A DNA stretch of 36,410 nt. It comes from Gemmatimonadales bacterium. Lineage in GTDB: Bacteria > Gemmatimonadota > Gemmatimonadetes > Gemmatimonadales > GWC2-71-9. Made by a program: the position numbers and the translations under genes. Below the pieces are notes generated by a model. The model made no database searches and was not told the origin of the DNA. It worked only from the letters and a program-made list of their open reading frames with translations. The stretch covers positions 1 through 36,410 of the forward strand of contig JBOHSC010000314.1 in assembly GCA_050733115.1 (NCBI GenBank). The letters run 5' to 3'. Shown here piece by piece: positions 1 to 36,410 of this stretch (its first letter is position 1; each line of letters opens with the position of its first letter).

Positions 1-960
1 GCGCGGGCCGACCTCTCGTCGCAGGAGGCGGCCCAGCGCGCCGTAGTGCTCTCGCTGGTGAGCGACGTCGCCACCGGATATCTCTCCCTCCTCGAGCTCG
101 ACCAGGAGCGGTCGATCGCCGAGCGCACACTCGCCTCGCGCCAGGCGATGCTCGGCCTTGCCCGGCAGCGCTTCAAGCAGGGGCTCACCTCGGAGCTCGA
201 CGTGCGGCAGTTCGAGGCTCAAGTGGCGGTACCCGCGGCCACGCTGGCGCAAACCGAGCGCCTGCGCGCCGAGCAGGAGCATCAGCTGAGTCTGCTGCTC
301 GGCGAGGCTCCGGCCAATGTGCCCAGGGGCGGGTCGCTGGCCCAGGCAGTGAGCGCGCTGGCAGTGCCCGATTCGCTGCCGGCCACCCTCCTCGCCCGGC
401 GCCCGGACGTGCAGCAGGCGGAGCGCGCCTTCGCCGCGGCCACCGCACGGATCGGCGTGACCGAAGCCGCGCGCCTGCCCACGATCTCGATCAGCGGCTC
501 CTACGGCAGCCAGGTTCCCCGGGCCGGCGATCTGTTTACCTCGAACGGCGAGATCTACCAGGCGCTGGCCGGCATCTCGGTGCCGCTCTTCACCGGGGGC
601 CAGCTCGTCAGTCAGACCCGCGTGGCCCGGGCCCGGGCCGACCAGGCGCGCTCACAGTACGAGCAGAGCCTTCTCGTGGCGCTCCGGGAGGCGAGCGATG
701 CCCTGATCGGGGTGCGCACCTCCCGCGACCAGGTGGCGGCCCAGCAGACCCAGGCCCAGGCGCTCCGCCGGGCGCTGCAACTGGCCGAGCTTCGCTATCG
801 GACGGGAGTCGCGAGCTACCTCGAGGTGCTCGACGCCCAGCGCAGCCTCTTCGACGCCGAGCTGGGATTGAGCCAGGCCCAGCTCCGGCAACTCGCGGCG
901 GCGGTACAACTCTACCGGGCGCTGGGGGGTAGCTGGCCGGCCTCACCGGCGACGCAATAG
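1..960 (+). CDS. Tripartite-efflux outer membrane factor (NodT/OprM-type), C-terminal part; 5' end lies outside the window
   Basis: Frame 1 is open from base 1 to TAG at 958-960. The translation shows the helical repeat pattern of outer-membrane efflux proteins (LDVRQFEAQV..., YRTGVASYLEVLDAQRSLFDAELGL..., LYRALGGSW near the C terminus). The GTG at 46 in the ORF track is only the first in-window start. Confidence 0.85.
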   Translation, partial: ARADLSSQEAAQRAVVLSLVSDVATGYLSLLELDQERSIAERTLASRQAMLGLARQRFKQGLTSELDVRQFEAQVAVPAATLAQTERLRAEQEHQLSLLLGEAPANVPRGGSLAQAVSALAVPDSLPATLLARRPDVQQAERAFAAATARIGVTEAARLPTISISGSYGSQVPRAGDLFTSNGEIYQALAGISVPLFTGGQLVSQTRVARARADQARSQYEQSLLVALREASDALIGVRTSRDQVAAQQTQAQALRRALQLAELRYRTGVASYLEVLDAQRSLFDAELGLSQAQLRQLAAAVQLYRALGGSWPASPATQ

Positions 961-1047
961 ATCCGGGACGATGGGGGTGGCTTGCCCGCCGATGTCCCGG
1001 CGGCAACTTTGGTGTATTCCACGGTTTCAACCCACTCGGAGCACACC

Positions 1048-2043
1048 ATGAAACGCCTCGCATTAATTGCGGCCCTCGCAGTTGCCGCGTCGCCACTTGC
1101 CGCGCAGGACAATCCCTTCAAGCTGCCCAAGAGCAAGGTCAACGCGATCCAGGTCAGCTACGTCTACGCCGGGGACATGCAGGGCACCGGTGAGCGGGCG
1201 GTCTCCAAGGACAAGATCGTCACGCAGGAGACGACGACCGGCAAGTTCTTCGGGAAGACCACGACGACGGACTCGTGGAGTCTCTTCACCCCCGACTGGA
1301 ACTACACCGCCGATCTGACCAAGAAGACCGGCTTCAAGCGTCCCAACGTCCTGCCATACATGGAAAAGGCGTACGACGACCTGGACGGTGCCTCGAAGCA
1401 GCGCCTTCATCAGAACATGCAGGACATGGCGCAGATGATCTCCCGCGCCTTCGGCGCTCAGGCCATGTGGACCGGCGAGAAGAGCGCCACCAAGACCTAC
1501 GCTGGCGAGAAATGCCAGGAGCACGCCTTCGGCAGCTTCTCCGTCTGCTCCATGCAGGACGCACCGACCATTCCGCTCCACCTGCAGGGCAGCCTCTTCT
1601 GCGTGGACTTCGAGGAGACCGCGACGGCCGTGAAGAAGGGCGAGCCGCCGGCCTCGGCGTTCGAGCCTCCGCCTGGCATCACCTTCCAGGACGACACCAA
1701 CATGGCGAGCCCCGATTCGCTCGCCCGCGGCTTCGTCACGTACCTGGCGAGTCAGCAACTGGCGGACTCGATCGCCAAGGCGAAGGCGGAGATGGCCAAG
1801 CAGCCGGCCGCGAGCACCACGAGCAGCACCACCCAGCCGAGGGAGCTGACGCCGGAAGAGAAGGCCCAGCAGCGGCAGGCGTGCGAGGCGCTCAAGAACT
1901 TCGACCTTGGCAAGACGATGGCCAACGCCGGGAAGTCGGTGGTCAACCAGGCGGTGCACGAGATCGTCGAAGAGAAGAAGGCCCAAGCCAGCAACGACGC
2001 CAAGAACAAGATCAAGGGCCTGATCAAGAAGCCGCACCTATAG
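1048..2043 (+). CDS. Secreted hypothetical protein (Sec signal peptide, Lys-rich C-terminal tail)
   Basis: Internal ATG at 1048 gives MKRLALIAALAVAASPLAAQ, a classic signal peptide. The upstream 22 codons of the ORF look non-coding. GC3-rich codon usage. I recognise no family. Confidence 0.7.
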   Translation: MKRLALIAALAVAASPLAAQDNPFKLPKSKVNAIQVSYVYAGDMQGTGERAVSKDKIVTQETTTGKFFGKTTTTDSWSLFTPDWNYTADLTKKTGFKRPNVLPYMEKAYDDLDGASKQRLHQNMQDMAQMISRAFGAQAMWTGEKSATKTYAGEKCQEHAFGSFSVCSMQDAPTIPLHLQGSLFCVDFEETATAVKKGEPPASAFEPPPGITFQDDTNMASPDSLARGFVTYLASQQLADSIAKAKAEMAKQPAASTTSSTTQPRELTPEEKAQQRQACEALKNFDLGKTMANAGKSVVNQAVHEIVEEKKAQASNDAKNKIKGLIKKPHL

Positions 2044-2135
2044 CCGGCCAACCCTTTCCGCGTTGCCGCCGTCCAACAGGGTAACTGAAACGGGGACTCT
2101 CGTCGCTCGTAGGGCTGGAAGAGTTCACACTGTTG

Positions 2136-3368
2136 ATGGCGGAATCCGGTTTGCTCAGTCGGCGACGTTTCATTGCTGCAACAGCCGGTGGAGCTCTCAC
2201 GCTGGCTCGTCCTTTCCCGTCCTGGTCGGCGCAGACTTCCACGCCGGCCCGGGACCGGGGCTCACCTCCGCATTGGCTCCCCACCCTCGGCCTGATTCGC
2301 CAGCTTCCGCGTCTTCTGGAGCTCGCCACCGTTCCAGGTATCGCGATCGCCGTCGTGGACGGCGGACGCGTCTGGAAGCGAGGTTTCGGCAAGGCCAGCA
2401 TGGACCCGGTCCGGCCAGTGGGCGACGACACGGTGTTCGAGGCGGCATCACTCGGCAAGCCGCTCTTCGCCTACCAGGTGCTGCGGCTGGTCGAGGCGGG
2501 GACGCTCGATCTCGACCGTCCTCTCTTCGGTTATCTCCCGACGCCCGACGCGGACAATGCCCGCATGCGGAAGGTGACCGCGCGGCACGTGCTGAGTCAT
2601 ACGACCGGATTGCCCAACTGGCGGAAGGAACCGGGCCCGCTCGAGCCCGCAACGGAACCGGGAACCGAGTACGGGTACTCGGGAGAGGGGTTTTTCTACC
2701 TCCAGCGTGTCGTGGAGAAAGCGACTGGACGGCCCATCGCGCGGCTCATGGAAGAGGAGGTCTTCCGCCCGCTGGACATGACCGAGAGCAGCTACGTCTG
2801 GCGCCCCGCCTTCGACCGGCGCATGGCAGTGGGCTACGACGAGGAGGGGCGAAGAGAAGAGGTGTATGCCGCAATCGGGCGGCGCGCGGAGGTGGTGGCC
2901 GCCGAGTGGAAACGTCCGCTGCTCGATTGGCGATACGAGGACGCCGCGCGCGTGGTGACGCTCATCAATCCGGAGTGGCCGGTGGTACCGCTCTACATGG
3001 TCCCCAACGTGGCGAGCTCGCTCCTCACGACGGCTCGGGACTATGCGAAGTTCCTCGCCCGCCTGGTGGCTCCCCAGCCGGCGGGGCTGTCACTCCGGCC
3101 CGGGACTCTCGAGGAGATGGCTCGCCCGCAGGTGCAGATCAACAGCGCGCTCTGGTGGGGTCTCGGCTGGGGGATCCAGCAGGACGAATTCGGCCAGGTG
3201 CTCTGGCACTGGGGGGCCAACAACAGCTTCCGCAACTTCGTCGTGGCCGACACGGCCAACGGGCGCGCCGTCGTCGTTCTCACCAATGGAGAGAATGGTC
3301 CTCGCGTGTACGAGCGCGTCATCACCTCGCTGACCGGCCACGACCACCCCGCGTTTCTCCGCGCCTGA
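2136..3368 (+). CDS. Serine hydrolase of the class C beta-lactamase / penicillin-binding-protein family, Tat-exported
   Basis: ATG at 2136 (the ORF-track start at 2133 is TTG). Twin-arginine motif SRRRFIAATAG. S-x-x-K nucleophile motif in EAASLGKPLFAY. Length and YSGEGF / HTTGL motifs are typical of AmpC-like esterases. Confidence 0.85.
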   Translation: MAESGLLSRRRFIAATAGGALTLARPFPSWSAQTSTPARDRGSPPHWLPTLGLIRQLPRLLELATVPGIAIAVVDGGRVWKRGFGKASMDPVRPVGDDTVFEAASLGKPLFAYQVLRLVEAGTLDLDRPLFGYLPTPDADNARMRKVTARHVLSHTTGLPNWRKEPGPLEPATEPGTEYGYSGEGFFYLQRVVEKATGRPIARLMEEEVFRPLDMTESSYVWRPAFDRRMAVGYDEEGRREEVYAAIGRRAEVVAAEWKRPLLDWRYEDAARVVTLINPEWPVVPLYMVPNVASSLLTTARDYAKFLARLVAPQPAGLSLRPGTLEEMARPQVQINSALWWGLGWGIQQDEFGQVLWHWGANNSFRNFVVADTANGRAVVVLTNGENGPRVYERVITSLTGHDHPAFLRA

Positions 3369-3449
3369 CCCCTCCCCCGTGGTCCTTCCGGCGCGTTTCA
3401 AATTGACCGGAGGGTGCAAGAGGCACCGGCCTCGCCGTCATAGTGTCAC

Positions 3450-3977
3450 ATGCGAGACCAACACCGGCCAAAACAAGAGCTGATCAATGAGGTCACCGGA
3501 CTGCGGAAGCAGATCGCCGACCTCAAGGAAGCGATGACCGCGCGCCGCCGCGTCGAGGATGCGCTCCGCGCCGGCGAAGAGCAGATGCGTGCGCTGGCGG
3601 ACGGTGCGCCGGTGGGGCTCTGTCTCTTCGACTCGAGCGGCTCGCCCCTCGCCGCGAACCGGCCGTTCGCCCGGCTCCTCGGCTACGACTCGGCCGCGGA
3701 GCTGCTGCGGGTGGCGGGATCACTCGGGGTCTTCTCCAATCGGGAGGAGCAGCGCCGCGTCTTCGAGCTCGTCCAGCGCGGGCAGGAGCGGGTGACCGGC
3801 GTGATCTTCCGGACGAAGGACGGTACCCGGCAGGCGTTCGGCGTGATCGGCGGGAGCTGTACCGACCCCCACACGATGGCGCTGGTGGTGCTCGAGCGGC
3901 AGCCACAGCCGTGGCGGGCGCCGCCGCTCGCGGCGCTCAGTCCCGCCTGGTCGGTGCCGACCCGCTCGGCTTCGTAG
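3450..3977 (+). CDS. Stand-alone coiled-coil + PAS-domain protein (no output domain)
   Basis: N-terminal heptad-like stretch (ELINEVTGLRKQIADLKEAM), then a PAS-like core (GAPVGLCLFDSSGSPLAANRPFARLLGYDSAAELL...VIFRTKDGTRQAF). Codon usage is gene-like. The P/A/S-rich C-terminal tail is of doubtful reality. Confidence 0.6.
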   Translation: MRDQHRPKQELINEVTGLRKQIADLKEAMTARRRVEDALRAGEEQMRALADGAPVGLCLFDSSGSPLAANRPFARLLGYDSAAELLRVAGSLGVFSNREEQRRVFELVQRGQERVTGVIFRTKDGTRQAFGVIGGSCTDPHTMALVVLERQPQPWRAPPLAALSPAWSVPTRSAS

Positions 3978-4104
3978 CTCTCCTCATCTCGCTTGTCGTT
4001 TTTCAGTCCGCCCATACCCTTGATCCACTCCAACCAAATCAGGCGTCGCTGTTCAGGCTCAACACCTCCGGTGCTCCCGGAGCAGCGCGCGTCGAATCCA
4101 CTGA

Positions 4105-4129
4105 GCGCTCCGTAGAAACAGCGGAGCGC
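4105..4129 (-). terminator. Possible stem-loop terminator shared by convergent htrA and the PAS gene
   Basis: gcgctccg (4105-4112) pairs perfectly with cggagcgc (4122-4129) around a 9-nt loop, 21 nt beyond the htrA stop codon. There is no U-tract, so this is weak. Confidence 0.3.
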
Positions 4130-4149
4130 CTGGAGCAGCAAGCTGCCGC

Positions 4150-5730
<1,581 letters not shown>

Positions 5731-5926
5731 GAAACGCCTCTCATTCAGGTGTGTGCGGACCCGCGGGGCCGACGGAGCCCCGGACGTCTCAGGAATGCTT
5801 CAGGGCACGCGAGGGTCGCGCCCGCGCCCCGGCTGGAAACAGACTTGCCCGTTACCCGTAGTCAGGGCATGATCCGCCCCGGGGGCGAACGGTCGCCCTC
5901 CCAAACTACGACCGATGGAGATTCCG

Positions 5927-7921
5927 ATGTACCGACCGGTAGCCGCTTCCCGCAACCCGCTCGCGGGGCTCCTCTTCCTCGCCCTTCTGTCCGCCTGCGG
6001 CACCGGCCGGACCGCTCCGGCCGCCCCTGCTCCGGCGGCTGAGCCGGCTGGGACGGCGTCTCGCATCCGGGCGATGACGGTGCCGGTCCTCGAGGGGTTC
6101 GAGCGGGCGGTGACGAAGGGAACCCGCACCCGAAGCGGCGCCCCGGGCCCACACTACTGGCAGCAGTGGTCGGAGTATAAGCTCGAAGCGGAGCTCAACC
6201 CCGTCTCCAAGCGCCTCACCGGACACGGCACCATCAACTACTACAACCGCTCCCCCGACACTCTCGCAGTGGTGTACATCCAGCTCCTTCACAACATCTT
6301 TGCGCCTGGCGCCCATCATGACACCAACGTGCCGTGGTCGGTCGAGGGAGTGGAGTTGAACAAGGTAGCCGCGCAGGGCAGTACCCTCGCGGCGGTAAAG
6401 GGGCCGGAGCCGGGATACGAGGTGAACGGGACAATCATGCAGCTTCGGCTGCCCCAGCCCATCCCGCCGGGCGGATCGGCCAATTTCGAGTTCGATTGGA
6501 GGCTGCGGGTACCTCCGGACGGCGCCCCACGCGGCGGGCAGGACGGCGAAGTCTACTACATCAGCTACTGGTACCCTCAGATGGCGGTGTACGACGACAT
6601 CAACGGCTGGCAGATCGATCAGTACCTCGGCAACGCCGAGTTCTACATGGGGTACGGCGATTATGACGTGAGCCTGACCGTGCCGGCGGGATGGCTGGTG
6701 ACCAGCACCGGCACGCTCGAGAATCCGAACGACGTGCTGAGCGCGCAGACGCGGGCGCGGCTCGATTCCGCCTCGAGCGCCGCGGGCATCGTTCACGTCG
6801 TCGGAGAGTACGACCGGGAAGCTGGCAGGTCCACCACCGCCGGGAAGGATGGCAAGCTGACCTGGCACTTCACCGCGAAGAACGTACGTGACGTCGCCTG
6901 GGGTGCATCATCCCGCTATCTCTGGGACGCCACCAACGCCGCCGTAGGCGACGCAAACGGCGACGGCCGCCCCGATTCGTCGGCCATCTATTCCTTCTAC
7001 CGTCCCGAGCAGCGGATCAGTCACTGGGACGAGGCCGCCCGCTACGGCCGCCACTCGATCGAGTTCTTCTCCAGGTTCCTCTGGCCTTATCCCTGGCCGC
7101 ACATGTCGATAGTGGACGGTCCCAACTCCTGCGGCGGGATGGAGTACCCGATGATGACCTGCATCGGAGGCGAGTGGGACACGCTGAGCATGTACGAGGT
7201 GGTGGATCACGAGATCGGGCACATGTGGTTCCCCATGATGGTGGGGTCGGACGAGAAGCGCTTTGCCTGGATGGACGAGGGCTTTACCCAGTTCGACCAG
7301 TCGCAGGGTATGGACGACTTCTTCAAGGGGTTCGACGACGAGGCGCGGAACCGGAAGAATTACCTCGACTTCGCGGAATCCGACGGAGAAGTCGAGCTGA
7401 TGCGCCACGGCGACCGCTTCCCCAACTACAACGCCTATGGTGTCGCCGCCTATTACAAGCCGGCCACGGTGCTCGTGGCACTCCGGGGCGTGCTCGGACG
7501 GGAGACGTTTCACAAGGCGCTCACCGAATACGGCCACCGCTGGCTCTACAAGCACCCGTCTCCCTACGACTTCTTCGATACCGTGGAAGACGTGTCGGGG
7601 AAGGACCTTTCCTGGTTCTGGCGGACCTGGTTCTTCGAGACCTGGAAGCTCGACCAGGCCATCGACACGGTGACCACGGCGGGAGACTCGGTCGAGGTAG
7701 TCATCGGTAACCGGGGGAAGGCGCCGATGCCGGTGAAGCTGGTGGTGAACCGGACCGGTGCCCCGGCCGACACCCTGACGGTGCCGGTGGAGGTCTGGCT
7801 GGGCGGCGCCAAGCGGACGACGGTGCGCGTGGCCCGGGAGCCGGCCATCAAGTCGATCGAGATCGATCCGGCCAACGAGTTTCCCGATGTGGATCGGGGG
7901 AACCAGAAGTGGCCGCGATAG
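5927..7921 (+). CDS. M1-family zinc metallopeptidase (aminopeptidase N-like), lipoprotein
   Basis: HEIGHMWF (HExxH) plus downstream WMDEGF glutamate. GGMEYPMM is a variant of the M1 GxMEN exopeptidase motif. The second ATG (5927) is preceded by GGAG at 5917-5920 and yields a lipobox (LLSAC). Confidence 0.9.
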   Translation: MYRPVAASRNPLAGLLFLALLSACGTGRTAPAAPAPAAEPAGTASRIRAMTVPVLEGFERAVTKGTRTRSGAPGPHYWQQWSEYKLEAELNPVSKRLTGHGTINYYNRSPDTLAVVYIQLLHNIFAPGAHHDTNVPWSVEGVELNKVAAQGSTLAAVKGPEPGYEVNGTIMQLRLPQPIPPGGSANFEFDWRLRVPPDGAPRGGQDGEVYYISYWYPQMAVYDDINGWQIDQYLGNAEFYMGYGDYDVSLTVPAGWLVTSTGTLENPNDVLSAQTRARLDSASSAAGIVHVVGEYDREAGRSTTAGKDGKLTWHFTAKNVRDVAWGASSRYLWDATNAAVGDANGDGRPDSSAIYSFYRPEQRISHWDEAARYGRHSIEFFSRFLWPYPWPHMSIVDGPNSCGGMEYPMMTCIGGEWDTLSMYEVVDHEIGHMWFPMMVGSDEKRFAWMDEGFTQFDQSQGMDDFFKGFDDEARNRKNYLDFAESDGEVELMRHGDRFPNYNAYGVAAYYKPATVLVALRGVLGRETFHKALTEYGHRWLYKHPSPYDFFDTVEDVSGKDLSWFWRTWFFETWKLDQAIDTVTTAGDSVEVVIGNRGKAPMPVKLVVNRTGAPADTLTVPVEVWLGGAKRTTVRVAREPAIKSIEIDPANEFPDVDRGNQKWPR

Positions 7922-7966
7922 GGTAACCCTCGTTCCACCCGGCGATTCCGGGGGTACCTTTAGCGG

Positions 7967-10171
7967 ATGCCCCGTCTGCTTATCGTCGCCAACCGCCTGC
8001 CCGTCACCGTCCAGGTTTCCGAGACGGGGGTGGACGTGCAGCGGAGCACGGGAGGGTTGGCCACCGGCCTCCAGGGCCCGCACGAGAATTCGGACGGGCT
8101 CTGGATCGGCTGGTCGGGCGCCACGGTCGATCTGGGGCCCGAGCGCCAGGTGGAGCTCGAAGCCAAGCTCGCGGCCATGCGGCTGGTGGCCGTCCCGCTT
8201 TCGCAGGACCTGGTAACCCGCTACTACGAGGGGTTCTCCAACGGCGTCCTGTGGCCCCTCTTCCACTATCTGCTCGAGCAGGTCCCGCTCCAGGTGAGCG
8301 ACTGGGACGCGTACGTCGAGGCCAACGAGCGCTTCGCCGACGTCGTCGCGGCGCACTACCGGCCCGGCGACCTGATCTGGGTGCACGACTACCAGCTCCT
8401 CCTCCTCCCGGGGCTTCTGCGGAAGCGAATCCCCGACGCCCGGATCGGATTCTTCCTGCACATCCCCTTTCCCTCCGAAGAGCTGTTCCGGACTCTGCCC
8501 TCCCGGGAACGGCTCCTCGAAGGGCTCCTCGGTGCCGACCTCGTCGGTTTTCACACCCCCGCCTATCTCCGTCACTTCGCCTCATCGCTGACCGACATCC
8601 TCGGCATCTCGGTGGAGATCGACCGGGTTCAGCTTCCGGAGCGGGAGGTGCGAATCGGCGTCTTCCCGATGGGAATCGATGCCGCCACCTTCTCCGCGCT
8701 CGCGGCCGACCCTGCCGTGGAAGCCGAGGCCAGGGCTATCCGTGGGGATGGAAGTGTGCGTGTGCTGGTCGGGGTGGACCGGCTCGATTACACCAAGGGG
8801 ATTCCCCGCCGTCTCCTCGCCTACGAGCGCATGCTGAACACCCATCCCGAGCTTCGGGAGCGGGTGCGGCTGCTCCAGGTAGCGGTGCCCTCCCGTACCG
8901 GCGTCGGGGCCTATCAGGACTTCCGGACGCTGGTAGACCAGCTCGTCGGGCGCATCAACGGCGTCTTCGGCACGCCGCGGTGGGTGCCGGTGCACTACAT
9001 CTTCCGCGGGCTCTCGAAATCGGATCTCGTCGCCCTCTACCGCGCGGCCGACGTCATGCTGGTGACCCCCCTCCGCGACGGGATGAACCTGGTAGCCAAG
9101 GAGTTCATCGCTTCGAGAAACGATGGCGACGGAGTGCTGGTGCTGAGCGAGTTCGCCGGCGCGGGATGGGAGCTGCCCGAAGCAGTGCGGGTGAACCCGT
9201 ACGACGTCGAGGGTGCGGCCGAGGTGTACTACCGCGCCCTCACCATGCCGGTCGACGAGAGGAGGGCGCGTCTGGCGCCGCTCAGGAGCCGGGTGCAGAC
9301 CTTCGACGTCCATCGGTGGGTCGCGTCGTTCCTGCAGCAGCTCGAGGAATCGACGCCGGTCGTCCCGCCGCGTGGTCTCCCCGCAGGAGGCGATGCGGCA
9401 CACAAGGCGTTGACGGCGCGGCTGGCTGGGACCGACGCGCTCCTCCTCCTCCTCGATTACGACGGCACGCTCGTGCCCTATGCCGCGACGCCCGACCTCG
9501 CCCGGCCCGATCCGGGGCTCGTGTCCCTGCTCGGGGCGGCGGCGGCGCGGCCCGACACCGAGGTGCATGTGGTGAGCGGTCGAGCGCGCGAAGCGCTCGA
9601 GCACTGGCTGGGCCACCTGCCGGTGTGGCTGCACGCAGAGCACGGCTTCTGGTCGCGGGCGCCCGACTCGAAGGAATGGGTTCCCGCCGCCGAGCCGGGC
9701 GGGAGCTGGCGCGAGCCGGTGCTCGCCATCCTGCGCGACATCACCGCGCGCACGCCGGGCTCGCTCATCGAGACGAAGGCGGCGGCGATCGCCTGGCACT
9801 ACCGCATGGCCGATCCGGAGACCGGCGCGCGCCGCGCCAACGAGCTGCGACTGCATCTCAACCAGGTGCTGAGCAATCAGCCGGTGGAGATCCTGCCCGG
9901 CCACCGGCTGCTCGAGATCCGTCCCTACGGCATTCACAAGGGCCGGATCGTCGCCCAGCTCTCGGCCGAGCGTCTGGCGAGCACGGCGATCGTCGCTATC
10001 GGCGACGACCGGACCGACGAGGATCTGTTCGCGGCGCTGCCGCCCGAGGCGATCACCATCCGGGTAGGGGCGGGCCCCACGAAGGCGCGGTTCCGGTTGG
10101 AGGGGATCAGTGCCGTCCGGGCGCTGCTCCAGGCGGTGGTGGACGCCGGCGTCGGTGCGAGCCAGCGCTGA
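7967..10171 (+). CDS. otsA: Bifunctional trehalose-6-phosphate synthase (GT20) / trehalose-6-phosphate phosphatase (HAD) fusion
   Basis: The N-terminal two thirds carry OtsA signatures ([32 protein letters not shown]). The C-terminal third carries HAD/TPP motifs ([21 protein letters not shown]). It is one uninterrupted 734-codon frame. Confidence 0.9.
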
Positions 10172-10174
10172 GGC

Positions 10175-10714
10175 ATGGGCATTCTGACACCGCAGGTCAC
10201 CGACGAAGATCATGCCCTGGGTCCCGCCGGCGCGCGGGTGACGCTGGTCGAGTACGGCGATTTCGAGTGTCCGAGCTGCGGAGCCATGTATCCCGTGCTC
10301 GCGCAGGTCCGGCGAGCGTTCGGCCCCAACCTGCGCTTCGTCTTCCGTCATTTTCCGTTGCGCGATTCCCACCCCCATGCGGGCGCCGCCGCGGAGGCCG
10401 CGGAGGCGGCGGGCGCGCAAGGGAAGTTCTGGGAGATGCACGACCGGCTCTTCGAGCATCAGGACGCCCTCGATGAGCGGTCTCTGGCGCGCCACGCACG
10501 GAAAATCGGCGCCGACGCACCGAGGATCGAGCGCGAACTGATCGCGAAGACCTACGCACCGCTGGTCGAGCGAGACGCGGAGAGCGGGAGGTCGAGTGGT
10601 GTCCGCGGCACGCCGTCGCTCTTCATCGATGGCGCGATGTATACCGGTCCGCGAGACCGGGCCGCACTGGTGGCGGCGCTGGCGAACGCCGCGATAGCGG
10701 CGGCGGCCCCTTAG
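10175..10714 (+). CDS. DsbA-family thioredoxin-fold protein, apparently cytoplasmic
   Basis: CPSC redox motif in EYGDFECPSCG and a DsbA-like C-terminal GTPSLFIDG. No signal peptide is visible. It starts 3 nt after the otsAB stop. Confidence 0.8.
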   Translation: MGILTPQVTDEDHALGPAGARVTLVEYGDFECPSCGAMYPVLAQVRRAFGPNLRFVFRHFPLRDSHPHAGAAAEAAEAAGAQGKFWEMHDRLFEHQDALDERSLARHARKIGADAPRIERELIAKTYAPLVERDAESGRSSGVRGTPSLFIDGAMYTGPRDRAALVAALANAAIAAAAP

Positions 10715-10729
10715 CAGGGAGGTCGAGCA

Positions 10730-11707
10730 ATGGCGAAGAAGATCATGGCGGCGGCGGTCGCCGGGCCGCGACGGGTCGGACGCTACACCGTCCTGCGGAT
10801 CACGGGGTACTATCTCGTCGTCACCGCGCTGCTCCTCCTGCTCACCGCGCTCTTTCCGACAGAGGCGATGTCTCCGGTCGACGCGGCGCCGACCGGAATG
10901 GCCGAGGGCCTCGAGTGGCTTCGCTGGCGCCTGGCGGTGCTCCCAACAGGGTCTCCTCGCTGGGTGGAAGCCTCCGTCCAGATGCTGGCGGCGTTGCTGC
11001 TGGTGATTCCCCTTGCCTACACCTACGTGCGCACGCGCACCCGCCTCAAGTACGATCATTCCCTCGTCCAGACCGTGGTGATGCTGCCGATCGTGGTCAC
11101 CTCCATCCTCGTCGTCGTGCGGGACAGCCTCGCCCTGGCCTTCAGTCTCGCGGGCATCGTCGCGGCGGTCCGCTTCAGGAACAACCTCCGTGAAGCGGGC
11201 GACGCCGTCTACATCTTCGGATCGATCGGCGTCGGCTTCGCCACCGGGATCCACGCTCTTGGCGTGGCCACCGTGCTGTCGCTGTTCTTCGTGATCCTCG
11301 AGCTGACGCTCTGGAAGCTCAATCTGGGAACGGAATTCGACGACACCTTCAGCCGTCTCTGCATGCCGTCGGGCGCCGACCTCGCCGCGCCGCCGCCGTC
11401 GGCCGGAGATGTGCCAGAGCCGGTGGGAAACGGACGCAGCAGGGCGGGCGAAGTACTCGAGGCCGACGGCCGGGCGGTCGCGCTCAGGATCTACGTCGGC
11501 GACTCCGCGTCGGCCCGGCCGGCGATCGAGCGGGTGCTCGCGCGTGACGCCAAGCGGTGGGCCGCTACCGGGTCGGAAACGGGCGATGGCGCCTCGGGGG
11601 TCCTGGAATACCGGGTGCGTCCGAGGAAGAGCATCGGGATCGACGCCCTGAGGGACCACCTCCTCACCGAAGGGGCACCCCACGTCATCGCGACCGACGA
11701 GGCCTGA
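10730..11707 (+). CDS. Multi-pass membrane protein, DUF4956-like
   Basis: GGGAGG lies upstream of the ATG. Several TM helices are followed by VRFRNNLREAGDAVYIFGSIGVGFATG, which resembles the conserved core of DUF4956 proteins as I remember it. A soluble C-terminal domain follows. The family assignment is from memory only. Confidence 0.6.
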   Translation: MAKKIMAAAVAGPRRVGRYTVLRITGYYLVVTALLLLLTALFPTEAMSPVDAAPTGMAEGLEWLRWRLAVLPTGSPRWVEASVQMLAALLLVIPLAYTYVRTRTRLKYDHSLVQTVVMLPIVVTSILVVVRDSLALAFSLAGIVAAVRFRNNLREAGDAVYIFGSIGVGFATGIHALGVATVLSLFFVILELTLWKLNLGTEFDDTFSRLCMPSGADLAAPPPSAGDVPEPVGNGRSRAGEVLEADGRAVALRIYVGDSASARPAIERVLARDAKRWAATGSETGDGASGVLEYRVRPRKSIGIDALRDHLLTEGAPHVIATDEA

Positions 11708-11783
11708 CCGGTTCTGCGGCTCTGACGAGATTCTGTCATTGCACCCATAGGTCGTCACAACCGTCGGACGATATCTATGAGGC

Positions 11784-11999
11784 ATGAGCCTCTCAACCAC
11801 CAAGAGTATCGCCGACCTGCAGGCCCTAGCCGCGGGTCCAACCCTTCGCCGCGCCCTCGGACCCGTCCACCTCACCGCACTCGGCATCGGCTCAGTGATC
11901 GGGACCGGCATTTTCCGTAAGCTCGAGAACGATCCGACCCACCCCCACTTTATCCACACCGTGCGCAAGATCGGCTATCGATTATCGCCGCGTGCCTGA
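11784..11999 (+). pseudogene. Chimeric 71-codon ORF: N-terminus of an APC-family amino-acid permease fused in frame to the C-terminal winged-helix end of an OmpR/PhoB-type response regulator
   Basis: Residues 1-44 (..LRRALGPVHLTALGIGSVIGTGIF) match the start and first TM of amino-acid permeases. Residues 45-71 (RKLENDPTHPHFIHTVRKIGYRLSP) match the DNA-binding C terminus of OmpR-family regulators. The junction is at 11915/11916. Confidence 0.5.
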
Positions 12000-12100
12000 T
12001 AGTCCGCACGATCCGGACCCCTCGCTGCAATTCCCCGCAGTGGCCTGCTGCTTGCTCTCCGATTTCCCCAGACACATCGCACAGCATCGTCGTTGATTGA

Positions 12101-12116
12101 GGCCCGGTTCCGGGCC
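12101..12116 (+). terminator. Possible GC hairpin terminator after the chimeric ORF
   Basis: ggcccg-gttc-cgggcc hairpin followed by a T-containing stretch (atctcgtttcctc). It lies in a non-coding, less GC-rich segment. Confidence 0.3.
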
Positions 12117-12282
12117 ATCTCGTTTCCTCTAGTGGCGTCGGCACTTCCCGAGTCGGATGCGCGCTCTCCGTCGCTTTATCGTGACCAGGCGCGGACCACG
12201 CGAATGTCGAGCCAATACACAGGTCCGTCGCGCGCGCGCGACAGTCGCAATTCGTACTCCAGAACCAGGGAATCAATCTGCG

Positions 12283-15270
12283 ATGACGCGTCTCGGCCGA
12301 TCGCACCGATATTGTCCCCCGCTTTGGCTCACCGCGATTCTCGTTGCCGGCTCGATCACCTGTGCCCACGACACGCCGGCCGTCGATGTGGAAAAGCCGC
12401 CGGCGGCAATCCGGCTCGTGGCTGGCGATGCGCAGAGCGGTGTCGTGGGACAGCCATTGGCCGACTCGCTGGTAGTTGAAGTTGTGGACGCCGACGGCGT
12501 CCCCGTTCATGGCATGGAGGTGGAGTTCAGGGTCACGGCGGAGGACCCCGGAGCTGAGGTGGCTCCCGAAAAGGCCTCGACTGACCCGAAGGGGCGCGCG
12601 GCCGCGCGAGTGGTGCTCGGAACCGTCGCCGGCTCGTGGATCGTCGAAGCCCGCGTCACTGGAGCCGCAAGCCAGCTGCTCGTGGCAAGGGTCACCGCGA
12701 CGGCCGCGGCCGGCACACCGGATACCGTTCGAGCGGTGTCCGGACAGGATCAGGGTGGCCGGGTCGGCTCGATGCTGAGTGACTCGCTCGCCGTCGAAGT
12801 GGTCGATGCATTCGGAAACGTGACCGCGGGTACCGAAGTCTCATGGGAGGTGTCCGGCGGCGGAACGGTGAGCGGGGCGACGACCATGACGGCAGCCAAC
12901 GGGCGTGCGGCGGTTCAGCGGCAGCTCGGCTCCGCCGCGGGCGACCAGGCAACGACGGCCACCGTGGCCGGCGTGAAGGGATCGCCGGTGACGTTCCATC
13001 ACGTTGCGGTGGCCGGCGATGCGTCGGCGCTGCTCCCGGTGTCGGGTGGCGGCCAGACTGAGAAAGTCGGCACCGAGCTGCGGTCGCCGATCGTGGCGAA
13101 GGTGGTCGATCCGGACGGCAATGCGATCCCTGGGAAGACGGTCACCTGGTCGGCAGGGCAGGGCGGCTCCGCCGACCCGGAGACGGTGACGACGGGTGCC
13201 GACGGAATAGCCGCGACGGTGTGGACGCTCGGCGGCTCGCTCGGCGCCCAGACGCTGACCGCGTCCGCCGCGGGACTCGGCAACGTGGGGTTCACCGCAT
13301 CCGGCACACCCGGCAATCCGGCGCAGGCGGCCATCATCATCCAGCCCTCCTCTTCGGCGGTCAACGGCGTCGCCCTCGGCACGCAACCGAAGGTGGAGCT
13401 CCGCGATTTCTACGGCAACCCGACGGTCGACGACGGTGTGACGGTCACCGCCGCCCTCGCGACCAACCCCGGGGGCACGCTGGGCGGCACCGTCACCGCC
13501 AACACCGTCGACGGCCAGGCCACCTTCTCCAACCTCAAGATCACCGGCACCACCGGCACCTACACCGTCAAGTTCAGCTCGTCTGGCCTGAGCGGCGGAA
13601 CGTCGGGCCCGATCACTCTCGCCGCCGGAACCCCAAGCAGCCTCACCATGCGGACGCAGCCGTCGACGACCGCGGTCTCGGGCGATCCGTTCAGCCGCCA
13701 GCCGGTGGTCGAAGTGAGGGATGCCGGTGGCAATCTCCTGAACGGCTCGCAGGTGACGGCCACGATCCAGTCGGGGGGAGGAACGCTCTCGGGAACTGCG
13801 GTCATCACGAGCGTGAACGGCGTGGCCACCTTCACCGATCTCGCCATCGGCGGCGCCGGCGGGTCGCGCACGCTCCGGTTCACCTCGGCGAGCGCCGGCG
13901 TGACGTCGAGCTCCGTCTCGGTAAGCGCGCCGGCCGAGACCTCAGCCGGAGAGTGGTCGGCAGTGAAGACGACGCCCATCATCGCGGTGCACATGAGCCT
14001 GCTGCCCGATGGCGACGTGCTGATGTTCGGCCGGAAGGACGATCCCCAGCTCTTCGATCCAGCCACCGGGCAGTTCACGGCCATCCCGAGCCCTGCCTGG
14101 CTCTTCTGCTCGGGGCACGCCTTCCTCCCCGACGGACGGCTCCTCATCGCCGGCGGCCACATCACCAACGATCACGGGCTGCCGGCATCGACGCTCTACG
14201 ATTGGCGCACGAGGAGCTTCAGCAGCGGTCCGCCGATGCCGCGCGGACGCTGGTATCCGACCGTTACGCCGCTTCCCAACGGAGAGATGGTCGTCGTGGC
14301 CGGCCGCGACGAGAACGGGCTCGTGGTGCCGATCCCCGATGTCTGGACGACGGGTGGGGCGTGGCGGCAGCTCTCTTCCGCTTCACTCACGCAGCCATAC
14401 TACCCGCGCATGTTCGTCGCGCCGAACGGCAACGTGTTCGAGGCCGGCCCGTCGCAGGCGTCGCACTGGCTGACGACGTCGGGGAGCGGCTCCTGGGTCA
14501 CCACGGTGAAGTCGGCGCGCGGGTACCGCGACTACGGCTCCGCGGTGATGTACGCCCCGGGCAAGATCATGATCGTCGGCGGTGGAGGAGCCGACAGCAA
14601 TTCGGCGCCCACCAGCACCGCCGAGGTGATCGACCTCAATCAGGGCTCTCCCGCGTGGCGCAGCGTCCAGTCGATGCAGTACGCCAGGCGGCACATGAAC
14701 GCGACGATACTGCCCACCGGCGAGGTTCTCGTAACCGGGGGCACCAGCGCGTCGGGATTCAACAACCCGGAGGGCGGGGTGCACGCGGCGGAGCTGTGGG
14801 ATCCGCAAACTGAGCACTGGACCACGCTGGCCAGCAACCAGGTGACGCGTGTCTATCACTCGACGACGCTGTTACTGCTCGACGGGCGGGTACTGCACAG
14901 TGGGAGCGGGGAGGGGTCGGGTGCGCCGGAGCAATACAGCTACGAAGTCTTCTCGCCGCCGTATCTGTTCAAGGGAGCGCGGCCCACGATCGGCGGCGCC
15001 CCGGCTACGGTGAGCTATGGGCAGCAGTTTACGGTGAGTACGCCTGACGCGGCGGGCATCTCGAAGGTGAGCTTCATCAAGCTCGGGTCGGTGACCCACG
15101 CCTTCGACGAGAACCAGCGATTCCTGTCGCTGTCGTTCACGAAGTCGTCCGGCAGTCTGACGGTAACGGCACCGGCCAGCGGAAACGTGGCGCCACCGGG
15201 TCACTACATGCTCTTCATTCTGAACGAGGACGGGGTCCCATCGGTGGCCAAGGTGGTCCGGATTCAGTGA
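12283..15270 (+). CDS. Surface/periplasmic lipoprotein: five Ig-like (Big_1/invasin-type) modules + Kelch beta-propeller copper radical oxidase (galactose/glyoxal oxidase-like) + C-terminal DUF1929-type Ig domain
   Basis: Internal ATG at 12283 gives a signal peptide ending ..VAGSITC. The oxidase motifs are all present: FCSGH (Cys codon 14107-14109), RWYPT (Tyr 14254-14256), VYHST (Tyr-His 14854-14859) and VTHAFD (His 15097-15099). The C-terminal GHYMLFILNEDGVPS is typical of the DUF1929 domain. Confidence 0.85.
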   Translation: MTRLGRSHRYCPPLWLTAILVAGSITCAHDTPAVDVEKPPAAIRLVAGDAQSGVVGQPLADSLVVEVVDADGVPVHGMEVEFRVTAEDPGAEVAPEKASTDPKGRAAARVVLGTVAGSWIVEARVTGAASQLLVARVTATAAAGTPDTVRAVSGQDQGGRVGSMLSDSLAVEVVDAFGNVTAGTEVSWEVSGGGTVSGATTMTAANGRAAVQRQLGSAAGDQATTATVAGVKGSPVTFHHVAVAGDASALLPVSGGGQTEKVGTELRSPIVAKVVDPDGNAIPGKTVTWSAGQGGSADPETVTTGADGIAATVWTLGGSLGAQTLTASAAGLGNVGFTASGTPGNPAQAAIIIQPSSSAVNGVALGTQPKVELRDFYGNPTVDDGVTVTAALATNPGGTLGGTVTANTVDGQATFSNLKITGTTGTYTVKFSSSGLSGGTSGPITLAAGTPSSLTMRTQPSTTAVSGDPFSRQPVVEVRDAGGNLLNGSQVTATIQSGGGTLSGTAVITSVNGVATFTDLAIGGAGGSRTLRFTSASAGVTSSSVSVSAPAETSAGEWSAVKTTPIIAVHMSLLPDGDVLMFGRKDDPQLFDPATGQFTAIPSPAWLFCSGHAFLPDGRLLIAGGHITNDHGLPASTLYDWRTRSFSSGPPMPRGRWYPTVTPLPNGEMVVVAGRDENGLVVPIPDVWTTGGAWRQLSSASLTQPYYPRMFVAPNGNVFEAGPSQASHWLTTSGSGSWVTTVKSARGYRDYGSAVMYAPGKIMIVGGGGADSNSAPTSTAEVIDLNQGSPAWRSVQSMQYARRHMNATILPTGEVLVTGGTSASGFNNPEGGVHAAELWDPQTEHWTTLASNQVTRVYHSTTLLLLDGRVLHSGSGEGSGAPEQYSYEVFSPPYLFKGARPTIGGAPATVSYGQQFTVSTPDAAGISKVSFIKLGSVTHAFDENQRFLSLSFTKSSGSLTVTAPASGNVAPPGHYMLFILNEDGVPSVAKVVRIQ
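12406..13920 (+). repeat. Tandem intragenic repeats encoding five Ig-like modules (three of one subtype, two of another)
   Basis: Recurrent ~85-90 residue units. Three have the form ..V(A/S)G..Q.G.VG..L.D.L.VEVVDA.G... Two have the form ..QPS..AV.G..(F/L)..QP.VE(L/V)RD..GN.... Confidence 0.7.
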
Positions 15271-15286
15271 CCACGCGGCGGACCGT

Positions 15287-15697
15287 CTACTGGTCCACCA
15301 GCGCTTCGGGCCTGATCCTGCGGATCGCGCGCTTGGCCGATGCGGCGATTTCGTCGTTGATCTCCTCATCCATCATCTTCTTGAGTCGCGGTACGGCTTC
15401 CACCGCCGCGGGGCCGATCTCGCCGAGTGCCACGGTGACGGGAAACCGGACAGTGGGGCTGGGGTCGTCGAGCGCCTGGATGAGGGCTGGAACGGCGGGT
15501 GCGCCCGCAGGGCCGAACCCGGAGATTTCATAGGCGGCGGCGTTCCGGGTCTGTGGTGCGTCCGCCTTGAGGTCCGCGATCCACTCGCTCAGCGGCCGTC
15601 CATCGGCCATCGGATCCTTGGCAGCTCCCTGGGCGCTGAGGGCAGGGGCAACCGCGATTACGGCGGCGGCAACCGCGCCGATTGTACGCTTCAGCAT
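15287..15697 (-). CDS. Secreted HEAT-repeat protein
   Basis: The ATG at 15697 is preceded by GGAGGA and gives the signal peptide MLKRTIGAVAAAVIAVAPALSAQ. HEAT/PBS-lyase-like repeats are present (AVPALIQALDDPSPTVR...ALGEIGPAAVEAVPRL). Confidence 0.75.
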   Translation of the reverse strand: MLKRTIGAVAAAVIAVAPALSAQGAAKDPMADGRPLSEWIADLKADAPQTRNAAAYEISGFGPAGAPAVPALIQALDDPSPTVRFPVTVALGEIGPAAVEAVPRLKKMMDEEINDEIAASAKRAIRRIRPEALVDQ

Positions 15698-15865
15698 GCA
15701 TCCTCCAACGACGATAACGGTCTCTTCCATACACGCGCGTAGCTCTCGCAATATAACCGCGGCCGGAAAGGCTACCGTCGCGGCGACTGGCGCGGGGCGG
15801 GGCTTCGGATGAATCTTCCGTGCGCGCCAACTCGCCACCCCTCACCTTCTCTACGAGCTCCCCGG

Positions 15866-17269
15866 ATGAAATCGCTCCGCGCGCGGCACGCCATCGCCGC
15901 TCTCTCCCTCCTCACTCTCGGGGCGCTACCGGTGCCGTGCCGGGCCCAGCAGTCGTCAATCGGCTCCGTTTACAGCGCGATCGCCGACAGCGTCTATCGT
16001 GCCGCCACCGGCGACAGCCTCGCCTACATCCGCCTCGGCCGCCTGGTGGATACCTTCGGCCACCGGCTCAGCGGCTCCCCGGCGCTGGAGGCCGCGATCG
16101 ACTGGATTCTAGCCGAAATGAGCAAGGACGGCCTGGAGAACGTTCGGGGCGAGCCGGTCATGGTGCCACGGTGGGTCCGGGGTCCCGAGTCGATCGAGAT
16201 GGTGCAGCCCCGGGCGGCACCGCTCCGCATGCTTGGGCTTGGCGGCAGCATCGCCACCCCCAAGACGGGCATCACGGCGCCGGTGCTGGTGGTATCCGGC
16301 TTCGATGAGCTCCAGCAGCACGCCGCCGAGGCAAAGGGGAAGATCGTTCTCTTCGACGCGCCGTTCACTGATTACGTCACCGTCAGGAAAATCCGCACCG
16401 ACGGTCCCTCGGCGGCCGCGAGAGTGGGCGCGCTGGCCTGTCTGATCCGGTCGGTAGCGTCGGCCTCGATCCGAAGCCCGCACACCGGCGCGCTCCGTTA
16501 CGACTCCACTGCGGCCAGGATTCCCGCCGCGGCGCTCAGCGTCGAAGATGCGATGATGCTTCATCGCTTCCAGAACCGCGGCGAGCGAGTGATCGTGACG
16601 CTGCGCATGAGCGCGCGGACGCTCCCTGATGCGCCCTCGCGCAACGTGATCGCCGAGGTAGTGGGCCGCGAAAAGCCCGACGAGGTCGTCGTGCTCGGCG
16701 GCCACATCGATTCGTGGGATGTGGGGCAGGGCGCGATGGACGACGGCGGCGGCTCGGTCGCCGCCTGGGAGGCGGTGCGCCTGATGCACCGGCTCGGCCT
16801 CCGGCCGCGGCGGACGGTGCGGGTGGTGCTGTGGACCAACGAGGAAAACGGCGGGCGCGGCGGACAGGCGTACCACGACGGGCACGCGTCGGAGATTGGC
16901 AAGCACGTCCTGGCAATGGAATCGGACAACGGGGTGTTCAATCCGAAGGGCTACACTTTCGTAGGCTCGGACGAGGCGGCGGCGGTAGTGAAGGAGGTCG
17001 CCGCGCTCCTCGACTCCGTCGGAATCTCGGGGGTGCAGCGCGTGCCCGATAGCCCGGCGGCCGACATCACGTCTCTGGTGCAGGACGGGGTGCCGGGAAT
17101 GGAGCTCGACGTCGACCAGACCCGGTATTTCTGGTATCACCACAGCGACGGCGACACTCTGGACAAGCTCGACCCGGCTGAGATGGCCCGTTGCATCGCG
17201 GCGATGGCGGTGATGGCCTACGTGGTCGCCGATCTGCCGGAGCCGCTGCACCGGAAGGCCGCTGGGTGA
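15866..17269 (+). CDS. M28-family zinc peptidase (carboxypeptidase Q-like), secreted
   Basis: The ATG at 15866 gives the signal peptide MKSLRARHAIAALSLLTLGALPVPCRAQ. Metal-ligand motifs GGHIDSWDVGQGAMDDGGG, WTNEENGGRG and YHHSDGDT are present. Confidence 0.9.
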   Translation: MKSLRARHAIAALSLLTLGALPVPCRAQQSSIGSVYSAIADSVYRAATGDSLAYIRLGRLVDTFGHRLSGSPALEAAIDWILAEMSKDGLENVRGEPVMVPRWVRGPESIEMVQPRAAPLRMLGLGGSIATPKTGITAPVLVVSGFDELQQHAAEAKGKIVLFDAPFTDYVTVRKIRTDGPSAAARVGALACLIRSVASASIRSPHTGALRYDSTAARIPAAALSVEDAMMLHRFQNRGERVIVTLRMSARTLPDAPSRNVIAEVVGREKPDEVVVLGGHIDSWDVGQGAMDDGGGSVAAWEAVRLMHRLGLRPRRTVRVVLWTNEENGGRGGQAYHDGHASEIGKHVLAMESDNGVFNPKGYTFVGSDEAAAVVKEVAALLDSVGISGVQRVPDSPAADITSLVQDGVPGMELDVDQTRYFWYHHSDGDTLDKLDPAEMARCIAAMAVMAYVVADLPEPLHRKAAG

Positions 17270-17346
17270 CGAGGTTGCTCGGTCGGGGGACGAAACCAGT
17301 CCGCCTGCCGCCGCGTAGGCCATTCTGAACCTCTACGACAGGCGTC

Positions 17347-19698
17347 ATGCTCCTTCCTCTGCTGCTCCTCCACCTCGGCGGCACCGACCCGGCCATGGTC
17401 TACGACGGCCGTGGCGGCAACCTGGACGTTCATCCGCCGCGTCTCGATGCCAGGGTTACGGTAGACGGTACGCTCGACGAGCCCGAGTGGGCCCGGGCGG
17501 CGATGCTCCGGGGCTTTTCCCAGTACTCGCCGATGGATGGAATCCCGGCCGTCGACTCGACCGAGGTGCTCGTCTGGTACTCGTCCGACGCGATCTACTT
17601 CGGCATTCGGGCGTTCGAAGCGCACGGCGAGGTGCACGCCACGCTGGCCGACCGCGACAAGATCTTCGCCGACGATTTCGTGCAGATCCTTCTCGGCACC
17701 TTCGACGACGGCCGCCAGGCGACGGTGCTGGCGGTGAACCCGTTCGGCGTACAGTCGGACGGAGCGCTGGTGGAAACCGGCTCGACAACCGGCAATGGCT
17801 TCAACAGTGCCGTGGTGCGCCGCGAAGTGGCCGATCTGAGTCCGGACTACGTTTACGAATCGAAGGGACGTCTCACCGGATACGGATATGAGGTGGAGGT
17901 GCGGGTTCCCTTCAAGAGCCTCCGCTTCCAGCCGAGGCAGGAGCAGCGCTGGGGCATCAACATCACGCGCACGGTGCAGCACTCCGGACAGGAAGACTCG
18001 TGGGCGCCGGCCAAGCGCGCGAGCGCATCGTTCCTGGCCCAGTCGGGCCACCTGGTCGGGCTCACCGACCTGCAACGCGGGCTCGTGCTCGACCTGAATC
18101 CGTCGCTCACCTCGAAAACGACCGGCACGGCCGGCTCGGCGGGGTGGGACTACAGCGGCGGAGCGCCGGAGCTCGGCGGCAGCGTACGTTGGGGCATCAC
18201 CAACAACCTCAACCTGAACGGGACGGCCAATCCCGACTTTTCCCAGGTCGAGTCGGATGCGGGGCAATTCCAGTTCGACCCGCGGGACGAGATCTTCTTC
18301 TCCGAGAAGCGGCCCTTCTTCCTCGACGGAAGCGAACAGTTCACGACGCCGAATCAGCTCATCTACACCCGGCGCATCGTGCAGCCGGTGGCCGCGGTCA
18401 AGCTTACCGGCAAGGGCTTCGGCACCGACATCGGGTTTCTCTCCGCGCTCGACGACCGCCAGGTGTCGGCAACGGGCGAAGACCACCCGTTCTACAATCT
18501 GCTCCGGCTCCAGCGTGATGTCGGATCGAGCTCGCGCCTCGGCCTGACCTACACCGACCGGGTGGACGGGAACAACTCGAATCGCGTCGGCGGCCTCGAT
18601 GGTCGCTTTGTCAGAGGGGTGTACACGGCGCAGTTTCAGGTCGCCGGCAGCAGGACCACCCAGACGGGAGTCACCACCACCGCGCCCCTCCTGTTCGGCC
18701 GCGTCATCGCCAGCGGCCGCACCTTCGGGTTTCGCACCAGCTTCAACGGATCGGACGCCAGGTTCCGTGCGCGCAGCGGCTTCTTCCCCCGGCCCGGCCT
18801 CTCGCGCATCAACTTCCAGCCTCGGGTGTCGTTCTACGGCAAGTCCGGCAGCCTGATGGAGAACCTGACCGTCGACGTGAATCTCGACGGCCTGTACCGG
18901 TACGATCAGTTCGCCAGGAGCGCGGGGATGCAGGAGGAGAAGGCGCACCTGAACGCCAATCTCATCATGTACGGAGGGTGGCACGTGGGCGCCTCGGTGC
19001 TGAATGAACACTTCGGATACCCATCGGAGGTGTACACCGACTATCGTCTCGAGCTGCCGCGCACTGATGGCACAGGCGTGGACACGGTGCCATTCGTGGG
19101 ACGCCAGAAGATTCCCAACCGGGACTACGTCCTCAGTCTCGACACTCCGGATTTCTCGCAGTTCTCCGGCAGCTTGTTTCTGCTCTGGGGTCACGACGAG
19201 AACTTCTTCGAGTGGGCGTCGGGAGATATTCTCTGGATCACGCTCGGCCTCGACTGGCGGCCGACCGACAAACTGCGCCTCAGCGGCAACTATCAGATGC
19301 AGTCGGTGAGCCGGCGAACCGACGGCAGTCTCGTTAACGTCAATCACATCCCTCGGCTCAAGATCGAGTACCAGGCGTCGCGTCCGATCTTCGTGCGGCT
19401 CGTCGGCGAGTACACCAGCGAGCGGCAAAGCGCACTGCGCGACGACACCCGCACCAACGCGCCGATTCTCATCTTCGATCCGGACGTCGGCGACTTCGTT
19501 CGCACCACGCCGTTCAAGCATCGGTCGTTTCGTGGCGATCTGCTCTTCTCATACCAGCCGACTCCGGGCACGGTCCTCTTCGCCGGCTACGGCAGCACGC
19601 TGCGCGATCCGGTCGACCCCACCGATCCGCTCCGCGCCGGGCTCCGCCGGTCGGAGGACGGGTTCTTCTTCAAGATGAGCTACCTCTTCCGGATGTAG
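17347..19698 (+). CDS. CBM9-like + DUF5916-type outer-membrane-associated protein
   Basis: The N-terminal VDGTLDEPEWARA...FSQYSPMDG...DDFVQILLGTFDDGRQATVLAVNPFGVQSDG pattern is typical of CBM9/DUF5916 proteins. A long beta-rich C-terminal part ends in an aromatic-rich tail (FFFKMSYLFRM). An in-frame TGA at 17326-17328 prevents upstream extension. Confidence 0.75.
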   Translation: MLLPLLLLHLGGTDPAMVYDGRGGNLDVHPPRLDARVTVDGTLDEPEWARAAMLRGFSQYSPMDGIPAVDSTEVLVWYSSDAIYFGIRAFEAHGEVHATLADRDKIFADDFVQILLGTFDDGRQATVLAVNPFGVQSDGALVETGSTTGNGFNSAVVRREVADLSPDYVYESKGRLTGYGYEVEVRVPFKSLRFQPRQEQRWGINITRTVQHSGQEDSWAPAKRASASFLAQSGHLVGLTDLQRGLVLDLNPSLTSKTTGTAGSAGWDYSGGAPELGGSVRWGITNNLNLNGTANPDFSQVESDAGQFQFDPRDEIFFSEKRPFFLDGSEQFTTPNQLIYTRRIVQPVAAVKLTGKGFGTDIGFLSALDDRQVSATGEDHPFYNLLRLQRDVGSSSRLGLTYTDRVDGNNSNRVGGLDGRFVRGVYTAQFQVAGSRTTQTGVTTTAPLLFGRVIASGRTFGFRTSFNGSDARFRARSGFFPRPGLSRINFQPRVSFYGKSGSLMENLTVDVNLDGLYRYDQFARSAGMQEEKAHLNANLIMYGGWHVGASVLNEHFGYPSEVYTDYRLELPRTDGTGVDTVPFVGRQKIPNRDYVLSLDTPDFSQFSGSLFLLWGHDENFFEWASGDILWITLGLDWRPTDKLRLSGNYQMQSVSRRTDGSLVNVNHIPRLKIEYQASRPIFVRLVGEYTSERQSALRDDTRTNAPILIFDPDVGDFVRTTPFKHRSFRGDLLFSYQPTPGTVLFAGYGSTLRDPVDPTDPLRAGLRRSEDGFFFKMSYLFRM

Positions 19699-19795
19699 CT
19701 TGCTCGGCGGAGCCCGGTGCGGTGTCCCGCCGGCGGCTTGACTCCCGCGGGGATGTCCCGCCCGGGCCGCTCGGTGGCGACACACCTTCCGCGCG

Positions 19796-20047
19796 CTGCA
19801 GTGGGCTGCGTCCGGGTAAGGACGTGGGCTGGCGGGCGCCCCACTGACGCGCGCTTCAGGCGCGTCGCCCCCGCCGGCCCGGGCGACCCAGGCTCCCCGG
19901 CGGGCTCCTCCCGCGAAGCGGCGGTTGTCGCGCATGGGGGTGGGTCACCCAGGCGCGTCAGTCGGGCGGTGGCGGGCCCACTCCCTGTCCCGGACGCAGC
20001 CGACTGCAGCGTCGGCAGGGACCCACCCCCAGCGCGACAACCGCCGT
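19796..20047. repeat. Two interleaved long inverted repeats (A/A' and B/B') in an intergenic region
   Basis: A (19796-19852) is complementary to A' (19953-20009) at 46 of 57 positions by hand alignment, with perfect runs of 13 and 10 bp. B (19919-19946) pairs with B' (20020-20046) through 27 Watson-Crick pairs interrupted only by a bulged A at 19934. The order along the strand is A, B, A', B'. A further local hairpin is gacgcgc/gcgcgtc at 19846-19866. Confidence 0.8.
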
Positions 20048-20219
20048 CGCCTGCGCCCAACCATCGAGCGGCCCGGGCGGAGCACCACAAGACGGTCGAG
20101 CGTGCAGCGAGTCGCCCCCGCCGCCCCTGTGCGCCTCCCGCCACCTCGTGCATCGCCATTGGTGCACGGGCATGGACATTGCCCGCCAAACGTCTCGTCA
20201 CCCTCCCCTCGAGGCAGGC

Positions 20220-20801
20220 ATGAACCGACCGCTCTACGCCCTAGGCTGGAGCTATGTCGCCTTGTGCGGCCTGCTGCTGGCAGGTACGCGGCACCGGCCC
20301 CCGCGCTCGAGCGACGAGCCGCCGGCTCCGGCGCCGCCGTTTCGGGGTGAAGCATCCGAGTGGTTCGCCCAGGTCAAGCCGTTTTGCAACGCTGTGGAGG
20401 TGTCCGTTCGGCAGCAGCAGGCGCCGGCGCCGTCGACGGTGGACGGTGCGGGGTACAGCGCGGCCTGCTACGCCCTGGCGGGAAAGATCGATCAGGCTCG
20501 CTCGGCGATCGATGCGCTCGATCGTGGCGACCGTTCTCGCGCGGCGGGAATCGTCTTCGAGATCGGGCATCCGGTGGCCGATGCCGGGGACGACAAGTCG
20601 GCGGGCCCGATCATGCGGCTCGTGGTGGACTACCAACCCGACAACTACATGGCTCTCTACCATGCCGGAATGTCCGAGTACATCCTGGGAGAGGCCGACT
20701 TCGCGCGCGCCCATCTGAAGCAATTCATGAAGCTCTACCAGAACGAAGACGGCTGGCGGGCCAATGCGCGTGACGTGCTCGGGCGGCTCGGCGAAAAATG
20801 A
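20220..20801 (+). CDS. Small membrane-anchored hypothetical protein, translationally coupled to the downstream kinase
   Basis: The ATG at 20220 gives an N-terminal hydrophobic anchor (LYALGWSYVALCGLLLAG). The helical C-terminal part is possibly TPR-like (NYMALYHAGMSEYILGEADFARAHLKQFMKLY). The stop TGA at 20799-20801 overlaps the kinase ATG at 20798-20800. Confidence 0.6.
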   Translation: MNRPLYALGWSYVALCGLLLAGTRHRPPRSSDEPPAPAPPFRGEASEWFAQVKPFCNAVEVSVRQQQAPAPSTVDGAGYSAACYALAGKIDQARSAIDALDRGDRSRAAGIVFEIGHPVADAGDDKSAGPIMRLVVDYQPDNYMALYHAGMSEYILGEADFARAHLKQFMKLYQNEDGWRANARDVLGRLGEK

Positions 20802-22630
20802 GCGCCTCCCCGTTCCTCGATCCGGGCGCCGTTCTGGCCGGACGCTACGAGATCGTCCGCGAGGTCGGCCGCGGCGGGTACTCGGTGGTCTACCTCGCGC
20901 GCGATCGTACGGTCGGCACCGACGTGGCATTGAAGCTCCTGGTGCCTCCGCCTGCCGCGGCTCAGGTGGCGCGGGAGCGGATGCGGCGCGAGGTGCAGGC
21001 CGTGCGCGGGCTCTCGCACCCCAACATCGTCGCGGTGTTCGATTTTCTCGAGGATGGTCCCTGGAGCTTCATCGTCATGGAGTACGTCGCCGGCCCTGAC
21101 CTGCAGATGCGGGTCCGCGAGCGGGGCCCGCTCGACGTCGAGCAGACCGTGCGGGTGGGACGAGACATAGCGGCCGCGCTGACCATGGCGCACCGCCGGG
21201 GCGTTCTCCATCGCGATGTGAAGCCGCCCAATCTGCTGCTCGACCCCGATGGACGCACCCGGCTCACCGATTTCGGCTCCGCGCGGCTCGATGGACAGCT
21301 CGGTGTAACCGGCACAGGCGCTCTGGCGGGCACGCTCGCGTACACCTCGCCGGAGGTTCTCGCCGGGCGACGGGGTGATGCGCGGGCCGACGTATACGCT
21401 CTCGGGCTGACGCTCTACTTCGCGCTGACGGGTGACCTCCCCGAGCGCCCTTCGCCGCACCTGCCGCCCGTCCCATCCGCCGATGGATTCCGCCCGAGCC
21501 GCGCATCATCGAAAGTTCCCCAATGGCTCGACGACGTGATCGCACTGGCTACGGCCGCCGCCGCCGAGAACCGGTTCCCGACGGCGGTCGCGTTGAACGA
21601 AGCGCTCGCATCGCAGGCGCCGGTTCCTCACGCAGGGACGGCGAATGGCGCGCCCTGCATGCTGTGCGGCGGCCCCGACCCGCTCGCGCTCGGGATCTGT
21701 CCCGCCTGCGGTGGCGGCGCACCGGAGAGCGCCGATACCCTCGTCATCATGGAACGGGAACGTGATCCGGCGGCGCGGCGCGCCGCGGCGCTTCGACTCG
21801 CGGTGGTGATGCCCGATCTGAGTGATACCGATCGCGCCGCCGCGGCGCTCGGTCGGCGCCCACTCTTTCGAGTACCGTCGGTGAGCGCGCCCAGGCTGGT
21901 GGACGAGTTGAGGCATCGTGAGCTGAGCTCACGGGCGCTTCCGGCCGGCCGCGCGCTTGACCTGGTGCCGGCTTCCTATTGGGCACTCGTGGCGGTGGTG
22001 ATCGCCGCTGGCGGCGCCGCAGGGATGATCGCCGCACCTCCGCTACTCGCCACGACACCGCTCGTCGGAGTGCTGCTGGTGCTTGGAGCGCGACGCTCGG
22101 CCCGCACGCCACTCGTGCTGCCGCCGGCGCGGCTCCACGCCCTCGCGCCCGCGGTAGAGCGCGCGGTGGTGCAGACGCTGGCCGAGCTGTCGCCGGGAAC
22201 CGCACGGAACCTGCTCGCCGATCTGGTCAGGATGTGCTCCGCGCTGAGCGCGCGCCTCGAGCGCACCGGCGACGATCGCGGTCTCGGCCCTACGCTCGCC
22301 GAGCTGCTGCAGGCCGGCTGTAGCGCGGCGACCGATCTGGCGCAGCTCGACGAGAATCTGGGCCGTTTCGAGCGTCAGCAGGATCAGCTCGCGTCTCTGC
22401 CGGAAGGATGGCTCGACACACTCGGCCGCTCCGAGCGGACGCGTGATGCGCTGGTACAGCGCCTCCTCGAGGCGATGACGGTCGTGGGGCGCCTGCAGGG
22501 CCAGCAGGCGGCGCTCGCCGGTGAATCCGACGAGACGCTGGCGGAGCTCATCCAGGAGCTCCGGCGCGAGTCGGACGCGCAGGGCGCGGCCGCGCGGGAG
22601 ATGAAGGAGCTTCTGCCCGGCGCGGTCTGA
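20798..22630 (+). CDS. Hanks-type Ser/Thr protein kinase with a CxxC..CxxC zinc-ribbon, TM segments and a C-terminal helical domain
   Basis: G-loop GRGGYSVVY, VALK lysine, catalytic loop HRDVKPPNLL, DFGSA and TSPEVL. The zinc-ribbon-like CMLCGGPDPLALGICPACGG lies at 21656-21709. A hydrophobic stretch is YWALVAVVIAAGGAAGMIAAPPLLATTPLVGVLLVLGA. The ~190-residue Ala/Leu/Arg/Glu-rich tail matches no domain I recognise. Confidence 0.9.
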   Translation: MSASPFLDPGAVLAGRYEIVREVGRGGYSVVYLARDRTVGTDVALKLLVPPPAAAQVARERMRREVQAVRGLSHPNIVAVFDFLEDGPWSFIVMEYVAGPDLQMRVRERGPLDVEQTVRVGRDIAAALTMAHRRGVLHRDVKPPNLLLDPDGRTRLTDFGSARLDGQLGVTGTGALAGTLAYTSPEVLAGRRGDARADVYALGLTLYFALTGDLPERPSPHLPPVPSADGFRPSRASSKVPQWLDDVIALATAAAAENRFPTAVALNEALASQAPVPHAGTANGAPCMLCGGPDPLALGICPACGGGAPESADTLVIMERERDPAARRAAALRLAVVMPDLSDTDRAAAALGRRPLFRVPSVSAPRLVDELRHRELSSRALPAGRALDLVPASYWALVAVVIAAGGAAGMIAAPPLLATTPLVGVLLVLGARRSARTPLVLPPARLHALAPAVERAVVQTLAELSPGTARNLLADLVRMCSALSARLERTGDDRGLGPTLAELLQAGCSAATDLAQLDENLGRFERQQDQLASLPEGWLDTLGRSERTRDALVQRLLEAMTVVGRLQGQQAALAGESDETLAELIQELRRESDAQGAAAREMKELLPGAV

Positions 22631-22679
22631 GCCGTGGTTCTGTGGTCGTGTCCGGACACTACCGGCTCTGTCGCATCCA

Positions 22680-22709
22680 TTGACACGCAAAACTTCGCAC
22701 TGCTGGAAT
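22680..22709 (+). promoter_or_regulatory. Candidate sigma70-type promoter for the ten-gene operon
   Basis: TTGACA (22680-22685), an 18-nt spacer, then TGGAAT (22704-22709), in a visibly less GC-rich 270-bp gap. This is pattern match only. Promoter consensus in this lineage may differ. Confidence 0.3.
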
Positions 22710-22943
22710 GTCGTGGGATCGCCACAACGATCTCCCGATTTCAGCGTCTGCAGGACCCTGCATCGACCATCCTTACCCCTCCCTCAAGCAAGCATCCTTC
22801 CGCGTGTTGCGGCTGCTCCACCACACATCCAGCATCTTCTGCCACCAGCACCTGCGGCTGGCGTACCTCTTGCCCCTTACAGCAGTTGCACAACGGAGAC
22901 AATGGCGAGACTGCAATCCTCTGCAATGGGGCGACAGCGACCG

Positions 22944-24161
22944 ATGCGCGTCATGCTGTTGAACTACGAGTACCCTCCGTATGGCGGCGGCGCCGGTGTA
23001 GCCACCGAGGCGCTGGCGCGCACGCTCGCGTCCCGCGGCGTCACGGTGGACGTCGTGACCGCCGGTGACAAGACGGAGTGCCAGTCCGAGCTGCTCTGGG
23101 ACGGCGACGCGGCCGAAGAGGGGCTACTCAACGTTCACCGGGTGCGGTGCCGCCGCACGTCGGTGCACCAGGCGAGCATGTTCGACGCGGCCAGCTATCT
23201 CTTCGCCGCGCTGCCGGTGATCCGCGAGCTGCTCGAGGCGGAAGAGTACGATACGGTCCACGTCTTCTTCTCGCTTCCGACCGGCGCGCTCATCCCGTTG
23301 CTCAATCTCGGCAAGACGCCGGTGATCGTCTCCCTCAGGGGCTCCGACGTTCCGGGATACGACTCGCACAATCGCAACCTCGAGCGGGCGCACGCACTGT
23401 TGCGTCCCTTTACACGCTGGATCTGGCGCCGCGCCGACCGTGTAGTGCCGGTGTGCGAGAGCCTTGGCCAGATGGCGGCGCGCACCCTGCCGAGCCTGGA
23501 CTACACGGTGATTCCCAACGGTGTGGACCTCGCGCGCTTTCACCCTCCGGCGTCGCGGCGGAACCGGCGCTGCGGACCAGTCCGCTGCATTGCCGTGGCG
23601 CGACTGGTGGAGCGGAAGGGGCTCACCGACCTGATACGCGCCATCGGCCTGCTGGAGCGAGGAAGCTACGAGCTCGAGATCGTCGGCACCGGGCCGGACG
23701 AGCATGTGCTTCGCGAGCTGGTGGCTGGCCTCCGGCTCGACGGCTTCGTGAAGTTCAGCGGTTCGCTCGACCGTGCCACCGTCGCCCGCCGGTACCGTGA
23801 CGCGGATCTCTTCACTCTCGCCTCCGTCGAGGAGGCGTTCGGCAATGTGTTCGCCGAAGCGCTGGCCTGCGGCCTTCCCGTCGTGGGCAGTGCGGTGGGC
23901 GGCATCCCCGACCTCGTCCAGCATGGCCGCAACGGCCTGCTGGTCCCGCCTCGTGATCCGTTCGCGCTTGCCACCGCCATCCGGCACCTCGGAGAGAATC
24001 CCGCGCTTCGCGCCGAGATCGGCCGCCGCAATCGGGCCCAGGCGGAGGCGACTCTTTCCTGGGATCGGATCACTACCCGGTACCTGTCGCTCTACAACGG
24101 CCTCCGCCGCCGCACTCCAGCACGTTCCCGCCTCGCCGAGCTGCCCTCGAGCTCCTGGTGA
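22944..24161 (+). CDS. GT4-family (GT-B) glycosyltransferase
   Basis: MRVMLLNYEYPPYGGGAGVATEALARTL is a typical GT4 N terminus. The E-x7-E region is EEAFGNVFAEALACGLPVVGSAVGGIPDLV. Alternative in-frame ATGs lie at 22902 (GGAG 3 nt upstream) and 22926. The ORF-track start at 22680 is rejected. Confidence 0.9.
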   Translation: MRVMLLNYEYPPYGGGAGVATEALARTLASRGVTVDVVTAGDKTECQSELLWDGDAAEEGLLNVHRVRCRRTSVHQASMFDAASYLFAALPVIRELLEAEEYDTVHVFFSLPTGALIPLLNLGKTPVIVSLRGSDVPGYDSHNRNLERAHALLRPFTRWIWRRADRVVPVCESLGQMAARTLPSLDYTVIPNGVDLARFHPPASRRNRRCGPVRCIAVARLVERKGLTDLIRAIGLLERGSYELEIVGTGPDEHVLRELVAGLRLDGFVKFSGSLDRATVARRYRDADLFTLASVEEAFGNVFAEALACGLPVVGSAVGGIPDLVQHGRNGLLVPPRDPFALATAIRHLGENPALRAEIGRRNRAQAEATLSWDRITTRYLSLYNGLRRRTPARSRLAELPSSSW

Positions 24162-25459
24162 GCGCGACGCTCGGTTTCTGGCTCGCGGCGGATGGGTTTC
24201 AGCTGCTCCGGGCTCCCCGACTGGCGCCCGACGCGCTCCAGTCTCTCTCGCGCCGCCGGCTCGCCCGCCTGCTCGCGGCAGCCGCGAGGACGGAGTTCCA
24301 TCGAGAGCGGCTCGAAGCGATCGGCCTCGACTCGAGGAGTTCGCTGCTCCACCTCGATCCCGAGGGCGTGCTTGCCTCGCTCGCTCCGGTCGGCAAGGCG
24401 GAGCTTCGGGCGGCGGGAACAGGAATGCTGCGTGGCGGGCGGATTCGGCCGGAGTGGATGTCTTCGAGCTCTTCGGGCTCGACCGGCGAGCCGTTTCGCG
24501 TCTACTACGACACGCGCGCCTGGGCCACGCTCAAGCATCTCGTGAAGCTCCGCGCCAGGGCGGCGTGTGGGGTCCGGCCGACCGATCGCGTGGCGCTCCT
24601 CGACGCGATCCCGCCGAGGCAGCGGCAGGGATTCGTTCGCGGCAGCCGCGTTGCCCGGATCAGCGTGCTGCAGCCGGGCGCGGCGATGGCCGAACAACTC
24701 GCCGCCTTCCGGCCCGACGCCGTCTACGGTCTTCCCTCGGCGCTGCTCGAAGCGGCGGCGGCGCTGCGCGCGCAGGGCCGGCAGCTCGTCATCGGGCGGG
24801 TGTTCACCAGCGGGGAGCTTCTGCGGCCGGCCGTTCGCGAGGCAATCGCGGACGCGTTTCAGGCGCGGGTCTTCGACATCTACGGAAGCTCGGAGACGAA
24901 GGAGATCGCGTGGGAGTGCGCCGAGGGCGGCATGCACGTGAATGCCGACGTGATCCGCCTCGAGGTACTCGACGATGAGGGCCGGCCCCTCCCCGACGGC
25001 GTCGAGGGAAATCTGGTGGCCACCTCGCTCGTCAATCACGCGATGCCTCTGCTGCGCTACCGGCTCGGCGATCGGGGCAGCATGCGTTCACACGCCTGTC
25101 CCTGCGGGCGGGCCTTTCCGCTGCTCGGCGTCGTGACCGGTCGCGCGGTCGATGTCCTTGTGCTCTCCGACGGGCGGCGGGTATCACCCTACGCTCTCAC
25201 CTGCGCCCTCGAGCGGGAAGAGTCACTGCTGCGTTACCAGGTGAGCCAGCTCGATCCGGCACGCCTGCGGGTGCGAGCCATTGTGGAGCCCGGGGCGCAG
25301 CGCAGCGCCGTTACCGATCGGGTGCGGGCGCTGATGCGGGCGGAAGTCGCTCCTTTCCTCGAAACCGACGTCGAGTTCGTGGACCATCTTCCCACCGGAC
25401 CGCGAGCCAAGTTCAGTGTCGTCCAGCCGCTGGCGGTGCCGGCGCAATCCCTCGGTTGA
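24158..25459 (+). CDS. Adenylate-forming enzyme, phenylacetate-CoA ligase (PaaK) / coenzyme F390 synthetase / CapK-like family, copy 1
   Basis: The GTG start overlaps the GT4 stop (GTGA at 24158-24161). The phosphate-binding motif SSSSGSTGEPF is at 24461-24493. The ~430-residue length and the N-terminal RRLARLLAAAARTEFHRERL pattern are typical of the family. Confidence 0.85.
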   Translation: MSATLGFWLAADGFQLLRAPRLAPDALQSLSRRRLARLLAAAARTEFHRERLEAIGLDSRSSLLHLDPEGVLASLAPVGKAELRAAGTGMLRGGRIRPEWMSSSSSGSTGEPFRVYYDTRAWATLKHLVKLRARAACGVRPTDRVALLDAIPPRQRQGFVRGSRVARISVLQPGAAMAEQLAAFRPDAVYGLPSALLEAAAALRAQGRQLVIGRVFTSGELLRPAVREAIADAFQARVFDIYGSSETKEIAWECAEGGMHVNADVIRLEVLDDEGRPLPDGVEGNLVATSLVNHAMPLLRYRLGDRGSMRSHACPCGRAFPLLGVVTGRAVDVLVLSDGRRVSPYALTCALEREESLLRYQVSQLDPARLRVRAIVEPGAQRSAVTDRVRALMRAEVAPFLETDVEFVDHLPTGPRAKFSVVQPLAVPAQSLG

Positions 25460-25473
25460 GGCGATAGCTCACG

Positions 25474-26442
25474 ATGATCCAGATACCGTCCGGCCGCGCC
25501 TTCCCGCGTGATCACTCCGGCGGGCGAGGGCGCGCGCGTCCGTTGCCCCATCCGCTCTCGCCGTACGAGGATCTGGTCGTGAACTTCTGCCCGACCGGAA
25601 TGATCCCGACAAAGGCGATGACGCCCCATGTGCCGGTGTCTCCGTCGGAGGTGATCGACCAGTCGTGCTCGGCGCTCGAGCGGGGCGTGGCCATCGTCCA
25701 TCTGCACGCGCGCGAAGCCGACGGCTCCCCGACGTATCGCGCCGAGATCTACGAGGAGATGATCCTCGGCATCCGCGGACACTTTCCCGACGCGATCACC
25801 TGCGTGAGTTGCAGCGGCCGGAACTTCCCCGAGCTCGAGCGCCGGAGCGAGGTACTGGAGCTGACCGGCGCCGCGCGCCCCGACCTGGCCAGTCTCACGC
25901 TTACCACGCTCGACTTTCCGACGGGAACGAGCCAGAACGCCCCCGACATGGTCATCGCGCTCGCGGAGAAGATGGTGGCAAAGGGGATCAAGCCGGAGCT
26001 CGAGTGCTTCGACTACGGGATGATCAATGCCGCGAACATGCTGATCGGGAAAGGGATGCTCGGAGAGCCGCCGTACTATTTCAACCTGCTGCTCGGCTCG
26101 CGCTACTCCGTGCCGGCGACGGCGAAGCACCTGTCCGGGATGATCGACGACCTGCCCGACGATTCGGTCTGGTCGGCGGCGGGGATCGGACTCTTCCAGT
26201 TGCCGATGAACACACTCGCCATCGCGATGGGCGGCCACACCCGGGTGGGTCTCGAGGACAACATCTTCCACGGATTCGATCGGGGCGAGCTGGCCACCAA
26301 TCAGGGCCTGGTCGAGCGCGTCGCGGACTTGAGTGAAACCTTCGGGAGGAAGCTGGCGACCCCGGCGCGCGCCCGTGCGCTGCTCGGCGTGGCGCCCTCG
26401 GCCGCGGCGATCGACCGCGTCCCCACCGCGGGGGCGCGATGA
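25474..26442 (+). CDS. BKACE-family enzyme (3-keto-5-aminohexanoate cleavage enzyme-like, DUF849)
   Basis: TIM-barrel start VVNFCPTGMIPTK. Zn-ligand H-x-H in AIVHLHARE (25699-25707). GGHTRVGLEDNIF contains the conserved Glu (26254-26256). The ~35-residue N-terminal extension is uncertain. Confidence 0.85.
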   Translation: MIQIPSGRAFPRDHSGGRGRARPLPHPLSPYEDLVVNFCPTGMIPTKAMTPHVPVSPSEVIDQSCSALERGVAIVHLHAREADGSPTYRAEIYEEMILGIRGHFPDAITCVSCSGRNFPELERRSEVLELTGAARPDLASLTLTTLDFPTGTSQNAPDMVIALAEKMVAKGIKPELECFDYGMINAANMLIGKGMLGEPPYYFNLLLGSRYSVPATAKHLSGMIDDLPDDSVWSAAGIGLFQLPMNTLAIAMGGHTRVGLEDNIFHGFDRGELATNQGLVERVADLSETFGRKLATPARARALLGVAPSAAAIDRVPTAGAR

Positions 26443-27782
26443 TCATCCGTGGGCCGGACCTCCTCGGAACGGTCAGCGCCATTCAGCGGCACATACGCGC
26501 CGATCGCGCCCAGCTCCAGACGTTTCAGGACGCCAAACTGCGGCGACTGCTCGTGCATGCCTACGAGCACGTGCCCTACTACCGGAAGCTGTTCGACCGG
26601 CAACGGCTCCATCCGCGCCACATCCGCGGCACGATCGATCTCGAGCTCATTCCGATCACGACCAAACAGGATCTCCGTGACCTTCCCCCTTCCGAGATCG
26701 TGACGAAGGGGGTCGATCCCTGCTCCCTCGTGTCGGTGCGCACCAATGGCTCCACGGGAGAACCGTTCGTCGTCCGCCGGACGGGGGTCGAGCAGGGCTT
26801 TCACACGATGTTCCGCCAGCGCGCGTACGAAGCGTTCGGCCTTGGGTTGCGCGGCCGTATCGCCGCGATAAGCTATCCGCGCCCCCGCCACCCGAGGGAC
26901 ACCAAGGTGGTGGGCCGCTGGCTGAGCGCCATGGGGGTGCACCCGACGCTCCGGATCGACGGCCTCCAGGATCCCGAGGCGATCGCCGAGCAGCTCGAGG
27001 CGTTCCAGCCCGATCTCATCACCGCGCTACCGGGCATGCTGCACCGCGTGGCCGATCACCTCGTCGACTCGGGAAAGGGCCGTGTCCGCCCGCGAATCGT
27101 GGTAGTGGGAGGTGAGGTGTTGACGCCGCTGGTCCGGCGCCGCCTGATCGAGGCCTTCGGCGTGGCGCCGCTCCAGACCTACGCCAGCCACGAGTTCCAG
27201 CTGCTGGGGTGGGAGTGCCGCACCCTCGGCGGCATCCACACCTGCGACGACGGGGCGATCGTCGAGGTGTTGAACGAGGGACGTCGGGCGCTGCCCGGCG
27301 AGGAGGGAGAGGTGGTTGCCACCAACCTTCACGCCTATGCGATGCCGTTCATTCGCTACCGCCTCGCCGATCTGGTCACCCGTGGCGCCGAGACGTGCGC
27401 ATGCGGGCAACCCTTCTCCGTGATCGGCGCGATCCGGGGACGGATGATCGACTACTTCCCGCTGCCGAACGGCAGGGTCGTGCATCCGTACCAGATTCTC
27501 CAGAGCCTCCAGCCGGGCGACGATACCTGGATCCGTCAGTGTCAGCTACTGCAGGATCGCCCGGACCGGGTGATCATGAGCATCGTGGCCGCCGGTGCAC
27601 CTGCGCCGGAGCTCGAGCGCCGCATCGTTGGCTCGGTGCAGCCCCTGCTGGGACCGGGAGTCGAATTCCAGATCCGGATCGTGGACGAGATCCCGCTCGA
27701 AGCCGGCGGCAAGTTCCGTCACGCGCGCTCGCTGATGGCCTCGGACTACGAGGCGGCGCCCGCGATCGCGCTGAATGGTTAG
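26439..27782 (+). CDS. Adenylate-forming enzyme, PaaK / F390 synthetase / CapK-like family, copy 2
   Basis: ATGA overlap with the BKACE stop (26439-26442). Motif TNGSTGEPF lies at 26742-26768, starting at codon 102 as in copy 1. The N-terminal pattern is KLRRLLVHAYEHVPYYRKLF. Confidence 0.85.
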   Translation: MIIRGPDLLGTVSAIQRHIRADRAQLQTFQDAKLRRLLVHAYEHVPYYRKLFDRQRLHPRHIRGTIDLELIPITTKQDLRDLPPSEIVTKGVDPCSLVSVRTNGSTGEPFVVRRTGVEQGFHTMFRQRAYEAFGLGLRGRIAAISYPRPRHPRDTKVVGRWLSAMGVHPTLRIDGLQDPEAIAEQLEAFQPDLITALPGMLHRVADHLVDSGKGRVRPRIVVVGGEVLTPLVRRRLIEAFGVAPLQTYASHEFQLLGWECRTLGGIHTCDDGAIVEVLNEGRRALPGEEGEVVATNLHAYAMPFIRYRLADLVTRGAETCACGQPFSVIGAIRGRMIDYFPLPNGRVVHPYQILQSLQPGDDTWIRQCQLLQDRPDRVIMSIVAAGAPAPELERRIVGSVQPLLGPGVEFQIRIVDEIPLEAGGKFRHARSLMASDYEAAPAIALNG

Positions 27783-29088
27783 CCTCCTCGAGCGGCTCGA
27801 AGGGGGCACGGCTCCCTGGCTCTTCGTCCACAGTGTCGAGCGCGCTTCCGAGCGCGCCCTCGTGCTGGCGCGTCCTCAGGACATCGTCTGCGTCAGCGAC
27901 GAGGTCGAGCCGGCCTATCTCTCCTATCTCGCCGAGCTGGGGCTGGGCCCGGCCCCGGACCGGGTCGTGCCGATGTCGCGCTTCGGCGACCGGTCGCCGG
28001 GGCGAGCGCTCTGGGCCCGATTGGCGGAAAACACCGAAGCCCTGCGTGCGGTCGGGTCGCTCGTGCGCGAGGGTGGCCCCTCCCGGCTCCATCCATTCAT
28101 CGCCTCGCGCGGCTCTTTCGCTCTGGCCGCGGCACTCGAGATCGCCGCCGACACCGAGGTTCGCGTGGCCGGCGGAGACCCCGCGATCGTAGAATACGCC
28201 GACCAGAAGCACAACATTCGCGAACGCGCCATCGCCCTCGGCATTCCGGTGGCCGACGGCGAGGTGGTCGAGCTTGCGGTGGCGGGCGGGCGACGGAAGC
28301 GCGACTATGACGCACTGCGCCATGCCGTGGAGCGGAGGCTGGCCCAGACGGGGCGCGTGCTGGTACGGGGATCGCACGGCACCGGCGGGTCGGCGACGCA
28401 CATCGTGGGCACCGGCGGGACCGACGTCCACGGACTGGTGCGGAACCTCTCCGATCATGTCGAGAATCGGGTCTACCTGGTCGAGACGATGGTCGCGGCA
28501 ACGGTGTCTCCCAACGTGCAGCTCCACATCTCACCGGCCGGCGGGCCGATCACCTGCGTCGGCGTGACCGACCAGCGTTGGGAGCGCCGGCTGGTGAATG
28601 GAGGAAATCTCTTTCCATCGGCGTCCCACCTGACGGCCGCGATGGTGGAGTGGTCGTACCGGATGGCGGGGTGGCTGCAGGAGGCGGCATACTCCGGGCT
28701 GCTGGGACTCGACTTCGTCGAGTACGCCGATCCGGGCACCGGGGAACTCCGCGCCTTCCTCGCGGAGGTGAATCCCCGGGTGGCCGGCGACACTTATCCA
28801 TTGGCGCTCTTCGAGCGGCTCAACGCCGCCCAGCGGCGAGCCGGGCGTCCGGAGAGCGGCGCCTTCGTATCGGGCACCATCGAAACCCGGCCGCGCCGAT
28901 TCGCAGAATTCCACCGTGCCGCCGACCATCTTTTCTATTCACCCGCTACCGGGTGCGGAGTCGTGCCGCATCACGTGGGGTCGCTCGGCCGCGGAAAGTG
29001 CGGCGTAGTAGTCTTCGGGCCGACGCGAGACGCCGTACTGCGCTCATATGGGGAGCTGCAGAGCTGGTGCAGGCGGGAGGGACAATGA
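27775..29088 (+). CDS. ATP-grasp superfamily carboxylate-amine ligase with an N-terminal pre-ATP-grasp-like region
   Basis: It overlaps the previous gene by 8 nt (ATGGTTAG). ATP-grasp landmarks are DQKHNIRERAIALGIPVADGE, RVLVRGSHGTGGSATHIV, VYLVETMV and GLLGLDFVEY...FLAEVNPRVAG. Confidence 0.7.
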   Translation: MVSLLERLEGGTAPWLFVHSVERASERALVLARPQDIVCVSDEVEPAYLSYLAELGLGPAPDRVVPMSRFGDRSPGRALWARLAENTEALRAVGSLVREGGPSRLHPFIASRGSFALAAALEIAADTEVRVAGGDPAIVEYADQKHNIRERAIALGIPVADGEVVELAVAGGRRKRDYDALRHAVERRLAQTGRVLVRGSHGTGGSATHIVGTGGTDVHGLVRNLSDHVENRVYLVETMVAATVSPNVQLHISPAGGPITCVGVTDQRWERRLVNGGNLFPSASHLTAAMVEWSYRMAGWLQEAAYSGLLGLDFVEYADPGTGELRAFLAEVNPRVAGDTYPLALFERLNAAQRRAGRPESGAFVSGTIETRPRRFAEFHRAADHLFYSPATGCGVVPHHVGSLGRGKCGVVVFGPTRDAVLRSYGELQSWCRREGQ

Positions 29089-30104
29089 CTTCCGCGGTCA
29101 TGCCGCTCCCGGCACGGCGATCGCTGCTCGCTGCCGTCGAGGAGCGCTTTCTCGTGCGGAGCTACGCGTCGCCGAGAGCGGGGGCGTGGGTCGCGGTGCA
29201 CGACGCGCTGGCGTTCCCGTTCCAGATGCGTGGAGATATGCGTCGTTCGACGGTCCGCACCGACGAGGGAACACTGCGAGTGGTAGAAATCGGACGCGGC
29301 AAGCACACGGGGCCGTTCTGTGCCCGGCTCCTCGGGTCGCGAGCGCACGGTGCGGGCGACGGCGCGCGGCCGCTTTGGAGCCCGGCCGCGCTGGCCGACG
29401 TCGACGCCGATCTCGTCCTGGCGGAGATTCATCGCTGGATGGCACCCCGCTTCCGGCGCGCCGGGTGGCTGGTCGTGCCCGACTCGATAAGGTGGCATGG
29501 CGATCTCACGCGCTGCCCGCCCTCGCGCGCCACGCCGAGCCTCAAGGCCGATCTGAAAAAGGTGAGCCGGTATGGGTACACCCTGGAGTCCGCCGGCACC
29601 TCACAGGACTGGGCGGAGTTCTACGGCAGCATGGTGGTGCCACAGGCGCGCGTTCGTTTCGGGGAAGCAGCGTGGATTCCGAGTGAACGGCTGCGGAGGG
29701 AGCTGGCGGCGCGTGGCACACTCCACTTCATCCTTCGCGACGGAGCCCCGGTGGCGGGTATCTGCTCGGTGCGCACCGGCTCGACACTCTGGCTTCCGGT
29801 GATGGGGCTCCGGCAGAGCGATGCGAACCTGCTCAAGGAGGGTGTCTACTCCGCCGCCTTCTCGCTCCTGTTCGACTGGGCAGCCAGGCAGGGATGCACG
29901 CAGGTGGACGCCGGCCGCACGTCGGCGTTCACACTCGACGGCGTACATCGGTTCAAACGAAAATGGGGGCTCGAGCCCGTGGCCGATCCGCTGAGCCACC
30001 TGATTGCCGTACGCGCCGGCTCTACGGCGCTGCGCGCGTTCGCGCACCAGCCCGTCCTCGTCGACCGCGGGAGTGGGCTGGCCGCATTTCCGGAGGCCGA
30101 GTGA
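29085..30104 (+). CDS. GNAT-fold acyl/aminoacyl transferase, FemAB/CelD-like (Acetyltransf_6-type)
   Basis: ATGA overlap at 29085-29088. The C-terminal half (HFILRDGAPVAGICSV...LLKEGVYSAAFSLLFDWAARQGCTQVDAGRT...GVHRFKRKWGLEP) follows the FemAB/CelD-like pattern, including the ..FK.KWG.. signature. Confidence 0.65.
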   Translation: MTSAVMPLPARRSLLAAVEERFLVRSYASPRAGAWVAVHDALAFPFQMRGDMRRSTVRTDEGTLRVVEIGRGKHTGPFCARLLGSRAHGAGDGARPLWSPAALADVDADLVLAEIHRWMAPRFRRAGWLVVPDSIRWHGDLTRCPPSRATPSLKADLKKVSRYGYTLESAGTSQDWAEFYGSMVVPQARVRFGEAAWIPSERLRRELAARGTLHFILRDGAPVAGICSVRTGSTLWLPVMGLRQSDANLLKEGVYSAAFSLLFDWAARQGCTQVDAGRTSAFTLDGVHRFKRKWGLEPVADPLSHLIAVRAGSTALRAFAHQPVLVDRGSGLAAFPEAE

Positions 30105-30784
30105 GCGTCCGCAGCCGACTCCTGCGTTTTGCCGGCCACTGGCGCGGCTTTCCTGGCGAGGCACGACGTGCCTATCGGGTGGGCGGCATGAGCGAGCTAC
30201 GGCAGCTCGTTGCCGACCGGTCGGTGCATCTCCTCTTCCGCCGGGACCGCATGGTGGTGGTGGCGCAGGCACTCGACTCGGTGCGCGACGCCGCCACGCC
30301 TGAAGGGGTGACGATCACCAGCGGCACCCGAGAGGACATCGGCCTCCTCACTGAGCTGGCGAGCGCCCGCGACATCCAGCTCTTTCGCGGACGGCACGAC
30401 GCGGGCCGCACCTGTCTCCTTGCATGGCGTAACGGGCGGCCGATCGGATATACGTGGCTCAGTGAGCGGATGGGGCCGGACGTGACCGTATGCACGCTCC
30501 CACTGCCCCCCAACGCTGCCTACCTCTACGATCTCTTCGTCCTTCCCGCGGAGCGGAGCTCCGGCGTCGGCTCGGCGCTGGTGAGCGCCCGGCTCCGGCT
30601 GGCCCGCGATCGTGGATTCACCGAGGGGTGGCGGATGATCTCGGTCGGGAATCATGCGTCGTTCAGGACGGTCGAGAAGACCCGTGGCCCGGGGACGAGA
30701 GTCGTGGGCGAGATGCGGTATCTGAAGGTGCTCGACAGGATCTACCCCCGATTCACGCCATGCAGCACGACCGGGGCCCAGTGA
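30101..30784 (+). CDS. GNAT-family N-acetyltransferase
   Basis: GTG start in a GTGA overlap (30101-30104); an alternative ATG is at 30189. The acetyl-CoA binding motif A is YDLFVLPAERSSGVGSALVSARLRLARDRG (about 30533-30620). Confidence 0.75.
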   Translation: MSVRSRLLRFAGHWRGFPGEARRAYRVGGMSELRQLVADRSVHLLFRRDRMVVVAQALDSVRDAATPEGVTITSGTREDIGLLTELASARDIQLFRGRHDAGRTCLLAWRNGRPIGYTWLSERMGPDVTVCTLPLPPNAAYLYDLFVLPAERSSGVGSALVSARLRLARDRGFTEGWRMISVGNHASFRTVEKTRGPGTRVVGEMRYLKVLDRIYPRFTPCSTTGAQ

Positions 30785-31914
30785 CCGCGGGCGTGCTCGG
30801 TGCGGCCGACCGCCTGACCGGCGAGGAGTGGAACGCGCTCGCCCGGCGCGGCTTCTCCCTTCACCGGTGGCACGCGGCGGCAGAGGCGAGCGGGTGGCGA
30901 CCCCGCCACGTCGTGGTGCGCGACGGCCAATCGGTGCTGGCAATCGTGCCCGCATACCTCCTCGACGGCGGCGCCGCGCTCGACATTCATGATCGCTGGC
31001 TCGGACCGCTCGGCCCCGCAATGGCGGCAGCCGGCCTCCGTTTTCGACCGACGATCTCCGTGGGCGCGCCGTGCTCCACCACCAGCTCGTGGCTTGGCGA
31101 TCTCGAGGCGCTCCCCGAGACGGTGATCGAACAGGTCTTCGCGGCGCTGGAGGCTCAGGCGAGGGAGGACGGGGCACGCGCCGTGGTATGGCCGTTCGTG
31201 GATGAGCGGCACCAGCACCTTCGTGAGGTGGCACGCCGCGGGGGATATCTTGACTACTATGCGGGCTCGACCGCGCGGGTTCCGGTCGCATGGCCCTCGT
31301 TCGACGATTACCTGGCGAGCCGCTCGAAGAGTCTCCGCCGCACCGTCCGCGCCGAACTCAAGTGGCTGGACGAGCGTGCTATCCGCACTGCCATGACTCC
31401 CGACTTCCGGGCGCAGGCTCCCGCTATGGCGGCGCTGTACGCCTCCACCAGTGAAGATCACCGCGGCCGCGCGGCGGCCGTGCCCTCGATTCTTTTCACG
31501 CACCTCGCCGAGCAGCCCACCCCGGGGCTCTGGGGGCAGCTCACCTATCACGACGACCGACTCGTGGGTTCCAGCATCTCGGTCGCCGCCAGCGGCGTGA
31601 TGGAGGGAACGTTCGCGGCGTTCGCGCCGGGATTCCTGGCCGGGCCGGTATATCACAACGACCTGGTGTACGAGCCGCTGCGCGTGGCATGCGCCGAGGG
31701 GATGACGGCTCTCGATCTGGGGCCGACGGCGCTCTATCCCAAGGTGCTGCGAGGCGGCCGCTTGGTGCGCCGGCGCACCCTCGTCCGGGGAACCTCACTC
31801 CTCGTACAAGGGGCGCTGCGCATGCTCGGACCAGTGGTTGCGCGCCGGACCGAGTGGAAGGAGCGGCGCGCTCTCGAGGCGCTCGGCACACTGGAGACGC
31901 TGACCGACGCATGA
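30781..31914 (+). CDS. FemAB-like / DUF482-type GNAT-fold protein ('peptidoglycan biosynthesis/recognition' family)
   Basis: GTG at 30781 forms a GTGA overlap with the upstream stop; an in-frame ATG at 30760 is the alternative. The patterns EEWNALARRGFSLHRWHAAAEASGWRPRHVVV..., FDDYLASRSKSLRRTVRAELKWL and LDLGPTALYPKVLRGG resemble that family. The assignment is from memory. Confidence 0.6.
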   Translation: MTAGVLGAADRLTGEEWNALARRGFSLHRWHAAAEASGWRPRHVVVRDGQSVLAIVPAYLLDGGAALDIHDRWLGPLGPAMAAAGLRFRPTISVGAPCSTTSSWLGDLEALPETVIEQVFAALEAQAREDGARAVVWPFVDERHQHLREVARRGGYLDYYAGSTARVPVAWPSFDDYLASRSKSLRRTVRAELKWLDERAIRTAMTPDFRAQAPAMAALYASTSEDHRGRAAAVPSILFTHLAEQPTPGLWGQLTYHDDRLVGSSISVAASGVMEGTFAAFAPGFLAGPVYHNDLVYEPLRVACAEGMTALDLGPTALYPKVLRGGRLVRRRTLVRGTSLLVQGALRMLGPVVARRTEWKERRALEALGTLETLTDA

Positions 31915-33353
31915 CCAGCATCGATCTGTCGATCCCGGCGCCACGCCGGGCCAGCCTGCTCCAGCGGATTGCCGCCTATTCGGCGAGCCGCGGTGTCACC
32001 GAGGGGTTGCTCGGCCTGCGCGGCATTCTGCTCGCCACGGTGCTGGGCCCGGCCGGATTCGGTGCGTGGGCGCTCCTCCGGCTCTCCATGCGATACTCGA
32101 TGTTCGGCGCGCTTGGTGTCTTTCGCGGGCTCGAGCTGGAGTCGCTCGCCGCCCGCCGGCGCGACGAGCCGGGTGAGGGCGCTCCCGCCGGGGCGGCGCT
32201 GGGGTTCATTCTCGCGGAATCGGGGACGCTGGCGGGCATAGCGCTCGTCGCGTCGTTCGTAGTGCCCGATCCGTCGCATGCCATGGTCCTCAGAGGCTTC
32301 GCGGCGGCGGTGGTGTTTGAGCAGGCGTACACCTATGCCCTCGTCTGGACCCGGGTGCGGATGACGCTCCGCCGTTACGCTTCGCTCGAAATGGTCAACG
32401 CCGCGCTGCAACTCGTCTGCGCGGTCTCGCTGGCGGCGGTGTGGGGGCTTCCCGGGGCGTTCGGCGGGATGGCGCTGGCCAGCGCCCTGGCGCTGCTGCT
32501 CGCCGCGAGCTGGGTCGAGTTCCGGCCCGCGATTCGCATCGCGCCGCTGAGGCGGTTGCTCGGCGTGGGCATCCCGCTCACCGTCTCGATGCTCCTCGCC
32601 ACCTCCCTCTACACCGCCGACCGCTGGATCGTGGCCGCGTTCGGCGGTGCGACGCTGCTCGGCTACTACGCGCTTGCTGCCTCGGTGGCCGACGTCACCG
32701 GATCGTTCGCCTGGGTGGTGCGAACCGTCGTATTCCCCGATGTGTACGGCCACGCGCAGTCGTCGGGCGCGGTTGCGGCGCTCAATCGGCATTTCGACCG
32801 GGCCGTGCTCCCCTTTGCGCGACTCTATCCTCCGCTCCTCGGCGCGCTGGCTTGCCTCCTCGGTCCCGTGGTGGCGCTGGCAGTGCCGCAGTATCTCCCC
32901 GCCATCGCCCCTGCGAAGATCTTCCTCGTGAGTGGTGCCGCGGCAGGTCTCGTGAGCCTGGCCGCCGTCGGTGCGGTCGCGGCAGGCCGGCATCGCAGTC
33001 TGCCCTTTCTCTCGGCCGGCGGCCTGGTCGCGAGCGTCACCCTTTCACTCCTCGCGATCCGACTGGGCCGGGGTCTCGAGGCAGTGGCGGGGGCGGCGTT
33101 CACCGGCCAGGTCCTCTACGCGGCGGGGATTCTGTGGCTTACCTGCCGAGAGGGTCAGCGCACCGACACCGCCGCCTTCCTTCGGAGTGCGCTCCTGCCG
33201 CTCGGATGGTGCATGACGTCGGTGCTGCTGGTGGGCCGGCTCTTTCCCGGCAACGACCTCGCATCGGCGGCGCCTGCCTTTCTCGTCTACCTGGTGTTGA
33301 TCCTTCCGCTTGCGCCGGTAATCAGACGCGAGTGGGCGGCGGTCCGGAGGTAG
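31911..33353 (+). CDS. MOP-superfamily oligosaccharide flippase (Wzx-like polysaccharide biosynthesis protein)
   Basis: ATGA overlap at 31911-31914. It is a ~480-residue protein of a dozen or so hydrophobic helices. The N-terminal GLLGLRGILLATVLGPAGFGAWALL pattern is typical of Wzx/PST flippases. Confidence 0.8.
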   Translation: MTSIDLSIPAPRRASLLQRIAAYSASRGVTEGLLGLRGILLATVLGPAGFGAWALLRLSMRYSMFGALGVFRGLELESLAARRRDEPGEGAPAGAALGFILAESGTLAGIALVASFVVPDPSHAMVLRGFAAAVVFEQAYTYALVWTRVRMTLRRYASLEMVNAALQLVCAVSLAAVWGLPGAFGGMALASALALLLAASWVEFRPAIRIAPLRRLLGVGIPLTVSMLLATSLYTADRWIVAAFGGATLLGYYALAASVADVTGSFAWVVRTVVFPDVYGHAQSSGAVAALNRHFDRAVLPFARLYPPLLGALACLLGPVVALAVPQYLPAIAPAKIFLVSGAAAGLVSLAAVGAVAAGRHRSLPFLSAGGLVASVTLSLLAIRLGRGLEAVAGAAFTGQVLYAAGILWLTCREGQRTDTAAFLRSALLPLGWCMTSVLLVGRLFPGNDLASAAPAFLVYLVLILPLAPVIRREWAAVRR

Positions 33354-33356
33354 CCG

Positions 33357-34205
33357 ATGGCGCGCGCCCGGGAGAGACTCTCGGTGGTGGTACTCACTTC
33401 GATTCCGCTCGGAATCGAAGTCACCGCGGCGCTGAGAGCGTTGCCCGAGGTGGGTCAGCTGACCCTTTTCTCCGCCCCGGCGATACCGCACCAGACGACG
33501 GCCTCGTTGATCCGGACCACTTGGCGCCACGAGGGAATGCGAGGCCTTCTCGATGCCGCGCTCCGGAGGGCACGGAAGGCGGCACGTCTCCAGGAGAACC
33601 GCAGTCCAGCGGCGCTGGCCGCACGGCGTTGTCCCAACGTCGCCCACTTCCCGATGGCCCAGTTTCATTCCGATGCGTGCCGCGCCCGAATCTCCGGGCT
33701 CGCTCCCGATCTCGGCGTGGTGGTGGGCACCCACGTCCTGAAGGGCGATCTCTTCACCATCCCACGCCTCGGCTGCATTAATCTCCACCTCGGCGCCGCG
33801 CCGGAGTTTCGCGGCTCGTCACCGGGGTTCTACGAGCTGCTGGAAGGGGTGCCCGAGGCCGGCGTCACCATCCATCGCGTGACCGATACACTGGACGGTG
33901 GCGACATCCTCCTTCAGGAGCGCTTCCCCCTCGAGACCGCCCCCGATGGCGACCCCGTGGACTATCTGCGCCGATACCTGGCCGAGGTGCTCTGCCCGAA
34001 CGGGGTGCGCATGATGGCGGCGGCGGTTGCGGCGATGGCCCATGGAACGCAGACCGAACGGGTCCAGGATGCCGCCGCCGCCCGCACCTACCGGCGAGCC
34101 ACATGCGCCCTCAAGCGCGAGTTGAGGCAGCGGGTCGCCGAACGGAGGAAGGGCACGCTGCAGGCGCCGGTCGGGAGGTTGACATACGGCTCGACCGAGC
34201 CGTAA
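33357..34205 (+). CDS. Formyltransferase-family protein (Fmt/PurN/ArnA-N-like)
   Basis: GGAGG at 33346-33350, 6 nt before the ATG. Catalytic Asn/His are in CINLHLGAAPEFRG (Asn 33780-33782, His 33786-33788). Asp is in VTIHRVTDTLDGGDILLQ. Confidence 0.85.
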   Translation: MARARERLSVVVLTSIPLGIEVTAALRALPEVGQLTLFSAPAIPHQTTASLIRTTWRHEGMRGLLDAALRRARKAARLQENRSPAALAARRCPNVAHFPMAQFHSDACRARISGLAPDLGVVVGTHVLKGDLFTIPRLGCINLHLGAAPEFRGSSPGFYELLEGVPEAGVTIHRVTDTLDGGDILLQERFPLETAPDGDPVDYLRRYLAEVLCPNGVRMMAAAVAAMAHGTQTERVQDAAAARTYRRATCALKRELRQRVAERRKGTLQAPVGRLTYGSTEP

Positions 34206-34433
34206 GTTCAGTTCAGGCGACCCAGTGCGAGAAATGCCGATGCCGATATCTCACCCAGTGATGTCCCTTTGCCCTTGTAGCTGTCCTGTCCGCATGCGGA
34301 CCGGAGGGTAGGCGCAGCCGCACATTGACGTACCATGTTTTCCAGTCGATGGCCGCGTCCTCCTACCGGAGCTCGCGGCCGATTTCATCTCCAGTACTGA
34401 TGTTCCATTGCAAGCATGCCTGAGGAGGCTTCC

Positions 34434-35327
34434 ATGGGAGCAGCACAAGCGGTCAGGCCGGTGGTTCCGATCGACCAGCGGGGGTATGTACATCCCGAGG
34501 TCCTGGTCTCGACCGACTGGGCAGCCGCCCATCTCAACGACCCGAAGGTCCGCCTGGTCGAATCGAATGAAGACATCCTGCTCTACGATACGGGGCACAT
34601 CCCGGGAGCGGTCAAGCTCGACTGGACCACCGACCTGAACGACTCTGTCATCCGCGACTACATCGACCGCGACCGGTTGCAGAAGTTGCTGCGGTCGAAG
34701 GGGATCAACGACGACACGACGATTGTGCTTTACGGAGACAAGAACAACTGGTGGGCTACCTACGCCCTCTGGGTGCTTCAGCTCTTCGGAGTGGAGAACG
34801 TGAAAATCCTCGATGGCGGGCGCCTGCGCTGGGCGGAGGAAGGACGGAAGCTCACCACCGACACGCCGGCCTACGCCGCGGGCAACATCACTCTCGGGGA
34901 GCGTGACGACACGAAGATCCGCGCCTTCCGCGAGGAGGTGCTGGACCATTTGAAAAAGAAGGGACAGCTGGTGGACGTGCGGAGCCCCGAGGAGTTCAGC
35001 GGCCAGCGCACGCACATGCCCGAGTACCCGCAGGAGGGAACGCTGCGCGGCGGTCACATTCCGGGCGCCAAGAGCATTCCCTGGGCCAAGGCGGTGGACC
35101 CCGACACCCATACTTTCCGGTCCGCGAGCGACCTGAGGAAGCTGTACGAGCAGGACAACAGCCTGAACAAGAAGGAAGAGACGATCGCCTACTGCCGGAT
35201 CGGGGAGCGCTCGTCGCATACGTGGTTCGCGCTCACCTACCTGCTCGGCTTCGACAACGTGCGGAACTACGACGGGTCGTGGACCGAATGGGGCAATGGA
35301 GTGCGCCTGCCGGTGGAAAAGTCGTAA
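34434..35327 (+). CDS. Thiosulfate/3-mercaptopyruvate sulfurtransferase (tandem rhodanese domains)
   Basis: The ATG at 34434 is preceded by GAGGAGG (34422-34428). The active-site loop is [13 protein letters not shown]. The overall pattern ([20 protein letters not shown]..., [11 protein letters not shown]) is like actinobacterial CysA/SseA-type sulfurtransferases. Confidence 0.9.
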
Positions 35328-35331
35328 CCCT

Positions 35332-36102
35332 CTAGGGCCGGCCGGCCCTGATGGCCTTCGGCAGATCGGTGACGATGCCCGCCACCCCCCGCGACCACAG
35401 CGTCCGGGCGGTGGCGGTGTCATTCACGGTCCAGACGTGCACCGGGCAGCCGAGCCGGCGGGCCGCAGCGACGAAGCGGGCCGTCGGGACGGTCAGCATC
35501 CGGTGCTTCGTCGGGACGGAGAGAAGGCGGTAGCGCACGGGGGGGCTGCCCAGCCTCAGCAGGGAGGCGCGGTAGAGGGCGGAGATCTCGGGGCCCGACG
35601 CGGCGCAGACGAACGGGGGCTCCCGGAAGAGCTCCAGCGCCTCGGCGTGCTCGGAAGCCACCACGCACCGCTCCGTGGCCCCTTCCGTCACCAGTACCCG
35701 CTGCACGGCGGCCTGCACTTCCGGCTCCTTCACCTCGATCAGAACGGGCACTCCGGGGAATGCCCAGAGAACCTCGCCAAGCGTCGGGATGCGGACGCCG
35801 GTGGCACGGAAAGGAAAGGTGCGACCCTGATCGGGGGTGAATCGATAGCCGGCGTCCACCGAGCGCAGGTCCGCGAGAGTCTGCGCGCGCACAGGGCCGG
35901 TGTGGTCGGTGGTGCGTTCGAGGGTGGCGTCGTGCATCACCACCGGCGCCCCGTCGCGGCTGAGCCGGACATCGAGCTCGAGGGCGTCGGCGCCCTCCTG
36001 CACAGCCCGCTCGAATGCCTGGAGGGTGTTCTCGGGCGCGCCACCAGACGCACCGCGGTGTGCGATGACGAGCCTGGCATCGAGATCGAGTAACGGGTTC
36101 AT
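35332..36102 (-). CDS. Glycerophosphodiester phosphodiesterase (GDPD family), cytoplasmic type
   Basis: The ATG at 36102 gives MNPLLDLDARLVIAHRGASGGAPENTLQAF..ELDVRLSRDGAPVVMHD, the GDPD catalytic motifs. The longer ORF-track N terminus is R/G-rich and is rejected. The start overlaps the upstream gene's stop (ATGA on the minus strand). Confidence 0.9.
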   Translation of the reverse strand: MNPLLDLDARLVIAHRGASGGAPENTLQAFERAVQEGADALELDVRLSRDGAPVVMHDATLERTTDHTGPVRAQTLADLRSVDAGYRFTPDQGRTFPFRATGVRIPTLGEVLWAFPGVPVLIEVKEPEVQAAVQRVLVTEGATERCVVASEHAEALELFREPPFVCAASGPEISALYRASLLRLGSPPVRYRLLSVPTKHRMLTVPTARFVAAARRLGCPVHVWTVNDTATARTLWSRGVAGIVTDLPKAIRAGRP

Positions 36103-36410
36103 GTGCCGTCGAAGTGGTCGCGCAGGGCATCGCGCAGCGCGGATTTGAGGAACTTGCCGGTCGACGTCCTGGGAATCTCGGGAACGAAGACGACGTCGTC
36201 GGGAAGCCACCAGCTCGGGAATCGCTCCGCCAGCCAGGCGCGAAGCTCGTCGGGCGAGGCGGCGACTCCGCCGCGGAGCACCACAGCCGCTACCGGCCGC
36301 TCGAGCCACTTCGGATGGGGCACCGCCACCACGGCCGCCTCCGCCACCGCCGGGTGTCCCATGAGCGCCCCCTCGAGCGTCACGGAGCTGATCCACTCAC
36401 CGCCCGACTT
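36099..36410 (-). CDS. AMP-binding acyl-CoA synthetase (fatty-acid-CoA ligase-like), C-terminal end; 5' part outside the window
   Basis: The frame is open to the window edge. The translation KSGGEWISSVTLEGALMGHPAVAEAAVVAVPHPKWLERP...IPRTSTGKFLK carries the hinge and A10 lysine motifs of adenylate-forming ligases. Confidence 0.85.
   Translation of the reverse strand, partial: KSGGEWISSVTLEGALMGHPAVAEAAVVAVPHPKWLERPVAAVVLRGGVAASPDELRAWLAERFPSWWLPDDVVFVPEIPRTSTGKFLKSALRDALRDHFDGT

Follow-up and report, generated by a model that had tools for sequence, protein, structure and literature searches.

The closest described systems each resemble a part of the locus that we report here. PGM1 (pheganomycin), BesA and related Streptomyces ligases (3wvq/3wvr, 8yi6 and 8ynd) are ATP-grasp enzymes of actinomycete natural-product clusters. 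In C. jejuni, Cj1438/HS19.11 is a glycosyltransferase fused to an ATP-grasp amidoligase and amidates capsule glucuronate (PMC11800379). XrtA/PEP-CTERM exopolysaccharide loci combine a FemAB-family protein, AMP-forming ligases and AsnB-type amidotransferases with GT4 glycosyltransferases. Further parallels lie in bacillithiol and mycothiol synthesis, in the Fem/MurM and MprF transferases and in sugar N-formyltransferases. In a MAG of Gemmatimonadales, an uncultured soil bacterium, we find a ten-gene operon (g1 to g10) for which literature and database searches returned no characterized equivalent; a sequence-only reading of this DNA had likewise been unable to name one. We put the probability at roughly one half that it encodes a sigma-54-controlled, modular, NRPS-independent pathway attaching amide-linked acyl or aminoacyl groups to the glycosyl unit of an envelope glycoconjugate. 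The product would most likely be a decorated glycoconjugate of the envelope, either a glycolipid or a short lipid-linked glycan unit, rather than a Wzy-type polymer. Such an operon would be a mix-and-match route, probably serving the cell envelope, by which a sugar receives small peptide-like groups.

The operon comprises ten + strand ORFs at 22902-34205 of the window (the whole 36,410-nt stretch of DNA that was analyzed), each in frame with one terminal stop. Overlaps or gaps of ≤3 nt make up 8/9 junctions: GTGA at 24158-24161 (g1/g2), ATGA at 26439-26442 (g3/g4), an 8-nt overlap at 27775-27782 (g4/g5), ATGA at 29085-29088 (g5/g6), GTGA at 30101-30104 (g6/g7) and 30781-30784 (g7/g8), ATGA at 31911-31914 (g8/g9) and a 3-nt gap at 33354-33356 (g9/g10). 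The remaining junction, g2/g3, is a 14-nt gap (25460-25473). Re-checking the coordinates reproduced the coding sequences and junctions of the sequence-only reading exactly, and its family names for all ten genes are backed by Pfam, NCBIfam or fold searches, with NCBIfam best matches of all ten proteins scoring below equivalog cut-offs. Third-position GC of 0.80–0.89 supports the coding frames of the six genes for which it was scored, the other four being nested in longer ORFs. The start of g1 is ambiguous (22902 or 22944); the latter gives 405 aa, the length called for its orthologues.

A sigma-54-type −24/−12 promoter element, TGGCGTACCTCTTGC (TGGC-N7-TTGC, 22859..22873, + strand), lies upstream of g1. 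In 35/37 distinct loci the 130 nt preceding the GT4 gene contain TGGY-N7-TTGC (background frequency, 0.024 per 330 nt), and the motif stands before g1 in minimal and full versions of the locus alike. This single conserved promoter indicates that the gene set is one regulated unit headed by g1, in line with the single co-oriented unit proposed earlier. Alignment of 13 intergenic regions showed two further conserved blocks on the same strand: an imperfect palindrome, TGTCGT...ACAACGA (22709..22730), which is a candidate enhancer-binding-protein site, and a TGCA-N6-TGCA palindrome (22749..22762), which may be an activator site.

Gene content differs widely among related loci. Across 27 complete loci, all lying between flanking DUF5916 and rhodanese genes, only the GT4 gene (g1) and the ATP-grasp gene (g5) are universal (27/27 each), while g2, g4, the BKACE gene (g3), the Fem-like and GNAT transferases (g6 to g8), the Wzx-like transporter (g9) and the formyltransferase (g10) vary by lineage. 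Several loci consist of GT4 and ATP-grasp alone and others hold intermediate subsets. Each of the ten genes has homologues in related loci, and L001, L006 and L007 retain the full gene order; some loci reorder the transferases (g6-g8-g7), and some lineages gain a further ligase, either MurF-like or a second ATP-grasp. The rhodanese gene is a constant same-strand neighbor downstream. Because a 210-nt gap separates it from the operon and it stays whatever the operon contains, it acts as a flanking gene and not as part of the operon.

The invariant core pairs a retaining glycosyltransferase with a carboxylate-amine ligase. g1 (22902..24161, or from 22944) is placed in GT4 by Pfam (Glyco_trans_1_4, Glycos_transf_1 and Glyco_transf_4, E about 1e-33) and has an EX7E motif (residues 311–319). 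Its best solved relatives are BshA (3mbo/2jjm/5d00), then MshA and PimB. The alignment with BshA structures is full-length (3mbo/2jjm, E 1e-25), although g1 scores 121.9 bits on the BshA model TIGR03999, whose equivalog cut-off is 273.7. Other matches include sucrose-phosphate synthase, pterin glucosyltransferase and, weakly and below its family cut-off, the NCBIfam model stp2. g5 (27775..29088; Pfam PreAtp-grasp) carries a Pre-ATP-grasp domain and an E331-x-N333 Mg site. Searching the PDB with its sequence gave no match, but its AF2 model (pLDDT 87.7) best matches 8ynd, BesA (8yi6) and PGM1 (3wvq/3wvr) in Foldseek (TM 0.72–0.76). With these ligases g5 thus shares fold, domain and Mg site at only about 18–20% identity, and like them it is expected to link a carboxylate and an amine via an acyl-phosphate. 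However, g5 belongs to a Gemmatimonadales GT4 operon rather than an actinomycete natural-product cluster, and we noticed no precursor-peptide gene here. Compared by activity, g1 plus g5 repeat the two-part logic of Cj1438, a glycosyltransferase and an ATP-grasp amide ligase serving a surface glycan, although Cj1438 joins a GT2 and a TupA-like ATP-grasp in one polypeptide whereas here a GT4 and a PGM1-like ATP-grasp are encoded separately.

Two adenylate-forming ligases and a BKACE protein accompany this core. g4 (26439..27782) is PaaK/CapK-like by NCBIfam and by matches to PaaK structures (E 5e-24), and its orthologues show a CapK_C domain. g2 (24158..25459), an accessory PaaK/CapK/F390-synthetase-like ligase with 32% identity to g4, has a SGSTGEP P-loop, a YRLGD hinge and a C-terminal Lys; its NCBIfam matches (DVU_1553 family and PaaK) all fall under equivalog cut-offs. 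It usually co-occurs with g3 (25474..26442), an accessory Zn-dependent TIM-barrel enzyme of the BKACE/DUF849 family (Pfam BKACE, 261.8 bits) that shows the highest conservation within the locus (76–90% identity). g3 matches Kce (2y7d, E 2e-44) and retains the HLH and GLEDN metal ligands and Glu177, but Phe179 occupies the position of Kce Tyr145. Since this Tyr is regarded as catalytic in canonical BKACEs (PMC12871164), the chemistry of g3 may differ from theirs.

The g4-g5 pair extends beyond the phylum, with g4 immediately upstream of the ATP-grasp gene in Gemmatimonadales, Nitrospirota and one deltaproteobacterial MAG. In Nitrospirota the pair is set among envelope lipid and glycan genes. 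Outside the phylum it is grouped with AsnB-type XrtA/PEP-CTERM-like amidotransferases (531 bits on TIGR03108 for the Nitrospirota AsnB), a MurF-like ligase (also in Nitrospirota), g6-like genes and methyltransferases. Adjoining this group are GT2s, an ArnT-like PMT_2 glycosyltransferase, a sugar epimerase, a CDP-alcohol phosphatidyltransferase and an HpnL/LPG_synthase_TM flippase-like protein. In a single case, the deltaproteobacterial MAG, a PGA_cap (CapA-like) gene follows the pair. Our operon resembles XrtA/PEP-CTERM loci in placing similar predicted amide and acyl tailoring enzymes beside a GT4. However, all scores on the family models of that system fall under their cut-offs, BKACE, PGM1-like ATP-grasp and formyltransferase are foreign to that system, and no exosortase or PEP-CTERM protein was seen within the window.

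The relatives of the core genes also suggest a soluble low-molecular-weight glycoside, either akin to bacillithiol and mycothiol or serving as a compatible solute. The GT4 would then glycosylate a small hydroxy-acid or polyol, the ATP-grasp would add an amino acid, accessory enzymes would acylate or formylate the product and the MOP protein would export it where present. This is the main rival and has some weight, though we think it unlikely. It would account for the BshA-like alignment of g1, for the resemblance of g5 to the soluble ligases PGM1 and BesA, and for two-gene minimal loci with neither transporter nor lipid-carrier genes; a constant rhodanese neighbor would also suit it, and GT4, amino-acid ligation and GNAT acylation formally parallel MshA, MshC and MshD. 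But g1 scores less than half the BshA cut-off, BshB- and BshC-like genes are absent, and the operon has no deacetylase or MshC, uses an ATP-grasp as its ligase and adds Fem-like enzymes and a Wzx-like transporter. A PST/Wzx-type protein, recruited by the richer loci, would be atypical as a metabolite exporter. Furthermore, the rhodanese acts as a flank, and the cross-phylum context of g4-g5 is one of envelope glycan and lipid genes.

The additional ligases raise the prospect of a poly- or oligo-amino-acid chain (cyanophycin-, poly-gamma-glutamate- or teichuronopeptide-like) built on a glycosyl primer by the ATP-grasp, aided by the MurF-like ligase in loci that have one. Cyanophycin synthetase follows this domain logic, an ATP-grasp combined with a Mur-type ligase. 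In the clade a MurF-like gene follows g5 (about 48% identity), and one also occurs in Nitrospirota; the CapA-like gene behind g4-g5 points the same way. Nevertheless, we consider such a chain improbable: the window lacks a Mur-type ligase, the Mur-like protein scores far higher as MurF (205–211 bits) than as cyanophycin synthetase (37–54 bits), no PgsB/PgsC-like genes were seen, and the lone PGA_cap context is anecdotal.

Three accessory genes encode predicted acyl or aminoacyl transferases. The assignment of g6 (29085..30104) to Acetyltransf_6 (BioF2/Fem-like GNAT) is marginal (Pfam 24.1 bits, cut-off 22; TIGR03019 E 6e-4, below the family cut-off). The Nitrospirota module holds g6 homologues (23–29% identity, alignment A3), and profile searches of g6 against g8 and against the PDB gave no significant match. 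g7 (30101..30784) is a single-domain GNAT N-acyltransferase (Pfam Acetyltransf_1, E 1.8e-11) with the acyl-CoA motif RSSGVG. g8 (30781..31914) is a tandem-GNAT transferase of the FemAB_like family (PF04339, 49.2 bits), which appears uncharacterized. A sequence search of the PDB with g8 gave no match; the AF2 model (pLDDT 87.1) best matches, in Foldseek, the aa-tRNA-dependent peptide synthases Sbb17/Sba18, FemX and MprF synthase domains. g8 therefore has the fold of Fem/MurM, the MprF aminoacyl-phosphatidylglycerol synthases and Sbb17/Sba18, but at a TMq of only 0.53–0.59 and 10–18% identity, with aa-tRNA and acyl-CoA as candidate donors. One might read these genes as modifying a peptidoglycan precursor (lipid II or UDP-MurNAc-peptide): Fem-like, ATP-grasp and MurF-like enzymes would add or change residues of the stem or bridge, and flipping of the product would fall to the MOP protein. 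The fold of g8 and the MurF-like accessory ligase fit, and MurJ, which flips lipid II, is itself a member of the MOP superfamily. Yet neither the invariant GT4 nor the PGM1-like ATP-grasp belongs to peptidoglycan assembly, many loci lack Fem-like genes, g9 matches Polysacc_synt (PST/Wzx) models, and sigma-54 control with lineage-specific content is unlike housekeeping wall synthesis, all of which makes this reading very improbable.

The last two genes are also lineage-specific. g9 (31911..33353) is a polytopic MOP/PST-family (Wzx-like) membrane transporter (Polysacc_synt 33.6 bits, cut-off 28.2; Polysacc_synt_3 31.7 bits) with about 12–14 hydrophobic segments. It is missing from L016, L017, L063 and all minimal loci, so the core does not in itself include export. 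g10 (33357..34205) is an N10-formyl-THF-type formyltransferase catalytic domain (Pfam Formyl_trans_N) without the Fmt C-terminal domain, and is missing from L012, L062, L034 and L054. It matches Fmt, ArnA and sugar N-formyltransferase structures (E 1e-13 to 1e-5) and, through N142-x-H144 and D180, keeps the Asn-His-Asp catalytic set of ArnA-type enzymes and of WlaRD, VioF and Rv3404c. However, the operon has no aminotransferase or dehydratase for an amino-sugar, and the amine that is formylated could belong to an amino acid instead of a sugar. The sequence-only reading had included an N-formyl or N-acetyl cap and the outward flipping of a lipid-linked sugar; with g9 and g10 each absent from many otherwise rich loci, flipping and formylation are lineage-specific extras and not central to the system. 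The lipid-linked carrier was likewise an assumption: no priming phosphoglycosyltransferase, polymerase/Wzy, WaaL, chain-length or outer-membrane export gene is present in the operon or the 36-kb window.

For the envelope glycoconjugate pathway, we infer substrates, step order, lipid anchor and cellular destination as follows. g1 would place a sugar on an acceptor, and g5 would join a carboxylate, as acyl-phosphate, to an amine to form an amide bond, with g4 as its partner activating a second carboxylate. g2 and g3 may use acetyl-CoA to provide or reshape a short, unusual acyl or beta-keto/beta-amino acyl unit. g6 and g8 would add aminoacyl or acyl residues, g8 possibly from aminoacyl-tRNA; g7 would N-acylate from acyl-CoA, g10 would N-formylate a remaining free amine, and g9 would carry the finished unit across the cytoplasmic membrane. 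As proposed earlier, the enzyme set is mostly one of NRPS-independent amide-bond and acyl-transfer chemistry. In favor of this pathway we count the intact families and catalytic motifs, the peptide-ligase fold of g5 and the Fem-, MprF- and peptide-synthase-like fold of g8, the GT4 and ATP-grasp core fixed at one chromosomal position with extra amide ligases in some lineages, the sigma-54 element conserved before g1, the envelope context of g4-g5 outside the phylum, the precedent of Cj1438 and the PST-family membrane protein g9. Against it count the small soluble acceptors of BshA and MshA, the soluble natural-product pathways of the nearest structural relatives of g5, the marginal g6 call, the missing Tyr of g3, the sub-cut-off NCBIfam scores, the absent polymer and export genes and the many loci without a transporter.

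The sequence-only reading held, from junctions compatible with translational coupling, that the ten proteins form an obligate stoichiometric complex which equips a lipid-linked sugar with a capped, peptide-like substituent. This is hardly credible, since 8/10 genes can be missing from relatives, g6, g7 and g8 vary in their order, extra ligases appear, and unrelated genes elsewhere in the window are as tightly joined (by a 3-nt gap at 10172-10174 and by a 4-nt overlap at 20798-20801). In high-GC operons, start and stop codons often overlap, and the close junctions elsewhere in the window indicate that such packing is ordinary for this genome. The same junction pattern recurs at most junctions of L001 (4-nt overlaps, an 8-nt overlap, a gap of ~14–15 nt and a 3-nt gap), two deviating in the L001 gene calls, which indicates that the arrangement was inherited rather than arising by chance.

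Ten closely packed genes on the plus strand (22902–34205) encode, in order, a GT4 glycosyltransferase (g1), a PaaK/CapK-like enzyme (g2), a BKACE protein (g3), a second PaaK/CapK-like enzyme (g4), an ATP-grasp enzyme (g5), an Acetyltransf_6 protein (g6), a GNAT (g7), a FemAB_like protein (g8), a Wzx-like protein (g9), and a formyltransferase (g10). All are in frame with a single terminal stop each, and their junctions are exactly those described in the sequence-only reading: six overlap by 4 nt (ATGA or GTGA) and one by 8 nt, and the other two are gaps of 14 and 3 nt. Third-position GC of 0.80–0.89 supports the coding frames of six genes in this 36,410-bp window of 63–73% GC; the other four lie inside longer ORFs. 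Homologues of all ten genes are found in related loci, and the full order is retained in L001, L006, and L007. Because g1 orthologues are called at 405–406 aa, g1 may start at 22944 instead of 22902. Pfam and NCBIfam profile searches also back the protein families originally named for all ten products, none of which reaches an NCBIfam equivalog cut-off, so that no protein has a named orthologue. We classify the locus as an uncharacterised glyco-amide tailoring operon whose new features are an invariant core of a GT4 and a PGM1-like ATP-grasp enzyme, a conserved predicted sigma-54 promoter, and lineage-specific modules.

Modular gene content indicates a two-gene core with tailoring modules, not an obligate ten-part machine. 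A pattern scan based on the g5 alignment, using one genome per species, recovered 58 loci, and homologue look-ups added others. Throughout Gemmatimonadales the locus is flanked by a DUF5916 gene on one side and a rhodanese gene on the other, with a Ser/Thr kinase gene after DUF5916 in some cases. Both g1 and g5 are present in 27/27 complete intervals, six of which have these two genes only, whether or not the kinase gene is upstream. Intermediate loci include g1-g5-MurF-like, g1-g4-g5, g1-g4-g5-MurF-like, and g1-g4-g5-g8, and a further type lacks BKACE and reads g1-g2-(second ATP-grasp)-g4-g5-g7-g9. One locus, L063, comprises GT4, PaaK, CapK, ATP-grasp, MurF-like, Fem, and GNAT genes with no transporter, BKACE, or formyltransferase. 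Nine-gene versions are missing either the Wzx or the formyltransferase gene, several lineages have g6-g8-g7 in place of g6-g7-g8, and the complete ten-gene set is confined to the closest relatives of the window. Gene coupling had been taken at first as the mark of a single stoichiometric machine; that part of the interpretation falls, while its chemical theme and the absence of a known counterpart both survive. Its picture of a lipid-linked or flipped product is conjectural. Locus content tracks lineage (as g5 identity bands) and is constant among near-identical genomes, and we therefore make no claim of serotype-like hypervariability.

Two of the accessory genes encode ligases of other kinds. 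The first is a MurF-like Mur ligase that lacks the N-terminal domain (205–211 bits on TIGR01143); it follows the ATP-grasp gene in a Gemmatimonadales clade at about 48% identity (about 11311–12594 in L003/L019; 8696–9982 in L063) and is also found in a Nitrospirota module described below (4557–5864 in L036). The second is an unrelated ATP-grasp enzyme of the CPSase_L_D2, carbamoyl-phosphate-synthase-like kind, inserted after g2 in some loci (6411–7640 in L016; 7469–8716 in L034) and replacing the BKACE gene in L034 and L054.

A conserved promoter-like element suggests that the operon is under sigma-54 control. The 270-nt region upstream of g1 contains a -24/-12 element, TGGCGTACCTCTTGC (22859–22873, plus strand), with GG at -24, GC at -12, and the canonical TGGCAC-N5-TTGC spacing. 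Farther from g1, on the same strand, are two conserved palindromic upstream boxes (22709–22730 and 22749–22762). A -24/-12 element occurs within 130 nt of g1 in 35/37 distinct loci, both minimal and full, compared with a background rate of 0.024 per 330 nt. The pattern is not significant within the window alone (3 matches versus 0.9 expected), so that the predicted promoter is convincing only because of its conservation across loci. This conservation also favours g1 as the leading gene of one regulated unit, and it predicts that the operon would depend on RpoN and an enhancer-binding protein. No Sigma54_activat domain or enhancer-binding protein was found among the scanned window genes, no Rfam family matched anywhere in the window, and terminator and sigma-70 scans gave nothing above chance, which speaks neither for nor against a single transcript. 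A second TGGC-N7-TTGC match (12041–12055, plus strand) lies about 100 nt upstream of a gene for a 1037-aa Big_1/Kelch/galactose-oxidase-like protein (12157–15270) and may be either a further sigma-54 promoter or fortuitous.

The two core enzymes belong to a sugar-transferring and a predicted amide-forming family. g1 is a retaining GT4 enzyme with an EX7E motif, and its best solved relatives are BshA, followed by MshA, PimB, and sucrose-phosphate synthase. Neither g5 nor g8 has a sequence-level match in the PDB, and both were therefore compared by fold. The AlphaFold2 model of g5 (pLDDT 87.7) gave its best Foldseek matches on the Streptomyces ATP-grasp peptide ligases 8ynd, BesA (8yi6), and PGM1 (3wvq/3wvr), with TM scores of 0.72–0.76. 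g5 combines this ATP-grasp fold with a Pre-ATP-grasp domain (PF18604, 42.2 bits) and the Mg-binding E-x-N motif (E331-V-N333), as expected of a PGM1/BesA-type ATP-grasp enzyme, and is predicted to be a carboxylate-amine ligase.

Among the accessory genes, g2 and g4 are paralogues (32% identity) of the PaaK/CapK/F390-synthetase type, and PaaK structures match at E 5e-24. Each has the P-loop (S/T)GSTGxP, hinge Y-R-x-G/A-D, and C-terminal Lys of adenylate-forming enzymes or close variants of them: SGSTGEP at 106, YRLGD at 301, and K at about 418 in g2, and NGSTGEP, YRLAD at 307, and GGKF at 423 in g4, orthologues of which carry a CapK_C domain. The BKACE assignment of g3 is strong (PF05853, 261.8 bits), and alignment with the BKACE enzyme Kce recovers the His-x-His and Glu zinc ligands of the DUF849 TIM barrel (H76-L-H78 and G-L-E-D-N at 259) and the catalytic Glu177. 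At the column of the catalytic Tyr145 of Kce, g3 has Phe179, with a Tyr two residues downstream. Phe occupies the same column in BsfD (Phe166) and in the uncharacterised DUF849 structures 3no5, 3fa5, and 3chv. Phe at this site has been linked to non-canonical chemistry, and BsfD, a flavophos enzyme, departs from the canonical retro-Claisen reaction (PMC12871164).

g6 has a marginal Acetyltransf_6 match, and comparisons of its profile with that of g8 and with the PDB gave nothing significant, so we retain Acetyltransf_6 as a weak assignment. g7 is a plain GNAT. g8 scores above the cut-off for FemAB_like (PF04339), and its model (pLDDT 87.1) has a tandem GNAT fold closest in Foldseek to the aminoacyl-tRNA-dependent peptide synthases Sbb17/Sba18, FemX, and MprF synthase domains. 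From this model, aminoacyl-tRNA may be the donor; acetyl-CoA-dependent tandem GNATs (2wpw and 7q3a) are also among the structural matches, and the fold alone does not single out one donor. g9, absent from many related loci, is a polytopic PST/Wzx-family protein (Polysacc_synt 33.6 bits, cut-off 28.2; Polysacc_synt_3 31.7 bits, cut-off 23), and g10 retains the Asn-His-Asp formyltransferase set without the Fmt C-terminal domain.

Enzymes of these kinds are shared with three known systems, yet the locus belongs to none of them. Like Wzx/Wzy-dependent loci it has a PST-family flippase, but no WbaP/WecA-type priming phosphoglycosyltransferase family appears in the ten genes or window flanks (one could be elsewhere in the genome), nor are there Wzy, Wzz, or Wza domains or export genes in the operon or flanks, g9 being the sole polytopic membrane protein. 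It differs from the bacillithiol pathway in that g1 scores 121.9 bits on the BshA model TIGR03999 (cut-off 273.7) and the locus has no deacetylase, BshB, or BshC-like gene. Scores on two models of the XrtA/PEP-CTERM exopolysaccharide system are similarly below their cut-offs (g1 on TIGR03088, 128.8 versus 409 bits; g6 on TIGR03019, 19 versus 260 bits), and no exosortase was seen in the window. The literature that was consulted likewise yielded no characterised cluster of this composition, as the sequence-only reading had supposed, in searches pairing BKACE and glycosyltransferase, CapK and polysaccharide, PEP-CTERM and FemAB, or Gemmatimonad and ATP-grasp, and in those on PF04339/DUF482/COG3146. 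A precedent for the logic of the g1 and g5 core on a surface glycan is Campylobacter jejuni Cj1438, in which a glycosyltransferase is joined in one protein with an ATP-grasp amidoligase responsible for amidating the glucuronate of the capsule (PMC11800379).

Homologues of g5 at 30–43% identity extend to Nitrospirota, Brocadiaceae, Verrucomicrobiales, and a deltaproteobacterial MAG, and the adjacent g4 and g5 form the conserved cross-phylum unit. In Nitrospirota the module consists of a methyltransferase, two PaaK-like enzymes, a g6-like protein, a MurF-like ligase in some loci, an AsnB-type amidotransferase (531 bits on the XrtA/PEP-CTERM amidotransferase model), a further PaaK-like enzyme, and the ATP-grasp enzyme, sometimes with extra PaaK-like and AsnB genes (2061–14481 in L047; 1644–16163 in L045; 49–21295 in L036). 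Flanking genes in L047 encode a class-V aminotransferase, a nucleotidyltransferase, an inositol-phosphate-type CDP-alcohol transferase, and an HpnL/LPG_synthase_TM flippase-like protein, while those in L036 encode two GT2s, an amine-oxidase-type flavoprotein, an ArnT-like PMT_2 glycosyltransferase, and a NAD-dependent sugar epimerase. In the deltaproteobacterial MAG, g4 and g5 are followed by a PGA_cap gene. All three are envelope lipid and glycan contexts, and the Nitrospirota module is a separate uncharacterised system of envelope lipid/glycan tailoring. In the deltaproteobacterial locus (L052, 1096–6114), the g4-like and g5-like regions upstream of the PGA_cap (CapA-like) gene share one 1672-codon stop-free frame, which may be a true fusion or a high-GC artefact.

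The chemistry of the ten proteins is established at the family level only, and from it we infer a possible sequence of steps. g1 would use a nucleotide sugar to glycosylate an acceptor. g5 would convert a carboxylate, which could sit on the sugar, on the aglycone, or on an amino acid to be attached, to an acyl-phosphate and couple it to an amine, and g4 would adenylate a further carboxylate for amide or thioester formation. g2 and g3 might supply a short acyl unit or remodel it with acetyl-CoA, g3 acting either by canonical beta-keto acid cleavage to acyl-CoA and acetoacetate or, given Phe179, by BsfD-like acetyl transfer. g6 and g8 would add aminoacyl or acyl residues, with aminoacyl-tRNA perhaps the donor for g8; g7 would N-acylate from acyl-CoA, g10 would formylate a free amine, and g9 would translocate the product.

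We favour an envelope glycoconjugate as the product, at a probability of about 0.5. The leading alternative, a soluble glycoside in the style of BshA and MshA products, is suggested by the best matches of g1, by the natural-product type of ATP-grasp enzyme represented by g5, and by the minimal loci without a transporter; we consider it unlikely, and in that case the locus might make a new metabolite with a redox or osmoprotective role. For an envelope or a soluble product alike, the chemistry is probably new. The pairing of ATP-grasp and MurF-like enzymes echoes Ddl with MurF as well as the logic of cyanophycin synthetase; a poly-amino-acid product and modification of a peptidoglycan precursor are less probable again. 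PGM1-style ligation to a ribosomal peptide (RiPP) was provisionally set aside, as the conserved upstream blocks in front of g1 have the character of promoter motifs and not of a small ORF. Developing the envelope glycoconjugate further, we tentatively propose, with clearly more doubt than attaches to the product class itself, that the GT4 and PGM1-like ATP-grasp pair defines an undescribed, sigma-54-regulated family of such conjugates in soil Gemmatimonadales. A sugar would carry a short pseudopeptide made without ribosome or NRPS, assembled combinatorially by ATP-grasp, CapK-like, MurF-like, and aminoacyl-tRNA-dependent Fem-like ligases, with an N-formyl cap and an acyl unit of the beta-keto or beta-amino type derived from BKACE, and a related amide-ligase toolkit would decorate envelope lipids or glycans in other phyla, Nitrospirota among them.

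Gemmatimonadales are abundant in soil, and to our knowledge almost nothing is known of their surface chemistry. Uncharacterised glycan-tailoring clusters are common in MAGs and a familiar theme. This locus has a fixed chromosomal position, an invariant two-enzyme core, and interchangeable tailoring genes, which together make it a tractable natural experiment in NRPS-free, amide-linked acyl or peptide decoration of sugars. It would also give first functional contexts for PF04339 FemAB_like proteins, CapK-like ligases, BKACE without the catalytic Tyr, and PGM1-like ATP-grasp enzymes outside actinomycetes, and it points to sigma-54 control of envelope remodelling in Gemmatimonadota.

Genes bordering the operon show different degrees of association with it. 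Upstream, genes for a 217-aa protein with no family match (20148–20801, plus strand) and a 610-aa Ser/Thr kinase with a central membrane segment (20798–22630, plus strand) overlap by 4 nt. Only some lineages have these two genes in front of the operon; we therefore rejected the kinase as a member of the system, and the two genes are possibly a regulatory neighbour outside the core. Downstream, a two-domain rhodanese gene (34416–35327, plus strand; 74–91% identity across loci) begins 210 nt after g10. Given this gap and its constancy as a flank whatever the operon content, we set it aside as a member; co-transcription with the operon is conceivable. Tight junctions also occur elsewhere in the window, where a gene for a fused 734-aa OtsA-OtsB trehalose-6-phosphate synthase/phosphatase (7967–10171, plus strand) is followed 3 nt later by a DsbA-like thioredoxin gene; it appears to have no relation to the operon.

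Follow-up and report, generated by a model that had tools for sequence, protein, structure and literature searches.

The LigA-BKACE-LigB triad of a soil Gemmatimonadales bacterium, in which genes for two PaaK-like ligases flank a gene for a BKACE enzyme, sits within a ten-gene sugar-decoration operon, and comparison with related loci indicates that its members are separable parts and not a closed three-enzyme module. The same comparison indicates that the presence of BKACE tracks that of acyl-transferring enzymes and not that of the two ligases. What was observed directly is which genes are present, how they group into clades and co-vary, and that catalytic residues are conserved. The reading that we favor, to which we give roughly an even chance of being correct, is a tailoring island of separable modules in which LigA and LigB are amide ligases and BKACE supplies acyl-CoA to GNAT-fold transferases. 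Features of the window, the entire 36,410-nucleotide stretch of DNA that was analysed, are listed in Table 1.

Table 1. Features of the operon and its flanks, numbered from the first nucleotide of the window
Feature	Position	Strand	Remarks
DUF5916 gene, upstream flank	17347..19698	+	Conserved beside the island in relatives
Sigma-54-type −24/−12 element (TGGCGTACCTCTTGCC)	22859..22874	+	Ahead of the operon; putative promoter
GT4 glycosyltransferase, operon gene 1	22926..24161	+	Pfam Glycos_transf_1, Glyco_transf_4
LigA, PaaK/CapK-like adenylate-forming ligase, core ligase of the island	24158..25459	+	433 aa, GTG start
BKACE (DUF849) zinc TIM-barrel enzyme, glycan-linked clade	25474..26442	+	322 aa, PF05853
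LigB, second PaaK/CapK-like ligase, accessory/variable	26439..27782	+	447 aa
ATP-grasp ligase with Pre-ATP-grasp (PGM1-type) N-domain, accessory	27775..29088	+	PF18604 at 1.2e-10
X29, Acetyltransf_6/FemAB-like GNAT-fold transferase	29085..30104	+	PF13480
GNAT-1, Acetyltransf_1 N-acetyltransferase-like enzyme	30101..30784	+	PF00583
FemAB_like + Acetyltransf_6 transferase (Fem)	30781..31914	+	Domain matches, PF04339 for FemAB_like
Wzx/MOP-type flippase	31911..33353	+	Pfam Polysacc_synt
Formyltransferase (Fmt/ArnA N-domain type), final island gene	33357..34205	+	PF00551
Rhodanese gene, downstream flank	34416..35327	+	Conserved beside the island in relatives

The −24/−12 element, as TGGC(G/T)T(A/G)CCTCTTGCC or a near variant, was located 5′ of GT4 in 28 of the 31 related loci compared and was also carried by the minimal islands L089 and L091. 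This conserved sigma-54-type element is predicted to drive the operon, triad included. The GC3 profile and the gene call placed the start of GT4 at 22926 or 22944, and a start at 22680 was rejected on the same grounds. GT4 is the base of the island, as it is the sole island gene in L089. Between the two conserved flanks, one genome (G137, locus L092) has an empty site in which the DUF5916 gene directly adjoins the rhodanese gene, and the same site holds GT4 alone in G031 and GT4 with an ATP-grasp ligase in G175. The ATP-grasp gene was present in 26 related islands and was the only partner of GT4 in L091, the flippase was gone from several island versions, and the formyltransferase scored below the cut-offs of the NCBIfam fmt and ArnA models. 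The island genes include no aminotransferase, deacetylase, nucleotide-sugar gene, polymerase, or priming transferase, and a uronic-acid-forming UDP-sugar dehydrogenase was found neither among the island genes of the window nor among those of relatives; it may be encoded elsewhere. We conclude that the locus is best read as a highly variable glycoconjugate-tailoring island between the DUF5916 and rhodanese genes of one Gemmatimonadales genus, with modules that are separable.

Within the operon, LigA overlaps the upstream GT4 gene (GTGA, 24158-24161), LigB overlaps the ATP-grasp gene by 8 nt, and the ATGA at which BKACE and LigB overlap, recorded in the initial annotation, lies at 26439-26442, a 4-nt junction shared by 22 of 24 copies. 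Overlapping or near-overlapping starts and stops, here and in relatives, indicate that the triad genes are translationally coupled.

The two PaaK-like reading frames of 433 and 447 codons described in the initial annotation were recovered with the same lengths, and both products matched Pfam AMP-binding. A GSTGEPF motif is indeed present in both, but it does not begin at a shared codon 102 as had been claimed: it occupies codons 107 to 113 of LigA (nt 24476-24496) and 104 to 110 of LigB (nt 26748-26768), and the interval originally given for the first motif, 24461-24493, ends one codon before the motif does. The motif belongs to the phosphate-binding loop of the family (SSGSTGEPF at 24470-24496 in LigA; NGSTGEPF at 26745-26768 in LigB), and its presence in both proteins thus reflects homology and not a separate coincidence. 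SSGSTGEPF was found in all 34 LigA orthologues, whereas the loop varies among members of the LigB clade; the E. coli PaaK sequence is SSGTTGKPT, with Lys where LigA and LigB have Glu. In alignment with E. coli PaaK, both clades keep the ANL core motifs (P-loop, A5, A7 Asp, A8 hinge, and A10 Lys), as competent enzymes would. The LigA clade conserves motifs A3, A5, A7, and A8 as well as the A10 lysine, and a C-x-C-G element that E. coli PaaK lacks is likewise conserved in the two clades.

In NCBIfam, both ligases matched the DVU_1553 family, PaaK, and F390-related models best, with scores that fell far short of the curated cut-offs. LigA and LigB scored 66.1 and 90.8 bits, respectively, against TIGR02155 (PaaK; cut-off, 646.3), 95.5 and 106.4 against NF041878 (PaaK; 700), 37.4 and 50.9 against TIGR03335 (coenzyme F390 synthetase; 458.7), and 44.2 and 51.2 against TIGR02304 (F390-related; 251.9). 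Solved relatives were distant (E-values of 1e-20 to 1e-24, ~25-30% identity), the best being AjiA1 (6WUQ) and the PaaK-like ligase of 6SIW for LigA and PaaK1 (2Y27) for LigB, with which they share the shortened ANL architecture of ~435 aa and core motifs. AjiA1 and the 6SIW ligase join their substrates without CoA. LigA and LigB are the sole PaaK-like genes of the genome, which has no true PaaK. A further difference is that they have no paa or benzoxazole genes nearby, their neighbors being GT4, BKACE, the ATP-grasp ligase, GNAT-fold transferases, Wzx, and Fmt.

Pairwise alignment and phylogeny indicated that the two ligases diverged long ago. LigA and LigB are 32% identical, and in a tree of ~30 genomes they fall into separate clades (support of 100/99 for LigA and 95/83 for LigB) joined by long, well-supported stems. 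All LigA clade members are located upstream of BKACE, 166 columns are at least 90% conserved in the LigA clade but only 93 in the LigB clade, and 15 of 57 jointly conserved columns are fixed differently. Moreover, LigA is less close to LigB than are at least 150 representative protein clusters. That the ligases are redundant, recent duplicates, for which only the common family motif and the comparable length speak, is therefore vanishingly improbable, and we reject it. As old, distinct paralogues they plausibly act on different substrates, and the earlier proposal of two carboxylate substrates is plausible to that extent; its second half, that these feed or receive the BKACE product within a closed module, is not supported.

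One way in which the triad could work is as a closed module, in which LigA would make an acyl-CoA or activate a beta-keto acid for BKACE, BKACE would cleave it or, in reverse, condense acyl-CoA with acetoacetate, and LigB would activate the acid for transfer. In vitro, the BKACE reaction can run in both directions (PMC11961710). Gene order appears constant as well as coupled: LigA or an ATP-grasp ligase lies upstream of BKACE in 39 of 43 BKACE-bearing island copies and LigB downstream in 31, and the exact LigA-BKACE-LigB order occurs in 24 copies, of which 23 are in other genomes. All 24 come from one genus and one neighboring genus, nearly all from the former, and the recurrence is thus largely due to shared descent. 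In 8 copies, moreover, an ATP-grasp gene separates LigA from BKACE, and LigB varies from none (L009, L030-L032, and L035) to four copies (L028). Against the three-enzyme sub-module proposed in the initial annotation, at least four congeners (G169, G440, G426, and G423) retain LigA and LigB together but lack BKACE; three intact islands (L093, L095, and L097) have the order GT4-LigA-ATP-grasp-LigB, and in L101 LigA directly adjoins LigB. Conversely, BKACE lacks any ligase neighbor in one congener locus (L020) and in ~30 loci of other phyla, where members of this BKACE clade share its active-site signature exactly but have no PaaK-like gene beside them. LigA orthologues were found in 28 and BKACE orthologues in 23 of 61 sampled genomes of the genus, six having LigA only. 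L020 is the only case within the genus of BKACE without LigA, which could reflect either a dependence of BKACE and X29 on the LigA product or a real LigA-BKACE link. We conclude that a closed module is quite improbable.

If BKACE does not work with the ligases, the question is what it does, and the protein itself appears competent. Its assignment to BKACE was borne out by a PF05853 score of 261.8 bits (gathering score, 24.8) covering profile positions 2 to 273 of 274. Kce and the BKACE family (PDB 2Y7D-G; groups of Bastard et al. 2014) share its Pfam family and fold. In Kce, His-x-His and Glu are zinc ligands, and Glu143 and Asp231 are catalytic. Alignment to PDB 3NO5 and Kce 2Y7D paired H76, H78, E261, E177, and D262 with Kce H46, H48, E230, E143, and D231, and all five residues are invariant in 66 clade members, from which BKACE is predicted to be catalytically active. 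The clade signature, however, I44, F179, S112, S114, G115, and R116, departs from Kce: Ile replaces the amine-binding Glu14 in 65 of the 66 sequences, Phe (F179) replaces Tyr145 in all, and Arg (R116) replaces Ala. The score against the Kce equivalog NF052387 was below the cut-off (240.9 bits; cut-off, 382), and BKACE here lies in a setting of anabolic glycan tailoring and not in one of lysine fermentation or catabolism. In the literature searched, no paper linking BKACE to glycans was found.

Phe at the Tyr145 position also occurs in BsfD, a DUF849 enzyme that performs acetyl transfer and no cleavage, and BKACE enzymes are known in biosynthetic clusters (flavophos preprint). BKACE might therefore act noncanonically, by C-acetylation and decarboxylation with no CoA thioester, giving a keto-acid block for attachment by a ligase or transferase. 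The same Phe is present in 3NO5, 3FA5, and 3CHV, however, and the ~20-residue BsfD insertion after strand beta-3, which carries Arg91, is absent from BKACE in pairwise alignment to 9ZSC; as BsfD insertions are missing despite F179, BsfD-type membership was rejected. Constant adjacency to acyl-CoA-dependent N-acyltransferases also fits a CoA-thioester product better, and we regard the noncanonical reaction as very doubtful.

The partners that do track BKACE are transferases. X29, which matches TIGR03019 and the FemX 1XF8 profile weakly, accompanies BKACE in 33 islands but occurs in none of the eight versions of the site that lack BKACE. Loci L014 and L093 align colinearly, with 90-94% DNA identity (about 92%), and differ by exactly two gene-sized segments 2.7 kb apart, the BKACE and GNAT-1 genes, which were gained or lost together while both ligases remained. 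The FemAB_like transferase is retained in the BKACE-less islands L093 and L101. In Bacteroidota and related genomes, a BKACE homologue (42-51% identity) is directly followed by a hexapeptide acyltransferase in ~24 of 30 loci; in Aequorivita this enzyme belongs to the NeuD/PglB/VioB type of sugar N-acetyltransferases and follows RmlB, RmlA, and a DegT aminotransferase. Bacteroidota members of the BKACE clade, placed between aminotransferase and N-acyltransferase, thus lie inside a module like those for O-antigen and capsule N-acylation (RmlA/RmlB, DegT aminotransferase, and PglD/VioB-type N-acyltransferase), which suggests a dedicated acyl-CoA supply. The window differs in that its transferases are GNAT-fold and not hexapeptide-repeat enzymes and its island lacks nucleotide-sugar genes. 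We know of no described amino-sugar N-acylation module that includes BKACE. In a Desulfobacterales locus BKACE stands with Antibiotic_NAT and a FemAB-like gene, and in a second clade of Gemmatimonadales it is coupled to a GNAT. As one BKACE clade is found next to transferases of three unrelated folds, all of which use acyl-CoA, acyl-CoA supply would be the shared link, and X29 and GNAT-1 are the likely users of the BKACE product. FemAB-like enzymes mostly use aminoacyl-tRNA and not acyl-CoA, which weakens the case for X29 and leaves GNAT-1, a weak match to aminoglycoside 6′-N-acetyltransferases, as the safer candidate.

The ligases, too, could feed transferases if they were true acyl-CoA ligases, such that together with BKACE they would provide three donors for the three GNAT-fold transferases of the window. 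They belong to the PaaK family at the superfamily level, PaaK1 is the best solved relative of LigB, and two ligases plus BKACE match X29, GNAT, and Fem in number here and in ~12 relatives. Parity fails, however, in L028, with five ligases plus BKACE for three transferases, and in L030, L032, L035, L040, L014, and L027, and L093 has both ligases with Fem as its one transferase. Together with the low scores against every curated CoA-ligase model and with VpsH, the one genetically studied PaaK-like glycan-locus protein, which adds an amino acid, these cases make acyl-CoA ligase activity unlikely.

VpsH, from the Vibrio cholerae VPS locus, is needed for a glycine amide on a bactoprenyl-diphosphate-linked disaccharide and is dispensable for chain assembly, a role known from genetics (PMC13463779). 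Like LigA and LigB, it is a PaaK-like adenylate-forming protein in a locus with glycosyltransferase and Wzx genes, and formation of an amino-acid amide on a lipid-linked sugar is the role that we propose for them. Unlike the VpsH locus, the Gemmatimonadales island has no uronic-acid-forming enzyme, polymerase, or priming transferase and has two to five PaaK-like ligases along with ATP-grasp and Mur-type ligases.

In the amide-ligase reading the chemistry is predicted from the genes throughout, down to which acyl group is moved, onto which acceptor, and in what sequence the reactions run. GT4 would make a sugar-bearing base molecule, on which LigA would act as core ligase and LigB as one of several interchangeable extension ligases, the others being two ATP-grasp types and a MurF-like ligase. 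By analogy with VpsH, LigA and LigB, which would each have a substrate of their own, are most likely to create amide bonds on the sugar-linked intermediate itself. BKACE would serve the transferases and not the ligases, converting a beta-keto acid and acetyl-CoA to acyl-CoA and acetoacetate in a zinc-dependent reaction, and the nonstandard acyl-CoA would pass to X29 and GNAT-1, which would use it to cap an amine of the decoration as it grows. Fmt would add formyl caps, and acetyl caps and flipping by Wzx would likewise follow. Consistent with stepwise amide-bond formation without ribosome or NRPS, the island mixes PaaK-like ligases with stand-alone amide ligases (PGM1-type ATP-grasp and MurF-type) that replace one another between genomes. 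Among the stand-alone amide ligases, only the downstream ATP-grasp gene belongs to this window.

Ten closely packed genes occupy the plus strand between 22926 and 34205 of the window contig, which has 68% G+C and derives from an uncultured Gemmatimonadales genome. [quoted passage not shown] The initial annotation had given the ligases 433 and 447 residues, with BKACE in the middle and joined to LigB by an ATGA overlap, all of which is correct, and further overlaps were found between GT4 and LigA (GTGA) and between LigB and the gene that follows it (8 nt). A sigma-54-type −24/−12 element precedes GT4 and is conserved at this position in 28 of 31 related loci, and a scan for sigma-70 promoters and terminators across the operon gave background levels only. 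Immediately 5′ of the element lies a coupled pair of genes (20148-22630) for a 217-aa protein without a Pfam match and a 610-aa Hanks-type Ser/Thr kinase, which goes with certain versions of the island only (L002-L005, L007, L013, and L089). Also 5′ of the island are genes for a fused trehalose-6-phosphate synthase/phosphatase (734 aa; 7967-10171) and a galactose-oxidase-like protein with Big_1 and Kelch repeats (1037 aa; 12157-15270), neither of which is related to the island.

Features of the BKACE island in the window
Feature	Coordinates	Strand	Remark
−24/−12 element	22859-22874		sigma-54-type, ahead of GT4; TGGCGTACCTCTTGCC
GT4	22926-24161	+	glycosyltransferase
LigA	24158-25459	+	
BKACE	25474-26442	+	
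LigB	26439-27782	+	
ATP-grasp ligase	27775-29088	+	with Pre-ATP-grasp domain
X29	29085-30104	+	Acetyltransf_6/FemAB-like protein
GNAT-1	30101-30784	+	GNAT
Fem	30781-31914	+	FemAB_like protein
Wzx	31911-33353	+	Wzx-type flippase
Fmt	33357-34205	+	formyltransferase

The phosphate loop of the ligase family, GSTGEPF, was found in both LigA and LigB, as first annotated, but it does not start at a common codon 102; the start is codon 107 in LigA (24476-24496) and codon 104 in LigB (26748-26768). LigA orthologues contained SSGSTGEPF in 34 of 34 cases, LigB orthologues were variable, and E. coli PaaK reads SSGTTGKPT. Both ligases matched PaaK-like models weakly and missed every curated cutoff (PaaK, haloarchaeal PaaK, DVU_1553 family, FlxY, F390 synthetase, and F390-related), and neither belongs to PaaK, F390 synthetase, or any other curated family. 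For LigA, the best solved relatives were AjiA1 (6WUQ), the 6SIW ligase, and a PaaK-like protein from Bacteroides; for LigB, it was PaaK1 (2Y27). LigA and LigB are the sole PaaK-like genes in the genome (80% complete), in which no true PaaK was found. Distant PaaK-like genes in congeners that lack BKACE (G031, G057, G417, G424, and G430) were discounted, as they lie elsewhere in the genome and have no island neighbors in common.

Pairwise alignment gave 32% identity between LigA and LigB over 409 residues, and when 67 ligases of the island were placed in a maximum-likelihood tree (outgroup, E. coli PaaK), all upstream genes formed a single clade (support 100/99; stem 1.44) and all downstream genes formed another (95/83). 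The four tandem downstream copies of one Gemmatimonadales genome, in which four divergent LigB-type genes follow BKACE (L028:10931-16333), branched basally in the LigB clade. Both clades retained the A10 lysine and the motifs for adenylation, as well as a C-x-C-G element missing from E. coli PaaK. LigA is far more constrained, with 166 columns conserved at 90% or more versus 93 in LigB, and the two clades have 57 conserved columns in common, 15 of them fixed differently. Among 1.84 billion representative proteins, LigB matched 1,914 clusters at an E value of 1e-30 or below, and at least 150 clusters scored 246 bits or more against LigB, whereas LigA scored only about 147 bits. Because at least 150 clusters are nearer to LigB than LigA is, we conclude that LigA and LigB are separately recruited members of a large family rather than local duplicates.

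About 40 Gemmatimonadales species genomes had BKACE orthologues (66 to 91% identity), and within a 401-genome sample of the phylum such orthologues were limited to the genus of the window (10 of 24 sampled) and one genome of a neighboring genus. Over 43 island copies with BKACE, the neighbor 5′ of BKACE was most often LigA (31 copies), with an additional ATP-grasp gene in 8 others and GT4 in 1. On the 3′ side, LigB adjoined BKACE in 31 copies, X29 in 6, the Pre-ATP-grasp ligase in one copy, and Fmt in another. The exact LigA-BKACE-LigB order occurred in 24 of the 43, the window counted. The triad therefore does recur, although common ancestry inside one genus accounts for most of this recurrence. 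One 2.9-kb contig (L036:765-2694) carries a tandem BKACE pair, 69% and 59% identical to that of the window.

The initial annotation also read the three genes as a three-enzyme sub-module, and this reading did not survive comparison of the islands. Among 61 genomes of the window's genus, LigA orthologues were present in 28 and BKACE orthologues in 23; 22 had both, 6 had LigA only, and the 1 with BKACE only was cut by a contig end. Three genomes (G169, G440, and G426) had intact BKACE-less islands that run GT4-LigA-ATP-grasp-LigB onward, LigA directly adjoined LigB without BKACE in G423, and in the LigA tree BKACE-less islands fell in at least three separate places. Conversely, five loci (L009, L030-L032, and L035) had LigA and BKACE without LigB, and L020 had GT4-BKACE-Fmt without any ligase. 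When LigA and LigB served as tblastn queries, none of the BKACE homologues of 42 to 55% identity outside the island had a ligase nearby. We conclude from the BKACE-less and LigB-less islands that the ligases would work without BKACE and that BKACE would be independent of LigB. The near absence of BKACE without LigA in the genus fits BKACE and the transferases acting after the LigA step.

The site of the island was constant, with a DUF5916 gene on one side and a rhodanese gene on the other. These two genes were adjacent at the empty site of G137, and the same site held only the promoter element and GT4 in G031 and GT4 with an ATP-grasp ligase in G175. Some island variants had an additional ATP-grasp gene separating BKACE from LigA, and others had a MurF-like ligase, GNAT of a second type, or multiple copies of LigB; the flippase or the formyltransferase was missing from some versions. 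The ATP-grasp protein had no match in PDB sequence searches. The order was rearranged in L001 (2-6708), where LigB and an ATP-grasp ligase lie 5′ of GT4-LigA-BKACE-X29. In four long-read MFD MAG contigs (L010, L026, L041, and L069), island genes were split or frameshifted, for example into two GT4 or LigB pieces, which reflects either long-read assembly error or decaying islands.

X29 occurred in 33 BKACE islands, and all eight versions of the site that lack BKACE also lacked X29; the exceptions to the pairing were L014, L020, and L012. L012 was rejected as an example of a BKACE island without transferases, as it is broken after a Mur-type ligase and continues with gene fragments (a ThiC-associated domain, a LysR piece, and split amidases; 14941-20837), which suggests rearrangement or misassembly. 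In the window, GNAT-fold transferases equal the CoA-thioester makers or ligases in number, but this parity fails in many islands and was not retained as a rule. The DNA of L014 was colinear with that of L093 (G169:C3), one of the BKACE-less islands, at 90 to 94% identity (about 92%). Both have LigA, the ATP-grasp gene, LigB, Fem, and Wzx, and L014 has exactly two extra segments, 2.7 kb apart, one of which is the BKACE gene (3514-4407) and the other the GNAT-1 gene (7126-7869). This natural pair of presence and absence could guide experiments. X29 gave only an insignificant FemX match in PDB sequence searches. Because the fold family of X29 usually uses aminoacyl-tRNA, GNAT-1 is the safer BKACE partner.

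Outside the genus, BKACE homologues of 42 to 51% identity were found in Bacteroidota, Balneolales, and others, and in about 24 of 30 such loci a hexapeptide acyltransferase lies directly 3′ of BKACE, often with a GT2. The neighbors of BKACE in Algoriphagus are two ATP-grasp genes, a GT2, and the hexapeptide transferase. In a Desulfobacterales MAG, it lies beside an aminoglycoside-3-N-acetyltransferase-like gene and a gene for a FemAB-like protein that has only the C-terminal family motif in common with X29. A second clade of Gemmatimonadales has its BKACE gene in translational coupling with a GNAT. Since three unrelated folds of acyl-CoA-using N-acyltransferases adjoin one BKACE clade, the arrangement is best explained by BKACE supplying an acyl-CoA. 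A less probable alternative is that BKACE has chemistry like that of BsfD, an acetyl-transferring DUF849 enzyme. All 66 clade members share catalytic residues H76, H78, E177, E261, and D262 and a signature of Ile at Glu14 and Phe at Tyr145 of Kce, the 3-keto-5-aminohexanoate cleavage enzyme, with S112/S114/G115/R116. These residues suggest one common substrate other than 3-keto-5-aminohexanoate, and the window's enzyme is a member of the BKACE family but not a Kce. BKACE enzymes are known from lysine fermentation, from carnitine and aromatic catabolism, and from one phosphonate antibiotic, and a literature search found no paper tying Kce, BKACE, or DUF849 to polysaccharides or glycan biosynthesis.

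Each part of the island is a known enzyme class, and we infer the following mechanism for the whole. GT4 would make a sugar-bearing base, to which LigA, and then LigB or alternative ligases, would attach amine- or carboxylate-bearing units by amide bonds. VpsH, a PaaK-like protein of the Vibrio cholerae VPS locus, is needed for a glycine amide on a lipid-linked VPS disaccharide (PMC13463779) and is the one studied precedent for such a role of LigA and LigB. Literature searches found no paper combining "PaaK-like" with "polysaccharide" and nothing relevant on CapK/F390/O-antigen. BKACE would convert a beta-keto acid and acetyl-CoA to acetoacetate and an acyl-CoA, the family reaction, which is reversible and promiscuous (PMC11961710). 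GNAT-1, X29, or both would then move the acyl group to a free amine, Fmt and other transferases would cap further amines, and Wzx would flip the product. It is possible, if somewhat short of probable, that this distinct BKACE clade (Ile, Phe, and an S-x-S-G-R loop; at least four phyla) was recruited from catabolism into cell-surface glycan tailoring, where it makes one dedicated acyl-CoA that sugar N-acyltransferases of the three folds attach to an amino group, and that in the Gemmatimonadales island a short amide-linked chain is assembled on a sugar by stand-alone ligases (PaaK-like, ATP-grasp, and Mur-type), with neither a ribosome nor an NRPS involved.

If so, an anabolic function would be added to the BKACE family, and a new acyl decoration would be indicated on surface sugars in several bacterial phyla. 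The islands amount to natural "knock-in/knock-out" variants, such as L014 versus L093, which makes the function of each part directly testable, and they could help settle the chemistry of CapK/VpsH-like proteins. The proposed glycan role of BKACE is testable in cultured Algoriphagus, Aequorivita, and Gillisia strains. Aequorivita capsosiphonis DSM 23843 is cultured and tractable for finding the acyl group, and its dTDP-amino-sugar locus (L063:3518-17275) encodes, in this order, RmlB, RmlA, a DegT aminotransferase, BKACE paired with a NeuD/PglB/VioB-type sugar N-acetyltransferase, and an ATP-grasp amino-acid ligase. The same locus also holds a sulfotransferase and a Stealth-family transferase.

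Follow-up and report, generated by a model that had tools for sequence, protein, structure and literature searches.

What does an enzyme of the BKACE (DUF849) family do inside a glycan-type operon? The question is raised by one gene on a 36,410-nucleotide stretch of Gemmatimonadales DNA, which is called the window here over its whole length. The BKACE/DUF849 family has served as a model in function discovery, and the original prediction for this gene described all known roles of the family as catabolic. That description is outdated, because BsfD builds the antibiotic flavophos and ObcA, a BKACE-related enzyme that makes oxalate, is biosynthetic as well. BsfD is a DUF849 enzyme of Burkholderia (PDB 9ZSC, 9ZSH, 9ZSN, 9ZSV) that acts in the assembly of this phosphonate antibiotic, using acetyl-CoA and stopping after acetyl transfer and decarboxylation (bioRxiv 10.64898/2026.01.15.699783). 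The 2014 BKACE activity map and the 2026 NetSyn context survey were based on 725 mostly proteobacterial sequences, and the contexts that they list are catabolic. A large branch lies outside what those surveys describe: hundreds of protein clusters from Gemmatimonadota, Bacteroidota, Campylobacterota and Chlorobiaceae, in which acyltransferases and sugar-tailoring enzymes recur as conserved partners. Literature searches that combined BKACE/DUF849 with polysaccharide, O-antigen, glycosyltransferase, acetyltransferase or fusion found no glycan-linked BKACE.

The gene is a forward-strand open reading frame with a stop-free translation of 322 residues, and no other BKACE gene was found in this genome, which is 80% complete. 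Residues 34-305 align with positions 2-273 of the 274 in the Pfam BKACE model PF05853, practically its full length, at 261.8 bits (cut-off 24.8) and an E-value of 9.3e-78. From gap-poor alignments to solved barrels (best E 4e-47), we infer a TIM-barrel fold; the lysine-fermentation enzyme Kce belongs to the same Pfam family, aligns over its full length (E 2e-44) and likewise has TIM barrels among its solved relatives. Residues were mapped by pairwise alignment to Kce (PDB 2Y7D). His76, His78 and Glu261 fall on the Kce Zn ligands H46, H48 and E230, Glu177 on the base E143, Arg257 on R226 and Asp262 on D231, such that the H-x-H and Glu ligands, the catalytic Glu and the Arg/Asp of the R-x-G-x-E-D motif are common to both enzymes. 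In PdKce the catalytic base is E171 (PMC11961710), which corresponds to Glu177 here. All six catalytic residues (H76, H78, E177, R257, E261 and D262) are invariant in the 55-68 aligned relatives. The H-x-H and GLEDN signatures are thus intact and lie exactly where the original prediction had placed them (Table 1), and its worry that proper alignment might displace the Zn and catalytic residues proved unfounded. The product is predicted to be a catalytically intact, Zn-dependent BKACE.

Table 1. Genes of the operon, its conserved neighbours, and residues of the BKACE protein discussed in the text (positions in the window)
Feature	Positions	Strand	Basis or remark
DUF5916 protein, conserved upstream neighbour	17347..19698	+	Pfam PF19313; homolog upstream in 27/41 related loci
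GT4 glycosyltransferase, operon's first gene	22902..24161	+	Pfam Glycos_transf_1 / Glyco_transf_4
LigA, PaaK-like adenylate-forming acyl-CoA ligase	24158..25459	+	NCBIfam DVU_1553-family and PaaK models, below cut-off
BKACE/DUF849 enzyme, 322 aa	25474..26442	+	Pfam PF05853 E 9e-78; PDB 3NO5 E 4e-47; Kce 2Y7D E 2e-44
Ile44 at Kce Glu14 position	25603..25605	+	Pairwise alignment
His76-Leu77-His78, predicted to hold two Zn ligands	25699..25707	+	Alignment to Kce H46/H48
S112-C-S-G-R116 loop	25807..25821	+	S112 = Kce S82; Arg116 vs Kce Ala
Glu177 (predicted catalytic base) and Phe179	26002..26010	+	Alignment; roles from PMC11961710 and flavophos preprint
Arg257 ... Glu261-Asp262 (R-V-G-L-E-D)	26242..26259	+	Glu261 = predicted third Zn ligand (26254..26256)
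LigB, second PaaK-like acyl-CoA ligase	26439..27782	+	Start overlaps BKACE stop (ATGA, 26439..26442)
Pre-ATP-grasp domain protein	27775..29088	+	Pfam PF18604
Fem1, GNAT-fold Acetyltransf_6 (FemAB/CelD-like) transferase	29085..30104	+	Pfam PF13480
Classical GNAT N-acyltransferase	30101..30784	+	Pfam PF00583
Fem2, FemAB_like / Acetyltransf_6 transferase	30781..31914	+	Pfam PF04339 and PF13480
Wzx-type polysaccharide flippase	31911..33353	+	Pfam Polysacc_synt and Polysacc_synt_3
Formyltransferase (Fmt/ArnA N-domain-like), operon's last gene	33357..34205	+	Pfam PF00551; NCBIfam fmt/ArnA below cut-off
Rhodanese-domain protein, conserved downstream neighbour	34416..35327	+	Pfam PF00581

The surroundings of the gene are as originally described, with PaaK-like enzymes on both sides, a GT4 glycosyltransferase upstream, and GNAT-fold transferases and a Wzx-type flippase downstream. 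The GT4 start is uncertain (ATG 22902 or TTG 22680), and the best NCBIfam matches of the product are EpsE/BshA-like, all below cut-off. LigA finds AjiA1, PaaK and 2-hydroxyisobutyryl-CoA synthetase as its best PDB matches, at E 3e-21 or weaker; the Pre-ATP-grasp protein, which we read as a putative ATP-grasp-type amide ligase, gave no match in a PDB sequence search. The DUF5916 gene is likely a separate transcription unit. In the window as a whole, no Rfam family was found and a scan for promoters and terminators turned up nothing beyond chance expectation. By Pfam, the operon contains candidate N-acyltransferases (the GNAT and the two Acetyltransf_6/FemAB-like proteins) together with a glycosyltransferase and a flippase, as would suit an amino-sugar N-acylation module of the kind found in O-antigen and capsule loci. 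Counting against that reading, none of the ten operon genes encodes a DegT/WecE-type sugar aminotransferase.

Is this arrangement accidental? Synteny was read from tblastn maps of 41 non-redundant Gemmatimonadales loci, of which 32 could be evaluated upstream of the BKACE ortholog and 23 downstream. GT4 lies upstream in 32/32 and LigA in 30/32, while a GNAT-fold gene follows downstream in 22/23, LigB in 20/23 (sometimes in several copies), the Pre-ATP-grasp gene in 17/23, Wzx in 15/23 and the formyltransferase in 12/23. The rhodanese gene is also found downstream in loci L001, L002 and L022. Across the 41 loci the median identity of BKACE is 82%, against 48-66% for every other operon protein; the operon is a mosaic, and BKACE is its best conserved protein. 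The same genus was surveyed in 61 genomes: 22 have BKACE and LigA side by side, neither was detected in 32, and the one genome with BKACE alone has it at the edge of a contig. The position is therefore kept across about 40 Gemmatimonadales species and co-inherited within the genus, and the gene neighbourhood is not accidental, contrary to one outcome that the original prediction had allowed for. In two relatives from the genus the operon persists but lacks BKACE, running from GT4 and LigA to ATP-grasp, LigB and onward; one relative locus consists only of GT4, BKACE, formyltransferase and rhodanese, with the acyltransferase absent. Considering these operons without BKACE and this locus without an acyltransferase, BKACE behaves as a tailoring module with no obligatory tie in cis to the GNAT.

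Relatives outside the order extend the pattern with different partners. In 35 loci with homologs of 42-57% identity, mostly from Bacteroidota, a hexapeptide acyltransferase of 215-240 residues directly adjoins BKACE in 26, usually downstream and, in the pairs read, with overlapping ends; this protein scores 146 bits against the NeuD/PglB/VioB cut-off of 161. One of these loci has an annotated WecE dTDP-4-amino-4,6-dideoxygalactose transaminase (563 bits, cut-off 375), a family that recurs in 10/35, and GT2, WecF-like glycosyltransferase, ATP-grasp, and Wzx or ABC exporter genes are found there as well. Fusions were counted among the 150 nearest representatives at 50% identity, and include eight GNAT-BKACE and two BKACE-GNAT proteins; the GNAT-BKACE form occurs in at least 120 clusters, from Campylobacterota, Chlorobiaceae and others, one example being the Sulfurovum protein P0324. 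Cultured bacteria that carry a BKACE gene of this kind include Algoriphagus vanfongensis DSM 17529, Gillisia hiemivivida and Aequorivita capsosiphonis. In a FastTree tree the clade of the window (support 100) is nearest to the GNAT-fused forms, and GNAT and left-handed beta-helix partners, whose folds are unrelated, sit on separate branches. Two aspects of these data count against an envelope-sugar function, namely that support near the clade is only 80-92 and that the GNAT-BKACE fusions inspected lie outside glycan loci; the neighbours of these fusions had no homology to the genes of the window. Within the phylum, a more distantly related BKACE paralogue has an acyl-CoA dehydrogenase as its neighbour, and on plasmids, homologues at about 36-38% identity are found next to pcaG, a catabolic setting; the glycan context is therefore specific to the clade. 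No phage homologue was found. On sequence grounds, the product appears to belong to an undescribed BKACE clade partnered by acyltransferases.

Which substrate the pocket might accept was approached through alignments. Ile44 lies within a TGMIPTK motif kept in 67 clade members, and all close clade members have I or V at this position. Its counterpart in Kce is Glu14, which we take to be the residue that binds the substrate 5-amino group in lysine fermentation. Three further positions differ from Kce, with Ala86 replaced by Arg116 (invariant in the clade), Asn108 by Thr142 and Tyr145 by Phe179. The last of these, which is also Phe166 in BsfD, was considered as a marker of non-canonical chemistry. 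The idea was dropped, since nearly all of the 150 nearest representatives have Phe there, Kce-like 'GAE' sequences among them. The invariant Arg116, together with Arg210 in the window's own subclade, would fit a substrate with an anionic or polar side chain. One residue counts against a functional acyl-CoA enzyme of the kind proposed below: a Leu stands where other BKACEs have Arg240, whose BsfD equivalent, Arg226, stacks against the adenine of CoA (bioRxiv 10.64898/2026.01.15.699783). The best PDB match, the uncharacterised DUF849 structure 3NO5, and the 3-oxoadipate:acetyl-CoA acetyltransferase model NF053568 share with our protein the G-R loop (the Arg116 equivalent), an E-x-F-D motif and, where Kce has Glu14, a hydrophobic residue; identity is only about 40%, and the model's score of 196.2 bits falls below its cut-off of 350.

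We lean towards a role for BKACE as supplier of an acyl-CoA to N-acyltransferases that decorate an envelope glycoconjugate. Because the gene sits in a conserved surface-sugar operon and its relatives lie beside or are fused to acyl-transferring enzymes, an unusual acyl-CoA building block seems a better fit than nutrient breakdown. A beta-keto acid would bind at the Zn site formed by H76, H78 and E261, and acetyl-CoA, with Glu177 as base, would then enter a Claisen/retro-Claisen exchange of the kind expected from the chemistry of the family. Its products would be acetoacetate and an acyl-CoA shorter by two carbons, one not available from central metabolism. The three GNAT-fold transferases encoded between 29085 and 31914 would pass its acyl group to an amine on an envelope molecule that contains sugar. 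GT4 would build this molecule, and the PaaK-like ligases, the ATP-grasp ligase and the formyltransferase may tailor it further before Wzx flips it outward. The direction of the reaction, the hand-over of the product to the acyltransferases and the nature of the acceptor are the conjectural parts of this scheme. The original prediction of a biosynthetic acyl-donor role is thus supported in its general form by synteny, co-occurrence, the pairing with N-acyltransferases and the fusions, while its suggested product, a beta-aminoacyl-CoA, is disfavoured by Ile44 in place of Glu14 and by the missed Kce model.

Perhaps the enzyme runs in the other direction, since two flanking CoA ligases could equally mean that BKACE consumes an acyl-CoA. 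BKACE would then be an ACP-independent two-carbon extender, in which an acyl-CoA from LigA and acetoacetate yield a longer beta-keto acid and acetyl-CoA, and LigB re-activates the acid so that it can be attached to the glycoconjugate as an amide or ester. The exchange turns one thioester and beta-keto acid into another such pair, and should therefore be near isoenergetic and reversible. The two PaaK-type ligases on either side, with LigA so regularly upstream, fit this idea, as do the ATP-dependent ligases (ATP-grasp, GCS2) that recur near clade members and could attach the free acid; a BKACE-aldo/keto-reductase fusion (P0166) would suit reduction of a beta-keto product. It is nonetheless hard to reconcile with Bacteroidota relatives that have no CoA ligase beside BKACE, only a CoA-dependent acyltransferase, with loci L032-L034, L037 and L039, where LigB is absent and the Fem/GNAT genes directly follow BKACE, and with the GNAT fusions, which are most readily understood as passing on an acyl-CoA product. 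We regard this extender reading as rather unlikely.

Two further possibilities draw on characterised members of the family. In BsfD-like chemistry, a beta-keto acid would be C-acetylated by acetyl-CoA and decarboxylated instead of undergoing retro-Claisen cleavage, and the resulting 1,3-diketone would be built into the decoration. BsfD provides the DUF849 precedent in a biosynthetic pathway, and the resemblance includes Phe179 and an R-Y pair (210-211) where BsfD has K-Y, but the Phe is not diagnostic for the reason given above. BsfD is also more distant from our protein than Kce is (E 1.5e-33), and in the alignment our protein lacks its extra residues in the 112-133 region, a roughly 20-residue insertion after strand beta3 whose Arg91 binds the phosphonate (bioRxiv 10.64898/2026.01.15.699783). 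The window contains no phosphonate (pepM-type) genes, no acyltransferase partner is mentioned for the flavophos cluster, and a diketone product would not explain why acyl-CoA-using transferases recur as partners; we consider such chemistry improbable here. Could the gene instead encode an ordinary catabolic or housekeeping BKACE, such as the lysine-fermentation Kce or the 3-oxoadipate enzyme, placed in the operon by chance or recycling a by-product? With equivalog scores as a proxy for position on the published activity tree, the best NCBIfam matches are indeed the Kce and 3-oxoadipate models, and KamA-family gene fragments occur on other small contigs of the genome. Yet both equivalog cut-offs are missed (240.9 bits against 382 for Kce, NF052387, and the NF053568 shortfall noted above), Ile44 replaces the amine-binding Glu of Kce, and no kamA, kamDE, kdd, kal or pca genes accompany BKACE in the window, the last in contrast to the plasmid homologues. 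The gene lies in a glycan-type operon instead of one for lysine fermentation, carnitine or aromatic degradation, and its conserved, co-inherited position argues strongly against a catabolic function, to which we give hardly any credence.

The proposed supply of acyl-CoA for envelope decoration has parallels in glycan loci that contain their own acyl-donor genes, the anthrose operon antABCD of Bacillus anthracis and the modified-viosamine island of Pseudomonas syringae pv. tabaci. In both, a dedicated enzyme for a non-standard acyl thioester is encoded beside a sugar aminotransferase, an N-acyltransferase and a glycosyltransferase, and the acyl group is made by an enoyl-CoA hydratase or FAS-like ACP enzymes, not by a BKACE. 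The Bacteroidota relatives have exactly this layout. The operon of the window departs from it, with no sugar aminotransferase and with GNAT/FemAB-like transferases instead of a left-handed beta-helix enzyme.

If the donor-supply reading is correct, it would account for where certain unusual N-acyl groups of bacterial surface sugars originate. It would also provide a compact, testable enzyme pair, which is a single fusion protein in some species, and the automatic name "3-keto-5-aminohexanoate cleavage protein" would be corrected for genes of the clade. A broader conjecture, to which we assign a low chance, concerns the whole clade with an S-x-S-G-R loop and S140/T142 (plus TGMIPTK in the closest members). 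Here BKACE would be half of a two-part device, turning a common free beta-keto acid into an acyl-CoA otherwise missing in cells and passing it directly to the fused or adjacent N-acyltransferase; oxaloacetate to oxalyl-CoA and malonate semialdehyde to formyl-CoA are guesses at such conversions. Across many phyla, surface sugars and small amines would then carry N-acyl decorations of a new class. In the Gemmatimonadales form of the device, the ligase-BKACE-ligase trio could in addition act as an ACP-free two-carbon chain extender. Aminotransferase domains are also found fused to BKACE, of the DegT type in one protein (P0147, among the 150 nearest representatives) and of the AspAT-like class I type in P0217 and P0224.

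The 322-residue BKACE protein covers the entire Pfam model (PF05853; E = 9.3e-78), solved DUF849 structures align to it almost without gaps (3NO5, E = 4e-47; Kce, a lysine-fermentation-type BKACE, PDB 2Y7D, E = 2e-44), and it is a member of the BKACE/DUF849 family. In pairwise alignments, the Kce zinc ligands H46, H48 and E230 correspond to H76, H78 and E261, the catalytic base (E143 in Kce, E171 in the related PdKce) to E177, and Kce R226 and D231 to R257 and D262. The catalytic-base role of PdKce E171 has been demonstrated by mutagenesis (PMC11961710). None of the six window residues varies across 55-68 aligned relatives. The intact zinc and catalytic residues of the original prediction are therefore upheld, and its codon positions for the H-x-H motif and the glutamate are right. 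Because these residues fall on the catalytic positions of Kce and are invariant in relatives, the sequence argues for a true BKACE that is apparently active. No other BKACE was detected in its own genome (about 80% complete). Leu240 (window 26191-26193) stands where Kce, 3NO5 and the flavophos enzyme BsfD (Arg226) have arginine; Arg226 of BsfD stacks on the CoA adenine. The Gemmatimonadales operon clade has leucine at this position, and Bacteroidota relatives vary there.

What kind of BKACE is it? Equivalog scores reject the Kce, 3-oxoadipate-enzyme and 3,5-dioxohexanoate-enzyme assignments (241 against a cut-off of 382 for Kce), and a BsfD-type enzyme was likewise rejected, the BsfD-specific loop being absent. 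A Kce-type amino substrate is unlikely, because the Kce cut-off is missed and Ile44 replaces Glu14, the residue that binds the substrate amine in the Kce structure. A substrate side chain that is anionic or polar would suit the invariant Arg116, as well as S209-R210-Y211 and H255, which are specific to the subclade. In a FastTree phylogeny of 148 sequences, the window BKACE and its orthologs form one clade (support 100), GNAT-fused forms are among its closest neighbouring branches (support 80-92), and the Bacteroidota sequences adjacent to an acyltransferase form a single clade (support 93). Kce-like sequences with a G-A-E motif lie in the opposite half of the tree. The window's half shares an S/T-x-S-G-R loop (112-116) and the S140/T142 pair, and its closer members carry T-G-M-I/V-P-T-K, for which the Kce counterpart is T-G-A-E.

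Features of the BKACE operon, with variant and fused forms found in other genomes (L, locus; P, representative protein)
Feature	Position	Strand	Description
Operon gene 1		+	GT4 glycosyltransferase
Operon gene 2		+	PaaK-like CoA ligase LigA
Operon gene 3	25474-26442	+	BKACE, 322 aa, stop-free translation
H76-L77-H78	25699-25707	+	H-x-H motif, codon positions checked
E261	26254-26256	+	glutamate, codon position checked
Operon gene 4		+	second PaaK-like ligase LigB; start overlaps BKACE stop in ATGA
Operon gene 5		+	pre-ATP-grasp ligase
Operon gene 6		+	Acetyltransf_6/FemAB-like protein
Operon gene 7		+	GNAT
Operon gene 8		+	FemAB_like protein
Operon gene 9		+	Wzx-type flippase
Operon gene 10		+	formyltransferase
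ATP-grasp gene after LigA	L085 6215-7444; L086 6588-7835; L002 8772-10001		409-415 aa, carbamoyl-phosphate-synthase-like
P0217, P0224			BKACE fused to AspAT-like class I aminotransferase
P0166			BKACE fused to aldo/keto reductase
P0147			BKACE fused to DegT
P0124 and relatives P0271-P0389	L082, L083, L084		GNAT-BKACE fusion family

The ten operon genes are tightly packed on one strand, with a DUF5916 protein and a Ser/Thr kinase upstream and a rhodanese downstream. No Rfam elements were found in the window, and a scan for promoter and terminator signals gave none that were convincing. Further upstream, before the genes for an M28 peptidase (15809-17269) and for DUF5916, is a 1037-residue protein (12157-15270, + strand) in which Big_1 Ig-like domains and Kelch repeats are combined with a C-terminal domain of the galactose-oxidase type. 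Elsewhere in the genome, two fragments of KamA-family (lysine 2,3-aminomutase-like) radical SAM genes at contig ends (L087 on C397, L088 on C49) may be halves of a single gene, with no linkage to the BKACE operon.

A scan with each species represented by a single genome yielded 76 loci. BKACE orthologs (69-91% identity) occur in 41 non-redundant loci, all from Gemmatimonadales or Gemmatimonadota metagenome-assembled genomes. Where the flank sufficed (32 loci upstream, 23 downstream), GT4 precedes BKACE in 32/32 and LigA in 30/32, and a GNAT-fold gene follows in 22/23, LigB in 20, ATP-grasp in 17, Wzx in 15 and formyltransferase in 12. Median identity among the operon proteins is by far the highest for BKACE (82%, against 48-66% for the rest), which makes it the constant core within a mosaic of tailoring genes. 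Of 61 genomes of the window's genus, 22 have BKACE next to LigA and in 32 neither gene was detected; in the single BKACE-only genome, BKACE sits at a contig edge. The neighbourhood is thus not accidental, as synteny is kept in Gemmatimonadales and the two genes co-occur in the genus. Across 401 sampled genomes from the phylum, orthologs with at least 66% identity are almost confined to this genus, and the operon behaves as an accessory island of patchy distribution. Some relatives have a 409-residue ATP-grasp gene inserted between LigA and BKACE, and two genomes carry this ATP-grasp type without BKACE. A minimal island (L022, 4638-9152) holds only GT4, BKACE, formyltransferase and rhodanese, and lacks the ligases, Fem/GNAT genes and flippase. 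From such variants, BKACE is a module of the island and dispensable to it.

The other 35 loci (42-57% identity) are mostly from Bacteroidota (Algoriphagus, Aequorivita, Gillisia, Flavobacterium, Chitinophagaceae), with Balneolales and a few others, and share none of the window's other operon genes. In 26 of them a hexapeptide-repeat acyltransferase of 215-240 residues lies immediately beside BKACE, mostly downstream and with overlapping gene ends in the pairs whose coordinates were read; in two Algoriphagus loci it is one gene farther away. The acyltransferase belongs to the NeuD/PglB/VioB type, with a score of 146 bits against a cut-off of 161. The WecE dTDP-4-amino-4,6-dideoxygalactose transaminase scores above its cut-off (563 bits), and its family occurs in 10/35 loci. 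Among the other genes of these Bacteroidota-type loci are glycosyltransferases (GT2 and WecF-like), ATP-grasp ligases and an exporter, either Wzx or ABC. This layout is the classical one for synthesis and attachment of an N-acylated 4-amino-4,6-dideoxyhexose. In a second Gemmatimonadales type (53-55% identity), a GNAT gene ends on the BKACE start codon. The biosynthetic context is clade-specific and not family-wide, since a paralogue of 37% identity from a different Gemmatimonadota genome adjoins an acyl-CoA dehydrogenase and peptidases, and plasmid homologues (about 36-38%) adjoin pcaG.

Fusions provide a further link. A HMMER search of 1.84 billion representatives gave 236 clusters with E values no higher than 1e-30; the best 150 include eight GNAT-BKACE and two BKACE-GNAT fusions, one each with a DegT sugar aminotransferase and an aldo/keto reductase, and two with an AspAT-like aminotransferase. 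Aspartate aminotransferase would yield oxaloacetate, a beta-keto acid. The GNAT-BKACE architecture (about 450 residues) is no annotation artefact: it occurs in at least 120 clusters, from Sulfurovum, Hydrogenimonas, Chlorobiaceae and others, and the contigs that carry it reach 1.9 Mb. The only NCBI name for these proteins is 'GNAT family N-acetyltransferase'. None of three fusion contexts inspected is a glycan locus; in two of them the neighbour is an ATP-dependent amide ligase, GCS2-like in one case and RimK/Ddl-like in the other. The recurrence of the acyltransferase link in several separate branches, with two unrelated transferase folds, is the strongest argument for a functional connection.

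Canonical BKACEs convert a zinc-chelated beta-keto acid and acetyl-CoA to acetoacetate plus an acyl-CoA with two fewer carbons than the keto acid (PMC11961710; bioRxiv 10.64898/2026.01.15.699783), and the window protein has the full set of residues required. Considering that an acyl-CoA-consuming partner is fused or adjacent, the simplest explanation is that BKACE makes the donor. It would supply a non-standard acyl-CoA to the GNAT-fold transferases, which would decorate an envelope glycoconjugate built by GT4 and flipped by Wzx; the ligases, ATP-grasp enzyme and formyltransferase may attach further groups. We favour this reading with modest confidence. The acyl-donor role of the original prediction thus gains from conserved synteny, co-occurrence and acyltransferase pairing or fusion, while its beta-aminoacyl-CoA product is unlikely.

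The gene order ligase-BKACE-ligase would also agree with a condensing direction, in which LigA activates an acid, BKACE adds two carbons from acetoacetate and LigB re-activates the product; this seems unlikely, as it fits the ligase-free Bacteroidota and fusion contexts less well. Acetyl transfer followed by decarboxylation, as in BsfD, is more doubtful still: Phe179 is shared with BsfD but is not diagnostic, and the window protein is missing the characteristic loop. That a catabolic enzyme is simply hitch-hiking in the operon is very improbable, being contradicted by its conserved, co-inherited position. With donor supply as the predicted function, the protein would be a functionally new member of a known enzyme family, a reading that comparative genomics supports well.

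Acyl-donor genes within glycan loci are known from the anthrose operon and the viosamine island of Pseudomonas syringae. The BKACE operon would resemble these in logic, but their acyl donor comes from other enzyme families. Full-text literature searches turned up no account of a BKACE linked to glycan genes or fused to an acyltransferase, and such a context is absent from a NetSyn survey of the 725 classical BKACE sequences. ObcA, a structural relative, makes oxalate. BsfD builds flavophos (bioRxiv 10.64898/2026.01.15.699783). On both counts, the view that all known roles are catabolic is outdated. Finally, BKACE homologues of 41-43% identity are flanked by ribA on one side and a class I SAM methyltransferase on the other, on the Salmonella enterica plasmid pRSE21 (L091, 6992-7861) and a Streptomyces camelliae plasmid (L092, 6989-7843). 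Both clusters include riboflavin synthase and gamma-glutamyltransferase, with rosB in Streptomyces only, and look like flavin-analogue (roseoflavin-type) biosynthesis, a context made intriguing by the fact that lumazine synthase is the target of BsfD's product.

Follow-up and report, generated by a model that had tools for sequence, protein, structure and literature searches.

Two FemX-shaped tandem-GNAT proteins and an acetyltransferase within an accessory, combinatorially variable gene island of soil Gemmatimonadales

The window, which is the whole stretch of DNA analysed (36,410 nt, 68% GC; Gemmatimonadales bacterium, GCA_050733115.1 JBOHSC010000314.1:1-36410), carries an island of nine genes (24158-34205) between a core GT4 glycosyltransferase and a rhodanese, all on the plus strand. 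The island comprises two PaaK-like ligases, a BKACE, a pre-ATP-grasp ligase, a trio of transferases, a Wzx-like flippase and a formyltransferase, mixing five kinds of amide-bond-forming enzymes. The GT4 gene (22902-24161; Pfam Glycos_transf_1 and Glyco_transf_4, with no NCBIfam model at its cut-off) has an uncertain exact start, its homologues being 405-406 aa long, and shares a GTGA stop/start overlap with the first island gene, to which it is translationally coupled. That first gene codes for PaaK/CapK-like adenylate-forming ligase 1 (24158-25459; Pfam AMP-binding, with the NCBIfam DVU_1553-family and PaaK-like models all under cut-off). It is followed by the BKACE gene (25474-26442; Pfam BKACE, E 9e-78; 241 bits against a Kce-like model with a cut-off of 382), a member of the beta-keto acid cleavage enzyme family, which interconverts beta-keto acids and acyl-CoAs. 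This is the best-conserved gene of the island, with a median identity of 82% across loci compared to about 50% for the transferases. PaaK/CapK-like adenylate-forming ligase 2 (26439-27782; Pfam and NCBIfam), whose closest solved structure by sequence is the phenylacetate-CoA ligase 2y27 (E 5e-24), precedes an ATP-grasp ligase with a pre-ATP-grasp domain in a PGM1-type architecture (27775-29088; Pfam PreAtp-grasp, E 1e-10). Downstream of the trio lie a Wzx-like flippase or exporter of the MOP family (31911-33353; Pfam Polysacc_synt and Polysacc_synt_3; at least 10 hydrophobic segments) and, as the last island gene, a formyltransferase of the Fmt/ArnA N-domain type (33357-34205; Pfam Formyl_trans_N). 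The latter is devoid of the Fmt C-terminal tRNA-binding domain, and its closest PDB sequences, Met-tRNA formyltransferase and ArnA, align only over residues 104-247. The rhodanese, similar to 3-mercaptopyruvate sulfurtransferase (34416-35327; median identity across loci, 80%), is the conserved downstream flank and stands outside the island. The island has neither an aminotransferase nor a deacetylase to generate an amine on the sugar; tRNA genes, aaRS paralogues and Rfam RNA elements are absent from the window, and a promoter and terminator scan of positions 22400-35600 gave nothing exceeding shuffled expectation.

The trio consists of two FemX-shaped tandem-GNAT proteins and one ordinary acetyltransferase, encoded by Fem1 (P0001, 339 aa; 29085-30104), a GNAT gene (P0002, 227 aa; 30101-30784) and Fem2 (P0003, 377 aa; 30781-31914), exactly where the sequence-only reading had placed three consecutive, overlapping transferase genes. 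The genes are real: start/stop overlaps of 4 nt mark their junctions (ATGA at 29085, GTGA at 30101, GTGA at 30781 and ATGA at 31911), GC3 of the three ORFs is 0.81-0.82, which is typical for coding sequence in a window of 68% GC, and the protein lengths of 339/227/377 aa compare with 336/227/392 aa for the homologues in another locus (L001). A database protein, P0004 (377 aa), is identical to Fem2. The motifs quoted in that reading were also recovered, GVHRFKRKWGLEP at residues 286-298 of P0001 and LPAERSSGVGSALV in P0002. The middle protein matches Acetyltransf_1 (44.8 bits, cut-off 20.7, E 1.8e-11), possesses an N-terminal extension of roughly 95 residues and has a single [QR]xxGx[GA] CoA loop, RSSGVG, at residue 152 within LPAERSSGVGSALV. 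By its profile it is an ordinary acetyl-CoA GNAT, which could cap an amine.

The two larger proteins are less readily classified. Fem1 matches Acetyltransf_6 (PF13480; 24.1 bits, gathering cut-off 22) and has no Pfam match to FemAB_like (PF04339). Fem2 matches both PF04339, formerly DUF482 (49.2 bits, gathering cut-off 27), and Acetyltransf_6 (32.3 bits, cut-off 22), and the genome search agrees on Acetyltransf_6 for both proteins; Fem2 is a divergent member of PF04339, since the match spans only profile positions 28-277 of 369. Of the three profiles that were to be separated, Acetyltransf_6 therefore holds for P0001 and P0003 and DUF482 for P0003, and FemAB does not, as the canonical FemAB profile PF02388 matches neither protein at E <= 1, nor any other protein in the genome. 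The literature yielded no characterised member or function for PF04339/DUF482/COG3146; an earlier prediction of a pterin-dependent enzyme had already been invalidated. Fem1 and Fem2 share no BLASTP similarity, and their families align in hhalign only weakly (E 0.056) and in the C-terminal domain only, on which grounds recent paralogy was rejected. No transmembrane segment is predicted in Fem1. The pI of about 10 of the Fem proteins is common to the plain GNAT and is thus uninformative on RNA binding.

Neither single protein sequences nor profiles of Fem1, Fem2 or the ATP-grasp ligase found a significant match in the PDB; only the comparison of folds is informative. The AF2 models (pLDDT 91 for Fem1 and 88 for Fem2) and Foldseek bear out the proposed Fem-like fold, in the form of a FemX-type double GNAT. 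The best matches of Fem1 are FemX (4ii9; E 1e-10, probability 1.0), MprF and Sba18, with a TM score to FemX of only 0.40-0.43; those of Fem2 are FemX (7z6a; E 4e-13, probability 1.0), Sbb17 (9wqx; TMt 0.75) and MprF. Aminoacyl-tRNA-dependent double-GNAT enzymes (FemX, Sbb17/Sba18, MprF) occupy PDB ranks 1-23 for Fem1 and 1-19 for Fem2, with FemA (1lrz) at rank 32 for Fem2. The coiled-coil arm of the staphylococcal Fem proteins, which Benson et al. reportedly described in 2002 as a helical hairpin of about 60 residues inserted in domain 2, is absent from both models, neither of which has an inserted hairpin. The longest helices are of 23 residues in Fem1 (173-195) and of 26 residues in Fem2 (340-365), the latter being a basic C-terminal helix.

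Each family also retains an invariant lysine. Lys291 of Fem1, within D-G-x-x-x-x-K-R-K-W-G, is present in 40 out of 40 family members and is preserved as Y-K in a distant relative (32% identical); Lys321 of Fem2 is likewise invariant within its family. The AF2 models place both residues in the connection between beta5 and beta6 of domain 2, and the weak hhalign alignment (E 0.056) does not place one upon the other. F290 and K291 of Fem1 are reminiscent of the F328-K329 pair of DhpH-C and of K305, the catalytic lysine of FemX (PMC12945691). The conserved [QR]xxGx[GA] CoA loop seen in the middle GNAT is found in neither the Fem1 nor the Fem2 family. Judged by the nearest folds and this missing loop, aminoacyl-tRNA would probably be the donor for both proteins.

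A rather unlikely alternative, still to be taken seriously, is that Fem1 and Fem2 are tRNA-independent N-acyltransferases which use acyl- or beta-aminoacyl-CoA, or acyl-adenylates, provided by the PaaK-like ligases and BKACE. MshD and Eis are tandem GNATs that use acetyl-CoA, and acetyl-CoA tandem GNATs (VipF, Eis, the clavulanate protein) are significant Foldseek matches here too. The two PaaK-like ligases and BKACE, immediately upstream, could supply CoA-thioester donors, and both the missing PF02388 matches and the want of a characterised PF04339 member in the literature are consistent with such chemistry. The CoA pyrophosphate loop is, however, missing from both families; the acetyl-CoA enzymes rank below the tRNA-dependent ones, which provide all of the best structural matches, and Fem2 scores TM 0.57-0.60 against the latter compared to 0.37-0.49 against the former. 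Across the island variants, moreover, the count of PaaK-like genes does not track that of Fem-like genes.

The linkage of the trio was examined in loci of Gemmatimonadales MAGs retrieved via Fem2 homologues and counted where the flank sufficed. A Fem1 homologue adjoins Fem2 in 19 of 25 such loci, and a GNAT does so in 27 of 32; this conserved adjacency shows that the arrangement is not due to chance, and that the homologues are linked rather than scattered singly. The anticipated association with ATP-grasp and flippase genes was borne out as well, the linkage being conserved across loci. The island itself is strain-variable and accessory in uncultured soil Gemmatimonadales: among the genomes sampled, P0003-like genes were found in 9 of 251 for the phylum and in 6 of 17 for the genus. 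In two genomes of the same genus without the island (G125 and G031) the GT4 gene directly abuts the rhodanese gene, which is present with or without the island. The content of the island is combinatorial, with gains of a MurF-like ligase, a second ATP-grasp, AsnB or an extra GNAT, and losses of Fem1, Fem2, the ATP-grasp or Wzx. Wzx is lacking in 9 of 26 loci and the formyltransferase in 10 of 25, indicating that export by flipping is not obligatory. One locus (L059) codes for a GNAT-formyltransferase fusion, which links two capping enzymes, and in protein P0329 a Polysacc_synt_3 flippase and a Fem1-like domain are naturally fused, which joins their functions as in MprF. Between Fem genes on the one side and capping or PaaK-like genes on the other, no consistent numerical ratio holds across the variants. 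Gene order varies by clade, Fem1-Fem2-GNAT being the commoner, and Fem1 and Fem2 can each be absent independently. The stepwise scheme put forward earlier, of two residues and then an acetyl cap, is thus not a fixed one, although the GNAT could cap an amine.

The preferred reading, to which we assign a probability of about 0.45, is that the trio forms the transferase sub-module of this variable nine-gene island, with Fem1 and Fem2 acting as aminoacyl transferases that are probably tRNA-dependent. The island would be co-transcribed with the core GT4 gene and probably act on the GT4 product. Fem1 and Fem2, soluble and devoid of the arm, would most likely transfer one aminoacyl residue each, probably from aminoacyl-tRNA, to an amine or hydroxyl on a growing glycosyl-peptide, with K291 and K321 presumably working in the donor site. 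The PaaK-like and ATP-grasp ligases, and elsewhere the MurF-like ligase and AsnB, may form carboxylate-activated amide bonds, the GNAT (acetyl- or acyl-CoA) and the formyltransferase (formyl-THF) may cap free amines, and the Wzx-like protein may move the product across the inner membrane. The use of tRNA as donor, the nature of the acceptor, the sequence of steps, and the product with its final location are inferences; the product would probably be a small capped peptide on a sugar. A bolder and more tentative extension treats the interval between GT4 and the rhodanese as a hypervariable cassette locus, in which swappable Mur-ligase-, ATP-grasp-, PaaK-, AsnB- and Fem-type enzymes might build short, N-capped peptides that differ between strains, on a scaffold that is glycosyl (lipid-linked). 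Chemistry resembling that of the peptidoglycan stem, and partly tRNA-dependent, would then serve a non-peptidoglycan envelope molecule, and Fem1 would stand for a large aminoacyl-transferase family that Pfam leaves mostly unannotated.

It is unlikely, though conceivable, that the product is instead a soluble small molecule, such as a peptidyl-amino-sugar or short N-capped peptide antibiotic, a siderophore or an osmolyte, with the MOP protein as its exporter. The patchy strain-level distribution is typical of secondary-metabolite clusters, the flippase is lacking in about a third of the variants, the window ORFs include no polymerase, chain-length, priming-transferase or nucleotide-sugar genes, and the nearest precedents come from natural-product biosynthesis (Sba18/Sbb17, DhpH and argolaphos AlpC/AlpF/AlpO). 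Yet the fixed site between conserved flanks and the cassette-like variation resemble surface-polysaccharide loci, the P0329 fusion indicates a membrane-bound substrate, and the island is translationally coupled to the core GT4. Canonical peptidoglycan branch-peptide transfer onto lipid II or UDP-MurNAc-pentapeptide, suggested by the FemX-like fold and by the MurF-like ligases of some variants, is very improbable and was rejected as the main reading, since PF02388 is unmatched, the genes are accessory, the neighbors are GT4, PaaK-like, BKACE, ATP-grasp, Wzx and formyltransferase genes rather than mur/fts, and the MurF-like variants lack the UDP-binding N-domain. A low-molecular-weight thiol pathway, composed of a BshA-like GT4, an MshD-like tandem GNAT and the rhodanese, was also rejected: with 324 bits, another gene (G000:C39) clears the BshA cut-off, against 121 bits for the island-flanking GT4, a search for BshC found none, and the rhodanese belongs to the flank.

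Aminoacyl-tRNA transferases of the Fem type have been described in the formation of peptidoglycan bridges, in the aminoacylation of lipids and for a few antibiotics of Streptomyces. Here, two divergent Fem-type proteins stand beside four other classes of amide-forming enzymes, in an island of cassette-like make-up from a soil phylum that is uncultured. If both the tRNA dependence and the glycosyl acceptor hold true, a new class of glycopeptides, in the envelope or secreted, would be added to the ribosome-independent uses of charged tRNA, and the island variants would provide a natural collection of enzyme combinations to study. A first activity for the Fem1 family would annotate many genes, because its profile, at E <= 1e-10, recovers about 1,700 representative clusters; in a scan of ten of the more remote clusters, Pfam gave no match for six and a GNAT match for just one.

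The known systems resemble the trio in different respects. The analogy to exosortase/PEP-CTERM loci that had been drawn from the sequence fails and was rejected: TIGR03019, the XrtA/PEP-CTERM FemAB protein, is likewise an Acetyltransf_6-type double GNAT in a glycan-type locus, but its model scores only 19 bits here (cut-off 260), which precludes membership, and no exosortase (PF09721) was found in the 80%-complete genome. MprF, the aminoacyl-phosphatidylglycerol synthase, shares the double-GNAT fold and the pairing of a transferase with a flippase, an architecture mirrored by P0329, a distant Fem1 relative. It differs in that the island flippase is of the Wzx/Polysacc_synt type rather than the MprF membrane domain, Fem1 and Fem2 are separate soluble proteins, and nothing points to a phospholipid acceptor. 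The argolaphos cluster combines AlpC (ATP-grasp), AlpF (PF13480) and AlpO (COG3146), proposed formers of peptide bonds (PMC8976061). The same ATP-grasp, Acetyltransf_6 and COG3146/PF04339 types co-occur in the island, yet argolaphos is a Streptomyces phosphonate pathway in which the roles of AlpF and AlpO are putative, and genes for a GT4, a BKACE, a PaaK-like ligase, Wzx and a formyltransferase are missing from it. FemX of Weissella viridescens, the best or near-best Foldseek match of both proteins (7z6a and 4ii9), is similar in size, has the double-GNAT fold and no coiled-coil arm, and carries a lysine in its C-terminal GNAT domain to which the invariant lysines of Fem1 and Fem2 may correspond; Fem1 and Fem2 differ in lacking the PF02388 profile match, in sharing only 11-14% identity in structural alignments and in a context which is not peptidoglycan synthesis, so that UDP-MurNAc-pentapeptide would not be their acceptor. 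Sba18/Sbb17 (9wqw, 9wqx and 9wqy) differ in sequence (17-18% identity; profile search only E about 1) and in origin, being enzymes of Streptomyces antibiotic clusters with other gene content. They nevertheless give the top target-normalised TM scores for Fem2 (0.72-0.75), and these Orf11-type enzymes of streptothricin-like antibiotics use Gly-tRNA to attach glycine to an amino sugar (PMC12945691), which is the very aminoacyl transfer to a sugar that the sequence-only reading had proposed.

Three consecutive open reading frames on the + strand, Fem1 (P0001, 29085-30104), GNAT (P0002, 30101-30784) and Fem2 (P0003, 30781-31914), were recovered at the coordinates proposed by the sequence-only reading. 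Their third-position GC (0.81-0.82) is like that of the neighbouring genes, in a window of 68% GC; 4-base start/stop overlaps occur at 29085 (ATGA), 30101 (GTGA), 30781 (GTGA) and 31911 (ATGA); and the products, of 339, 227 and 377 aa, match the sizes of independently called homologues. The Pfam search also separated the families as had been proposed: Fem1 narrowly passes the Acetyltransf_6 cut-off (24.1 bits versus 22, residues 157-292), P0002 matches Acetyltransf_1 (E 1.8e-11) as a classical GNAT, and Fem2 matches both FemAB_like PF04339 (49.2 bits, covering profile positions 28-277 of 369) and Acetyltransf_6 (32.3 bits). None of the three proteins matches the canonical FemAB model PF02388, and none contains a hydrophobic segment. 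The analogy with exosortase/PEP-CTERM loci fails, as the match to the PEP-CTERM FemAB equivalog reaches 19 bits where the cut-off is 260, and no exosortase was found in the 80%-complete genome of the window. Judged by these profiles, Fem1 and Fem2 lie outside both the FemAB family proper and the PEP-CTERM FemAB family; within known superfamilies they are new and divergent members, and no biochemical characterization of PF04339 was found in the literature. A recent duplication as their origin was rejected, since they share no BLASTP similarity and their profile-profile comparison (E 0.056) involves the C-terminal domain only. The strongest Acetyltransf_6 match in the same genome (88 bits; G000:C26:7423-7842; L006:1315-3150) belongs to a separate open frame of ~600 aa on the - strand, which adjoins a DegT/PseC-like sugar aminotransferase and is probably part of a different glycan locus.

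AlphaFold2 models of Fem1 and Fem2, built from alignments of 40 and 43 sequences, are confident, with pLDDT values of 91.0 and 88.4, respectively. In a Foldseek comparison of Fem2 with the PDB, the best 19 matches are all aminoacyl-tRNA-dependent double-GNAT enzymes: FemX of Weissella (E 3.9e-13, TMq 0.57-0.60), Sbb17/Sba18, which are peptide synthases (TMt 0.72-0.75), and the synthase domains of MprF. Tandem GNATs that use acetyl-CoA (VipF, Eis and the clavulanate tandem GNAT) rank below with smaller TM scores, and Staphylococcus aureus FemA holds rank 32. The same enzymes head the Fem1 list (FemX 4ii9, E 1.1e-10), yet at a TM of only ~0.4, and its domain arrangement may therefore differ. The longest helices of the two models comprise 23 and 26 residues, and domain 2 carries no inserted helical hairpin in either of them; thus, the coiled-coil arm of the staphylococcal Fem proteins, for which the sequence-only reading had suggested looking, is missing, as it is in Weissella FemX. 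The CoA loop (Q/R)xxGx(G/A) is conserved in neither the Fem1 nor the Fem2 family; P0002 carries it as RSSGVG at residue 152. Fem1 F290-K291 lies within an invariant D-G-x4-K-R-K-W-G motif, with K291 kept in 40/40 family members, and K321 is invariant in the Fem2 family alignment. FemX K305 and DhpH-C F328-K329 are key donor-site residues in these enzymes (review, PMC12945691), to which, by motif and topology, the Fem1 and Fem2 lysines may be equivalent. At the level of the predicted fold, both proteins would resemble transferases of the FemX/Sba18/MprF type in function.

The trio sits inside a tightly packed series of + strand genes: a GT4 glycosyltransferase (~22902-24161), a PaaK/CapK-like ligase (24158-25459), BKACE (25474-26442), a second PaaK-like ligase (26439-27782) and a pre-ATP-grasp ligase (27775-29088) precede it, and a Wzx-like flippase with at least 10 hydrophobic segments (31911-33353) and a formyltransferase of the Fmt/ArnA N-domain type (33357-34205) follow. 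The C-terminal domain of Fmt is missing from the latter, which is hydrophobic near its N-terminus (residues 8-26) and may be membrane-anchored. The window holds no tRNA genes or Rfam elements. Upstream of these genes and unrelated to them are a fused trehalose-6-phosphate synthase/phosphatase (GT20 + Trehalose_PPase, 7967-10171) and a 1037-aa galactose-oxidase-like Kelch/Big_1 protein (12157-15270).

Fem1 and Fem2 have many homologues, and all matches with a named source come from Gemmatimonadales; when species-representative genomes were scanned using the Fem2 alignment, 44 loci emerged, all from records whose titles name a Gemmatimonadales, a Gemmatimonadaceae or, once, a Gemmatimonadota MAG. 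Window proteins were mapped by tblastn to these loci, which all derive from MAGs and were chosen via the Fem genes themselves, so that Fem2 is present by construction. Among loci with enough flank, Fem1 was found in 19/25, GNAT in 27/32, the ATP-grasp ligase in 21/31, the second and first PaaK-like ligases in 23/30 and 22/26, BKACE in 20/27, GT4 in 22/26, Wzx in 17/26, the formyltransferase in 15/25 and the rhodanese gene (34416-35327) in 18/21. Three loci found via Fem1 homologues show the identical neighbourhood type. Since this neighbourhood recurs across loci, the homologues are not scattered singly; the exception is a distant Fem2 clade of 40% identity (L043, L045, L048), which occurs in other contexts.

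The island is an accessory one. A Fem2-like gene occurs in 9 of 251 sampled genomes of the phylum, six of them among the 17 genomes of the window's genus (its own genome apart). In two genomes of this genus that lack the gene (G125 and G031), GT4 directly adjoins the rhodanese gene, and the nine genes at 24158-34205 are therefore a unit of insertion or deletion with conserved genes on either side. The stop codon of GT4 overlaps the island's first gene, suggesting that the GT4 product is what the island works on. Island content varies combinatorially: Fem1, Fem2, ATP-grasp, Wzx or formyltransferase can each be absent; some variants gain a MurF-like ligase without its N-terminal domain, with Fem1 missing too in the type of L004, L022, L034 and L037; and others gain an AsnB-type amidotransferase or an additional ATP-grasp or GNAT. 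Such changes occur repeatedly, in different clades of the Fem2 tree, where the window falls within a fully supported six-member clade having the complete set in the order Fem1-GNAT-Fem2, the order Fem1-Fem2-GNAT being commoner elsewhere. Identity across loci is ~50% for the transferases, ATP-grasp, flippase and formyltransferase versus 67-80% for the flanks and 82% for BKACE, a pattern that could reflect diversifying specificity or, alternatively, deep allelic classes. The BKACE median of 82%, versus about 50-63% for all other island genes, exceeds even that of the housekeeping flanks; BKACE is missing from the Mur-ligase-type variants, and it may act on a common metabolite, for instance acetoacetate or acetyl-CoA. 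A rearranged variant in a Gemmatimonadota MAG (L044) has three genes of the GNAT type, one for an AsnB-type amidotransferase, and two ORFs, of 414 and 297 aa, that match no family. The rhodanese orthologue of another genome of the genus (G019:C65:7263-8159) contains one in-frame TGA, which could be a sequencing error, a pseudogene mark or a selenocysteine codon.

The Fem1-family profile extends to 2316 representative clusters at E <= 1e-3, of which 1685 remain at E <= 1e-10. Of ten more distant clusters scanned with Pfam, six had no match and one matched Acetyltransf_6. Some distant Fem1-like proteins are fused to a methyltransferase. Gene calls in one related locus present a BKACE-PaaK-like fusion (L059:4402-6669, 755 aa) and a GNAT-formyltransferase fusion (L059:10893-12410, 505 aa), which may be genuine Rosetta-stone links or result from frameshifts in the assembly.

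The most parsimonious reading is that a short N-capped peptide, or an aminoacyl decoration, is assembled on a GT4-made glycoside without the ribosome. Ligases that activate carboxylates (PaaK-like, ATP-grasp, Mur-type, AsnB) and double-GNAT enzymes that acylate amines would share the bond-forming steps; capping of free amines would fall to GNAT and formyltransferase, and transport of the product to the Wzx-like protein. Aminoacyl-tRNA as donor of the Fem-like enzymes is indicated indirectly, by the nearest folds, the missing CoA loop and the invariant lysine; a CoA-thioester donor is plausible, given the two acyl-activating ligases and BKACE. No description of the island as a system was found in the literature. 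The product may be an envelope glycoconjugate or a secreted small molecule. The patchy distribution and the absence of polymer genes (the window's ORFs include none for a polymerase, chain-length control, a priming transferase or nucleotide sugars) favour the small molecule, for which BD-12 Orf11/Sba18 and the argolaphos trio AlpC/AlpF/AlpO offer natural-product precedents. The cassette-like locus favours the glycoconjugate, as does P0329, one of the ten distant Fem1 relatives scanned, an 840-aa protein in which a Polysacc_synt_3 flippase (residues 10-326) is fused to a Fem1-like domain (523-830; 32% identity to P0001 over 236 residues, E 3e-22, the lysine retained as Y-K), an architecture that recalls that of MprF.
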